Source of the DNA: Hypanus sabinus
Taxonomy: Eukaryota
Direction: 5' to 3'
Length of the DNA stretch: 64,000 nt
Assembly: GCF_030144855.1 (NCBI RefSeq)
Contig: NC_082726.1
Coordinates: 35,960,001 to 36,024,000, forward strand
The stretch's first letter is position 1; every line of letters begins with the position of its first letter. The translations under genes and the position numbers were made by a program. The notes below the pieces were generated by a model. It worked only from the letters and a program-made list of their open reading frames with translations, made no database searches and was not told where the DNA came from. This document shows, in pieces, positions 1-64,000 of the stretch.

Positions 1-330
1 GGTCTTACTGACGCTGAGTGCAAGGTTGTTGTGACTCCTCTCAACCAGCTAATCATCTCACTGCTGTATGACTCCTCATCACCATCTGAGATTCTGCCAA
101 CAACATTTTGTGATTGGCAAATTTATAGATGGTGTTTAATTTGCGTCTAGCCACATGGTTATGGATGTAGAGAGACTAGAGCAGTGGACTAACCACAAAT
201 CCTTGAGGTCTGCTGGTGTTGATTGCCAATGAAGAGGAGATGTTATTTCCGATCCACACTGTCTGCAGTCTCCCAATGAGGAAGTCAAGGATCCAGTTTC
301 AGACAAACTACAGAGGCCAAATACCATTCC
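1..330 (-). mobile_element. Rex1/Babar-type (L2/CR1 group) LINE RT fragment, degraded
   Basis: Similar to 51090-51290 (gtcttactgac...aaatttatagatgg...ctagccaca), whose minus strand encodes the RT segment YTHDCVA..IYKFADDTT; boundaries approximate. Confidence 0.7.
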
Positions 331-2329
331 TAGATGACAGATATTTTGATTCCTAACGACGCTGGTCACTTTCAAAAAGCTTCTCCAGTTTTTCTGAGAT
401 AAAATCTGGCACACTCATTTCTACCACTTCTTCCATCATTATTATTGCTCTTTGCTAGTTCAATAAGCAGATCACAATGTTCAAATGGACCTTAAATACA
501 AGTCCTTTTCATGGGTCCTTCTCAACTACAGTTCCCCAGGCATTTAACTGCTGCCACCTTGTGGTGATTGTGATGCTCTTTATGTTTCACCTGGTGCCAT
601 TTTTTCCTTTGTTTTAATGTCGACTGACATCTAGTTCATTTAATGGCTATTTAATGTAGACATAAGGCTCAAGCAAATCAATATTAAATGCAAATTTCCT
701 GATGATTTTTCTTCCAAATTTAGAATAAACAATCGGTCAGGTATATTACTTTTCAATTATTTTTCTTCATGTGAGATTTGTAAGATGTCCTATTCACACT
801 GCCTAGTTAGATACAGTACAAAACAACTCGAACATCTGGAGGCACTTTTATTACAATGAAAAAACAGATCCTGTTATCTCTATATACTTTAATATAGAGG
901 TTGTTTGTGGTGGTGAAAATATCTTTTAAAAATGCAGTACCAGTGAGTTGCCTATCTATTTATTCCCTCTCTAATGTTATTCTATCTAACCAACCCAATC
1001 TGTGTGAAGAGGTGTTTCTTTCTCATTGTGGTGGGTGCTTGTAATATCTCTGGTTATCATTCTGGTGTCCCACATGGTAGGTAATCCAGCTCGTGTCCCA
1101 GTTCCCATGTAGATGGCCCTGCTGCAGCATCTTTACCTCCAACCACATTCCCCAGTTAAGCAGTCTCAGACTTAAATGTCTCACCATCACAGCAAGCTAC
1201 CAAATTAAGACAGAATTTAATGCAATCCATTACTGAGAAGCTGGCTCAGAATAGCAGGTATATCCTTCTCCTTTTCCTTAAATATATGAGGGTTAATACT
1301 TTATCCCTCATGATTTGATTTGCACCATCATGGGCCTATGACCCAATGGCACATATGTGAAGGAGGTTTGCTGAAATGCCATATGATAGACTTGCTATCA
1401 CTATTGAGACTCATGGAATAAAAATGTCTGTATTAATGCGGATAGAAAATTGCCTAAGCAAAAATAAATGGAGCAGTAGTACAAGATTGTTACAAAGACC
1501 AGCGGCGTTCCCCCGATACTAAAACCTTTGAATGCATATTAATGGCTTGGGATTGAGTTCCATAAGAAATTGAAGGAGGTGTCAGCAGTTTGGCCCCTTA
1601 TGCCACCGCATTATTTAACAAGATTGAGATTTATCTTTTACTTCAGTGGAAGTCTTGTACTATTTTTAGATATTCAGAGATCAAACAGTTTATTATAATC
1701 AGCAACTGAGCCCTTTGAGAATTCCAAAGATTCACTAGCTCCTGAATAAGAAATGTTGTCTTTTTCCTGAAGGGTGAACATTGTCTTCTGAGGCTGACCC
1801 AGTATCCACAAATCACAGACTTCCAGCAAATCTGTTAACTAATCCTTAATCCAGACAGTCTCTACTGTGTGTTCTAATTTTATTTAATAATCCCTTATCC
1901 ACATACAACACATCAGTTAGTTCATCCTCAAATCTCAAAAAAACTAACAGACTGGTCAAACTTTACTTCTCTTTCATAAATCCATGTCTTGTTTAAAATT
2001 ACTTAATCATAGATCCCAAAAACTTGCCTCCTTCTGCTGTCAAGCTAATCGGTAATAGCTCTCTGTTTGCTCCTTTCCTTCCTTGTTAAATTCAGGCAAT
2101 ATATTTGTTTTCTTCCAATCTGTGGAAGCAGGTTTCAATTTTGTGGATCTCTAAGAAGATAATAACCAGTGCACCTCACTAGCCATCTCCCTCATAAACC
2201 AAGGGTCTTGGGGACATTTCACTCCCACCAACTTCTGTAACAATGACTTTTTACTAACATTAAACTCTTTGATCTCTTCATTTACTATGGATCTTATAGT
2301 TCTCCATTATTCTGGCAAAATTTTCAGAC

Positions 2330-2925
2330 AATATGAAGATAGGTAGTGTTGAGGAAACAGGGAGACTGTTGAATGACTTAGAGAGATTAGGAGAATGAGC
2401 GAAGTGGTAGATAGAATATAGTGTAGGTAAGTGTATAGTTATGTACTTTGGTAGAAGAAATAGAGGTGTGGACTATTTTCTAAATGGGAAGAAAATTCAA
2501 AAATCAGAGGCTCAAAGAGTACTCATGCAGGATTCCCTAAAATAAACTTGCAGGTTGAGTTGGTGGTAAGGAAGTCAAATGCAATATTTGCATTCATTTC
2601 AAGAGGACTAGAATATTAAATAAAGGGTGTAATGCTGAGTTTTTATAAGGCTTTGGTCATATCACATTTGGGAGTATTGTGAGCAGTTTAGGGCCCTTTA
2701 ATCTAAGGAGAGATGTGCTAGTATTAGAGAGAGTCCAGAGGAGGTTCACAAGAATGATTCCGGGAAAGAAAGGGTTAACATATGAGGATAATTTAATGGC
2801 TTTGGGCCTGCGCTTGCTGGAGTTTCAAAGAATGAGTGGGGATTTCCTTGAAACCTTTCAGATATTGAAAGGCCTAGCTAGAGTGGACATGGAGAGGATG
2901 TTTCATATTGTGGGTGAGTCAATAC
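2330..2925 (+). mobile_element. CR1 LINE ORF2 3' fragment
   Basis: ORF 2679-2954 LERVQRRFTRMIPG..GL is the typical CR1 ORF2 C-terminal region. Confidence 0.85.
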
Positions 2926-3164
2926 TTTGCTTTACTCAAAACTTTGGTTTATGAAGGCCAATGTGCCAAAAGCTTTCTCTTTGACCCTATCTACCTGTGC
3001 TGCTATCAATTAACTTTGGATTCTCAGATCCCTTTGTTCTACATACTCCTCAGTGCTCTATTGTTCAATGTTGTAAGAGCTACCCTGGCTGGTCCTACAG
3101 AAGTGCAACACGTCACACTTGTCAGCATTAAATTCCATCTGGTTCAGATCCTGCTGCAAGCTCT

Positions 3165-3650
3165 TTTTTTTCATTAGTTTTTTAATGCATTTTCTACATT
3201 GCTACAGATAGAAAAAAAACCCCAAATCAAAATGAAGAAAATTAATACAGTGCAAAAATAAACATACAATAATAATATAATACAAAAAAGATAATTGAGA
3301 AAGCACCCAAATTGAAGACATGTAAAATTAGTATTCTCCCCAAGCCCCACAACAAAAAAAAACTCCAGACCAATCACAACACAATATAGAGAATATAAAT
3401 CACGACATTCAAACCCCCAAAACTGTAAATACACTTAAAAACAGAAGATAATAATGCCTACTACCAAAAAAAAAGAGCTGAAAGCAAGGGATCGAAAAAA
3501 AAACCTTAGTTAAGAGGAAGGTTATGAAAGTACTCAATAAAAGGTCCCCAGACCTTATGGAACTTTATATCCGAATTAAGAACTGAATAATGAATTTTTT
3601 CAAGGTCTAAGCAGGACATAATATCATTAAGCCATTGAGCATGCGTGGGC
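3165..3650 (-). mobile_element. 5'-truncated L1/Tx1-type LINE 3' end with poly(A) and 12-bp TSD
   Basis: TSD GCTGCAAGCTCT at 3153-3164 and 3651-3662; T-run at the left end; minus strand reads PTHAQWLNDIMSCLDLEKIHYS..KFHKVWGPF, resembling fish L1 ORF2 C-termini. Confidence 0.8.
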
Positions 3651-4132
3651 GCTGCAAGCTCTAATAGTCTTCCTCATTGTCCACAGCACCTCCCAGTCTT
3701 GGAGTCATCTGCAAATTTGTTGATCCAGTGAAAAATATTATTATCCAGATCATTGATATATAGATTTCAAGCAACAACAGACCCAGCATTGATCCCTCCA
3801 GTCAGAGAGACAACCATCTAGTACCACTCTCTGGGTTCTCCCATAAACCCAATATCCGATCAAATTTACTACCTCATCTTGAGTGCTGAATGACTGAAAC
3901 TTCTTGACCAACCTCCCAAGCAGGGTCTTGTCAAAAGGTCCATGTAGACAACATCCACTATCTTGCCTTCATGAACTTTCCTGGTAACTTACTCAAAAAA
4001 CTCTATAACATTGGTTAGACATCACTTACTACACACAAAGCAATGCTGACTATCCTTAATCAGTCCATGTCTATCCATTTACACATTTATCCGATCCCTT
4101 AGGATACCTTCCAATAACTTTCACACTACTGA

Positions 4133-5490
4133 TAGAAACATAGAAAACCTGCAGCACAATACAGGCCCTTCGGCCCACAAAGCTGTGACGAACATGCCCT
4201 TATCTGTGAAATTACCTAGGGTTACCCATAGCCCTCTATTTTTATGAGCTCCATGTACCTGTCCATGAGTCTCTTAAAAGACCCTATCGTATGCACCTCC
4301 ACCACCGTCGCCGGCAGCCCACTCCACACACTCACCACTCTGCATAAAAAAACTTAGCCCTGATATTTCCCCTGTACCTACTTCCAAGCACCTTAAAACT
4401 GTGCACTCTCGTGCTAGACATTTCAGCCCTGGGAAAAGCCTCTGACTATCCACATGATCAATGCCTCTCATCATCTTATACACCTCTATCAAGTCACCTC
4501 TCATCCTCCTTTGCTCCAAGAAAAAAGGCCAAGTTCACTCAACTTATTCTCATAAAGCATGCTCTCCAATCCAGGCAACATCCTTGTAAATCTCCCCTGC
4601 ACCCTTTCTATAGTTTCCACATCCTTCCTATAGTGAGGCAACCAGAACTGAGCATAGTACTACTGGTCTGACCAGGGTCCTATATAGCTGCAACATTGCC
4701 TCTCAGCTCCTAAACTCAATTCCACAATTGATGAAGGCCAATGCACCGTATGCTTTGTTAACCACGGAGTCAACCTGCATAGCAGCCTTGAGTGTCCTTT
4801 GGACCTGGACCCCAAGATCCCTCTGATCCTCCACACTGCCAAGAATTTTTCCATTAACTCAATATTCTGCCATCATATTTGACCTACCAAAATGAACCAC
4901 CTTACACTTACCTGGGTTGAACTCCATCTGCCACTTCTCAGCCCAGTTTTGCATCCTATCAATGTCCCGCTGTAACCTCTGACAGCCCTCTGCACTATCC
5001 ACAACACCTCCAACCTTTGTGTCATCAGTAAATTTACTAACCCATTCCTCCCCTTCTTCATCCAGATCATTTATAAAAATCACAAAGAGTAAGGGTCCCA
5101 GAACAAATCCCTGAGGCACTCCACTGGTGACTGACCTCCATGCAGAATATGACCCGTCTACAACCACTCTTTGCCTTCTGTGTGCAAGCCAGTTCTGGAT
5201 CCATAAAGCAATGTCCCCTTGGATCCCATGCCTCCTTACTTTCTCAATAAACCTTTCATGGGGTACCTTGTTAAGTGCTTTGCTGAAATCCATATACACT
5301 ACATCTACTGCCCTACCCTCATCAACATGTTTAGTCACATCCTCAAAAAATTCAATCAGGCTCGTAAGGCATGACGTGCCTTTCACAAAGTCATGGCTGA
5401 CTATGCCTAATCATATTATGCCTCTCCAGATGTTCATAAATCCTGCCTTTCAGGATCTTCTCCATCAACTTACCAACCACTGAAGTGAGA
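4133..5490 (-). mobile_element. Younger 5'-truncated CR1 LINE nested in the older CR1
   Basis: ORF 4859-5386 with YMDFSKA, GVPQG.VLGP and KFTDD RT motifs; short tandem 3' tail (atagaaacatagaaa) at about 4133-4147. Confidence 0.9.
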
Positions 5491-5995
5491 ATGTCAGGAT
5501 ATTTGGCCTATAATTTTCTGTTTTATTTTTAGAGCCTTTCTTCAACAGCAGAACAACATCAGCTATCCTTCAGTCCTCTGGTACCTCACCTGTCATTAAG
5601 GATGATTTAAATACCTCTGCTAGGGCCCCAGTAATTTCTGCACTTGCCTCCCACAGGATATGAGGGAATACCTTGTCAGGCCCTGGGGATTTATCTCCCT
5701 AATTTGTTTCAAATCAGCGAACACCTCCTCTGTAATCTGTGTAGGGTCCATGAAGTTGATGATGTTTTCCCTCACTTCTATAGACTATATGTCCATCTCC
5801 TGAGTAAATATAGATGCAAAAAATCAATTTAATATCTCTCCCATATCTTTTGGCTCCATTCATGGATTACCATTCTGATCTTCCAAAGGACCAATTTTGT
5901 TCCTTGCAATCCTTTTGCTCTTAATATACCTGTATAATCCCTTAGGGTTCTCCTTCACTTTGTCTGCTAGGGCAACACTATGCCTTCTTTTAGTT

Positions 5996-6125
5996 CAAAC
6001 AACACACACAAAATGCTGGTGGAACACAGCAGGCCAGGCAGCATCTATAAGGAGAAGCACTGTCGACATTTCGGGCTGAGACCCTTCGTCAATTTCCAGC
6101 ATCTGCAGATTTCCTTATGTTTGTT
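5996..6125. mobile_element. 130-bp Penelope-terminus-derived insertion with internal inversion and 13-bp TSD
   Basis: TSD CCTTCTTTTAGTT at 5983-5995 and 6126-6138; sequence matches PLE termini at 62751-62855 and 32720-32860. Confidence 0.8.
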
Positions 6126-7539
6126 CCTTCTTTTAGTTTTCCTGATTTCTTCCTTTAAGTGTTTTCTTGCATTTTTATACTCGTAAGTACCTCATTTGTT
6201 CCTGCCTGCTTATACCTGCTATGTATCACATTTTTTTCTTAACCAGGGCCTCAATATCTCTCAAAAACCAAGGTTCTGTAAACCTGTTGTCTTTAATTTT
6301 TATTCTGACTGGCACATACAAGCTCTGTACTCTCCAAATATCACCTTTGAAGGCTTCCCACTTACCAAGTACACCTTTGCCAGAAAACAGCGTATCCCAA
6401 TCCACACTTGCCAGATCCTTTCTGATACCATCAAAATTGGCCTTCCTCCAATTTAGAATCTCAAACCCGGTCTAAATCTATCTTTTTTTCAATATTTACT
6501 TTGAAACTAATGGCATTATGATCACTAGCTGCAAAGTGTTCCCCTTCACAAACTCCTGTCTCGTTCTCCACACACACTCTCGTTGACACTTCTATGTACT
6601 GATTAAAGAAACTTTCTTGAGCACATTTGACAAACTTTATCCCAACTAGTACTTTTACAGTATGGGATGTTAAAATCACCTACTATAACAATCTTATGTT
6701 TCTGCAGCAGTCTGCGATCTGTACAATATTTTTTCTCCAAATCCCGCGGGTTATATGTAATATACCCCCATTAACACGGTCATACGTTTCTTATTCCTCA
6801 GTTCCACCCATAAACCCTCACTAGACGAGTTCTCCAGTCTGCCGTGACATTTTCGCTGACTAGCGTCTCTGCTAGTCCCCCTTTAATCCCTGCCGCTCTG
6901 TCGCGACTAAAACAACGGAACCCCGGAATGTTGAGCTGCCAAGTCTCATTAATGGCTGCAATATCGTAATTCCATGTGTTGATCTATGCCCTGAGCTCTT
7001 GCATTGAAATATATGCATAGACATATACATCTGTAGAAATTTGCTAGTCTTTAGTGACATACCAAATCTTCTCAAAATACTATTGAATTATACAGATCCA
7101 CTGCCCTACTCTCCACGCCTTTTGTGAATTCCGTAATAAAATTCACACCACCACCACCACCCCCTTTAAAAGCACTTCCACTTCGCTGACCCTGCTACAT
7201 CCTGGGATCTTGTCCACCGTATTCCAAGAGGGCAAACGTCCTGTATGTGGTTCTTGTCCCACCACAAGGGTGACTCTGAAAATGCCAGGCAAGCCACTTA
7301 GATCAAGGAATTGGGGATGGGAAAAACGGATGAACAAAACTTTCGTTGCACTGGCTCTGCGGTGGCCATTTTGTCTAACCATTAAACAAATCAGCCTCTC
7401 AAATGCCAGTGATTGCTTTGTGTGCTTCTCTAATTTGAAGTATTAGTGGAAACTCAGTCAGTACAGAGTGGTGGTCATCCTGTTTGTTCAGGGAAGGCTG
7501 GAGAATAAAGTAAACCACAGTTAAACAGAGGCAGCGACA

Positions 7540-7969
7540 ACGATCAGGCGGAGAGATTAACCTGGAAGAATAGCCAAAGGTCTCACCGACACAGACTGGA
7601 AGTGACAGGTAGTGAGAGACGGACGGGAGTCACATAAACACGTAGGGGAGATGTCTGGAGGTAAGGATGGCGAGTGAGCAACGCGAACCAGTCCTTGGTT
7701 GTAATTTGTGAGTGTGGAACAGAGAGGCGACGCACGGCGCTGGACGGGCTGAGGGAGCACGGCACTATTTCCCTTAATCGGATAAAACAGCTTGATATTC
7801 TCTGCTTTTCATTGCGTCTGCATCGTGTGAGCGAGCGATGGAGGACGGTGAGGGAACCGTGTGACTCAGCCCGGCCATCTGCACACAGACTCACACACAC
7901 ACACACACATACACACACTCGGCAATACTTAATGATAATATTTGCAAGAGTGCCTGGATTCATTGAACG
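7540..7969 (+). promoter_or_regulatory. GPRIN2: CpG-rich promoter and putative non-coding first exon of GPRIN2
   Basis: Local CpG enrichment in an otherwise CpG-poor window; strong donor CG|GTGAGT at 7969/7970; matching acceptor ttctcatcattacag|A at 12736/12737, 14 nt before the ATG. Transcription start not defined. Confidence 0.55.
7892..7918. repeat. (CA)n microsatellite within the putative 5' exon
   Basis: Seen directly. Confidence 0.95.
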
Positions 7970-9789
7970 GTGAGTGCTGTCCCCGGTGTAACGGGCCGAA
8001 GGGATTTCTTCAGCAAAGCACCAGCTGGCTGATGAGGTGCTGAGCTTTTGAGGGTATTAGATATTCATTGTGCTGTTGCCAAGAGACTGTCAGTGGAGTC
8101 GGAACCGTCGAATAGTCCGCGATCGTTAGTATTCTTGCATCGGGTTCTCTGCCTGATCTTCCCCAGTGACCGGTAATCACTAGTGGATGGGGGGTTGGAC
8201 TTGGGCTGCAGTTTGTTGTCGGGAGCGTTATTCTGTGTACGTATGTTCCCAGCAGATAAAAGGCCTGTTGCTTTTATATATACTGTATATAGATCCTCAC
8301 CATGCTTTACTGTTTAATCACCCCGGAGGGGAATTTGTTGGAATTGTGTAATGAGACTCCGAAGGCTCTCCAAACGGGTGAGAGTTGCTGGAATTTTAAA
8401 AAAAGTCTCCACAAAATGGGCCGGAGGTGGCTTAGGTCGAGAACGGAGGCTGCCCTTCAGAACGGAACAGGACATGGAGTCTCCGATCTGTTGCTGGTGA
8501 GAATGCCCTCCTCTCCACCACCACGAGCACCACGCCGCTCCTCTCCGCCTCACAGTGTAGTACACGGATCCCAACCCCTCCCAAGGGATGTCCTCTTACA
8601 GTCCGTCACCTCCCCGGGGGATACTCCATCCCTGACACAGCTCCGTGTCCTTCTCGATTGTTCCACGCAATCACTTTGCCACCACGACACTGATTGCATC
8701 TTGTCCTGTCTCCATTTTACTGCCTCAGACCGAACTTGAGCCACATTCATTCGATGGACATTCCCGTCCGTGCCATTCCATACCCTGACTGACAACGGTG
8801 CATTCGATTTTACACGGATTTCTGTAGATCCATCTTAGACTGAAAATATTCCACTGACCCACATAGCAACCTGACACACCTGATTTACACTCACCCTCAA
8901 ACCTTACTGATGTCTCAAGCACACACATATCGTTACACACGTTGTTGTACAAGACACCTATACCCCAAAGAAATGCCAAACTGACATAGATCTTACTGAG
9001 ACTCATATTATACTAACATATAACACTGACAACATCATGGACATACACTACATCAGACCAGCTCAACCACCATGGCACAGCAATAATAAATACACTGCCC
9101 TGATATACAGAAGGGTGAAGGGTCCATGGACCATGGTACTTTTGCCAATTTGCTCACCTTCACAGGCTGGAAGAACCTCCAGCAACAAACAATCTGCTGG
9201 AGGAACTCAGCCAGTCAAGCAGCATCTGTGGGAGGAAAACAGTTGTCCACCTTTCAGATCAAATTAGGACTAAGAGTGGAGAATGGTGATTATCAGTATA
9301 TAGAGGAAAAGGAAAGTGATGGAACAGGAGCCAGAGGTGATTGGTGGATGGAGGAGGAGGGGGTGGAATTGCTGGTGAAGGAATGTCCTATGTCCCCTAT
9401 CTCAGCCCTCCCCTTCTCCTCCTTATATTGGCTACCACCCTTCTCCACTCTCCGTCTTGATGCAAGGTCCCAACACAAAATGTGGACAATTCCATTCTTC
9501 TTACTGATTTCCTCTAACAGACCAGCATCTGCAGTCTCTCTGGATGAATCTCCGTCCTGTTGGACAAGGTTTGAGCTCCTGTAACAGATTTTGCCTTTTT
9601 CACATTCACAATTTGTGTACCTCTCAACTGAGCAATTTTCCTGTACCTCACTAAAAGGATGTGACTAGCTCCTGGAATAAAGTTTCCAGGTAACTCTCCT
9701 TCTCCCTAATCTCCAGATCTAGCTCACCAACTCTGAACGGAAGTTCGTCACGTGGTGCACATGGTGGGGTGGCTGTCATCAATCCCACG

Positions 9790-10742
9790 CAGTAGCCTTA
9801 AGCTTCAGGAAAAGATTGATCAGCTGTCAATTGGGCAGAGCAATGGAAGATGGAAGTTAGTCCTGTTACTTGTGATGCAATGTCCTTTGACATGCACATT
9901 AAAAGTGGGAATACACAGTGAATGGGAGAGCTCTAGGGACCATTGAGGAAGAAATGAAACTTGGTGTACAAAGATCTTTGCAGGTAGCAACACTGGCAGA
10001 TAAGGTGGTGAAGAAGTAATGTGGAATACTTGTTCTCCATTACTCAGGGCACAAAATATAAGAGCAGGGAGGAAATAAAACTTTGGCTAGGCCACAGCTG
10101 GTGTACTCTGCACAGTTCTAGTCACCACACTGTGTGGTAGCATTGGAGAGGATGAAGTGGAGATTCAGCAAGATGTTGCCACTTCGCTAATGAGGAGGCA
10201 CTGGATAGTCTGGGTTTGTTTAGAGAGACCTGATGAAATAAGCAACATTTTGAGCAACATAGATAAGGTAGATACAGTACTCCTTGAAGTTGTGGAGGGT
10301 TTGTGTTCCTAGAAATCCATCTGTATCATGATTTTTCATATCTCAAATTTTATTAGGTGGTGATTTGTGAATTGTATTATGGCAAATTTCCATTACCTGA
10401 AATTGTCATCGAGCAGAGTATACTTTAATAGGAAACCTTCCCCTATAACAGTGGTACTAAAAGATTTTGATTTATGCAAAGTAAAAGAAGTTTAGAGCAG
10501 TTTTGAGGAATCGTTTTTCGCCCAAAGGATGGCTGGAATCTGGAACAAACTGTCTGAAAGGGTGGTGACACAAGTACTCTCACAGCATATAAGAAATATC
10601 CAGATGAGCACTTGAATTGCCAAGACTTAGAAGGCTATAGACCTAGTGCTGGTAAGTGGAATTGGTGTAGATTGGGAACTGATGGTCAGTGTGGACATTG
10701 TGAGCCAAATGGCCTCTTTCTGTTCTGTATGACTATGACTCT
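9790..10742 (+). mobile_element. Degraded CR1 LINE 3' portion
   Basis: CR1-like ORF2 end and (tatgac)n tail at about 10727-10740. Confidence 0.75.
10275..10425. mobile_element. Small Tc1/mariner (Tigger/pogo-like) MITE inserted in CR1
   Basis: TA|CAGTACTC...GAGTATACTT|TA, imperfect terminal inverted repeats; CR1 sequence resumes on both sides. Confidence 0.5.
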
Positions 10743-11186
10743 CTATATATCTTACTGTATGTTGCTGCAAAGCTTCCCTTATGCTGCTTATCTTAAAGTA
10801 GTTTATTTATTTAAGCGATTTATTTAACTCTTCACTTTTATCCAGTCCTTGATGAATTCTCTGCACTTAGCACAGTACAGTTAAAACACACTGTACTTTG
10901 TTACCCCACAGATTTACCCTCCCAGGTATCTGTACCTTTGTGTCACATGACTTCAATGAAAATCTTCTAGCTGACTACTCAATTAGATGGAAAACTAAAG
11001 ACTAATGTTAAACACATCATATCACTGCAATTTCAAACTACAAGGTTAATATAATCACACACACAAACTAAATTAACTAATCATGAAAATAAATCACCTC
11101 ATTAATCACCAAAGACCTCCAAACTCATGAAGCATTTGTCTTTTATGGCCCTCCTTAAGTATTTTGGACATGAGTGCCCTCTTAGA

Positions 11187-11251
11187 TATCTATCTATCTA
11201 TCTCTCTCTCTCTCTCTTCTCATACACAAACACACACACACACACACACAC
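11187..11251. repeat. Compound (TATC)n(TC)n..(CA)n microsatellite
   Basis: Seen directly. Confidence 0.9.
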
Positions 11252-11999
11252 CGTGGTGATGTACATATTATCTGGTCCACTAAATATACACACACTGATT
11301 GGTTGGTTGGTTAAGCTCATCACCCCTACTAGGGAATAGGCTGCAGACAATAGCTCGCCAGAGTCCTCTGCCCAGGGTCACTCTTTCAAGTTGTTCTCAG
11401 GTGTAGCCCACCTTCAAAGATCCTTCCTCTCCCAGGGGTGCTTCTGTTGGCATTTCTGTAGCACTGGGCTTTCACAGGATGGGGTTGCTAGCTCCATGCT
11501 CAACACTCCTCATTGGAACCACCGATGGCTGAGTTATACACACACTGAACCATGTATTAAAAACACACCACATCACTTGCGCATCATACTGACCCTCCAA
11601 CCTGATGTATCCATCAATAAATCCCACACTGACACACTGGACATATGCACATATACCATACTGATATACATGTCATTCTGATACTAGACAGACACACTAT
11701 TCTTATAGAAAAGCAGACTGACATATAAATCAGAGAAGGAGCATGAAAAGTGGGGAGAATGACATGCAGGGACATTTGCTCACTAATAATAATTATGCAT
11801 ATTATTAATGCATTCATACAATAAGCATCCATTTCAGTTGCCCCTCCAACGTAATTAAATGTATATTTCTTCATGCTCTGCAATATCATAGGGATACACA
11901 ATAATATACCATAAAGATATATTTAGAATACTTACTACAATATAATCCTACCTTGCCACATGAACACAAACATACCATTACAAACATATTGACACATGT

Positions 12000-12560
12000 A
12001 TCGAGATAGAGTGAAAAGATTGTCTTGCATACTGTTCTTTCAGATCAGATCATTACACAGTGAGGTAGAACAAGGTAAAACAATAACAATGCAAAATAAA
12101 GTGTAATAGCAACTGCAGCATACAAAGATTGCTGGAGGAACTCAGCAGGTCAGGCAGCATCTATGGAAAAGAGTAAACAGTTGACATTTCAGGTCCTGGT
12201 GGAGGGTCTCGGCTGTTTACTCTTTTAAACATAGATGCTGTCTGGGCTGCTGTGTTCCTCCAGCATTTTGTGTGTGTTGCTTGGATTTCCAGCATCTACA
12301 GATTTTCTCTTGTTAAAGAAACAGCAGTGCAGGTAGATGATAAAGTACATAATCGTAACGAAATAGACTGTGACGTCCAGAGTCCAATTTATCGTATTAG
12401 GGAAGCATTTGATAGCCTTACAACAGTGGGGTAGAAGCTGTCTTTGAGACTGGTGCTACATGCTTTGCATCTTCTGCCCAATGGAAGAGAGAAACTCTGG
12501 GGTGGGTTTGGCTTTGATAACATTGGCTGTTTTACTGAGGCAGTAAGAATAAGTCCATGG
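12000..12560 (-). mobile_element. Rex1/Babar-type LINE 3' fragment interrupted by a fold-back element
   Basis: Minus ORF 12389-12622 LPLGRR....SLKDSFYPTVVRL matches the Rex1/Babar C-terminus. Confidence 0.65.
12109..12314. mobile_element. Non-autonomous fold-back element made of two head-to-head PLE termini
   Basis: Left arm tgctggaggaactcagcag..gcagcatctatg..aagagtaaacag is the reverse complement of right arm ctgtttactctt..catagatgctg..ctgctgtgttcctccagca. Confidence 0.8.
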
Positions 12561-12750
12561 AAAAGATCCCACATAAATCTAAGATATAAAATGCTGGAAA
12601 CAACCACAAACTGTGGCAGCATCTATAGATTAAGAAATAGACTTAATTTTCAGATTGCTGATTGTTCATCTGAATTTATAACAAGAGGGATAACATAATT
12701 TACTATTTCTCTCTTTATTGTTTCTCATCATTACAGAGTGCCCATTCGAC

Positions 12751-14571
12751 ATGGCCACGTACAATCGAAGGTCATCTGATCATGCTTTCCAGGTAAACCA
12801 GGATGTAGTGTATCGTAATATGTTGGAACCAGAATGTTTCCCACTGTCAAAAAGCTCCTCTGATACCCTGTTCCCAAGAAGGGAAAACATGGAAGAAAGG
12901 AAAATGACTAATCCATATCTGAGGAAGACGATCAGCAGTGTTGTCTCTTCAAGGAACACAGTTGAAACGGACACAAGATATTCTTGTCATTCTTCTTGTT
13001 TCATGCCACAGAATAATTTCACTATTATCCCCTTGTGTGGCTGCTTCCAAATGAATTCCATCCCCAATCCCAACCATGTGACTGAATCCCCAATCTTTCA
13101 GGATGGTGCAAAACTCCACGCCAATGACCGTACTAACAGCAGCTCAGACATAAGAAGGAATACAGACACAATGTTGTACAAAGACCCAAATTTGGGGAAG
13201 TTGCAGACAAAGTTGATGTGCAGGAGTTGCTCAGACATCATCTGTGGTTACAAAGAGAACTGCTGTCAAGACAATGTAGTGCACAGCCAGAGTACCATGG
13301 AACATCAAGTTATTGTGCCTGACAGTAACTGCAGTGTAATCCCTCAAAGTGAAATGACAACAATGGACTCTGATCAAAAGATAGTGATAAGTATTTCAGA
13401 GAGTGATACTGACAATGACCATCATGAAACTATGGGAGAAAGGCCAGCCACTTCTGAGCATCAAGTCAATAGCATCAACAATAATGTGTGCAATTCCATG
13501 CATCAGAGCCATTTCATGCTTACAGAGAATTCTCATAATTATCCAGGTGTCATGGTTGTCCAAGAATCTGGCAGGCAATATCAAGATAACTGTATGAAAG
13601 GAAATGCGACAATCACCAAGGACCAGGCTAATGTGCAACATAAGGAAGATGCTTTAATGAACAATCACAACTGTACTGGACTTCAAAGCCACATGATACC
13701 TGGTCTGAGCATAGAAGACACTTCGCCTGCTTTCTGCCACTCTCTGCCAATTCCAGCCATTCATCTTATGCCAAGGCTAATCAGTTCTGTCAGTGATTCT
13801 GGAAGAGGAAATATCAATGCATATTGCCACCCGCTGCCAGTATCAGGTATTCTTGCATTCCCACGGTTGGTGTCTTCAGTGAGTGAATCTGGTTTGGACA
13901 CAAAACATCTTCTGAGATGCCATGGCACTGTAGGAAATAATGTGGTCCCCACCATGACTGATGAAAATCCACAGAATATCTCAGATGTAATAAAAGTAGA
14001 ACTGGAAAACCCTGCTCATCCTTCTCAACAAAATAGTCCAAATAATAACGTGAATGTGAGAACACGAGATATGTGCACTATGACCTCTATCAGAGATCTG
14101 ACCCTAGGCATTTATTATCAACTGAGGCATAAAGATGCAGAGGTACAGACTTCTTTTGCAGTTGACTGTAGGTCAGTAGGCACCAACCCAATGTCTCCCA
14201 TGGACTGCTGCTTGGTTCACATGTTCCCAGAAGTTAACTTAGAAGAGAATCAGGAGATTCAGGAGTCTCCAGTTCGAGAAGTAAAATGGGATGACAAAGG
14301 AATGACATGGGAAATTTATGGGGCATCTGTAGACCCTGAGGTCCTTGGGCTGGCCATACAAAAACATCTGGAGATTCAGATCGAACAACATGAAAAAGAC
14401 AAGGTATCTACAGCTGAGAAGACATTGAAGCATTTGGATCCTCACTTTGATGCAACACATGTGCTAGAACATCAAACAAAAGAGAAGAGACATTTGCCAG
14501 GCTTTAGGAAGATGTTCTCTACTCTGAGACATCCCACATGTTGTATACGATCCAATACAGCAATAGATTGA
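12751..14571 (+). CDS. GPRIN2: G protein-regulated inducer of neurite outgrowth 2 (GRIN2), single coding exon, 606 aa
   Basis: C-terminal GRIN domain VREVKWDDKGMTWEIYGASVDPEVLGLAIQKHLE and terminal RHPTCC; GPRIN2-type motif CHPLPVSGILAFPRLVSSVSESGL; first ATG after the acceptor is at 12751 (the ORF-track start at 12718 is intronic); TIMM23 nearby, as on human 10q11. Confidence 0.9.
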   Translation: MATYNRRSSDHAFQVNQDVVYRNMLEPECFPLSKSSSDTLFPRRENMEERKMTNPYLRKTISSVVSSRNTVETDTRYSCHSSCFMPQNNFTIIPLCGCFQMNSIPNPNHVTESPIFQDGAKLHANDRTNSSSDIRRNTDTMLYKDPNLGKLQTKLMCRSCSDIICGYKENCCQDNVVHSQSTMEHQVIVPDSNCSVIPQSEMTTMDSDQKIVISISESDTDNDHHETMGERPATSEHQVNSINNNVCNSMHQSHFMLTENSHNYPGVMVVQESGRQYQDNCMKGNATITKDQANVQHKEDALMNNHNCTGLQSHMIPGLSIEDTSPAFCHSLPIPAIHLMPRLISSVSDSGRGNINAYCHPLPVSGILAFPRLVSSVSESGLDTKHLLRCHGTVGNNVVPTMTDENPQNISDVIKVELENPAHPSQQNSPNNNVNVRTRDMCTMTSIRDLTLGIYYQLRHKDAEVQTSFAVDCRSVGTNPMSPMDCCLVHMFPEVNLEENQEIQESPVREVKWDDKGMTWEIYGASVDPEVLGLAIQKHLEIQIEQHEKDKVSTAEKTLKHLDPHFDATHVLEHQTKEKRHLPGFRKMFSTLRHPTCCIRSNTAID

Positions 14572-15699
14572 CAGCTGCATCCACTGTCAAAGAGTGAGAT
14601 ATGTCAGTATCAGGGGAGAGTATACATAAACTGCACTCACAAAATGTAAATGCAGCTTTTACTTTTCCCCAGACACTTACATTCAAAAGTAATTATTAGT
14701 AAAAGTATTTTTTTTAAGAAATTGTTTTTTTTTCCAACATAGTTATGAGAGTGGCTGATTGAGGTATTCTGGAGCAGGTGAAGTTTTCAGAAAAATATAG
14801 ATCCTGAGACAGTTATGGGAAAGTAGAAGTCTGAATGCATTTGTGATCCAGTGCTGTATGCTCATGTAGATGAGGATGTAAATGATGCTGCTGTAAGAAT
14901 ATTGGGATAGGGACAAAAAGGTATTTTTAGCAAAATGTTCTTAACTGTCCTACGTTTCCAGATTTTCTTGGTGCTCTGAAAGAATAGTAATCTTTGACAA
15001 GACAATGATCCTTGTAAACATATGGTAATGGGACACAAGTAGTTATCTTAATGTGTAACAATGATGACAGAAGCAGAAATTTTAATGAATAATAATACAT
15101 TTCAGAAGAAACATGTTGGAGTTGAGGGAAACCAATGTAAATGACAATCCCACAGGATCATGGAAATGTCATATGAAACTGCAACAAAGGGTGAATTGCT
15201 CCATTTCTGGAACTTTGATAAAGATTCTCATGTATTCTCAAACCCACAGTCATAATTTTTTGTTTAAGCATTTATCTGATCTTCAAATGATGACTACAAA
15301 TGAGTCCTTTATCATCAGCCTTTCAGATTGAACATTAGCTACATGAAAGAGTATTTCTTCAGGTCACAGCAGTTTCTTAAATTTGGACTTCCCGTTGTTG
15401 ACCTGTCTGCCACTTCTTACTTACTCCATCAAAACAGTGACTTGGAATGCCGCTATCGAATCTGTCCTAAACACTTTCTCTAGGCACTCCACGTTACTGA
15501 AGTCTCTACTTTCTGCTATCCATTTTAATAAATCTGGTCTACACCCATATTAAGGCCTTGGCATGAGTTCTAAAGAGTGGTAGTCAGAATTAAATATTAA
15601 ACTCCCAGAAGGGGCTAGGTCTATTTTACAATAACTTTCTAGTTTGCAGGCTATTAATACTTTTGATATGCAAACCAATTTTGTCCCGGATTAAAGACA

Positions 15700-15895
15700 G
15701 GATTGAAATACAGTGTAGAACAGGCTTTTCCAGCCCAACGAGCCGCACCACTTAGCAATCTATTTATCCCTAACATAATCACAGGACAATTTACAATGGC
15801 TAATTAACCTCCTAACTGGTACATCTTTGGAACGTAGGAGCAAACTGGTGCAGCCAGAGGAAACCTATGTGTTCTCGGGGAGTACGTACAATTTA
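15700..15895 (-). mobile_element. V-SINE/HE1-like SINE remnant
   Basis: Reverse complement contains ggtttcctctggctgcaccagtttgctcc, a degenerate V-domain core, followed by a CR1-like tail; related copies near 22230-22490 and 26760-27030. Confidence 0.6.
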
Positions 15896-18800
15896 GAATC
15901 AACCAACAAACAAATAAATTGATCAGATGGGAGGATAAAGAGTTAAATTTCAGAAACTATCTTTAATACGCAATTCTTTCCAGCTTCAGCAAAGCGAAGG
16001 CTGGGGTCAATCACAGAAGTCTAGAATTGGATTGTTTACTAAAGATAGCTTTTGACTAATCTATCCTTTGTACTAAAATAACATAACTGTCTAAAACAAG
16101 ATTAGAAGACAACAAGCATAATTTGATTATGTAAAGGCACAAATAATTTAACATTTCAGTAATTAGTTTTTCTGAAAAAGAAGTCAGTTAAAAAAGGTGG
16201 AAAATAATTCAACAGAAAACTGGATTTTGACTATAGAGGACAATGGGACCTTTATGATGCTTACAAAATAGGTTGAAAATTAAATATGAAAACGATGAAC
16301 AAACATAGCTGGTGAAAAGGGGAGTTTGTGCCTGATTTAGGAAACAAACAGATAAAAAGGCATGGGAACAGATATGGAAGATTAAAAGTAGATCTGTACT
16401 TTATTATAGAAACTTTATGATATGAAGGTTATAGTTGATGGCAACATTTGCATAGGCAAATACCTCAAGATAGTAAATTCAGCAAGGTTGTGCTAGGACT
16501 GTGAAACTACTTACATTCTCAACCACCAGTGACTTGCAGGTAATTCCCATTTTTCAAAGCCCTCCTAAAGAAGTGTGAAACACAGTATTACTGAGATAAC
16601 CTTCACATAAAAGCTGGGATGCCCAATTACAAAATCCAGTCAACAAACAGTCTAATAGACGGTGAAAAACATCACCATTGATCCATAAGGACTAACTTAA
16701 ATGATTCAGTTCATCCTCCTTAATCTTTCTTTCTTAAAATTCTCTTGATAGTAATGTTACTTTCTAAAGGCTTCTATTGAGTTGCGGTATAACATGGTAT
16801 AAACAGACTTTAAAAAATAAATTTTAAGTCAACAATAGAAGCGGAATGGCAATAATACAGCTGGAGGATGAATTTCAACTTGGAACAAAATGACAAACTT
16901 TGTGTAAAAAGGATGAATCTCTAGGAGCAGATCCTTGTAATCTTAAATGTGAATCTGTTTATAGGACTCTGATTACCAACATAAGAACATTAGAAATAGG
17001 AGCAGGAGTTGGCCATCTGGCCCATTGAGCCTGTTCCACCATTCAATAAGATCGTGGCTGATCTACCTACCTGCCTTTTCCCCGTAACCCTTAATTCCCC
17101 TACTATGCAAAATCTATCCAAACTTGTCTTAACTATATTTACTGAGGTAGCCTCCACTGCTTCATTGGGCAGAGAATTCCACAGATAATTTCACATCTAA
17201 ACGCAGTGCCATGAAGACTTCTTAGCTTAGGAGGCTGGTTTTCTGTCAGATATCAAAGACACAGGGAACTTGATTTGGCCATGTGCTACTTAATTGCAAT
17301 TTTCCCTTGAAAGTGAACAATTAAACAACTTTTCCAGTCTGTACTCTTATTTCTATTGATATTGTGCATCAGAAAATATTTGTTGTTTATTATCAATTAA
17401 TTAATGATTGTATTTTTGTATACATTTTTATTTCATTTTGCATATGGAGAGTTACAACTTACAGCTCAATGGCAAGCCACTTATTTTCTCTTTGACCAGT
17501 TCACACTCCTGCACCTTGTGATATTAGCCCTGTCAGCTAAGGTAATGTTACATAGCATTCAGCATTAGTCATTCTTTTGTTCCTCTCAAAGAGTCTTGGT
17601 GTTTGTAGAATGAAGGTTCTTTTATATAGTTACTTTGACAACCTCACAATATCTCAAAGCCCTTACAGTCACTGAGGTACTTTATGAAGAACATTGGTTG
17701 TTATAGATTGGAAAATGTAATAATCAACCTGGTGCAAAGATAAATCCCAAATCGACAAAAGGTTTCAGTGATAGCATTGAGGCCAGGACACCAGGGGGAG
17801 CTCTAATGTCTTTCTGATATTTTTTATATTCTTTTGTCAGGTCAACTAGGTCTTAAGTTTTAATGATTTTTTTTCACCCCTGTAGGTACAGTACTCAGTA
17901 TCATACAGAGTTATCAATCTGATTTAAGGTGCTCATGTTCCCAGAGTGGATTTTAAGTTCACAACTTTCTGAATTAGAACAGAATGTGACCATTGGAGCC
18001 AAATCAATCCAATGTGATCACTGACAATAGCTCATGCCAAAAACCTAACTGAGCAAGTCTGAGAGACCCAACAAAGCCAGATACAGAACTTCAGTCTTCT
18101 TTCTTTCAAGTAGAAAGTGTCTTGAGTAGGATGAGCACAAGCTCAGACCCATATACCTCTCTTTGCAAAAGAAGGATTGCAGCCACCTTTGTAACAAGAG
18201 GTGCAGGTACTGCTACAGATGCATGTTACAATGATACTTTCAAGAGCATCTCTTCCTTCAGCCTCAGAAGAACAACTTTATGCCCTAGGTTTCTTTCCAT
18301 AAAGCATCTCAACTGCCCTTGGTGCTCCTTTCAGCAAATGCCTACATATACTAGAGATTGAAGCAAAGATACTCAATTCAGTTCATTTACCTGGGGTGGT
18401 TTACATTTGTTAGCTTGTAGTATGGAAGCTGATCTATCAGCAGAAAAGAATAAACAAATGTGATTTAATTCTTTTCACCTTTGATGCATATATGTTAGGT
18501 TCTGATGTTTCCAGGAGCTACCTTCAATGACGGTGACAAGTCTAAGTAATTTCCACTCCCAGTACACAGTTGGGAATCAGCCTTACAGTAGTACCTAATA
18601 CCTTAAGACAGTGGACACATACTATTTCCACTAGTGTATAAGTGATCATCACAGGGCTAAAACAGCAGGCAGCATGAATGCACACAGATAAAGAGGTACC
18701 CTCTCACTATATATTCAGCCTCCACTTGAGTGGGTTTCTGGAGAGTCCCTGCATAACCACCCGATTGTAACTCAAGAAATTCCAGTGTTCAGAGTAGACC

Positions 18801-18956
18801 AAAATGTGACAGAATAATCAATCTTTTCCTCTCTAATTATGCAGCCTATATGATGGTTGTGATTCTGGCAATAAATGTGATTTGCTTAAAATGTAACCAA
18901 GAACCTTTGAACAGCACTGGCCAAAATTGTAAAACTGAAGGACTTCTTTGTGAGTA

Positions 18957-19273
18957 CAGTAAAACTCCATTAATCTGGCACCCTTGGAACCTTGGTGATG
19001 CCTGTAGTAGATTTTATGGTCTACTGGATGTTATTCTATCAACACTGTAATATGTTACACAATTGTGCATTCTAAGCTACAACAGAAAATGAGGGCCCTG
19101 TGAGTTTAAAGGCTGTGTGTGGAAATGGGCCCAATGAGTTTCATAGGAGAGTTGCCATCAAAGCCCCAGTGCCATCAAAGAGAGCACAGGAAGCAGGGTG
19201 TTAAAGGGAGAGTGGGATGCTGCCTCACTGGGATTTGTGAACAAAGGGATAGCAGATTACTGGAGTTTTACTA
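18957..19273. mobile_element. Tc1/mariner (Tigger/pogo-like) MITE
   Basis: TA|CAGTAAAACTCCA at the left and TGGAGTTTTACT at 19261-19272 (12-bp inverted match); internal short direct repeats. Confidence 0.65.
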
Positions 19274-21706
19274 CATGTTAGTTTTATCAGATGCTTAGTA
19301 ATGACAAAGTCTTAGTTAGTCATTGATGATAATGGTTTATGTGTTGTCTGTTTTAAAGGAAGTTGCTATCAATAAAAACATTAAAAGTGTGGAGTAATGT
19401 ATTGGTATTATGGTCTGGCATTGAGTCAGTTATTTTCCACAGATGAACAGTAGGAACATACTGTGATAATGATATCAAGAATGAACATAATAGAAAAGGA
19501 CTGGAGACACAAGACACTGGGTTCTGAAGCAAAAAACAATCTGCTGGAGCGACATTTCAGGAAGCAATCCTGAGTTTGTCCCAATTCAGGGTTCTGACCT
19601 GAAAAACTGACAATTCCTTTCCCCACACAGATGCTTCTTGACCCACTGAGTTCTATCAGAAGATTGTTTATCACTGTAAGAAAGGGCTGGGTGGTTCATT
19701 AAAGCTCACACAGAAACTTTGATTAACACCTATACCTAACATTTCCACCACCCTACATATGAACTTGCTCAATTGCTGACACTGCAGAGAATTTTCACTG
19801 GGTTAATTTCTGGGTTAAAGAGGGTTGAAAATGTGGAGAGGTTATGCAGGTGGGGCCTGGAGTTCAGGAGAATGAGAGGTGATTCTTACTGAAATATACA
19901 AGATTCAGAGAGGTGCTGAAAGGGTAGATGCTGAGATGTTACTTCCCTTAGTGGGTTTTTCTAAATCTGGGGAAAATAGTTTCAGCTTTAGAGAGCACCA
20001 ATTTAAGAGAAATAGTGAAGAGGAATTTCTTCTCTTTGAGGATTATTGCACTTTGGAATTCTCTACGCCAGAGATCTGTCATCAGATATACATTATGTAG
20101 AAACTGACAGAGATTTGCATGATAAGGCAGCTGTGGGGATAGGGAGGAAGCAGGAAAGAGTAGTTTTGAACCAGAACTGGATCAGCCATATTGAATAGTA
20201 GAATACCTTCAAAGGGTTGATAAGACTGCTTGTTTCTTTTGTTTTTTTGTAATATTGCACTTCAAAGTAAATAAAAGTAAGATGTGTTAAATGCACTTTT
20301 GTCATAAATATCTCCTGCTCTGCATTAATTCAGACTATTTTTGCTTCTAACTTCCTCTCTTTTTTAACTGCATCTTAGAAAATGGCTTATCTCAAACTGC
20401 AGTAAAGTTACCTCTGTTATTATACATTAAGTGACCAATTAATGCCTCCAGAAGTGTTGGTATGTATTTCCTATTTCTAATATTATCAGCATTTAGGTTT
20501 ATTTGTTGATGGCTTAGCAAAGATATGAGGAAACCAGAAAGTAACCCTGCAGGAGGCATTTGATAATATATGTAGATAAATATTAAGAGGGAGAATGGAA
20601 ATTAATAGATTCATAGCATCTACCTTCAGGGATTAAAATAATTAAGAAAATAAGAACATAAGGACTGAGTGAGAGAGTAGGCCATCTTGCTGTTCAAGCC
20701 TTCTCTGGCATTCATCTTGACCACTACTGATTTTTTTCAAACTCAGATTAATTTTCTGGCACCTTCCCCATTTTCTTTGATTCTCTTAATGTCCAGAAAT
20801 CCACCTTTTGCTATTGAAGGTGAAAACTTCAAAGGCTCAAAATTCAATGATTGAGCATCTAAGCTCTCATTAAGTGAAAAAAAATCTTTATCTCAGTTCT
20901 GAAGGGCCTATCCACTATTTTGAAATTGATCTCTGGTTCTAGATTCCTCAGCTGGGAATTTTGCAAGAGATTTCACAAGTTTCCATAAGCTCACTTTTCA
21001 TTCTTCCATACTCCAGAGAATGTAGGCCTAGTTTATTCAGTCTTACTTCATATGTCAAAGCATCTATTGAAGAAATATGACTAGTGAATCACTCTTCACT
21101 ATGGCAAATATATACTTATTGGAGAGGAGAACAAAACTCTTATGCAATACTCCAGGTATGGTCTTATCAAAGCCCTTTGTAATTGTAATGACACTTCTAT
21201 TTCTTTACTCAGATCCTTTCATAGTGGAGGCCAACATATCATTTGTTTTCCTAATCGTGGCATACACGATAGCTCTCGGTAATTTCTGTTCGGGAACACC
21301 TAGTTCTCTTTGAACATCAACATTATTCAGTCTGTCAACAATTTTAAAATAGTCTGCTTTCCCACTCTGTAAGTAGATAAAGGAAATTTCAGTATCTACC
21401 GAAATTCTTCTGTTTTAGTAACTGTTCAGTTGGATTAAGCATAAATATCACTATTTATAAAAGGAATGTAAAGCATGAAGTTATTATTCACATAACAGTT
21501 TTGTGGACAGAATTGAACTGACTGAACATTTGGATGTAGTACAGTGAAACTGCTTGAAGGCTGTAACAAAAAGCATTCAACAGAGATGCAGCAGAATGTG
21601 ATCACACAGGGTGTGCTGTTCAATGGACACATCCAGATATGCCCTTTAATAGCCATAACAGTGCATGCTCTTCAATGAGCGTAGAGGATGAACCTTTAAA
21701 CATTTC

Positions 21707-22075
21707 AAAGTTCAAAGTAAATTTATTATCAAAGTACATATATGTCACCATATACAACCCTGAGATTCATTTTCTTGCAGGCATACTCAATAAATCCATA
21801 ATAGAATAATAACCATAAAAAAATCAACAAAAGACTGAACCAAATTGGGCATTCAACCAGTGTGAAAAAGACAACAAACTGTAGAAATACAAAAAGAAAG
21901 AAATAATAATAATAAATATCAAGAACATGTGATGGAGAATCCTCAAAAGTGAGTCCATAGGTTGTGGGAACATTACAATGATGGGACAAGTGAAGTGAGT
22001 GAAGTTATCCCCTCTGGTTGAAGAGCCTGAGGATTGAGGGGTATATCTGTTCCTGAACCTGGTAGTGTGAATCCT
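21707..22075 (-). mobile_element. Rex1/Babar-type LINE 3' end (empty-site counterpart of the 42486-44292 copy)
   Basis: (aaagttc)n tail; collinear with 42486-42670 plus 43880-44045. Confidence 0.75.
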
Positions 22076-23256
22076 GTGGTTCTTTATGGGTACAATAGGG
22101 CGTTCTCTCCAACAGACAGAACAGGATGTGCTTCTCAATGTACAGAATATAAATGGACACCATAGAGTGTGCTCTTTAATGGACCATCAAATCTATGTTG
22201 GTTCTCAGACCAATCTCATCATTATCCACTTACTTCCCTCTCACTTGTCCTTTAACTGCCACTTCCACCCATCCTCACCTCATCCCACCACCAATCTCTT
22301 ATTATTCACCTAAGAAAAAAGAGCAATTCATATTAGTGAATTAATTTACAAACCTGCATGTATTTGTGATGACAAAGTAAACTGGAGCACCTGGGGTCTG
22401 AGGTGATTGGGATGTGGGGAGGATCCAAGCAATCATGGGGAGAAAGTACAAACTCCACTCAAACAGCATTAGTCAAGATCAAACCTGTCACACTTCCTCC
22501 ATATCTTTTGTGTTAGGTCACCATGCATTCTTGTAAGTTCCAAAGAATACAAACCAAACCCAAACCCTTGACAGGATGATCTTCTCATTCCAGGATCCAG
22601 CCAGGTGAACTTCTTTTAGATTGCTCCAATGTTACTATATCCATTTATAGTGAAGGACATCGAAACAGTGTATAGGAGCTCATCAACACCCTACATAACA
22701 GAAATAAGACTTCTATTTCTAAACTCAACACCTTTGCAATAAAATTCAATGTGCTACTTTTCCTTTTAACTACTTGCTGGATCTGCCTGCTAAATATTTG
22801 GTGATTCATTTGCTGAGTTTTAGAGAATCATAGAGTCATTAGAGATCTGAAGGTTTTTGGATTTGAAGGAAATCATGGGATATGGGTATAGTGGGGGTAA
22901 TGCCTCACTGAGGTAAATCATCATGAGTTCATTGAAAGGTGAAGCATGCATATGAGGCTGAATGGATTATTCCTTCTTCTATTTCTTACAGTAGTGGAAT
23001 ATGAATGTCTCTTGGAATTCAGTCAGACTTTTTTCTTGAAGGTATTCATCCATAGCTATAACAAAGGCATATCTTAAGTTTGCTTTAAGAGTGTTTTACC
23101 TTAACATACGTCACAATTTTAAAGAATAAAACAAAAATCAAAAATGAACACTTAAAATGATACAAGATAAATTTAGAATCCAGGTGAGTGTTTCAAACTG
23201 TGAAAGGGACAAATTTTTGCTTTCAATTCATGTTGACATTTTCAAAGAAATATTTT

Positions 23257-24110
23257 AAGACCATAAGACATAGAACAGAACTAGGCAACTCGACCCACTG
23301 AGTCTGCTCCACCGTTCCATCATTGCTGATTTATTATCCTGCTCAATCCCAGCCTTCTTCCCATAACCTTTAATGCCCTGACTAATCAAAAATCTATCAC
23401 CCTCCACTTTAAATATAATTAATGACTTGGCCTCCACAACCATCTGTGGCAAAGAATGCCACAGATTCACCATCCCCTGCCTAAAGAAATTCTTCCTCAT
23501 CTCTGTTCTAAATGGATGTCTCTCTGCTCTGAGGGTATGGCCTCTGGTCCTAGACTCCCACTATAGGAAACATCCTCTCCACATCCAACCTATCTAGGCC
23601 TTTCAATATTCCATAGGTTTCAATGAGGTCCCCCTTCATTCTTCTAAACTCTAGCAAGCACAGACCCACAGCCATTAAACACTTCTTATATGTTAACCGT
23701 TTCATTCCAGATTCATTTTCATGAACTTCTTCTGGGCCTTCTTCAATGCCAGCACATCTTTTCGTACATAAGGGACCCAAAAATGCTCACAATACTCCAA
23801 GTGCAGTCTGACCAATGCCTTATAAAGCCTCAGCATCACATCCTTGCTCTTATATTCTAGTCCTCTTGAAATGAATGCTAACATTGCATTGCCACCCATA
23901 CCACTGATTCAACCTGCACGTTAACCTTTAAGGAATCCTGCATGAGGATTCCCAAGTCACTCTGCACCTCTGACTTTTGAATTTTATCTCCATTTACCAA
24001 ATAGTTCACATCTTTATTCCTTCTACCAAAATGAATGACCATGCAATTCCCTGCATTATATTCCATCTTGCGCTTCTTTGTCTATTCTCTTGATCTGTCT
24101 AATTCCTTCT
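23257..24110 (-). mobile_element. CR1 LINE 3' portion just upstream of the protease promoter
   Basis: Minus ORFs with LYKALVR.HLEYC and (cataaga)n tail. Confidence 0.9.
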
Positions 24111-24335
24111 CGAATACAATACACAGTCACTGACCCAGCTGTTTGTGCATAGTCGGTCAACACATCACTGAAACTACTGATTCACTGTAGAAATGGCTGA
24201 CAAGCAAGGCCAAAGGCCACACAGAAATATCTGGGCCCATTCTATTTCATGTTTGGTTGTTGTAAAGTAGGACAGGATAATCCTGGCACAATGGTGTCAA
24301 TGGAGTCACATGAAAGTTTCTGTGTGCTCGGCACT

Positions 24336-24343
24336 TATATAAA
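24336..24343 (+). promoter_or_regulatory. TATA box of the serine protease gene
   Basis: TATATAAA about 60 nt upstream of the predicted ATG at 24397. Confidence 0.6.
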
Positions 24344-24396
24344 TTATTGAGCAAAGGTGGGGATGTTTAGAATTACGTGATGGACGGTTGCTGAAC

Positions 24397-24493
24397 ATGT
24401 TGGATCAGAGTGTGCCTTTGATTGTCCTTGTATTAATGATAAGTCATGCATTTCATTTTGGGAATGGTCTTCAGCAAAAAGTTGGATATCTAG
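24397..24493 (+). CDS. Chymotrypsin/elastase-like serine protease, exon 1 (signal peptide)
   Basis: MLDQSVPLIVLVLMISHAFHFGNGLQQKVGYL, a hydrophobic leader; donor AG|GTAAGA in phase 1 joins exon 2 in frame (G+AC = Asp). Confidence 0.8.
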
Positions 24494-24599
24494 GTAAGAG
24501 CAGTGAAATTGTCTTCTAATTGAAAAAAGGTCAAAAATCATTTTCTAACCTAAGTAATGCTAATGTGGATCAGTAATCAGGTACTTAATGTATGTGTTA

Positions 24600-25175
24600 C
24601 AGCTTCTTCACAGCTCCAAGTACCCTGGTTCAATTCTGACCTCAGCTGATGTCTCTGTGACAGAGTTTATTTGTCCTCCCTGTGACAATACAGGTTTACT
24701 TCAAGTGTTCTGCTTTCTTCATACATCTTAGAAAACCTGGTTAGTTTCTAAATTGGGTGCTATAATTTGCCTGTTACTATAGAAAAGTGAAGAAAAAACT
24801 TTAAAAAAAGGAATTGTTGTAAATGTGAGCGAGGATATGTTGTAGGCTACAGGAGATTATGATGAGGAGATACCAACCAACAAGAAAACAATCACTCTAC
24901 TCTAATCCTACTGTAACCCAACTGATGTTCCTCATGTTCCCATCAACTCCTCTCCCAACCCCAAAGTGTACCACTCATGAATGCACCTGGGGACAATTTA
25001 CTGGGGCCAATTAAGGTAAAAGCTACCTTGTTTTTAGGATGTGGGAGGAATCCAGAAGAACCAATGTGGTCACAGGTAGAGCATACAAAATCCATATAGA
25101 GTGCACTTGTGGTCAGGATCAAATCTGGACTGCTGGAGCTGTGAGGCAGTAACTCTTCTAGCTATACAACTGTGC
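24600..25175. mobile_element. Two oppositely oriented V-SINE-like remnants in intron 1 (+ about 24600-24790, - about 24900-25175)
   Basis: B-box-like ggttcaattc and degenerate V-domain cores on opposite strands. Confidence 0.5.
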
Positions 25176-25674
25176 AGAGAATTACTTCGAGTCAACATCA
25201 AATTGGTACATATAGTACATGCTAGATTTTATGCTCCATATGTCTTACCTCGCACTCTATTTATCGAATCCTATTCACTTTCTAATTCTTTCTCTCTCAA
25301 ATGTACATTAACCATTCTAGTCATCTCAACTATTCAATGAGGTATTGAGTTCAACATAATTACCAAAGTTTCAACACTTAATTCTCTCTAAGTTCACTAT
25401 TGGATTGATTAGTGCCTGCTTTTCACTTTTGCCCATAGCTTTGGAATCCTCCAAGATAGAATTCTCTTACCTTTGTTCGTCCTATTAAACCATTTCACAA
25501 TGTCGTCTTCCACCTGTCTCTTCTTGGCCTTTCATTATCTAGAAGAGCCCTGGCCTGTTCAATCTTTCCAGTTTGGCACAGATTACACAGATCAAAACAG
25601 TGGTAGTGTGTGTTTTCAGATGTCTATGTATTGAGAGGATGCCTTGCTAATACCTACATTTATTGGGTTTTCAG

Positions 25675-25784
25675 ACTGGCCAGAGGACTGTGGCATCCCA
25701 CAGTTCTTGCCAAATGTAGCTGGAAGGATTGTATCTGGGAATGAAGCACGTCCACATTCCTGGCCATGGCAGGTCTCTCTACAG
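25675..25784 (+). CDS. Serine protease exon 2 (propeptide and activation site)
   Basis: [18 protein letters not shown]|[19 protein letters not shown]; ttttcag acceptor, CAG|GTAAAC donor, phase 0. Confidence 0.95.
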
Positions 25785-27324
25785 GTAAACGACGAGTCAT
25801 GGTGATGGATGAATATGGAATCTTTTGCTGCAGGGGTCATAATGGTCAGCTCCCCAACAGTCCGTAATATTCTCCTATTTTCCTTTTTTCAAGTATTAAT
25901 CCTTTTTAAAAGTTGTTATAAATTCTGCATTTGAAAGCATTTGATTCTTCTTTGTTGATGACAAATTAGAATGTAGTCCTCTATTTCCAATGTACCAGTT
26001 AGTAGAAAGAGGCACCTCAGAAAAATTTTACATAATTTGGAAAGCTTCCTTTAGTTCTCTTAAGAAATACTATTGGTCTAAACAGGGATTAGATGGATGA
26101 AAAAATAACTAATTTGCAGAGAAACTTGCAACATAAGTAGTGAATAAAGAGTGCAGATTTGATCTTCAAAATCATGGATGAAATAAAATTGTGCAGTCTC
26201 ATAAGAAAATATGAGCAGGAATAGGCCACTGGGCCTCTCAAACCTGCTCCTCCATTCAATGTGATTATGGCTGATTTTACCCGGGCCTTATCCCTCTTTC
26301 TATTCCAGTTTTCCGTAGGCCTCAATCCCCTGAGATTTTAAATATGTATCTGCTTCTTCTTTAAATATCCCATAATCTAGCTTCCCAACACTCCAGGGTG
26401 CAGAATTCAAAGCCTTCTGTGAGAAAAAATTCCTGTCCACTACAGATTTAAATTACTGCACTTTATCTTGTAACCATGTCCCCTCATTAGAAGTTATTTC
26501 ACTTGTGCAAACATTTTAACATCTACATTTTAATGCTCCTTAAGGATCTATTTCAACAAGATCTCCCCTCATTCTTCTAAACACAAATAATAAAGATCTA
26601 ACATTTTTATCTATTCATATAGGGCAACCTTCTCTTCCCAATAATTAGTCGTTAATCTCTTTTAGGCCGTCAGAAATATCAGTTTTTCCTTTCTTAAATA
26701 GGGGTACCAAAGCTTTGTACAATACTCTAGATCTGGCCTCATCAGCACCTGTATGTCTTTATGACATAGAAGGAGGTCATTCAGCCCATTGAGTCTATGT
26801 CAGTCCACAAAGCAATTCGACTCCCCCAGTTACTTTCCCTGTGACCTATTTCCAACAGCTCTACTCTACAAGACACAACTTAGAATGATCAATCAGCTTC
26901 GCAGCCAGCACATCTTTATAATGTAGGGAGGAAACTGAAGTAGCACAGGGAGAAGTTCAAACTCAATATATGGAGTATCAGAGCTCAGGTTTCAGGCTGG
27001 GTATCAGGAGCTGTGAGAAAGCAGCTCTATCTGCAATGCCACTCTTGAACACCTTGTACAATTACTGCAAATACTTCTCTATTTCTAAACTTTAAATCTC
27101 TTATAATAAAGGCCAATGTGCCATTTTTCTTCCTCAAAACTTGCTGCACCTTCCTGTTAACCTTTTGCTGTTCAAGTGTAAGAATCCCTGAATCCCTCCA
27201 TGCTTTACTCATCTACAGTCTTTCTCCATTTAGATAATTGTCTGCTTTTGGATTGTTACCTGACAAACATTATACTCAATTTGTCAAGTTTTCACCTACT
27301 CACTCAGCCTATCTATGATCATTC

Positions 27325-27861
27325 ATCACTTTATTTGGAACCTCCTGTGCATAATAAAATGGACACTGATCTTCTGCTGCTATAGTCCATCCACTTCAAT
27401 GTTTGACACATTCTGCATACAGTGATGCCCTTCTGCACATTACTATAGTAATGTGTGATTATTTGAGTTACTGTTACCTTCCTATCAGCTTGAATTAGTC
27501 AGACCATTCTCCTCTGACCTCTCTCATTAACAAGGAATTTTTACCCACAAAACTGCCACTCACTGGATTTTTTTTGTTTTTTACACCATTCTCTGTAAAC
27601 TCTAGACACTTGTGTGTGAAAATTCCAAGAGATTAGCCTTTTCTGAAATACTCAAACCACCCCATCTGGCACCAACAATCATTCCACAGTGAAAGTCACT
27701 TGATCACATTCTTTCTCCCATTCTGATGTTTTGTCTGAACAACAGCAGAACCCTTTGACCAGGTCTAGATGCTTTTGTGAATTGTGCCACATTATTGGCT
27801 GATTAGATATTTGCATTAATGAGCAGTGCAGAGGTGTACCTAATGAAGTAGCCACCGAGTG
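27325..27861. mobile_element. Non-autonomous Tc1-like DNA transposon remnant
   Basis: Right end gtgtacctaatgaagtagccaccgagtg|TA resembles a Tc1 inverted repeat; degenerate cactttatt..aataaaatggacactga at the left. Confidence 0.6.
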
Positions 27862-28655
27862 TATATCATGCTGCAAAGTCCCAATATCCTCATCACAACA
27901 TGTCTCTCCTCTTCCAGGTCATTAATATAAATCATTATTAACTGAGTGCCAAAAACTGAACCTTGGGGTACTCCACTAGTTACATCCTTCAAGCCTGAAA
28001 AAGACCTATTTATTCTCACTCTCTGGCTTCAACAGACCAGTCTTCAATCCGTGCTACACAAGTGCCCTAATATCATGAACTCTCATGCTCCTTGCTGATT
28101 CATCCTTTGATTATCAAAGGTCCTCAATTTTCTTCTTTATTCTATTGGAAACTTGTAGTTCTGGTCCTAGCCTTCATCACAGTTCTCAATAAATATCCAA
28201 GATGTAAATATGCATTCTTAACTCTAAATGGCACAAAATTAACTCTTTACTGTGAGATAGAACATACAACAGTAGACCAGAGGAATAGGCGCTTCAGCCC
28301 ACAATGCTATGCTAAACTAATTACATTGGCTAAGCTAATTACATTGGTAGCAAATGTCAACTACATTAATCCCTTTACCTACACAATGTCCATATGCTTC
28401 CTATCCTGCAGATTCATATGCCTATCTAAAAGCCTCTTAAATATCTGTATCACATTTGCATCTTAAATACTAAGATGACCTTATAATTTCATAAATACCA
28501 CAAGAATGAATTGCAGAGTAACTATAAATGACATATATTGGGAGTAACTATGTAGCAGCTATTGAGTATGACACAAAGGGAGAGGAAGAACATACAGGAA
28601 GCTGTATATACTACTGCACCTCAAGATCAAGCTTGGTTACACAAGAATAAACTCA

Positions 28656-29254
28656 TGTAACCCTTACCCAACAGGCTGGTATATGTCTAGGGGAAAAAGG
28701 GGATCCAGCCACTCTCCAACCCACCTCCCGTACACGCAGGTGCTGTGAGAATCGAGTTTACGCCTCGAGCCCGCCAACAGTATCAAATCCACAACAAATA
28801 CCGTTATGAAATACACTTTAAAGAGTTTACTAAAATTAAAAAGAGTAGTAAGCAATACAATATATATACACAAGGAAAAAAAACAAAAGGCGCCACTTAT
28901 CAAAGTTCAGTCTGTTTAGTGCACTCGTTGGAGCTCAATCAACGAACCAATCGACCCATCCGGCCGTCGAACCTGGGACCACCCCGGTGGTCTTACGAGC
29001 AGTCCAGCACACGTCCACCTTCTTCAGTGTCTTCCTCGGCCTCTCCCAAAAAACCCGCGAAAACCCCTCCCCCAAGTTCCCAGCATCACAAGACACAATG
29101 ACATTCCCCATTGATTAACAAATGAATACAATTACCATATCAGCCATTCTAAAGTGAAACAACGGCTAGAGAAACACTTATCCGACAAAGAAACATTCCT
29201 ACTTGTAACAAACCAAAGAGGCCATTTTGAGTAACATACCCAGGACATTGTACA
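28656..29254. mobile_element. Solo LTR (599 bp) with 4-bp TSD
   Basis: TGTA...TACA termini flanked on both sides by CTCA (28652-28655, 29255-29258); more CpG than the flanks. Confidence 0.7.
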
Positions 29255-29353
29255 CTCATAATGAAGAAAACTGCAGCTCTCTATGAACCACCTCCTTCTA
29301 GCAGTGGATGAATCCATCTCCATTTCTACTCAATCCTAGAACTCTGCACAATA

Positions 29354-29563
29354 CAGGTGTTCCTCCCGCCCTTTACAAAGGTAGAGCGTTCCTATGAAAC
29401 CTTTCTGAAGCTGAAATAGCGTAAAGCGAAGAACCATTAATTTATATGGGAAAATTTTTGTAAAAGCAAAGTCCTCTTTGTAATGTGAAAACAGGCTACT
29501 AATGTAGGTCTTTGTAAAAGCAAAGTGGCGTAAAACGAACATTTGTAAAGCAGGGGACACCTG
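29354..29563. mobile_element. Tc1/mariner (Tigger-like) MITE, 210 bp
   Basis: TA|CAGGTGT..CC..CTTTACAAA at the left and TTTGTAAAG..GGGGACACCTG|TA at the right. Confidence 0.8.
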
Positions 29564-30891
29564 TATACCGATAAGGCATACAAGTTTGGTTTCTAAAACC
29601 CTGATGTAATATTTGGGTAGCATTGCTCAGAAAGGGTGTTGTGCTCACAAGAACCCTTGAAAGGACAATAGTAAGTAAATTTTTCTTGTACTTGTTAGGA
29701 TGTAATAGCAATAATATTCTCCTGAAACCACAAAAATATTCCAAGCAACCATTGCTCTCCAGAAGCACCTCTTATCACAATTCTATATGATACTAACTCA
29801 CCAATTACCTGGAGGGTGTGGTACAATTTATTGTCTGGTTGTTGTCTGAGTTCCCAAGAATGAAAGTGTGAATGTGGAGAATCTGGGAAGGGGTTGGTGG
29901 TGGTGTGGAGGGGAACTTGACCTGAACTTACTATTTTTCCACCAGTTAAAATATAAGTATATTTTTACAGTGGGAGCAATTCTATTCACAGTTGGCTTTT
30001 ATTTACTAATTACAGTTTAACTGAAAATGTGGGAAGGCAAATCACATCCTTGACAATGATTAGACACCCACTCTCAATAAACAAATACTCCATAAAAGCG
30101 TAGTTATATTGCTTACATGTTAAAAAAGCATGCCTGAAATCAAAATGAAAGTCTTAATTCCTCCTATTTCTAGCCGAGCAGGTAAAGAAAACTCATTTTA
30201 CCTCTTCTACTTCTACTCATCCTTCAAAGATCAAGTTGAGCTCTAGTCTATAAAGTCTACTTCTTAAAATTATTTTACTGAACAATTTCTGCATATTGGT
30301 GACAAAGTCAGCCATTAATATAATTTTCCAATAGACCTTGAGAAAATGATAGTAAGTGATAACTATTAAGTTATTCCCACAACGCTGTTTGGTGAGGAGC
30401 TCTAGGATTAGACATAGTGACAATGAATGGGCAGCGTTATATATCCAGGTCAGTAAGGTATGTGATATGGAGCGACATGCACATAGTGGGGTTTCAATAC
30501 ACATGCTACTTGTGGTACATGTCACAGCTACGCTGTCTGAACAGCTTAGTCACCTAACAGCAGTGTATTATGCAAATAGTACATAGTGCAGCCATGGTGT
30601 ACAGATAGCAGAGGGAATCAATGCTCAGCATGGTGGATAGGACACCTATCAGGAAAGCTTTCTGTTTCAAGTAGTGTTGATCTTCTTCCATGGCGCATCC
30701 ATCTAGGGAGGTGAAGAGTATCCAGTCATATTCTTGACTCGTGCATTATAGATTATTGAAATTGACAGCACTAAAGGAGACCATTTGGCCCATCAGGTCT
30801 CTATGGTTCAAAAATGAACTTCAGGTTAATGCCACTTTCATCTCCTGTACAGAACCCCACTCTTCCATTGACATTCTTTCAGATTAAATTT

Positions 30892-31231
30892 TGTCATGAG
30901 CCCTTCAGGCCTGTGAGGCTAACCATAGAGTAGCTGTATTTGTTTATTGTTGTCTTAACTAGAGTTGTTAAGCCCTTTCTGTTTAATCCTGTCAAGTTTA
31001 TTTTGACTGGCATGGGTTCTCCTTGTTCTGTGATTATTTAAAGCGGATTCCTGATTAGCCCTTATAGCGGGGGTCCTTGGTTTGGAAAATGATTGGTCTC
31101 ACTGTATCACTTGCTCAAGCCAACCATGTTCTGTTGGAATTCCTATGTATAAATTCTTGCTTCCATCTGTACATGGGAGTCTGTCATTCCTCTACACCTG
31201 GGTTCAGTTGTTGCCAGTGCACACCATGACA
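30892..31231. mobile_element. Candidate solo LTR (340 bp)
   Basis: Perfect 7-bp inverted termini TGTCATG...CATGACA; flanks AAATTT/AAATTG; internal ATTGG and TATAAA. Confidence 0.45.
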
Positions 31232-31494
31232 AAATTGTAATTGCCACTTTGTAACAACTTAAACAAACCATCCATTTTCTCACGTGCTAGAACTTTTGGT
31301 ACCATGAACAAATTTCTTAATTTCACCTCTTACACTTAAAGGTATTTCTGTGTACCATAAAGCAAGGTGTCTAGTACTGAACCTTGTGCCGCTCCACCAC
31401 ACTTAGAAAAATTCCCATCAACTTTAGAAATTGCTTTCTGACACTGAGACAATCTTAAAACAAACTGCCACTTTGCTCATATCATGGGCTTTTA

Positions 31495-32860
31495 TCCAAC
31501 TTCCACCCGGCCTTCAAATTTACTTGGTCCATTTCTGACACCTCCGTCCCCTTTCTTGGTCTCTCTGTCTCCATCTCTGGAGACGGTCTATCTACTGAAA
31601 TCTTTTATAAACCCACTTATTCTCACAGCTATCTCGATGATACCTCTTCCCACTCTGTCACTTATAAAAATGCTATCTCTTTCTCTCAGTTCCTCTGTCT
31701 CCACCACATCGGCTCTCAAGATGAGGCTTTTCATTCCAGAACTAATGAGATGTCTTCCTTCTTCAAAGAAAGGGGTTTCCCTTCCTCTAACATCAATGCT
31801 GCCCTCACCTGCATCTCCTCCATTTCATGCACGTCTGCTCTCACTCCATCCTTCCACCGCCACACCAGGGATAGGATTCCTCTTGTCCTCACCTCCCACC
31901 CTATGCATCCAGCACATAATTCTCTGTAACTTCCACAATCTGCAATGGGATCCCACCATCAAGCACATCTTCCCCCCTCCCACTTTCCACAGAGATCACT
32001 CCCTATGCAACTCCCTTGTCCAGTCGTCCCTCCCCACTGATCTCCCTCCTGGGACTTATCCTTGCAAGTGGAACAAGTGCCACACCTGCTTCTACACCTC
32101 TTCCTTCACTACTATTCAGGGCCCCAAACAGTCCTTCCAGGTGAGGCAACACTTCTCCTGAGAGTCTGTTGAGGTCATCTACTGTATCCAGTGCTGCCAA
32201 TATATAGACCCGACGTAGATTGGGAGACTGCTTCGCTGAACACCTATGCTCTGTCCACCAGAAAAACTGGGATCTCCGTGTAGCCACCCATTTCAATTCC
32301 ACTTCCCATTCCTATTCCAATATGTCAGTCCATGGCCTCCTCTACTGCAGTGATGAGGCCACACTCAAGTTGGAGGAGGAATACCTTATATTCCGTCTGG
32401 GTAGCCTCCAACCTGTTGGCATGACCATTGATTTTTTGAACTTCCAGTAATTGCCCACCTCCCCCTTCACCATTCCCCATTCCTGTTTGCTTCTCTCACC
32501 TTCTCTCCATACCTGCCCATCACCTCCCTCTGGTACTCCTTCCCCTTCCATCTTCCATGGTCTTCCGTCTACGATCAGATTCCCCTGCCTCCAGCCCTTT
32601 ACTTCTTTCACCTATCAACTTCCCAGCTCTTTGCTTCAGCCTCTTCTCTCTCCCAGTTTCACCTACCACCGTGTGCTTCTTCCTCCCCACCTTTTTACTC
32701 TGACTTCTCCCCTTCATTTCCAGTCCTGATAAAGGGTCTCCCCCTGAAACAACAAATATTTACTCTTTTCCATAGATGCTGCCTGGCCTGCTGAGTTCCT
32801 CCGGCATTTTGTGAGAGTTGCTTTGGGTTTTCAGCACCTGAAGATTTTCTCTTGTTTGTT
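31495..32860 (+). mobile_element. Penelope-like element (RT end, GIY-YIG region, terminal repeat), 11-bp TSD
   Basis: TSD ATGGGCTTTTA at 31484-31494 and 32861-32871; remnants GTYPC...CHTC, FAEHL, VATHFN, LKLEE..LIFRLGSLQP.GM. Confidence 0.85.
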
Positions 32861-33173
32861 ATGGGCTTTTACTTCTGCTTTGTGGGATTTTCATCAAACG
32901 GCTTGCTAAAATTCTTGTATGCTACATCAAATACTCTCCCCTCATTGACATTTCATGTTATCCTTTCTAAAAATCAACTGTTAATGAAATGTGACGAGAG
33001 ATGAAAAGATTTTAAGAATTCTTTAAGTGAGAGCCTTGGAGTAAGTGATTCCAAATCTGAACTGCTTTTGTCGCTGTGATATTATAGAGATAATTCCATT
33101 GGTATTCCCAAGGATGTTATCGGTGGGGACCTAGTTACAGAAATGCAACTGAGTGTCAGAAGTAAAATAATAC

Positions 33174-33642
33174 CATAAGACATAGGAGCAGAATTAGGTG
33201 ATTTAGCCTACTGAGTCTGCTCCACCATTCTATCATGGCTGATTACTGTATCATCCCTTTTAACATTCTCCTACCCCTTCTCCCCATTACCTTTGATGTC
33301 CTTACTAATGAAGCACCAATCAGCTTCCACATTAAATATACTCAATGAATTGGCCTCCACAGCCACCTGTGACAATGAATTCCACAGATTTACCACTGTC
33401 TATTTAAAGAAGTTCCTTCTCATCTCTTTTCTAAAGGGGGATATCCTTGTACCGTATTCTGAGACTATGCCCTCTAGTGCTAGACTCCCCCTACTGTAGA
33501 AAACATCCACTCTATGACCACCCTACCTGAGCCTTTCAAAATTTCATAGGTTTCAGTAAGATTCTGCCTTCATCATTCTAAACTAGTGAGTACAGGCCCA
33601 GAGCCATCAAATGCTCTCCAAACATTAACCCTTTCATTCCCA
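33174..33642 (-). mobile_element. CR1 LINE 3' end
   Basis: (cataaga) tail; reverse complement matches 35400-35860. Confidence 0.85.
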
Positions 33643-33759
33643 GGTTAGGCTCTTTCTTGATGATGGTCATTGTCTGGCATGTGTGAGGTAACTATTACTT
33701 GTGATTAAACAGAGCTTACCTGGCTATCATTTCTTGCTGTAGTTCTTCTCTCTTGCTAG

Positions 33760-33854
33760 GTGCGCCCTCGGGAGAGTAAGTCCCACAGCCACATATGCGG
33801 AGGAACACTCATTCACAGCCACTGGATCCTGACTGCAGCACACTGCTTTCAAAA
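33760..33854 (+). CDS. Serine protease exon 3 (catalytic His57)
   Basis: [31 protein letters not shown]; tctcttgctag acceptor, AA|GTAAGC donor, phase 2; absent from the ORF track. Confidence 0.95.
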
Positions 33855-34334
33855 GTAAGCAATGGTTTGAGGCAAAGTGTATGAATAACATTCCATAAAA
33901 AAAAGGTGGGGAGGTTTGCCTGCATCACTGAGTGAGGCAGAAGGGCATAGGTAAAATCTTGGTCACTGGTATCTTTGAATCTATCCCATACAAAGCCAGC
34001 GATAGAAAAAGACATTAAGCTTTGCACTTAGCTAGTGGCATGTCCAGAGCAAGAGCTCCCTTGGGAATTCTCTTATTCTTAAGATGAGTGGAATCTAGGA
34101 CAAGATTTTGAGTCCTCAAAAAACATGGACTTCACTGAGGCACTGAGTGGGTGATGCCGAAACCAATGTAGTATCTTGGATCCACAAAGGTTAAAAAAGA
34201 TATGATTGGACCACTTACAAAGGAGAGAATAATACACATACCTCATATGGGAGTGAGAAGGGAAGGTGGTGTAGACACGAGGTGTTCCACTTCCAGGCAA
34301 CAACAAATTCCCGTTTCTTGCTGGAAAATGACAT

Positions 34335-35865
34335 GGATGCACATGAGGAGGTAGTGGTAGAGATTGTGGAAGTATTTGTAATGATCTTTCAAGACTCTGG
34401 GGCGGTTCCGGAGGACTGAAAAATTGCAAATGTCCTCTTTAAGAAAGGAGGTAAGCAGCAGAAAGGAAATTATAGACCAGTTAGCCTGAGCTCAGTGGTT
34501 GGAAAAATGTTGGAGTCAATTGTTAAGGATGAGGTTACGGAGTACTTGGTGAGACAGGACAAGATAAGACAAAGTCAGCATGGTTTCCTCAAGGGAAAAT
34601 CTTGTCTGACGAACTTGTTGGAACTCTTTGAGGAGTTTACAAGTAGGTAAAGATAAAGGGGATGCAGTGGATATGTATATTTGGATTTCAGAAGCCCTTT
34701 GACAAGGTGCCACACATGAGGCTGCTTACCAAGTTAAGAGCCCATGATATTACAGGAAAGTTACTAGCATGAATAGAGCATTGGCTGATTGGTAGGAGGC
34801 AGCGAGTGGGAATAAAAGGATACTTTTTTGGTTGACTGCCAGTCATGTTCTGCAGGGGTCAGTGTTGGGACCATTTCTTTTTATGCTGTATATCAATGAT
34901 TTAAATGATGGAATAGATGGCTTTGTTGCCAGGTTTGCAGATAATATGAAGATTGGTGGAGGGGGCAGGAAGTGTTGAAGAAACAGGAAGGCTGCAGAAT
35001 GACTTAGACAGATTAGGAGAATGGGCAAGAAAATGGCAAATGAAATACAATGTTGGAAAATGCATGGCCATGCACTTTGGTAGAAGAAGTAAATGTGCAG
35101 ATTATATTGTAAACAGGGAGAAAATTCAAAATCTAATATGCAAAGGGACTTGGAAATAGTTGTGCAGAATACACTAAAGGTTAGCATGCAGATTGAGTCA
35201 GTGGTGAGGAAGGCAAATGTAATGTTAGCATTCATTTCAAAAGGTCTAAAATTTAAGAGCAGGGATGTGATGCTGAGGCTTTATAAGACACTGGTGAGGC
35301 CTCACCTTGAGTACTGTGAACAGTTTAGTGTTCCTTATCTAAGAAAAGATGCTGGTACTGGACAGTGTTCAGAGGTGGTTTACAAGGATGATTCTGGGAA
35401 TGAAAGGGTTATCATATGAGATAAGCTTGATAGCTCAGGGCCTGTACTTGCTGGAATTTAGAAGAATGAGGGGGAATCTCATTGAAACATTTTGAACGTT
35501 GAAAGGCCTAGACAGAGTAGATGTGGAAAGGGTGTTTCCCTTGGTGGGGGAGCCTAGGACACGAGGGCACAGCCTCAGGATAGAGGGGCATCCATTCAAA
35601 ACAGATGCAGATACGTTTCTTTAGCGAGAGGGTGGTGAATTTGTGGAATTTGTTATCACAGGCATCTAAGGAGGCCAGGTCGTTGGGTGTATTTATGGCA
35701 GAGATTGATAGTTTCTTGATTGGCTACAGCATCAAAGGTTATGGGGAGAAGGCCCGGGTGTAGGGCTGAGGAGGGAAAACAAGGATCAGCCATGAAATGG
35801 CGGAGCAAGCTCAATGGGCCAAATAGCCTAATTCTGCTCCTATATCTTATGGTCTTATTATGGTC
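34335..35865 (+). mobile_element. CR1 LINE filling most of intron 3
   Basis: RT remnants (NYRPVSL, FAD.., LYKTLVRPHLEYC); tail ends about 50 nt before the exon 4 acceptor. Confidence 0.9.
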
Positions 35866-35914
35866 ATATGATCTCTGAAATTTAACTCTTGACCCAAACC
35901 ATTGTCCATTCCAG

Positions 35915-36195
35915 AGAGAAAGCAGTGGACACAGCTAAATGGCACATTGTACTTGGTAAACACAACCTGAATCATTCAGAACGAACGGAGAAGATCTATC
36001 GTGTGAAAAGAATTTACAGACATGAGCGCTTTCACTATCCGCACCACAGTGAAATTGACAATGACATTGCCTTGGTCAGGTCAGCAGTGGACATTTTACA
36101 AAACAACTATATCCGATATGCTTGTATGCCCAAGAAGGACACCCGACTACAGTCTGGTCAACCATGTTGGGCCACAGGATGGGGTGCAACAAGAG
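35915..36195 (+). CDS. Serine protease exon 4 (catalytic Asp102)
   Basis: ..EKAVDTAKWHIVLGKH..DNDIALVR..YACMP..CWATGWGATR; ccattccag acceptor, AG|GTAAGA donor, phase 1. Confidence 0.95.
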
Positions 36196-36838
36196 GTAAG
36201 ACAGGAGTTAAAGAACTTGTATGAATGGGTGACAACAACAAACAATTCATCTGCTCCTCAAACATATCTTCAAATTCAAAACAGGGAGGGGAGGGAATGA
36301 GTCCCCATGTCCTCATGGTTTTCCAAAATCTGCCCAATGTGTTGGAAAGGAAATTCATGAAATTATTTTTCCCAGTTAATTTTGTTTCTTTCAGAGAATG
36401 GGGTAGCTGGCTTTGTGGTAAATGAATAAATAAAGGTAGCACTATCACAGTAATGAGGAAGTTTGTTACACTACTCCCTTTCTAATATTTCCATAAGTTA
36501 ATTTGCCTGTGAAGAAACATCATCCACTACAAGTTGATTTTGAGGTCCTTCAAAGGTTTCACATTATTTGACAATATTCCATCTTTCAGTTTTGTCTTTG
36601 CAAGACTTATTAACATAAAACTACTTTCCTACAATTCAAAAAGAAAATGATTAAAATATAATCATTCTTCTTACAGTCTGATGAGCTGATGGGCTGTGCA
36701 ACCACAGAATGATGGATAGAGTTTGTACAGAAATAATAACTGGGAACCAAAACATAATGACAAAGGATTAACCATTAATTGCCCATTTTCTTCTGAAAAG
36801 TAATTTAGGGTTTCAATTTGAAGACTCTGCAGCAAAGT

Positions 36839-39112
36839 GATCATAACATGATAAGTTTTTATCTACAATTTGAGAGGGATAAGGGCAGATAAGAGGTGTC
36901 AGTGTTGCAATTAAATAAAGGAGACTACGAAGCCATGAGGGAAGAGCTGGCCAAAGTTAAATGGGCGGATACCCTGGCAGGAAAGACAGTGGAACAGCAG
37001 TGGCAGATATTCTTGGGGATAATACAAAAGATGCAAAAGCAGTTCATTCCAATGAGAAGGAAGGATTCAAAGAGGGGGAAGGGGCCACAGTGGTTGACAA
37101 AGGAAGTCAGAGATTGCATAGCATTAAAGAAAAAGAAGTATGACAGGGCTAAGATGAGTGGGAATACAGATGATTGGGAAAGTTTTAAGGAACAGCAGAT
37201 CTTAACTAAAAAAGCAATACGGAGAGAAAATCAGGTTTGAGCCCAGTCTAGCCAGGAATATAAAAGGGGATAGCAAAAGCTTTTTTAGCTATGTAAAGAG
37301 AAAGAAGATAGTTAAGAACAATGTTGGCCCCTTGAAGAATGAATTGGGAGAAATTGTTACGGGAAACAGGGAAATGGCAACAGAATTTAATGTGTACTTT
37401 AGATCTGTCTTCACCAGGGAGGACACAAGCAATCTCCCAGATGTATGGATGGGCCAGGGTCATAAGATATCAGAGGAATTGAAACAGATTGACATTAGGA
37501 AAGAAACTGTGATGAGTAGACTGATAGGACTGAAGGCTAATAAATCCCCGGGTCCAGATGGTCTGCATCCGAGGGTTCTAAAAGAGGTGGCTCAGGAAAT
37601 TGCGGATGCATTGGTAATCATTTTCCAATGTTCCTTAGATTCAGGATCAGTTCCTGAAGATTGGAGAGTGGCTAATGTTATCCCACTTTTCAAGAAGGGA
37701 GGGAAGGAGAAAACGGAGAACTATCGCCCTGTTAGCCTAACGTCAGTCGTGGGAAAGATGCTTGAGTCCATTATTAAGGACGAAATAGTGGCATATTTTG
37801 ATGGCAGTAATAGGATTAGGCCGAGCCAGCATGGATTTACCAAGGGCAAATCATGCTTGACTAATCTGTTGGAGTTTTTTGAGGGTGTAACAAGGATGTT
37901 AGACGAGGGTAAGCCAGTGGATGTTGTGTACCTAGATTTTCAGAAGGCATTCGATAAGGTGCCACATAGGAGATTGGTGAGTAAAATCAGAGCTCATGGC
38001 ATTGGGGGCAGGGTTTCAACATGGATAGAAAACTGGTTGGCAGATAGAAAGCAAAGGGTAGCAGTGAATGGGTGTTTCTCGGACTGGCTGGAGGTGACTA
38101 GTGGGGTACCACAGGGCTCTGTATTGGGACCACAGCTCTTTACGATTTATGTCAACGATTTAGATGAGTGCATTGAAAACTATATCAGCAAGTTTGCTGA
38201 TGATACTAAACTGGGTGGCAGTGTGACATGCGAAGAGGACGTTAGGAGAATACAGGGAGACTTGGATAGGCTGGGTGAGTGGGCAGATACTTGGCAGATG
38301 TCATTCAATGTGAATAAATGTGAAGTTATCCACTTTGGAAGCAGGAACAAGAGGGCAGAGTATTGTCTGAACGGTGTCGAGTTAGGTAAGGGAGAAATGC
38401 AAAGAGACCTAGGAGTCCTAGTTCATCAGTCAATGAAGGTGAATGAGCAAGTGCAACAGGCAGTGAAGAGGGCAAATGGAATGTTAGCCTTTATTACAAG
38501 GGGAATTGAGTACAAGAGCAAGGATGTCCTTTTGCATTTGTACAGGGCCCTGGTGAGACCACACCTGGAATATTGTGTACAGTTTTGGTCTCCAGGTTTA
38601 AGGAAGGACATTCTGGCAATTGAGGAAGTGCAGCGTAGATTCACTAGGTTGATTCCTGGGATGGCAGGGCTGTCTTATGCAGAGAGATTGGAGAGATTGG
38701 GCTTGTACACACTGGAATTGAGGAGATTGAGAGGGGATCTGATTGAAACATTTAAGATAATTAAAGGATTTGATAGGATTGAGGCAGGAAATATGTTCCA
38801 GATGTTGGGAGATTCCAGTACCAGAGGCATGGATTGAGAATAAGAGGTCAGTTATTTAAAACTGAGGAAAAACTTCTTCTCCCAGAGAGTTGTGGGGGTC
38901 TGGAATGCACTGCCTCGGAAGACGGTGGAGGCCAACTTTCTGGATGCTTTCAAGAAGGAGCTAGATAGATATCTGATGGATAGGGGAATCAAGGGATATG
39001 GGGACAAGGCAGGGACTGGGTATTGATAGTGAATGATCAGCCATGATCTCAGAATGGCGGTGCAGACTCGAGGGGCCGAATGGTCTACTTCTGCACCTAT
39101 TGTCTATTGTCT
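36839..39112 (+). mobile_element. Young 5'-truncated CR1 LINE with nearly intact RT
   Basis: 501-aa ORF 37332-38837 with YLDFQKAFDKV, GVPQGSVLGP and KFADD; frameshifts near 37230 and 38829; (ctattgt)n tail; AAAGT at both ends (36834-36838, 39113-39117). Confidence 0.95.
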
Positions 39113-39308
39113 AAAGTATAATTCTAAAATGTTGGTCTCAAACATCTGCTCAAGCAAGACGACTTAAGCCCATATCCTGACCAAGGCTAAATATTGATTT
39201 CCACATCAGCACCCTGTGAAATGAGGGACAAGCTTTACCTGACATTCCAGGAATAAGCAGTAGTGTGGTATATGACCATTCAAGTCTGACTTACTATTTT
39301 CCTTACAG

Positions 39309-39472
39309 TACCAAAGAAAAATGTCATTTTATCTGAAGTGCTGAACCAAGCCAGACTGCCAATCATCGATCATCAGACCTGCAAAATGAAGAAGTTCTGG
39401 GGGGATCGAGTGCGTAGTACAATGATTTGTGCTGGCTTGAAAGATACAGGGGGGTCTCCTGCCGCTTGTCAG
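39309..39472 (+). CDS. Serine protease exon 5
   Basis: VPKKNVILSEVLNQARLPIIDHQTCKMKKFWGDRVRSTMICAGLKDTGGSPAACQ; ttttccttacag acceptor, CAG|GTATTT donor, phase 0; absent from the ORF track. Confidence 0.95.
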
Positions 39473-39609
39473 GTATTTGGAAAGAATCTGGTTGAAGGTT
39501 AACAGCACCTATTCCCCTCATCAGCTTACCTCTGTACCCTTATATCATTTTTTTAAATAGATCAGAAATGTACATTTAATATGAACTTTCATATGAAGGA
39601 CACACTTCA

Positions 39610-40015
39610 CAGGCTAGGACTTTATTCCTTGGAGCGTAGAAAATTGAGTGGAGATTTGAGGGAGGTATATAAAATTATGAGGGTATACAGTAGATAGGGT
39701 AAATGCAAGCAGGCCTTTTCCACTGAGTAGGGTAAAACTACAATCAGAGGTCATGGGTTAAGGGTGAAAGGCAAAAAGTTTAAAGGGAACATGAGGGAAA
39801 ACTTCTTCATTCAGATGGTCATGAAAGTGTGGAACAAGCTGCCAGCACAAGTGGTGCACATGAGCTCAATTTCAATGTTTAAGAGAAGTTTGGATAGGTA
39901 CATGGATAGAGGGATCTGGTACCGATGCAGGTCCTGGAGTGGCAATTTAAATGGTTTGGATGGACTAGATGGGCTGAAGGGCCTGTTTCTCTGCTGCACT
40001 TTTCTATGACTATGA
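39610..40015 (+). mobile_element. CR1 LINE 3' end
   Basis: FF.Q.V.KVWN.LP motif and (tatgac)n tail. Confidence 0.85.
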
Positions 40016-40492
40016 CAAAAATATTTTGCAGAGATCGTTTCTGTCTAAAATGAGCCCTGAGTCCAAGGGAACCCTTTTTGTATTATCTGTATGTCCACAG
40101 TCTTTGATTACCATCTGGGCAATGTAATAAGTCCTCTTCTTATTTGTAGGTAGTTCCTCAGGAACAAGGGTAACTCCAGCTCTGCACACTCTGGGATGGT
40201 TGATATTAATGTGGGATCCACAAATTCTGCTCTATATAGACAGGGTAGGAAGTGATTGATAGGGTGGGCAGATGGGCAGCTTGGGAGTTGGTGAATTTTA
40301 TCTGCTTTTATGCTGAATTACTGTGTGCTCCCAACAAATGGACACAAGGCTCTCAACAGAATATTAAATTCTTCTTGTTATTCTGAGCAGTCAGAGGCCA
40401 GAATACCCACACCTGTGGGTATGTTGTGTATCTGCAGGAAAGCACTGAGCTATTCCCTTTCCTCTGTCCCTTTCTGCGACCAAACTCAGAAC

Positions 40493-42240
40493 CACCCCCC
40501 CCCCCCACCTGGTTCAATCCCTTTCTACCTACATCCATGACACCTCACACGCTCTGGATCTTTTCAATGATTTCAGGTTCCTCGGCCCCCATTATCTTAT
40601 TTTTACTACAGATGTCCAGACCCTCTAGACCTCCATTCCCCACCAGGAAGGCCTCAAAGCTCCACTTTTTTCTGGACACAAGACCTAACCAGTACCCCTC
40701 CACCACCACTCTCCTCTGCCTAGCAGAAAAAAATAATTTCTTCTTTGGCTCCTCCCACTTCCTTCAAACAAAAGGTGTAGTCATGGGCACTCACATGGGC
40801 CACAGCTATGTGGAACAGTCTATGTGCCAAGTCTACACTGGTGACAGTCCCACACTTTTCCTTAGCTACATCGACAGCTACATTGGTGCTGTTTCCTGCA
40901 CCCATGGTGGACACATCGACTTCATCAACTTCACCTCCAACTTTCACCCTGCCCTCAAATTTACCTGGTCTACTTCCAACACCTCCCTCCCTTTTCTCGA
41001 TCTCATTGTCTCTATCTTTGGAGACAGCCTATCCACTGATGTCTGTTATAAACCCATGGATTCTCACAGCTGGACTATACCTCTTCCCACCATGTTACTT
41101 GTAAAAGCGCCATCCCCTTCTCTCAATTCTTTTGCCTCTGTTCTCAGAATGAGGCTTTTCATTCCAGAGCTAAGGAGATGTCCTCCTTCTTCAAAGAAAG
41201 GGGCTTCCCTTCCTCCACCATCAACGCTGCCCTCAACCACATCTCTTCCATTTCACACACATTTGCTCTCACTCCAGTCTCCCACCACTCTATCAGGGAT
41301 AGGGCTCCTCTTATCCTCTCCTACTACCACACTAGCCTCTGCATCCAGCACATAATTCTCCGAAACTTCTGACATTTCCAACAGGAACCCACCTCCAAGC
41401 ACATCTTCCTCCACCCCCCCCCCTCCACTTTCTGTTTTCTGCAGGGATCACACCCCAAGTGACTCCCTTGTCCATTTGTCCCTCCCCACTGATCTCCCTG
41501 CTGGCATTTATCCTTGCAAGTGGAACAAGTGCTACACCTGCCCCTACACCTCCTCCCTCACTACCATTCAGGATATTAAACACTTCACCTGAGAGTCTGT
41601 TGGGGTCATATACTGTGTCCAACGTTCCCAGTGTGGCCTCCTGTATATCAGTGAGACCCAACATAGGTTAGAAGACTGCTTCGCTGAGCACCTGCACTCC
41701 ATCTATCTGAAAAAGCAGCATCTCCCAATGGTCGCCCATTTTAATTCCACTTCCATTCTCAGTCCCATGTCGATCCATGGCCTTCTCCATTGTCGTGATG
41801 AGACCACACTCAGGTTGGAGGAGCAGCATCTTATATTCTGTCTGGGTAGCATCCAAACTGATGCACGAACATTTGATTTCTCTAACTTCCAGTAATGCAC
41901 CCTACCCCACTCTCCCTCACCACTTCCCATCTCCTCTTCCCTCTCTCACCTTATCCCCTTGCCTGCCCATCGCCTCCCTCTGGTGCTCCTCTCCTTTCTC
42001 TTTCTTCAACTACCTTCCGTCTCTTTTACCAATTTACTTCCCAGCTCTTTACTTCATCCCCTCCCCCTTCAGGTTTCACCTATCACCTCATTTTTCCTCT
42101 CTCCCCTCCCCCCACCTTTTAAATCTATTCCTCTTTTTTTTTACAATCCTGCCGAAGGGTTTTGGCCCAAAATGTGAACTGTACTCTTTCCCTGGATGCT
42201 GCCTGGCCTGCTGAGTTCCTCCAGCATTTTGTGTGTGTTG
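40493..42240 (+). mobile_element. Penelope-like element, degenerate RT and GIY-YIG
   Basis: FLQTKGVVMGT..YIDS..FHPALKFT..LPFLDL PLE-type RT motifs; possible TSD CTCAGAAC (40485-40492, 42241-42248). Confidence 0.85.
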
Positions 42241-42485
42241 CTCAGAACAGGGTGCCTGTTTCTGGAGAGTGGTGTTTGATAAGCCAAAAACATGGCCTGA
42301 TCAATGAAAGGGACTAAATGTAACTAGGGCATCACTGTTGGGTTTGTTGGCCTAAGAGACGGAGAGTTTGCTTATTCTGCCATTGTATTCAGAAGGTTTT
42401 GCAGAGACTGTTGGTAAGTATCGCTTCAGTGCTCTAAAGTACCTGTTAGAGATAGTCAGAGGTGCATAGGCGGCTGTGGATTATG

Positions 42486-42668
42486 TTCAAAGTTAATTTA
42501 TTATTATAGTACATATATGTCATCATATATGATACTGAGATTCATTTTCTTACAGGCAATCACAGTAAATACAAGATGTACAATAGAATCAATGAAAGAC
42601 CACAGCCACCAGGAGGGACCACAAGCCACAAGCAATGAGCAAAAACAACTTGTGCAAATACAAAAATA

Positions 42669-42712
<44 letters not shown>

Positions 42713-44292
42713 AATAGATAGATAGATAAATAAATAAATAATGACAACGATAATGATAATTTTGGCATAATTTCTTAGTCCAAAACTAATCTGGGAAATT
42801 TACAAAGAAAATAAGAACTGAAATGACAGATTTTAGAAAACACTATGTATATTCAGACACACTCAGATTAAATCTGCCTGGGACAGAAGGAGGAAGAGGA
42901 ATAACAGACATAAAAATTTTAAACAACAATCAGATAAAACTTCAAAGGATATGTTTCAATCAACCAAATCAGAATTCACCATGCCACATTGGCATATGTA
43001 ATTCTGTCAAGTATACACATGTAAACTTAAATAAAAGCACAACCCAGAAAAATGAAGACATTATCACTATAGAAGAAAAAGTGAACCAATGGAAGAGCAT
43101 GACCCTCCATGGAAGACATCCCCATGATCTGAAGAGTCTAGATGTCTACAAGGAAGCATCAAACACCTGGCTCAAAGTTGGAGATCTCTTCCCAGAAACA
43201 GAGTTCTTTGCGGCAATTCAGGATCAGGCAGTTAACACAAATAGTAATCAAAAATACATAACAAATTAAAGACGCAGAAATGGCAAGAGAAACCAGAAAC
43301 AATCCAGCGCATTACAGGATCCTGCAGCATTTTAACACAATATGATTACTTACACAAGCACATCAAGTGGAAACATCATTCACCAAAATTGTGCTTTAAA
43401 ATACAAACTCAAAAACAACAGCATACTTTACTATAAGTACAAACCTGATCCAGTTTTAGAGTCAGAGACCCACAAATCATATTACGACCAGTCTGTTATT
43501 ACAGGTAGGACAGTCCACAATAACCATCCAGATATAATAATACAGGATAAACATGCAAGAACAACATACAGAAATCAATGTGAAAACACCATAAATATGC
43601 TGAATTAAAAGAGTAAATTGAAAGATAATGGAACATGAACAGTTACTCATTGTCCCAGTAATAATATCTACAACTGGTATCATTCTACACAATAGCATTA
43701 AATAATTAGTCCTGCACAACAATGTTTACATAAATTTCCAGAAAGCCGCAATACTAAACACCACTAGAGTAGTCCAAAAAGTTCCTAGCAATTGAGAAAT
43801 GAGTGTGATTGGCTATGCCTGTACCTCAGGTTTTACCAGTCTGAGCTGAGAAAAAAAAACTAAAAATACAACAATAATAACAATAAATAAATAAACAATA
43901 AATATTAAGAACATGAGTCGAACTCCTTGAAAGACAGTGCATAGGCTATGGGAACAGTTCAGTGGTGGAGCAAGTGAAGTTGAGTGAAGTTATCCCGTTT
44001 CAAGAGCTTGGTAATTGAGGGGATATAACTATTCCAGAACCTTGTGGTCTTCCTGATGAGAGCAGTGCTCTTATCATTGTACTGCATCTTCTTCCTGATG
44101 AGAGCAGTGAGAAGAGAGCATGGCCTGGATGGCAGGAGTCCTTGATGATGGTTGCTGCATTCCTGGGATAGCGCTCTGTGTAGACGTGCTCAGTAGTGAG
44201 CATGCTTTAACTGTGAGGGACAGTGCCGAATCCACCTCTTTTTAATAGGCTTTTCCATACAAGGACATTGACGTTTACGTACCAGACCATGA
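42486..44292 (-). mobile_element. Rex1/Babar-type LINE 3' part hosting the R4/Dong insertion and (GA)n/(GATA)n/(TAAA)n repeats
   Basis: IIKD..HPGHALFSLL.SGRR motif (ORF 44000-44203); collinear with 21707-22075. Confidence 0.75.
42761..43850 (+). mobile_element. R4/Dong-clade non-LTR retrotransposon 3' fragment (restriction-like endonuclease type)
   Basis: RLNLP..EGGRGITDI, LHGRHP, ETE..AIQDQ, decayed zinc knuckle E.PETIQ.ITGSC and HNNHPDIII (PD-D/ExK-like); A-rich tail; (AAT)-like repeats on both sides. Confidence 0.8.
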
Positions 44293-44876
44293 TGAAGAGG
44301 GCAAGGCAGGAGCTATATTTCATTAGAGGTTTGAGGAGATTTGGTTTGTCACATAAAAGACTCAAAAACTTCTACAGATGTACTGTGAAGAGCATTCTGT
44401 CTGGCCACATCACTCTGATATCGGGGGGGGGGGGGGGTGCGGGTAGGTGGCTACTGCACAGGATTGAAAGAAGCTAAAGAAAGAAAGTGTTTAAGTTAGT
44501 CAGCTCCATTTTGGGTACTAGCCTCTGTAGAGTCTAAGACATGTTCAAGGAGTGGTGCCTCAGAAAGGCAGTGTCCATTATTAAGGACACCCATCAACCA
44601 GGGCATGCACTCTTCTCATTGTTACTGTCAGGAAGGACATACAGAAGCCTGAAGGTCCAGAACAGTTTCTTCCCCTCTGCCATCCGATTTCTAAATAGAC
44701 ATTGAACCCATGAACACAACCTCACTTTTTTATATTATTTGTTTTTGCACTGTCTTTAACTATTTAAAATACATGTTTATACCTACTGTAATAGACTTGT
44801 ACTGCATTGTACGGCTGACACTAAGTTAACAAATTTCACGACATATGTCGGTGATTTTAAACCTGATTCTGATTCT
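44293..44876 (+). mobile_element. Rex1/Babar-type LINE 3' part, (ATTCTG)n-tail family
   Basis: KRARQ.LYFIRGLRRFGLS..L.NFYRCTV.SIL; same family on the minus strand at 47641-48415 and 50327-51286. Confidence 0.8.
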
Positions 44877-45199
44877 CATGCTAAAATAGTATGAGGACAA
44901 TGTTTAGCTGTAATGACTAGAATGTAAAAACTTGAGAAATAGAAGCAGAATCTACAAGACCATTAGGACTGCTGTACCTGCTCCCATTAAAAATCATGGA
45001 TAAGACATGCACTTCATTAATAAAATGCATTATGGTGCATCGATAGGTATAATACAGGGTTTCCTATATGTGATGGTAGGCAATGAGATCCATTGTGATG
45101 TTGTGTAACTAGAATTCACTCTGTGTAATGGTGGACTTCTGAGATTCACTGCATACGACTGTGTTGTACTGGGACTCACTGCAGTTTGTTGTGTTTCAG

Positions 45200-45379
45200 G
45201 GAGACTCTGGTGGCCCCCTTCTCTGTCAGAACGGCTCAGGTAAATGGGAAATTCATGGTGTGGTGAGCTTTGGACCTACTGGCTGCACTGGTGAGAACAA
45301 GCCAAGCGTTTTTACGAGAATCACTGCATACCTCCCCTGGATCGAGAAAACAAAAATAAGGGATTTTTTCTTAGACTGA
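45200..45379 (+). CDS. Serine protease exon 6 (catalytic Ser195) to stop; spliced CDS 927 nt, 308 aa
   Basis: [59 protein letters not shown]; gtgtttcag acceptor; exon lengths 97+110+95+281+164+180 keep frame. Confidence 0.95.
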
Positions 45380-45433
45380 TGCCCCATTCACAGCTCAAAT
45401 TTATTCACTGGAAAAAGAAATATTTTACATAAA

Positions 45434-45439
45434 AATAAA
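45434..45439 (+). terminator. Polyadenylation signal of the protease gene
   Basis: AATAAA about 55 nt after the stop codon. Confidence 0.65.
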
Positions 45440-45887
45440 AGCTTTTAAAGGGAAGTTATTGACTGCCTTTAAATTTCTGTCTCCTTAGACTGTGGATAGC
45501 TTGAAGGAAGAGGGAATATGGAATGTCATTCTTCAGAAAGAAAGAGAAAGCTGGGTCAAAGCATTTTACAAATCAATTAAGCTTAGAAACATTGACATTA
45601 CTGTAATATACAGAAACTAACTAAATGGAAGAAGAAACTATTAGCTGAAAAATTAATTTCAAGAATCTTAAACTAGCTCTTAAAATGTCTGAACCAGTAG
45701 TATTTTGCCACTGTGTTGCACTTGATCCAATTTGGATCCAATGTAAATGTGATAAAAGACACACGATAAACTTGCCTTAAAAGAAACCTTTTCAGTTCAG
45801 TGGCAAAAAGTTTGTTATTAATGGCACTAATAGCATGATTGATTTATGTTGCTTTTTGTAGCAAGTCTAAAAATTTGTTATCCACAT

Positions 45888-46400
45888 TGTTCTACGAGTC
45901 TGTGGTGGCCAGTGCTATCATGTTTGCTGTTGTGTGCTGGGGCAGCAGGCTGAAGGTAGCAGACACCAACAGAACCAACAAACTCATTCATAAGGCCAGT
46001 GATGTTGTGGGGGTGGACTGGGCTCTCTGATGGTGGTGTCTGAAAAGAGGATGCTGTCTAAGTTGCATGCCATCTTGGACAATGTCTCCCATCCACTCCA
46101 TAATGTACTGGTTAGGCACAGGAGTACATTCAGCCAGAGACTCATTCCACCGAGATGTAACACTGAGCATCATAGGAAGTCATTCCTGCCTGTGGCCATC
46201 AAACTTTACAACTCCTCCCTTGGAGTGTCAGATATCCTGAGCCAATAGGCTGGTCCTGGACTTATTTCCACTTGGCATAATTTACCTATTATTATTTAAT
46301 TATTAATGGTTTTATATTGCTACATTTCTACACTATTCTTGGTTGGAGCGACTGTAATGAAACCCAATTTCCCTCGGGACCAATAAAGTATGTCTGTCTG
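45888..46400 (+). mobile_element. Young Rex1/Babar-type LINE 3' end (second family, (TGTC)n tail)
   Basis: Near-identical to 51793-52301; FYESVVASAIMFAVVCWG..KSFLPVAIKLYN. Confidence 0.85.
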
Positions 46401-46842
46401 ATCTTTCAACTTCATGAAAAGCACAAGGATACTCAATTAACAACATATATTCACTGATATTCATTACAATGTTACCTTCCCTGTTAAAATGTTCCACAAA
46501 TTAACTCTAGGCTTGACATTATAAATAATGAAAGCTACTTAAAAGGCAACCTGCACTTAAAGCAATGGTCCATCTTGTCTGCAGTAAATAGTGAAAATCT
46601 ACTGTGAAGTGAATTGGTGCTGTAATACCGAGAAGTGGTCGAACCAGCAATATAGCGTACCCCAGCATTTTCTGTTAATGCATTAGGTGCCTTAATTGCA
46701 AGATGTTAAGAGAAGAGAGATTTTCTATGTCCACAGTACAGAAGACATACACCAAAACACAATAGAAAAATTATCATATTTGATGAAAAAGTGAATGCTG
46801 GCACTATTTTGCTCTGAGGTTACATTGGTAGCTCTGGCAATG

Positions 46843-47480
46843 ATAGAAAATAGAACGTAGAATAGTAGAGCACAGTACAGGCCCTTCGGCCCACAATGTT
46901 GTGCCGACCCTTAATCCCTGCCTCCCAAATATACCCCCACCTTAAATTCCTCCATATACCTGTCTATAAGTTTCTTAATTTTCTCTAGTGTATCTGCCTC
47001 CGCCACAGACTCAGGCAGTGCATTCCACACACCAACCACTCTCTGAGTAAAAACCCTTCCTCTAAAATCCCCCTTGAACTTCTCACCCCTTACCTTAAAG
47101 CCATGTCCTCTTGTATTGAGCAGTGGTGCCCTGAGGAAGAGGCACTGGCTGTCCAATCTATCTATTCCTCTTAATATAGTGTATACCTCTATCTTGTCTC
47201 CTCTCATCCTCCTTCTCTCCAAAGAGTAAAGCCCTAACTCCCTTAATCTTTGATCATAATGCATACTCTATAAACCAGGCAGTATCCTGGTAAAACTTCT
47301 CTGTACCCTTTCCAATGCTTCCACATCCTTCCTATAGTGAGGCGACCAGAAATGAACACAGAACTCCAAGTGTGGCCTAATCAGAGTTTTATAGAGCTGC
47401 ATCATTACCTTGAGACTCTTAAACTCTATCCCTCGACTTATGAAAGCTAACATCCCATAAGCTTTCTTAAATACCCTATT
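46843..47480 (-). mobile_element. CR1 LINE 3' end
   Basis: Minus ORFs LGLYSLERRRMRGD.IEVY and LYKTLIRPHLEFC. Confidence 0.9.
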
Positions 47481-47640
47481 CATTGGTGTCTCTGGAAATA
47501 TCAGCAGTAAGCACTTCTGTGAGCTTAAAACTTCCCGGAAAGCGCATAGCAGACACATAGTGTTCCTCCTTTCTTCTCTCCTACTCCCACCTTTCCTCCT
47601 ACTCCCTTATCCAATTTTTTTTTGTTTTGTTTAGTTTTTC

Positions 47641-48415
47641 AGAATCAGAATCAGAATTCAAAATCAGGTTTATTATCACTGGCATGTGTCATGAAATTTG
47701 TTAACTTAGCAGCAGCAGTACAATGCAATACTGTACATGATACTATAGAACAAAAAAAACAAAGAAATAAATTGCAGAAATATGTATATATTAGTTAAAT
47801 TAAATTCAGTGCAAAAACAGAAATAATAAAAGTGAGGTAGTGTTCATGGGTTCAATGTCCATTTAGGAATCGGATGGCAGAGGGGAAGAAGCTGTTCCTA
47901 TATCACTGAGGCTCCTGTACCTCCTTCCTGATGGTAACAATGAGAAGAGGGCATGTCTTGGGTGATATGGGTCCTTAATAATGGACACCACCTTTCTGAG
48001 GCATGGTTGGCCTTTAGGAGGAAGAATTCCTTCTGCGAAATGGACATAACCAGAAAACTGAAGAGGAATCAGAAGCAGAGATGTCTTGGATACTACAGAG
48101 GGTAGTACCAAAGATGGTGATGGCTAATTTTACAACTTTCTGTAGCTTCTTTTGATCCAGTGCAGTAGCGCCCCCTCCCCCATACCAGACAGTGATGCAG
48201 CATGTCAGAACGCTCCCTACGGTACATCTGTGGAAACTTTCAAGAATTTTAGGTGACAAACCAAATTTTCTCAAACTCCTAATGAAATGTAGCTGCTGGC
48301 TTGCCTTATTTATAGCTGCATTAATATTTTGGGACCAGGTTGGATCCTCAGAGATCTTGACATCCAGGAACTTGAAATTGCTCACTCTCTCCACTTCTGA
48401 TCCCTCTGTGAGGAT
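47641..48415 (-). mobile_element. Rex1/Babar-type LINE 3' part
   Basis: ERVSNFKFL.V.ISED.TWS..KASQ.LHFIRSLRKFGL; (agaatc)n tail. Confidence 0.85.
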
Positions 48416-49520
48416 ACAATGCAGAGTTCAAGATAGCAACTGGATTTCCTAGCTATGTTTATTCCCTAGGAGAAACCCTTCCTCCTAAAGGCCAACCATG
48501 TCTGAAAATAAAAATCAAAATATTGCAAATGCTGGCAATCACACTCAACAGCCATGCAGATTCTTAAGGAAGACAAGTAAAGTTAATATTTTATGTCAAA
48601 CATCCTTCATCAAATCTTTGGTCATGATCTTTAACCTGAAGTATTAAGTCTGTTTCCTTTCCATCGATGCTGCCTGATCTGTTGAGTGTTTCCAGCATTT
48701 TCTGTCCTTATGCTTGAAAATAACTTACTTCAACAAAGGCTTTTAAAGGTATTTCAAAGCAAACATATACTGTAATATCCAAAAGGATACTTAAACTTTA
48801 GCCAATTAAAGAAAATTAACAAAATTATGTATTGTAATAGCATCAAGAAATAATCCAACAACTAATGCCTTAACTGTTTATTACCCCTGTAAGTATCAGA
48901 CAAGTGGAGGAGGGAAATCCTTTATTCCATTGAATGTCATGTTCAACTTTGTGTGGACAGGACACGATGAGCCCAAATTCCAAATTCACAGCAGTGGTAT
49001 CAAATTAGCATTTCACATTGTGACTCCTGCCGTTACCTTCACCCATCTTACCCACCAGTCTGGATGCAGAAGGCTGATATTTCTAGTCATCTGCACCCTC
49101 AGGTCAGACAATGCTGTTGCAGTGCTGACTAGGCAGCATGCAGTGGATGATCTGTTGCTCTAGGGGTAACCAACCACACACTTCAACCATAAGAGAGATT
49201 GCCAGTACAGGCACTGGTTGAGGCTTGCTGTGGACCTACACAAAGCCTCACCACATAACAAGGAGTTCCAAGGAATAGCACAAGCTCAATTACCAAAATT
49301 CCTTATGGACAGTTTTTTCAAAGAATCCTATATAGTGAAGAAGACAAAATAAAATAAACATAATCAACTAGTTACTTATTCCTGAAACATACACCTTATT
49401 TGAAAGTCCTCAAAATATTAGAATTAGAAATGAATTCTAATGACACAATACAGTCATTTAAGAAAGTAACTGTCTTTTTTTTATCTCTCAGAGGACAAGC
49501 ATTCCCTACTCTTTAACTAA

Positions 49521-49750
49521 GACACAAAAGTACTGGAGCAGCTCAGCAAGTCAGTCAGCATGTATGGTGGGGAATAAACAGATGATGTAGACCTTTCATC
49601 AGGATGCCGAGACTCCTAGTCCTGATGAAGGCCTCAGGCCAAAATATCACCTGTTTATTACCCTCCATGCATGCTGCCTGACTTGCTAAGTTCCTCCAGC
49701 ATTTTGTGTGTGTTGCTCAAGATTCCTAGCACCTGCAGAATCTCGTGTTT
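49521..49750. mobile_element. Fold-back element of two head-to-head PLE termini, each with a CTGATGA core
   Basis: TCATCAG at 49596-49602 and CTGATGA at 49622-49628; arms reverse-complementary over about 60 nt with mismatches. Confidence 0.8.
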
Positions 49751-50326
49751 ATAATTTGCTGCTCTACTCCTTTATGTCAAGAAGCTAATTACATTTCCGC
49801 CTTTTCTCATCTTATTAGGCACTGTACTTTAAGGCATCATCTTTATCTTGTTATCCCTTGGGTTCAGGTACACATACCAGTCTTTGACATGAAAAAAGCA
49901 TAAGGGAGGCTGTGGGCTGAACCAAACCTTTAATGTTAGGTTACTGCCAGTGAGAGTCATTACAGTAAAACAGTATTTAGTATTAACTGCGAAGGTTGAA
50001 CATGGCTTTAAAGTCACAATAGTAAAATCACCTACTATTTAGGTTGTGACAACTGTCAACAGAGGTTTGGCAAAGTCTGTTCAGTTCTTTATACCTCTGA
50101 ACCAAACAAATGGACTCACTTTCAAGGGCTCTAAAACTCACATTCTCAGTATCAATCAATCAATCATTCATTCATTCATACATCTACACAGATCATCTTT
50201 TTTGCACATTTTTTTCAGTATTTGTATACAGTGATATACCTATACTTCTAGTATCATAACCCAGGCAGTTCTAACAAAGACACTTCCAACCAAAAGGTTA
50301 ACACCCTCTTCAATTGACACCTGATC

Positions 50327-51286
50327 TCAGAATCAAAATCAGAATCAGGTTTATTATCACCGGCATGTGTCATGGAATTTGTTAACTTAGCAGCAGCAGT
50401 TCAATGCAATACATAATATAGAAGCAGCAGAAAAAATCAATCAATTACGGTATACGTATATTGAACAGATTTTAAAATTTGTGCAAAAACAGAAACAATG
50501 AAAGTGTTCATGGGTTCAATGTCCATTTAGGAATCAGATAGCAGAGGGGAATTTACTATGTGTGTGTGCCTTCAGGCCTCTGTACCTCCTACCTGACGGT
50601 GACAGTAAGAAAAGGGCATGCCTTGGCTTCTGGAGGTCCTTAATAATAAACTCTGCCTTTCTGAGATACCGCTCCTTGAAGGTGTCCTGGGTACTTTGTA
50701 GGCTAGTACCCAAGATGGAGAAAACTAAATTGACAACCAAACTAAACTGGCAGCTCCTTTCGGTCCTGAGTAGTAGCAACCCCCCCCCCCCACCCCCGCT
50801 CCACCATACCAAACAGTGATGCAGCTGTCAGAATGCTCTCCACGGTACATCTATATAAGCTTTTGAGTGTTTTTGTTGACATACCAAGTCTATTCAAACT
50901 CCTGATGAAGTATATTCACTGTCTTACCTTCTTTATAGCTGCATCAATATGATGGGACTGGGTTAGGTCCTCAGAGATCTTGACATCCAGGAACTTGAAC
51001 CTGCTCACTCTCTCCACTACTGAACTCTCTATGAGGATTGGTATGTGTTCCTTTGACTTACCCTTCCTGAAGTCCACAATCAGCTCTTTCGTCTTACTGA
51101 CATTGAATGCAAGGTTGTTGCAGCGACATCACTCCACTAGTTGGCATATCTCACTCCTGTAAGCTCTCTCGTCACCATCTGAGATTCTACCAACAATGGT
51201 TGTATCATCAGCAAATTTATAGATGGTATTTGAGCTATGCCTAGCCACACAGTCATGGGTATAGAGAGAATAGAGCAGTGGGCTAA
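50327..51286 (-). mobile_element. Rex1/Babar-type LINE RT and 3' end
   Basis: LSPLLYSLYTHDCVARHSSNTIYKFADDTT; (agaatc)n tail. Confidence 0.85.
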
Positions 51287-54200
51287 GATGAGGAGGCAGA
51301 TGAGAGGGTGGAGGAAAGGGAGGAGAGGAAGAAATACAAGGCAATAGGTGATAGGTGAAACTGGGAGGGGGAGGGGGTGAAGAAAAGACCTGTGAAATCG
51401 ATTGGTGAAAGAGGTAAAGGGCTGGAGAAGGGGGAATCTGACAGGAAAGGACAAAAGGCCATGGGAAGAAAGGGATGGGAGAGGAGCACCAGAGGAGGTG
51501 ATGGGCAGGTTAGGAGATAAGGTGAGAGAAGGAAATGGGGATGGAGAGAGGGGATGCAATTACCGGAAGCTCGCGATATTAATGTCCATGCCATCAGTTT
51601 GGAGACTACCCAAACAGAATATAAGGTGTTGGGCCTCCAACATAGTGGAGGATTACAAATACCTGAGGATACAAATGGACAATAAACTGAACTGGTCAAA
51701 GAACACTGGGGCTGTCTACATGAAGGGTCAGAGCCGTCTCTACTTCCTGAGGAGACTGAGGTCCTTTAACATCTGCCGGACGCTGCTGAGGATGTTCTAC
51801 ATGGCTGTGGTGGCCAGTGCTATCATGTTGCTGTTGTGTGCTGGGGCAGCAGGCTGAGGGTTGCAGACACCAACAGAATCAACAAACTCATTCATAAGGC
51901 CAGTGATGTTGTGGGGGTGGAAATGGACTCTCTGACGGTGGTGTCTGAAAAGAGGATGCTGTCCAAGTCGCATGCCATCTTGGACAATGTCTCCCATCCA
52001 CTCCATAAAGTACTGGTTAGGCACAGGAGTACATTCAGCCAGAGGCTCATTCCACCAAGATGTAACACTGAGCGTCATAGGAGGTCATTCCTACCTGTGG
52101 CCATCAAACTTTACAACTCCTCCCTCGGAGTGTCAGACACCCTGAGCCAATAGGCTGGTCCTGGACTTATTTCCACGGCATGATTAACTTATTATTATTT
52201 AATTATTTATGGTTTTATATTGCTATATTTCTTCGCTATTCTTGGTTGGTGCGGCTGTAATGAAACCCAATTTCCCTCGGGATCAATAAAGTATGTCTGT
52301 CTCTCAACCTGAATGTGGCCTCATCATGGCAGTAGAAGAGGCCACAGGTAGACATATAAGAATGGGAAGTAGAAAGCAGGAGATCCAGCTTTTTCTGGCG
52401 GATGGAGCGTATGTACTCAGCAAAGCAGTCTGGAGGCTGGTGGGGTGGTAGACAAGGACAAGAGGAACCCTGTTTGTGGTGGCATGGTGGGAGAATGGAG
52501 TGAGGGCCGACGTATGCAAAGTGTTAGAAATGGGGGTGAGGGCACCATTGATGGTGGAGGAAGGGAAGTCCCTTTTGTTGAAGAAGGACATCTCCTTAGT
52601 TCTGGAATGACAAGCCTCATCCTGAGAGCAGATGGAGCAGAGATGGAGGAATTCAGAGAAGGGGATGGCATTCTTACAATTAACAAGGTGTGAGAGTAAG
52701 TGAGCTTTATAAAAGATATCAGTAGTTAAGCTGTCTCCAGAAATAGAAACAAAGAGATTGAGAAGGGGGAGGGAGGTGTCAGAAATGGAGCAGATAAATT
52801 TGAGGACAGGGTGGAAGTTGGAGGCAAAGTGGATGAAGTCGATGAGCTCTGTACAGGTGCAAGAAGCAGCACCAATGCAGCTGTCAATGTAACGTAGGAA
52901 AAGTTGGGGAGTGATACTAGTGTAGGCTTGGAACGTGGCCGACAAACAGGCACAGCTTGCATCCATGCGAGTGCCTATGGCTTCACCTTTTGTTTGAAGG
53001 AAATGGGAGGAGCCAAAGGAGAAATTATTGAGAGTGCAGACCAGTTCCACCGGATGGAGGAGAGTGGTGGTGGAGGGGAACAGGTTGGGTCTGGTGTCCA
53101 GAAACAGGAAGCTTTGAGGCCTTCCTGACGGGGGATGGAGGTGTACAAGGACTGGATATCCATTGTGAAAATGCGATCAGGGCCAGGGAATCATTGAAAA
53201 GATCAAGAACATGTGTAGTGTCACAGATGTAGGCAGGAAGAGACTGAATTGGGATATAAAACTGAGTTGAGTATGCAGATATAAGTTTGGTGGGGCAAGA
53301 ATAATGAGAAACAATGAGTCTACCTGGACAGGCAGGTTTGAGGTTCTTGGGTAGAAGACAGAAATGGGAGATGCAGGGTAAAGGAACTATGAGGTTGGTG
53401 TCAGTGGATAGGAGATCCCCGGAGGTAATAAGGTTAGTGATGGTGTGAGAGACAGTAGCCTATTGTTCCTTAGTGGGGTCCTGTTCAAGGGGTAAATAAG
53501 TGTCTGAGAGATGTTGCTTGGCCTCAGCAGAGGTCAGTCCGCCAGACTACTACAGTACTCCCCTTATCTGCTGGTTCGATGGTGAGGTTAAGATTAGTGT
53601 GGAGAGAGTGGAAAGCAGTATGTTTGGAAGGAGAGAGGTTGGAATCGGAGAGAAGAGTGGCGAAGTTGAGATGGTGGATGTTGTGACAGCAGTTAGCAAT
53701 GAAAAGATCTAAAGCAGGCAGAAGACCAGAGCGGGGTGCCAGAAAGAGGAGAAGGGGTTATCAGTGCGAGCTGGAGAGTCCTTAACAAAGAAGTAGACAC
53801 AGAGTTGGAGGCAGAAGAAGAGCTCAGCGTTGGGGTGGGCACGGAACTAACTGAGGTGTGGGTGCAGGGGGGGATGATGGTGAAATCCTACTGAGGACAG
53901 AATGTTCTGCCTCAGAGAGGGGAAGGTCAGAGGGGATGGTGAAGACCCAGCATGGCTGAGAGCTGGGATCAGAGGGGAGAAGGGAGTTGGTAGTGTCTGA
54001 GGAGAGGGGAAGATTGGGTGTTCAGGGAGGGTGAGGTGAGAGGAAGATAGAGTCTCTGAGTACCCAAGAGCTGGCGGTGGGACCTGAGAGACTTGGGGTT
54101 GGAGTGGTGGTAGGGGAAGGGGAGACTGGGGCTCCAGTGGCAGCGTGTGAAGACCCAGCCTGGAGGTGGAGTTGGGCTTGAAGGGTTGCACAACAGGCCC

Positions 54201-54700
54201 TTTGAAGGTGTCCGAGGTCGTTGGAACCTGCATTGATGGTGGTGGAATCTGGGTTCTGAATCTGCTTGGGATTGTTAGAACCGTTGAGGTCGACAGCAGG
54301 AATTGCAGTCTGGGGATGTCCATGCCTACTGGTGTTGTAGTCTGTAGACCAGCGATCTTTTGATCCTTGCTGAACGTAACAAAGGCAAAGAACTGACGAC
54401 TAAAGGCATGGATCCGATGGAAGATAAAGTATTAGACAGGTCCATTGCAGGCTGCAGAGAGAGCATCCTGGAGCTGTGGAAGCCACTGGGATGGGGACCC
54501 CAGGTACTTCTTCATGCTGGAAAGTGTGGCGTATAGAACGGAGAAGCAGTCAATTGAATGTGAGTGCCTGGGGTCCTCAGAGGATCTGAATCGAGAAGCT
54601 TGAAAATGGATCTGGAAGCCATGTGGCACAAAATGGTGGCAAGGTCATGTCCCCAGGAAGGATATGTGGCAGTCATAGCAGGTCTGGGTGAGCAGTAAGT
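51287..54700 (-). mobile_element. Long degenerate Penelope-like element including the N-terminal region, split by a LINE insertion
   Basis: MDIQSLYTSIP, FLQTKG.AIGTRM, FLRYIDSCI and FHP.LKF RT motifs; sequence continues across the 51641-52301 insertion. Confidence 0.85.
51641..52301 (+). mobile_element. Young Rex1/Babar-type LINE inserted into the PLE
   Basis: VEDYKYL.IQMDNKLNWSKN..KGQSRLYFLRRLRSF; caataaagtatgtctgtct tail; CAAC at both junctions. Confidence 0.85.
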
Positions 54701-55129
54701 TGAAATATTCTTATGTGATCAGGTGCCCAATCTTGACCTGAAACTTCAACTATCCCTCTGCCTCCACAGATGCTGCCTGACCCCCTGAGTACATCCAGCA
54801 TTTTTTTTTTTACTTATGAAAGATTTGCCTGAGCCATTGACTATTTCCAGAACTTCGTTTTTCTTCCAAAATTCCTAGCTTCTGCACCTTTTAAAAAAAA
54901 TTGTATTGTGCCTTTCAAGTGTCTCTTGATTTACAGGACTACAAGCCAGAAAATTCAACTATTGTCCAGGTCCTTCTGTAGGCATGTGTGTACAGAGCAA
55001 CTCAAATGCAATACAATAACGTGTATTAAAATTAAATAAAATAGACGTCTATGACCCTTGTAGTTGTAAACTTCCTGAATAAATGAGTAAATGACTACAG
55101 AATTCTGACAATGAGATCATAGCCTCACC

Positions 55130-55316
55130 ATCATGGCGTCGAGTGTGGCAGCAATGTGCGTGTCACGTGGTGCACGCGCCGTAATGTGTGTTGTCCGAGC
55201 TGCTGTGAAGTGTCGCGCGGATGCTGGTTGCTATGGTCTGAACGTTCGCTGTGTGAACTTCGGCAGTCGGTGACGGAACTCTTTTCGTCTTTTATTCCGT
55301 TTCGATATATTTAAAA
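55130..55316. promoter_or_regulatory. TIMM23: CpG-island promoter of TIMM23 with E-box, NRF1-like and YY1-like motifs
   Basis: CpG-dense; GTCACGTG at 55162-55169, TGCACGCGC at 55171-55179, ATGGCG at 55133-55138; motif matches only. Confidence 0.6.
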
Positions 55317-55440
55317 ATGGACAACTCAGGAACCGGCGGAGGTTTGCGGGCCGGCTTCGGTCTTTTCGGTGGCGGTGGTGCGGGAGCAGCAGGGAGCTCA
55401 GTAGCTGATTATTCTCAGCCCGACCTTTCCCGTGTCCCTT
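55317..55440 (+). CDS. TIMM23: Mitochondrial import inner membrane translocase subunit Tim23, coding exon 1
   Basis: MDNSGTGGGLRAGFGLFGGGGAGAAGSSVADYSQPDLSRVP, compared with recalled human ..GFFGAGGAGYSHADLAGVP; donor T|GTGAGT, phase 1; absent from the ORF track. Confidence 0.9.
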
Positions 55441-56499
55441 GTGAGTATGGCGCGGGATAGGCCGAGAGCGACTAACGGAAGAGTCGCTTGTTCGCCCTGG
55501 GTTAAAGGGGCAATGAGTCAGTAAATGTGTTCAAAATGTTAACAATACATACGATCTAATCGTACCCGTTATAACTGGCTCTCAATGTTAAAATAAGTAT
55601 AGCGATCTACATTGGTTACGGGTGTGTACGTGCTTTTATGTAACTGATTAATTTTGCTCATTGTAGGTGCAGTTATAAGTGATCTGCTCATTAACTTTGC
55701 ATGTTTTTTTTTGACGGATCTGCATGTCCGTCCGATTTTCATTCCTGAACGCTGGATCAAGGAAATTGTGATACTAAATTTAAGTCAAATTATTATATCG
55801 AGGGGAAAAACACAAACGTTATCTGTTACGTATATGTTCGTCTGGAATATCAAGTCTCTTCCACAGTGTAGAAGATGTTGTATATATGTAAGTTTTTTAA
55901 AAATGCTGGAGTCTGGAGCAACAAGCAAGATGTTTGGGAAGTCTGAGCTACTTAAATCACCAAAGAGAGAGTGAACGTTTCAGGTCATCAACCCACGAAC
56001 ACAGTTTCTTCTCACCCCCCCCACGCCCAGATGCTGTCTATTGATTTTTCATTTCTGATTTCCAGCATCTGGAATTAAAGAACAAATGAGAGTGATTAAA
56101 CTAATTAAGATGTTTGGCTGATGCTTGTGAAATTGAATTTCAGTGCAGAGCATTAGAGGAAAGAAGATATCTCAAATCTTATGGGGAAGGGCTGAGAAAG
56201 AAGAAAGTTGTATATTTGCAGGAAAAACTTCTGAAGTGACTAACCATGTAAGTCTGAAGGGCCAGCCATTAGTGCAGTGTAGTGAATGAGGAATATGAGG
56301 TTCTAAGGCATAGTGGATTCATATAACGTATGGTTAGAGAGACAAGAAGAATTGAGATACTGCAAAAGTTGAGGAGTAGCCCAAATTTAATGTTACTTCA
56401 TATGATTGTGGATAGGTAGCAAATTCTGGTTTGGATGAAGGTGGTGGTTGATGAGTGTTAGTACTTGAAAACAGTTTTATGTACTACTTAAAGAAGATT

Positions 56500-57810
56500 A
56501 AGAACATAAGGAATGGGAGCAGGAGTAGGCTATCTTATTGCTCTGCCAATCAATAAATCGTGGCTGATCTGACAACATATTCATTTCCACCTACCTGCCT
56601 TTTTCCCCCATAACCCTTAATTTTCCTATAATGCAAAAAATCTTTCCAGTCTTGTCTTAAATATATTTACTGAGGTAGCCTCCACTGCTTCATTGATTAG
56701 AGAATTCCACAGGTTCAGCACTCTTCAGGAAAAGCAGTACCTCCTCATCTTTGTCCTATATTTACTGCCCCGAATCTTGAGGCTATGTCCCCTAGTTCTT
56801 GTCTCACCTGCCAGTGCAAACAACTTTCCTGCCTCTATCTTATCTATCCCTTTCATAGTTTTATGTTTATGTAAGATCTCTCATTCTTCAGAACTCCAGC
56901 AAGTACAATCCCAGGCAACTCAATCTCTCCTCACAGTCTGATCCCCTCAACTCTGGAATCAACCTGGTGAACCTCCTGTGCAACACCTCCAAAGCCTTCC
57001 TTGAGTAAAGAGACCGAAACTGCACACGGTTCTCCAGATGCAGCCTCACCAATACCCTGTACAGTTGCTGCATAACCTCCCTGCTCTTAAATTCAATCCC
57101 TCTAGCAATGAAGATTGACATTCCATTTGCCTTCTTGATAGCCTGATGTGCCTGCAAACTAACCTCCTGCGATTCATGCACAAGCACTCCCAGGTCCTTC
57201 TGTATTGCAGCATGCTGCAATTTTCCCATTTAAATAACAATCTGATCCTCCATCTTTCCTTCCAAAGTGGTTGAGCTTGCATTTACTAACATTGTACTCC
57301 ATCTGCCAGATCCTTGTCCATTCACTTCACCTATCTATAACTCTCTGCAGATTCTCTGTATCCTCTGCACAATTTGCTTTTCCACTCAAGTTAGATGCAC
57401 TACTCTTGGTCCCCTCTTCCAGATTGTTAATACATATCATGAATAGTTGCAGGCCAGCACCAATCCTTGTGGCACAACGCTCACCACTGGTTGCCAGCCA
57501 GAGAAACATCCATGTATCCCAACTCTCTACTTTCTGTTGGTTAACCAGTCCTCTATCCATGCTAATACATTAACACAAACTCTGTGTATTCTTATGGATA
57601 AGTATTTTATGTGGCACCTTACTTAACGCCTTCTGGAAGTCCAAGTAAATAACGTCCATTGGTTCCTCTCGTATCTATTGTGCTTAGGACCCGCCTTAAC
57701 TGAATCCATGGTGTGTCTGCATGATGGTCCATTTCTTTCCAGACGTTTTGCTATTTCTTCTTTAATGATAGCTTCAAACATTTTCCTAACTACAGATGTT
57801 AAACTAAGTT
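56500..57810 (-). mobile_element. CR1 LINE in TIMM23 intron 1
   Basis: Minus ORFs KDLGVLVH..LYRVLVRLHLE and LSLTSVV.KM.EAIIK. Confidence 0.85.
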
Positions 57811-59612
57811 GATGCACAGTTGAGAACATTTAAATATCTTGTGATATCTGATTGGAATGTTTATTTTGCAGAGGGAGATGATATGGGAAGGGGTTTTAGG
57901 ATTGTTGGTGGTGGGAAGAAAGTTGTAGATGTTTAGCTGGATTTGGTTTCTTTTTGGCAGTATTTTGTATGTGTCAATATAATTAAAGGAAAAAAGTTCT
58001 TGAGGATGAGTGAGGGGAAAAAAGTGAAGTTGTACAAAGTTCCGTTTTTATAAGAGCTTGAAGTATCTGCAGAGAGTAAAATAGAGTTGATACTTAAGCT
58101 GTATAGCTCAGTGTCAAGGACACAGGGATAACTTTAGTATTCTGTCAACATGTAGCTAGCGGATTTTAACTTGTGTTAGCAACAAAGGATTTTTTTGACA
58201 CTGACATGTATTTAATAATGAAAATGTGCTAATTTATTCCGAAGTAATTTCACAGTGCAGCTGATAAACATACCTTGGTACTCATTTCTGTTCATTAATG
58301 TTTTGGTACAATAATGGTTATAGACTTTGTGTAGATAAAAACAACCTGAGTTCATTTTATGGAGCATTGTTCAGTATAAAACAGAAAATGCTGGGTCTAC
58401 TCAGTAGATCACATAATGTCTATGCAAAGAAATCTGAGTTAACATTTCAGACTGTTCTTTTGTGGGATCGAGAGAAAGTTAGGAATAGAACAGGTTTCAA
58501 GCTGCTGCCTGTCCTTGATTGTTTTATATTTTAATTTCAGTTTTCCAGCATCTGTATATTTTCACTTTTGGATTGTCTATAAGCAATTCTAGAAGAATTT
58601 CTTATTGGCCAGTCAGACTATTTTATAAATCCTGAGGAGTCTTTTTAATTACTCTGGGGAGGCTTGCAGCATTTAACTGTACACTATCCTGTGGCTTCAA
58701 GATAAATTTAGAGGCTGTTTAGTCCCACTATGCCCAAATGTAATTACTCTTGTGTCTTTGGCTTTTATTGTTAGCATTGATAATTTTCGTAGCAGCTCAG
58801 TTAGAAACAGAATGCTTTGTTGATTTGTCAGACTGGTAACATCCAGGTAAGATGGACAGTTAACGCTAATGCAAACTGGAGTTCAAAAGATCACACCCCA
58901 ACTAAAAATACAAAGCCTTCGTGGCAGATGCTATCCCATTGAAGTTTTAAAACTCAACAGTAAAAAAAAACCTAAATTTATTAGCTCATCATTTGTATCT
59001 GAAAAGAGGTGTTTGCCAAAATCATGATTGTCTTTAAGAAAGACAAATCTAGCTGGAGGAACTGCAGAGGACTTTCCCTACCCTCTGCTGTGGAGAAAAA
59101 TCGATGACAGAGTTTTCATCAAGTTTGTCCTCACAGTGCTTGTGGTGGCCGGTGAAATCCAATGCCTGTGACCTATACCTTTAGGAGAGATGATAGAAAC
59201 AGCTTCAACTACAATATGTGGTCTCTTTTGGTTGTTTTCCAGGTATAGACCACCCCTGTATTGGCTCTAAACTTAATTTTAGCCAATATTGCATCTTATT
59301 TTGTAGAAGATCCAATTAGCATTCATGCTAAATGCATCTTTTGGTGCACTAAAATAGGCGCAATCCAATTGCATTTGAAAATAAGTCATGTTGATCAAGA
59401 AACAAGTATGAGGATCTCTACTCATGCAAAGTGGAAATTCTCAAAGTAGTATGTGTATCCTCCAACTGGATTGTTTCTTTTCCTGAAGAAGGTCTGATAT
59501 CATCAACTTCTGGTGTGAGTGTGGGGAAAAAAGAATGAGTTTTGGTGGGCTGAGGAGGGGGTAAAAGGTGAAATGTTGCTGGAACTTACTTTTGCTATCT
59601 TACTGTTTTCAG

Positions 59613-59671
59613 TGACTGGGATGAGCCCTTTGTCTCCATATTTGAACCTTGATCCTAGATATCTGGTCCAG
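59613..59671 (+). CDS. TIMM23: Tim23 coding exon 2 (59 nt); gene continues beyond the window
   Basis: LTGMSPLSPYLNLDPRYLVQ, compared with recalled human LTGMNPLSPYLNVDPRYLVQ; ttttcag acceptor, CAG|GTAAGT donor. Confidence 0.95.
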
Positions 59672-61304
59672 GTAAGTAGAAAATGTTTTTGTCCAATATA
59701 ATCAAGGTTCTATGTTGGTTGGAACAAAAGTCTTTTTTTAATGGTTGAGATGTATAGAACCGCTTGTGTTTTCATTAATAAGGTAGGACAGATTCACAAT
59801 TCAGAATGCCACTGCTATATTTGGGAGGTTTCTTAAGCTTCTCTGGCAATTCTGTAGGACTGGAATTAATGTCATGATGAACCCAGCCTCTACTTTGAAT
59901 CTTCTGTTGGTTGGGTGCCCAGGTCAAAACTGATATTAGGCGTTCAAAAAAAGTGTATTAGCTTTCTCTTGACAAATTGAATGTGGATTCAGAAGGAGAA
60001 GAAATGCACAAGTATACCACTGAGATATACTGCTGGCTGACGTCAGTTCTCACTCCACCTCATGAATGCGCTACAGTGACAGTAGCTGCAGTTCCTGGCT
60101 TGAAATCTAGGTTTTTATCGTTTCCATTCACTAACACATCCATGTTGCTGTCGAAGATCTGAAGAGCATTCAGATTATCCAAATGGATGATCTGCTTCTA
60201 AAAGCATGGCTTTCATAGCTCATTTTAAGGAATGTACCTTCAAAAAGTGAAGATTGGGAACTTACTGAAAAGGGGGAAAGGGGTTCCTTGATAATAGTGT
60301 AAATAAATAGTTATTTCAAAAGAAAATGAAGTAAATGGGCTTTTGAGTCAGGTAGGTATTACATATTGAATTGGGTTTTGAATTCTTTAATTCCTAATTT
60401 ACAACTTTGGCTGAAGGTTCTTATACTGTACTTCTCTGTTCTAATCTAGTAAATGGAAAAATGCAAGGGCATTCAGTCTGTTGAAAGCAGATTCTGTGCC
60501 ATTTGGAAAATTCACCATTCTTGCTCCCTGAAGTAGGAAATGCAGTGAAAAGCAGAAGGAGATTCCTTCTGGATTTCAGACTTTGAGCAGCTTTCACCAA
60601 TAATACACTTTCACTTTTTGTAATTTAATTTATTTGAAAGTGCTGATATCGGCCCCTCTACACTGGAGAAGCCATCTCCAAAGCAACCCAGTTCAGTCAA
60701 CAGAGGTGACCCTGACTTTCCCATTGTCTGTTGCTTGAATTCTCCATCTCACCCCCTATACATAGAGGTGTTCTTCCTTAAGCTAACATTGGGCATCTTT
60801 GTAGCAACATAGTCCTAGTAACTTGATAGTGTATTTAAAAAATAAATACATTCTCTCTCTCATTCTCTCACATTTGTATCTGTTGTTGCAATTTCTATTT
60901 TTCACTTCTATCTTTAACTGCTTTTTTAAAATTAATTTTTACTTTGACAAGTTTAGTTCACACCCTTTCACAGACATTTCGCCAACCTTTCTGCGACAAA
61001 AAAAAACTGTGTCCTTACTTTCCTTATTTTAAGAAAGACGTGGCCAAGCAGGAAAATAAAATGGTGTAAGGATAAGTGATTAAAGGGTTTCTAAGTTAGT
61101 AAGCTCCTGATGTCTACAGCTGTCACATGCTAGTGAATGCAGAAATAGAAAGATATTGCAAGTGATAGTTTTGCTAAAATTAAATTGGGGCTTTACTTGT
61201 GTTGGAGGAAGTTGGATATATAGGGCTGGAACCAATATCTTTTAAGAGAGGTTTGCTAATTTCATTGGGGAGAAGATAAAATAGTTTAGTAGGGAATGGG
61301 AACA

Positions 61305-62065
61305 TATTCACTACTCTCTGGCTAAAAAAAATTACTCTTTACCTCTGTTCTAAAAGGTCTTCCCTCAATTTTGAGGCTGTGTCCTCGTGTCCTCTAGTTC
61401 TGGATACCCCCAGCATAGGAAACATCCTCTCCACGTCCACTCTATGTAGTCCTTTCAACATTCGGTATGTTTCAATGAGACTCTTTCCCCCCCCCCCCCC
61501 CCCCCCCGCATTCTTCTGAATTCTAGTGAGTACTGGTCCAAAACTGCCAAACGCTCCTCATATCTTAACCCCTTCATTTCCAGAATCATCCTCATGTACC
61601 TCCTCTGGACTGTGTCCAATTACAACACATCGTTTGAGATATGGGGCCCAAACTGTTGACAGTACTCCAAATGTGGCCTGACTAGTGTCTTATAAAGCCA
61701 CAGCATTATCTCCTTGCTTTTATATTCTATTCCACTTAAAATAAATGTGAAAGTTGCATTTGCCGCCTTCACCACAGACTCGGCCTTCTGGGAGTCTTGC
61801 ATGAGGACTCCCAACTCCCTCTGATGTTTGAATTTTCTTCCCATTTAAATAGTCCGCACTATTATTCCTTTTACCAAAAAGCATTATCATACATTTCCCA
61901 ACACTATTCCATCTGCCACTTTTTTCCCCGTTCTTCTAAATAGTCCAAGTCTTGCTGCAATCACATTGCTTCCTCAGCACTACCTACACCACCACCTATA
62001 TTCATATCATCCACAAACTTTGCTACAAAACCATCAATTCCATTATCTAAATCAATGACAAACAA
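61305..62065 (-). mobile_element. CR1 LINE fragment with a poly-C run
   Basis: ORF 61620-61844 LYKTLVRPHLEYC. Confidence 0.85.
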
Positions 62066-62750
62066 ATTCTTTCTTCTTTTTCCACAGACATTGTTCAAAA
62101 CACTACCTGCTAGGCTTGCATTTCACAGAATTACATATCCCTATGTCAGTTTTTCCCCCTCTCTCTTTGTTAATCTCTAAACAGCTCCAAAAATACTGAA
62201 ACATTTTTATCTCAGCAATCCTGACTCCTGATATTCCTTTTGTCCTTTCCATTCCTCCACATGCTCAGCAACTTGTTTTCACTTTCTTCCTCTGTTGGGG
62301 ATTTCAATGTGAATCTTTAACTTTCTTTTTCCACAGCGACCATCTCAAACTTGATAATCATTTCTAGCATTTTCAATTTTCAGTTTGTTTCCTTTTCCCT
62401 CTGTATAGCCTAGATTTTTAGAGGTCAAAGTGTAGATAACAGTTTTGACTCTGTAATTCTCTACATTTTAGAATGCCCCTACAGATTAAAAAATTATAAG
62501 TTCTTCAGTACACAAATGTAAAGTGCAACAAAATGATTGTTACTCCAGATTTGATGTTTTATTAAAAAATACAGTAAACACAAAAAAACAAAAACAATGA
62601 ATATAAAAGCAACCTTATACAACATAATGTATAAGCAAATGTTATATACATAGACTGATATGTACAGAAAGTGACACGAGGGGATGTATATATAATGGCA
62701 TTGGGGTGGATTAATGAGTAATGGTGTTGATAACCCAGACAATTTAGGAG

Positions 62751-64000
62751 AACACGAGGAAATCTGCAGATGCTGGAAATTCAGGCAACACACTCAAAAT
62801 GCTGGTGGAATGCATCTATAGGGAGAAGTGCTGTCGACGTTTCTGGCTGAGCCCCTTCGTCTAACTGAAAGGAAAGGTAGTAAGAGATTTGGAAGTAGGA
62901 GGGGGAGGGGAAACGCGAAACGATAGGAGAAGACCGGAGGGGGTGGGGTGAAGCTGAGAGCCAGACAAGTGATTGGCAAAACGGATACAGAGCTAGAGAA
63001 GGGAAAGGATCATGGGATGGGAGGCCTAGGGAGAAAGAAAGGGGGAGGGGAGCACCAGAGGGAGATGGAGAACAGGCAGAGTGATGGGCACCTACCACCC
63101 CACCAGCCTCCGGATCCAACGTATAATTCTCCGTAACTTCTGCCACCTCCAACGGGATCCCTCTACCAAGCACATCTTTCCCTCCCCTCCCCCTTCTGCT
63201 TTTCACAGGGATCACTCCCTACGCGACTCCCTTGTCCATTCATCCCCCCTCCCCCCCATCCCTTCCCACCGATCTCCCTCTTGGCACTTATCCTTGTAAG
63301 CAGAACAGGTGCTACACCTGCCCTTACACTTCCTCCCTCACCACCATTCAGGGCCCCAGACAGTCCTTCCAGGTGAGGCGACACTTCACTTGTGAGTCGG
63401 CTGGTGTGGTATACTACATCCGGTGCTCCCAGTGTGGCCTTTTATATATTGGTGAGACTGGGAGACCGTTTCGCTGAACACCTACGCTCTGTCCTCCAGA
63501 AAAAGCAGGATCTCCCTGTGGCCACACATTTTAATTCCACGTCCCATTCCCATTCTGATATGTCTATCCATGGCCTCCTCTACTGTCAAGATGAAGCCAC
63601 ACTCAAGTTGGAGGAACAACACCTTATATACCGGCTGGGTAGCCTCCAACCTGATGGCATGAACATTGACTTCTCTAACTTCTGTTAATGCCCCTCCCCT
63701 TCTTACCTCATCCTTGATATATTTAGTTTTTTCTCTCTCTGCCCATCACTCTCCCTGTTCTCCATCTCCCTCTAGTGCTCCCCTCCCCCTTTCTTTCTCC
63801 CTTGATCCTTTCCCTTCTCTAGCTCTGTATCCCTTTTGCCAATCACCTGTCTGGCTCTCAGCTTCACCCTACCCCCTCCTGTCTTCTATCATTTTGCATT
63901 TTCCCTTCCCCCTTCCTACTTTCATATCTCTTACTATCTTTCCTTTCGGTTAGTCCTGACGAAGGGTCTCGGCCCAAAGCATCGACAGCACTTCTCCGTA
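62751..64000 (+). mobile_element. Penelope-like element with an inverted 5' pseudo-LTR; runs off the window
   Basis: GIY-YIG VVYYIRCSQCGLLYIGET, RFAEHL, PVATHFN; 62820-63090 is the reverse complement of 63740-64000. Confidence 0.9.
63952..63988 (+). ncRNA. Minimal type-I hammerhead ribozyme motif (decayed copy) in the PLE terminus
   Basis: GTC-CTGACGA-AGGGTCTCGGCCC-AAAGC-ATC-GAC; GAAAC is mutated here but intact in the inverted arm (62830-62855, minus strand), and GAAA is intact at 6060-6092 (minus strand). Confidence 0.6.

What the first reader, a model, noticed from the sequence alone, without database searches (positions are those of the whole stretch)
63952..63988. Penelope-like terminal repeat carries a minimal type-I hammerhead ribozyme, reconstructable from six copies in the window
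Seen: copies at 63952-63988 (+), 62830-62858 (-), 6058-6092 (-), 32721-32755 (+), 42145-42182 (+) and 49618-49655 (+) give the consensus (CA)GTC CTGA(C/T)GA A GGGTCTCGGCCC GAAAC GTC GAC(TG/AG). This folds as stem I (GTC/GAC), the CUGANGA core, stem II (GGG..CCC), GAAA, a loopless palindromic stem III (ACGT) and a GUC cleavage triplet. Established: PLE pseudo-LTRs in many animals carry minimal hammerheads of this kind, thought to cleave as dimers. Inference: this chondrichthyan family used one to process its RNA. Every copy here has at least one core lesion, often at a CpG, so activity is claimed for the family consensus only.
Basis: partly seen in the sequence, partly recalled or inferred. Interest (0 to 1): 0.75.

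Follow-up and report, generated by a model that had tools for sequence, protein, structure and literature searches.

The report
Dead Penelope-element ends with hammerhead relics
The flagged spot is a decayed copy of the small self-cutting "hammerhead" RNA motif that Penelope-like jumping genes are already known to carry near their ends; it is real but ordinary, and every copy in this window is broken.

Summary
All six places carry the motif at the stated coordinates, each with 1-3 lesions in the catalytic core. The window holds about 15 copies or fragments from about 11 insertions.

- **Penelope-like element (PLE):** four copies lie 240-270 nt downstream of decayed ORF remnants. These are 50-87% identical to elasmobranch proteins, one of which carries both reverse transcriptase and GIY-YIG endonuclease.
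- **Hammerhead test:** the corrected motif passes a strict minimal-hammerhead descriptor. No extant copy does, and neither did 400 simulated windows.
- **Negatives:** Rfam finds no hammerhead. There is no stem covariation beyond shuffles, as expected for neutral decay.

This is the known dimer-type PLE hammerhead (PMC4209133, PMC11167929) in an elasmobranch family. Cleavage is inferred, not shown. No outside DNA or reads could be obtained. The scan has noted this family many times on other DNA of this genome.

The parts
63952..63988 (+). Focal hammerhead relic: helix I 5' strand, CTGACGA box, bulged A and helix II intact; G12>A, A15.1>G, 16.2 G>A
63066..63703 (+). 5'-truncated, frame-shifted PLE ORF remnant (linker plus GIY-YIG part) upstream of the focal motif; up to 87% identical to a Hypanus sabinus protein
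63704..63951 (+). CT-rich untranslated stretch between the ORF end and the hammerhead
62753..63090 (-). Head-to-head inverted partner of the focal copy (arms 84-97% complementary). Its hammerhead relic at 62831-62861 keeps GAAAC GTC GAC and has lost C3/U4
5996..6125 (-). Complete short insertion flanked by a 13-bp target-site duplication (5983-5995 and 6126-6138). It holds the hammerhead relic 6059-6092 starting at U4, preceded by about 34 nt of the element's own 3' tip in inverted orientation (6092-6125)
31471..32456 (+). Decayed PLE ORF remnant (RT end, CxxC linker, GIY-YIG C-terminus)
32704..32857 (+). 3' terminal region of that copy. Hammerhead relic at 32722-32756 (G8>A, U16.1>A); the element ends about 100 nt after the cut-site position
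40449..41904 (+). Decayed PLE ORF remnant (RT motifs through GIY-YIG)
42128..42258 (+). 3' terminal region of that copy. Hammerhead relic at 42145-42182 (A6>C, G12>A, C17>G)
49522..49748 (.). Fold-back of two head-to-head termini. The plus arm carries relic 49618-49654 (only core lesion G12>A). The minus arm 49522-49608 has an intact CTGATGA box and a deletion of helix II 3' strand and GAAA
12115..12312 (.). Fold-back pair: minus arm 12115-12193, plus arm 12184-12312. Both hammerhead relics are heavily damaged or deleted
9157..9500 (.). Head-to-head pair: minus arm 9157-9259, plus arm 9444-9500. Both arms share C17>G
19577..19666 (+). Old diverged copy (about 64% identical to the window majority) with a recognisable helix I, helix II and GAAA; the 5' box is decayed
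48633..48704 (+). Old fragment holding only the 3' half of the motif plus the tail
54729..54804 (+). Fragment with the 3' half of the motif plus the tail, head-to-head with the minus-strand ORF remnant below
51315..53739 (-). Fourth PLE ORF remnant (53739-51563) with part of its 3' untranslated stretch (51441-51315). Its hammerhead and tail are missing, and a LINE-type sequence abuts at about 51300
58381..58454 (-). Old fragment with the 3' half of the motif plus the tail

Best explanation
The motif is the relic of the minimal, loopless-helix-III type I hammerhead that sits in the terminal region of an endonuclease-encoding Penelope-like retrotransposon family of an elasmobranch genome. In this family it lies about 250 nt after the RT/GIY-YIG ORF and about 75-105 nt before the 3' insertion boundary.

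Because the element inserts by target-primed reverse transcription with frequent 5' truncation, and often with an inverted second arm, almost every insertion carries the motif. After insertion it decays neutrally, fastest at its five CpGs.

**Shown:** the repeat family, its PLE coding context, the motif anatomy, the CpG decay, and the absence of an intact copy in this window.

**Inferred from published work on other PLEs:** in the active source element the RNA formed a double hammerhead. Two motifs would supply helix III (ACGU with ACGU) and helix I to each other, possibly helped by the element's own protein. The RNA would be cut after GUC, trimming read-through or tandem transcripts.
For: - **Family:** nhmmer finds about 15 copies or fragments.
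- **PLE context:** tblastn maps four PLE ORF remnants, with the motif 240-270 nt downstream in three. The homologue P0006 carries RVT_1 plus GIY-YIG, and window pieces align to it at 50-62% identity.
- **Core columns:** C3 8/10, U4 9/11, G5 9/11, A6 9/11, G8 8/10, A9 7/10, bulged A 10/10, G12 9/13, A13 13/13, A14 13/13, A15.1 12/14, U16.1 12/14, C17 8/14.
- **CpG decay:** a CG/TG/CA spectrum at all five CpGs.
- **Descriptor:** the corrected motif passes a strict descriptor that gave 0 hits in 51 Mb of simulated sequence.
- **Intact source:** the arms of the 62753-63090 / 63740-64000 pair carry non-overlapping lesions. By parsimony, their common source had an intact core at insertion.
- **Retro-insertion:** a 13-bp target-site duplication flanks the copy at 5996-6125.
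- **3' ends:** the two classes of 3' end about 30 nt apart parallel the optional 30-40 bp PLE 'tail' and the internal RT start described for Anolis Poseidon (PMC11167929).
- **Literature:** published features of PLE min-hammerheads match point by point (PMC4209133).
Against: - No Rfam hammerhead model matches any copy, even at E<=10 on stretches of 111-1301 nt.
- No copy in the window is intact.
- There is no compensatory change beyond shuffles: 69% of cells paired against 72% shuffled.
- Three positions of the functional motif rest on CpG correction, not on plain majority.
- The double-hammerhead fold scores -16.7 kcal/mol and is not the minimum-energy dimer, which is an extended duplex at -30.5. 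Nearest-neighbour energies do not score the hammerhead core, so this says little.
- Genomic copies extend about 100 nt past the cut site, so the RNA that was reverse-transcribed was not cut at its 3' motif.
- In Anolis Poseidon, cleavage needed the element's protein, was dispensable for insertion in vitro, and no RNA-seq ends mapped to the cut site (PMC11167929).
Confidence: 0.85

Rival explanations
1. The hammerhead-like sequence is kept by the element mainly as a structural or recognition signal near its 3' end. It might act as a binding site or folding roadblock for the element's RT during priming or template switching. Cleavage would be marginal or absent in this family.
For: - The motif lies within about 100 nt of the reverse-transcription start region, and every inserted copy includes it uncut.
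- The inner ends of several short arms fall within about 0-30 nt upstream of, or inside, the motif: at 6091, about 12190, about 49601-49608 and about 19570.
- In Anolis Poseidon, hammerhead mutants did not affect insertion, cleavage needed protein, and no RNA ends mapped to the cut site (PMC11167929).
- In vitro activity of metazoan min-hammerheads is low (PMC4209133).
Against: - The positions best kept are exactly the catalytic ones: A13, A14, A15.1, U16.1 and the CUGA box.
- PLEs of plants, fungi and protists carry fully active hammerheads at the same place (PMC4209133).
- The clustering of arm ends was judged by eye on few events.
Confidence: 0.08
2. The short hammerhead-bearing units, meaning fold-backs and 100-230-bp stubs, are a separate non-autonomous retrozyme-like family. 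On this reading they copy themselves as units, and are not by-products of PLE insertion.
For: - Several short units share the head-to-head layout: 12115-12312, 49522-49748, about 19540-19666, and 5996-6125 with its own 13-bp target-site duplication.
- A 2026 preprint derives animal retrozymes from PLE terminal repeats and reports them in one chondrichthyan genome (10.64898/2026.07.22.740005).
Against: - There is no head-to-tail tandem array in the window. The nearest same-strand neighbours, 48633 and 49601, are about 1 kb apart and of different age.
- The same inverted layout occurs with long, ORF-bearing arms: 62753-63090 against 63066-64000, and 54729-54804 against 53739-51315. This fits one insertion mechanism of the autonomous element.
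- Arm lengths and junctions differ from unit to unit.
Confidence: 0.05
3. The resemblance to a hammerhead is a coincidence within an ordinary repeat.
For: - No Rfam hit.
- No covariation.
- Part of the functional motif depends on CpG correction.
Against: - The descriptor gave 0 hits in 51 Mb of simulated sequence.
- The motif sits exactly where PLEs are known to carry hammerheads, and it shows the non-obligatory family traits: a bulged base, G10.1-C11.1 and a palindromic 15.2-16.2 (PMC4209133).
Confidence: 0.02

Closest known systems
Minimal hammerhead ribozymes (min-HHR) in the terminal repeats of metazoan Penelope-like elements (Cervera & de la Pena 2014, PMC4209133; Lunse et al. 2017 as cited in PMC6765202)
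   Same: - Type I topology.
- CUGANGA and GAAA boxes.
- An extra unpaired base between A9 and G10.1, and a G10.1-C11.1 closing pair.
- No helix III loop, with palindromic 15.2-16.2.
- A short helix I of 3-5 bp.
- Location next to an RT/GIY-YIG ORF, massive dispersal as single truncated copies, and pairs on opposite strands 100-700 bp apart.
   Different: - Helix II is short here: 4 bp plus a tetraloop, against the 6-8 bp reported for many metazoan families.
- The host lineage (elasmobranch) is not named in the papers I could read.
- All copies in this window are dead.
Poseidon PLE of Anolis carolinensis (PAc; PMC11167929)
   Same: - A hammerhead lies a short distance upstream of the internal reverse-transcription start sites.
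- An optional 30-40 bp 'tail' gives two classes of 3' ends. In this window the ends fall about 75 and about 100-105 nt after the cut-site position.
- Genomic copies include the uncut motif.
   Different: - In PAc the ORF start overlaps helix II. Here the ORF start could not be located, because no full-length copy is in the window.
- The protein-assisted cleavage shown for PAc is untested here.
Non-LTR retrozymes of animals (PMC7229834; preprint 10.64898/2026.07.22.740005)
   Same: Type I hammerheads with a weak helix III that need dimers. The preprint proposes that they derive from PLE terminal repeats.
   Different: Retrozymes are head-to-tail tandem arrays that give circular RNAs. The copies here are dispersed or inverted, not tandem, and several are attached to coding PLE remnants.

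Membership tests
PLE-type minimal type I hammerhead (PMC4209133) | CUGANGA box (C3-A9) | tested here: met
   Majority C 8/10, T 9/11, G 9/11, A 9/11, N, G 8/10, A 7/10. The box is intact in the copies at 63956-63962, 49622-49628 and the minus arm of the 49.5-kb fold-back.
PLE-type minimal type I hammerhead (PMC4209133) | GAAA box (G12-A15.1) | tested here: met
   G 9/13, A 13/13, A 13/13, A 12/14. The four G12>A cases are CpG>CpA.
PLE-type minimal type I hammerhead (PMC4209133) | Extra unpaired base between A9 and G10.1 | tested here: met
   A in 10 of 10 copies that cover the column.
PLE-type minimal type I hammerhead (PMC4209133) | Helix II closed by G10.1-C11.1 | tested here: inconclusive
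   Position 10.1 is G in 7/9. Position 11.1 is T in 7, C in 5 and A in 1. The 11.1/12 dinucleotide is TG 7, CA 4, CG 1. C follows only by CpG correction; with T the pair is a G-U wobble. Helix II cells are 82% paired.
PLE-type minimal type I hammerhead (PMC4209133) | No helix III loop; 15.2-16.2 palindromic, so two motifs can form helix III together | tested here: met
   There is no base between 15.2 and 16.2 in any copy. The dinucleotide is CG 1, TG 5, CA 3, TA 2 of 14, the spectrum expected from an ancestral CG. With A15.1 and U16.1 this gives ACGU.
PLE-type minimal type I hammerhead (PMC4209133) | U16.1-H17 cleavage site followed by the helix I 3' strand; helix I open (type I) | tested here: met
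   T 12/14 and C 8/14. Majority AGTC pairs with GACT for 4 bp, or 5 with a U-G. Only 59% of helix I cells are still paired.
PLE-type minimal type I hammerhead (PMC4209133) | Compensatory changes in the stems across copies or families | tested here: not met
   One cell has a change on both sides, and 452-488 of 500 shuffles do as well or better. This is uninformative for neutrally decaying copies of one family. Other families could not be fetched.
PLE-type minimal type I hammerhead (PMC4209133) | Self-cleavage after H17, as a dimer | not testable with these tools
   No experiment was possible.
Rfam hammerhead families (Hammerhead_1, Hammerhead_3, HH9, HH10, Hammerhead_II) | Match to a curated covariance model | tested here: not met
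   There were 0 matches at gathering score in the whole window. No hammerhead family appeared at E<=10 on 62700-64000, 49560-49700 or 6020-6130. This is expected for damaged copies without a helix III hairpin. The published motifs were found with an RNAmotif descriptor.
Penelope-like element, endonuclease-encoding | Single ORF with RT followed by a C-terminal GIY-YIG endonuclease | tested here: met
   Window ORF pieces align co-linearly to P0006, P0003 and P0011 over RT, linker and GIY-YIG. P0006 has Pfam GIY-YIG at 23.2 bits (cut-off 22.6) and RVT_1 at 22.7 bits, which is below the 29.6 cut-off. The window's own pieces give no Pfam hit.
Penelope-like element, endonuclease-encoding | Terminal repeat (pLTR) present at both ends of a full element | tested here: inconclusive
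   There is no full-length copy in the window, and all four coding copies are 5'-truncated. Only the 3' terminal region is seen, often with an inverted partner.
Penelope-like element, endonuclease-encoding | Optional 30-40 bp 'tail' giving alternative 3' ends (PMC11167929) | tested here: inconclusive
   The copies at 32857, 49748, 62753 and 12312 end about 25-34 nt later than those at 5996 and about 42246. The copy at 5996-6125 carries just that terminal piece inverted at its other end. There are few copies and the boundaries were read by eye.
Animal non-LTR retrozymes | Head-to-tail tandem repeats, each unit with a hammerhead | tested here: not met
   No same-strand neighbours are closer than about 1 kb. 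Neighbouring copies are inverted.

The most novel reading that the evidence does not exclude
The folded hammerhead region, not its cleavage, may act as the point where the Penelope RT stops or switches template, and so may generate the abundant head-to-head fold-back insertions.

- In this window the inner ends of several short arms lie at or just upstream of the motif.
- One TSD-flanked unit (5996-6125) joins the inverted about 34-nt terminal 'tail' directly to U4 of the motif.

If this is general, the motif would have a structural role in integration that has not been described.
Probability: 0.08. Interest if true: 0.5.

Novelty: new member of a known kind. Interest (0 to 1): 0.2.

Why it matters
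It matters little beyond annotation. The finding shows that an abundant elasmobranch Penelope-like family carries the same dimer-type minimal hammerhead already described for PLEs of fishes, amphibians, reptiles and invertebrates. It also shows that the family has the same layout of hammerhead, internal RT start and optional tail as the one PLE studied biochemically.

The thousands of such relics are worth masking as PLE termini, so that they are not repeatedly flagged as new ribozymes, retrozymes or microRNA-like hairpins. A genome this rich in copies of different ages could serve to test whether the hammerhead core is kept under selection in the active lineage.

Tried and rejected
- **Rfam:** the scans gave no hammerhead at gathering score on the whole window or at E<=10 on three stretches. 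The only hits were chance matches far below gathering score: lncRNA pieces, mir-577/mir-3913-like hairpins on the fold-back, and SNORD57.
- **Stem covariation:** nothing beyond shuffles on 11 copies.
- **Folding of the 38-nt CpG-corrected motif:** the monomer minimum-energy fold pairs core bases and the dimer minimum is an extended duplex. The double hammerhead is feasible at -16.7 kcal/mol but not favoured by nearest-neighbour rules. I judged this uninformative.
- **Outside sequence:**
  - Two exact-pattern scans of metagenome contigs found nothing.
  - A protein-profile scan of viral contigs found no relative.
  - As a result, no comparison with other genomes or families, no RNA ends and no expression data were obtained.
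- **PDB:** no relative of the PLE protein was found.
- **Non-PLE sequences set aside:**
  - The RT ORFs at 37332-38837 and 4859-5386 are LINE-type, not PLE.
  - A 17-nt partial match at 61646-61662 lies in an unrelated repeat with no 5' box.
- **Target-site duplications:** an exact-match search succeeded only for the copy at 5996-6125.
- **Limits I kept:** I built only a 38-nt majority of the non-coding motif.

Full report
**What is at the coordinates**

Reading the six places confirms the motif on the stated strands.

- **63952-63988 (+):** the 5' half is perfect (AGTC, CTGACGA, one extra A, GGGTCTCGGCCC). The 3' half reads AAAGC ATC GAC, which gives G12>A, A15.1>G and 16.2 G>A.
- **62831-62861 (-):** the mirror case. 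GAAAC GTC GAC is intact, and the CUGA box is broken by a 1-nt deletion and substitutions.
- **Other four copies:**
  - 6059-6092 (-) has C3 lost at a junction and 15.2 C>T.
  - 32722-32756 (+) has G8>A and U16.1>A.
  - 42145-42182 (+) has A6>C, G12>A and C17>G.
  - 49618-49654 (+) has G12>A plus a decayed helix III.
- No copy in the window passes a strict minimal-hammerhead descriptor.

**How many copies, and what they belong to**

A profile built from the six copies finds about 15 copies or fragments. Besides the six, these lie at:

- 9157-9259 (-) and 9444-9500 (+)
- 12115-12193 (-) and 12184-12312 (+)
- 19577-19666 (+)
- 48633-48704 (+)
- 49522-49608 (-)
- 54729-54804 (+)
- 58381-58454 (-)

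The copies are 64-90% identical to the window majority, so they are old.

The 309-aa ORF at 40426-41355 has 16 relatives. All the named ones come from elasmobranchs: Mobula hypostoma, Hypanus sabinus and Rhincodon typus. One of them, P0006, scores for Pfam GIY-YIG above its cut-off and for RVT_1 below its cut-off.

tblastn with these proteins maps four co-linear, frame-shifted ORF remnants:

- 31471-32456 (+)
- 40449-41904 (+)
- 53739-51563 (-)
- 63066-63703 (+)

In three of them the motif follows 240-270 nt after the ORF end. The fourth is cut off at about 51300, where a LINE-type sequence abuts it.

An RT followed by a GIY-YIG endonuclease in one ORF defines Penelope-like elements (PMC4209133). 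The two larger RT ORFs in the window, 37332-38837 and 4859-5386, are LINE-type and unrelated.

**The family motif**

The catalytic positions are the best-kept columns.

The plain majority, however, reads T at 11.1, T at 15.2 and A at the first base after the cut site. For example, the 11.1/12 dinucleotide is TG 7, CA 4, CG 1. This is the signature of CpG decay from an ancestral CG.

- CUGANGA box
- optional bulge
- helix II of at least 4 bp closed by G-C
- GAAA
- paired 15.2/16.2
- UH
- helix I of at least 3 bp

The same descriptor gave no hit in 400 simulated 64-kb windows, both strands.

The focal inverted pair adds an independent hint. Its two arms are 84-97% complementary and carry non-overlapping lesions. 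Their common source therefore most parsimoniously had an intact core when it inserted.

**What could not be shown**

- Rfam's hammerhead models do not match any copy. This is expected: the copies are damaged, and the published PLE motifs, which lack a helix III hairpin, were found with a descriptor and not with a covariance model.
- Pair counts on 11 copies show no covariation beyond shuffles. Copies of one family that decay neutrally cannot show it. The needed comparison is between families, and I could not fetch any outside DNA.
- Thermodynamic folding is uninformative.
- No expression or RNA-end data could be obtained.

**Mechanism**

The anatomy matches the published metazoan PLE min-hammerhead feature by feature.

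Helix III cannot form within one motif because there is no loop. Two motifs can pair ACGU with ACGU and exchange helix I strands to form the double hammerhead. The literature regards these motifs as dimer-dependent and weakly active in vitro (PMC4209133; PMC6765202).

The only biochemically studied PLE is Anolis Poseidon (PMC11167929):

- Cleavage needed the element's protein.
- Cleavage was not required for insertion in vitro.
- No RNA-seq ends mapped to the cut site.
- Reverse transcription started internally at two sites about 30-40 nt apart, a short distance downstream of the hammerhead.

The window's copies fit that layout. They extend about 75 or about 100-105 nt beyond the cut-site position, in two classes of 3' end. 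So the RNA that was copied had not been cut at its 3' motif.

I therefore take processing of read-through or tandem transcripts at the upstream motif as the most likely role. I mark it as inferred.

**Layout of insertions**

Most events are head-to-head pairs or fold-backs. This form is already described for PLEs: motif pairs on opposite strands 100-700 bp apart.

The unit at 5996-6125 has a perfect 13-bp target-site duplication. It consists of the inverted terminal about 34 nt of the element joined directly to a copy that starts at U4 of the motif and ends at the earlier 3' site.

**Verdict**

This is a correct spotting of a known kind of feature in an elasmobranch PLE family: a new member of a known kind, of low interest.

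The scan has already noted this family hundreds of times on other DNA of this genome, and earlier follow-ups reached the same reading. I treated those notes as leads only.

Noticed in passing
window 5983-6138: A complete 130-bp insertion with a perfect 13-bp target-site duplication (5983-5995 and 6126-6138). The last about 34 nt of the PLE terminus, in inverted orientation, are joined directly to a direct copy. That copy starts at U4 of the hammerhead and ends at the earlier of the two 3' end positions. It looks as if the optional PLE 'tail' was copied onto the other end of the insertion.
   Followed up: partly
window 32857, 49748, 62753, 12312 versus 5996, about 42246; also 54804, 48704, 58381: The copies have at least two, perhaps three, classes of 3' end. 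These lie about 25-34 nt apart, about 75 and about 100-105 nt after the cut-site position. This recalls the two internal RT start sites and the optional 30-40 bp tail of Anolis Poseidon (PMC11167929).
   Followed up: partly
window 6091, about 12190, 49601-49608, about 19570, about 48610: The inner (5') ends of the short arms of fold-back insertions lie at or within about 30 nt upstream of the hammerhead motif, not at its cut site. This was judged by eye on five events, with no statistics.
   Followed up: no
window 9157-9259 (-) and 9444-9500 (+): Both arms of this head-to-head pair share the transversion C17>G (GTG GAC). Their source therefore already carried a non-cleavable site, or both arms came from one template.
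   Followed up: no
window 32774-32857 and equivalent tails: After the motif, an ATG (in ATAGATGCTGCC) opens a frame that stays open to the element's 3' end. In Anolis Poseidon the ORF starts within the terminal repeat, so this may be the start of the PLE ORF. No full-length copy is in the window to test it.
   Followed up: no
window 12718-14571 (+): A 617-aa ORF with a strong Pfam GRIN_C match (E 8.7e-33). It is probably a coding exon of a GPRIN-family host gene.
   Followed up: no
window 37332-38837 (+), 4859-5386 (-), 51050-51300 (-): LINE-type reverse transcriptase remnants, closest to L1 ORF2p and R2 proteins in the PDB. The third abuts and truncates the 3' end of the minus-strand PLE copy.
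   Followed up: partly
window 49561-49671: The fold-back of two PLE termini draws weak microRNA-precursor matches in Rfam (mir-577 and mir-3913, 15-17 bits against a gathering score of 100). These are generic hairpin matches, not evidence of a microRNA.
   Followed up: yes
window 61600-61720: A different dispersed repeat contains a chance 15-of-17 match to the 3' half of the motif (61646-61662). It has no CUGANGA box upstream.
   Followed up: yes
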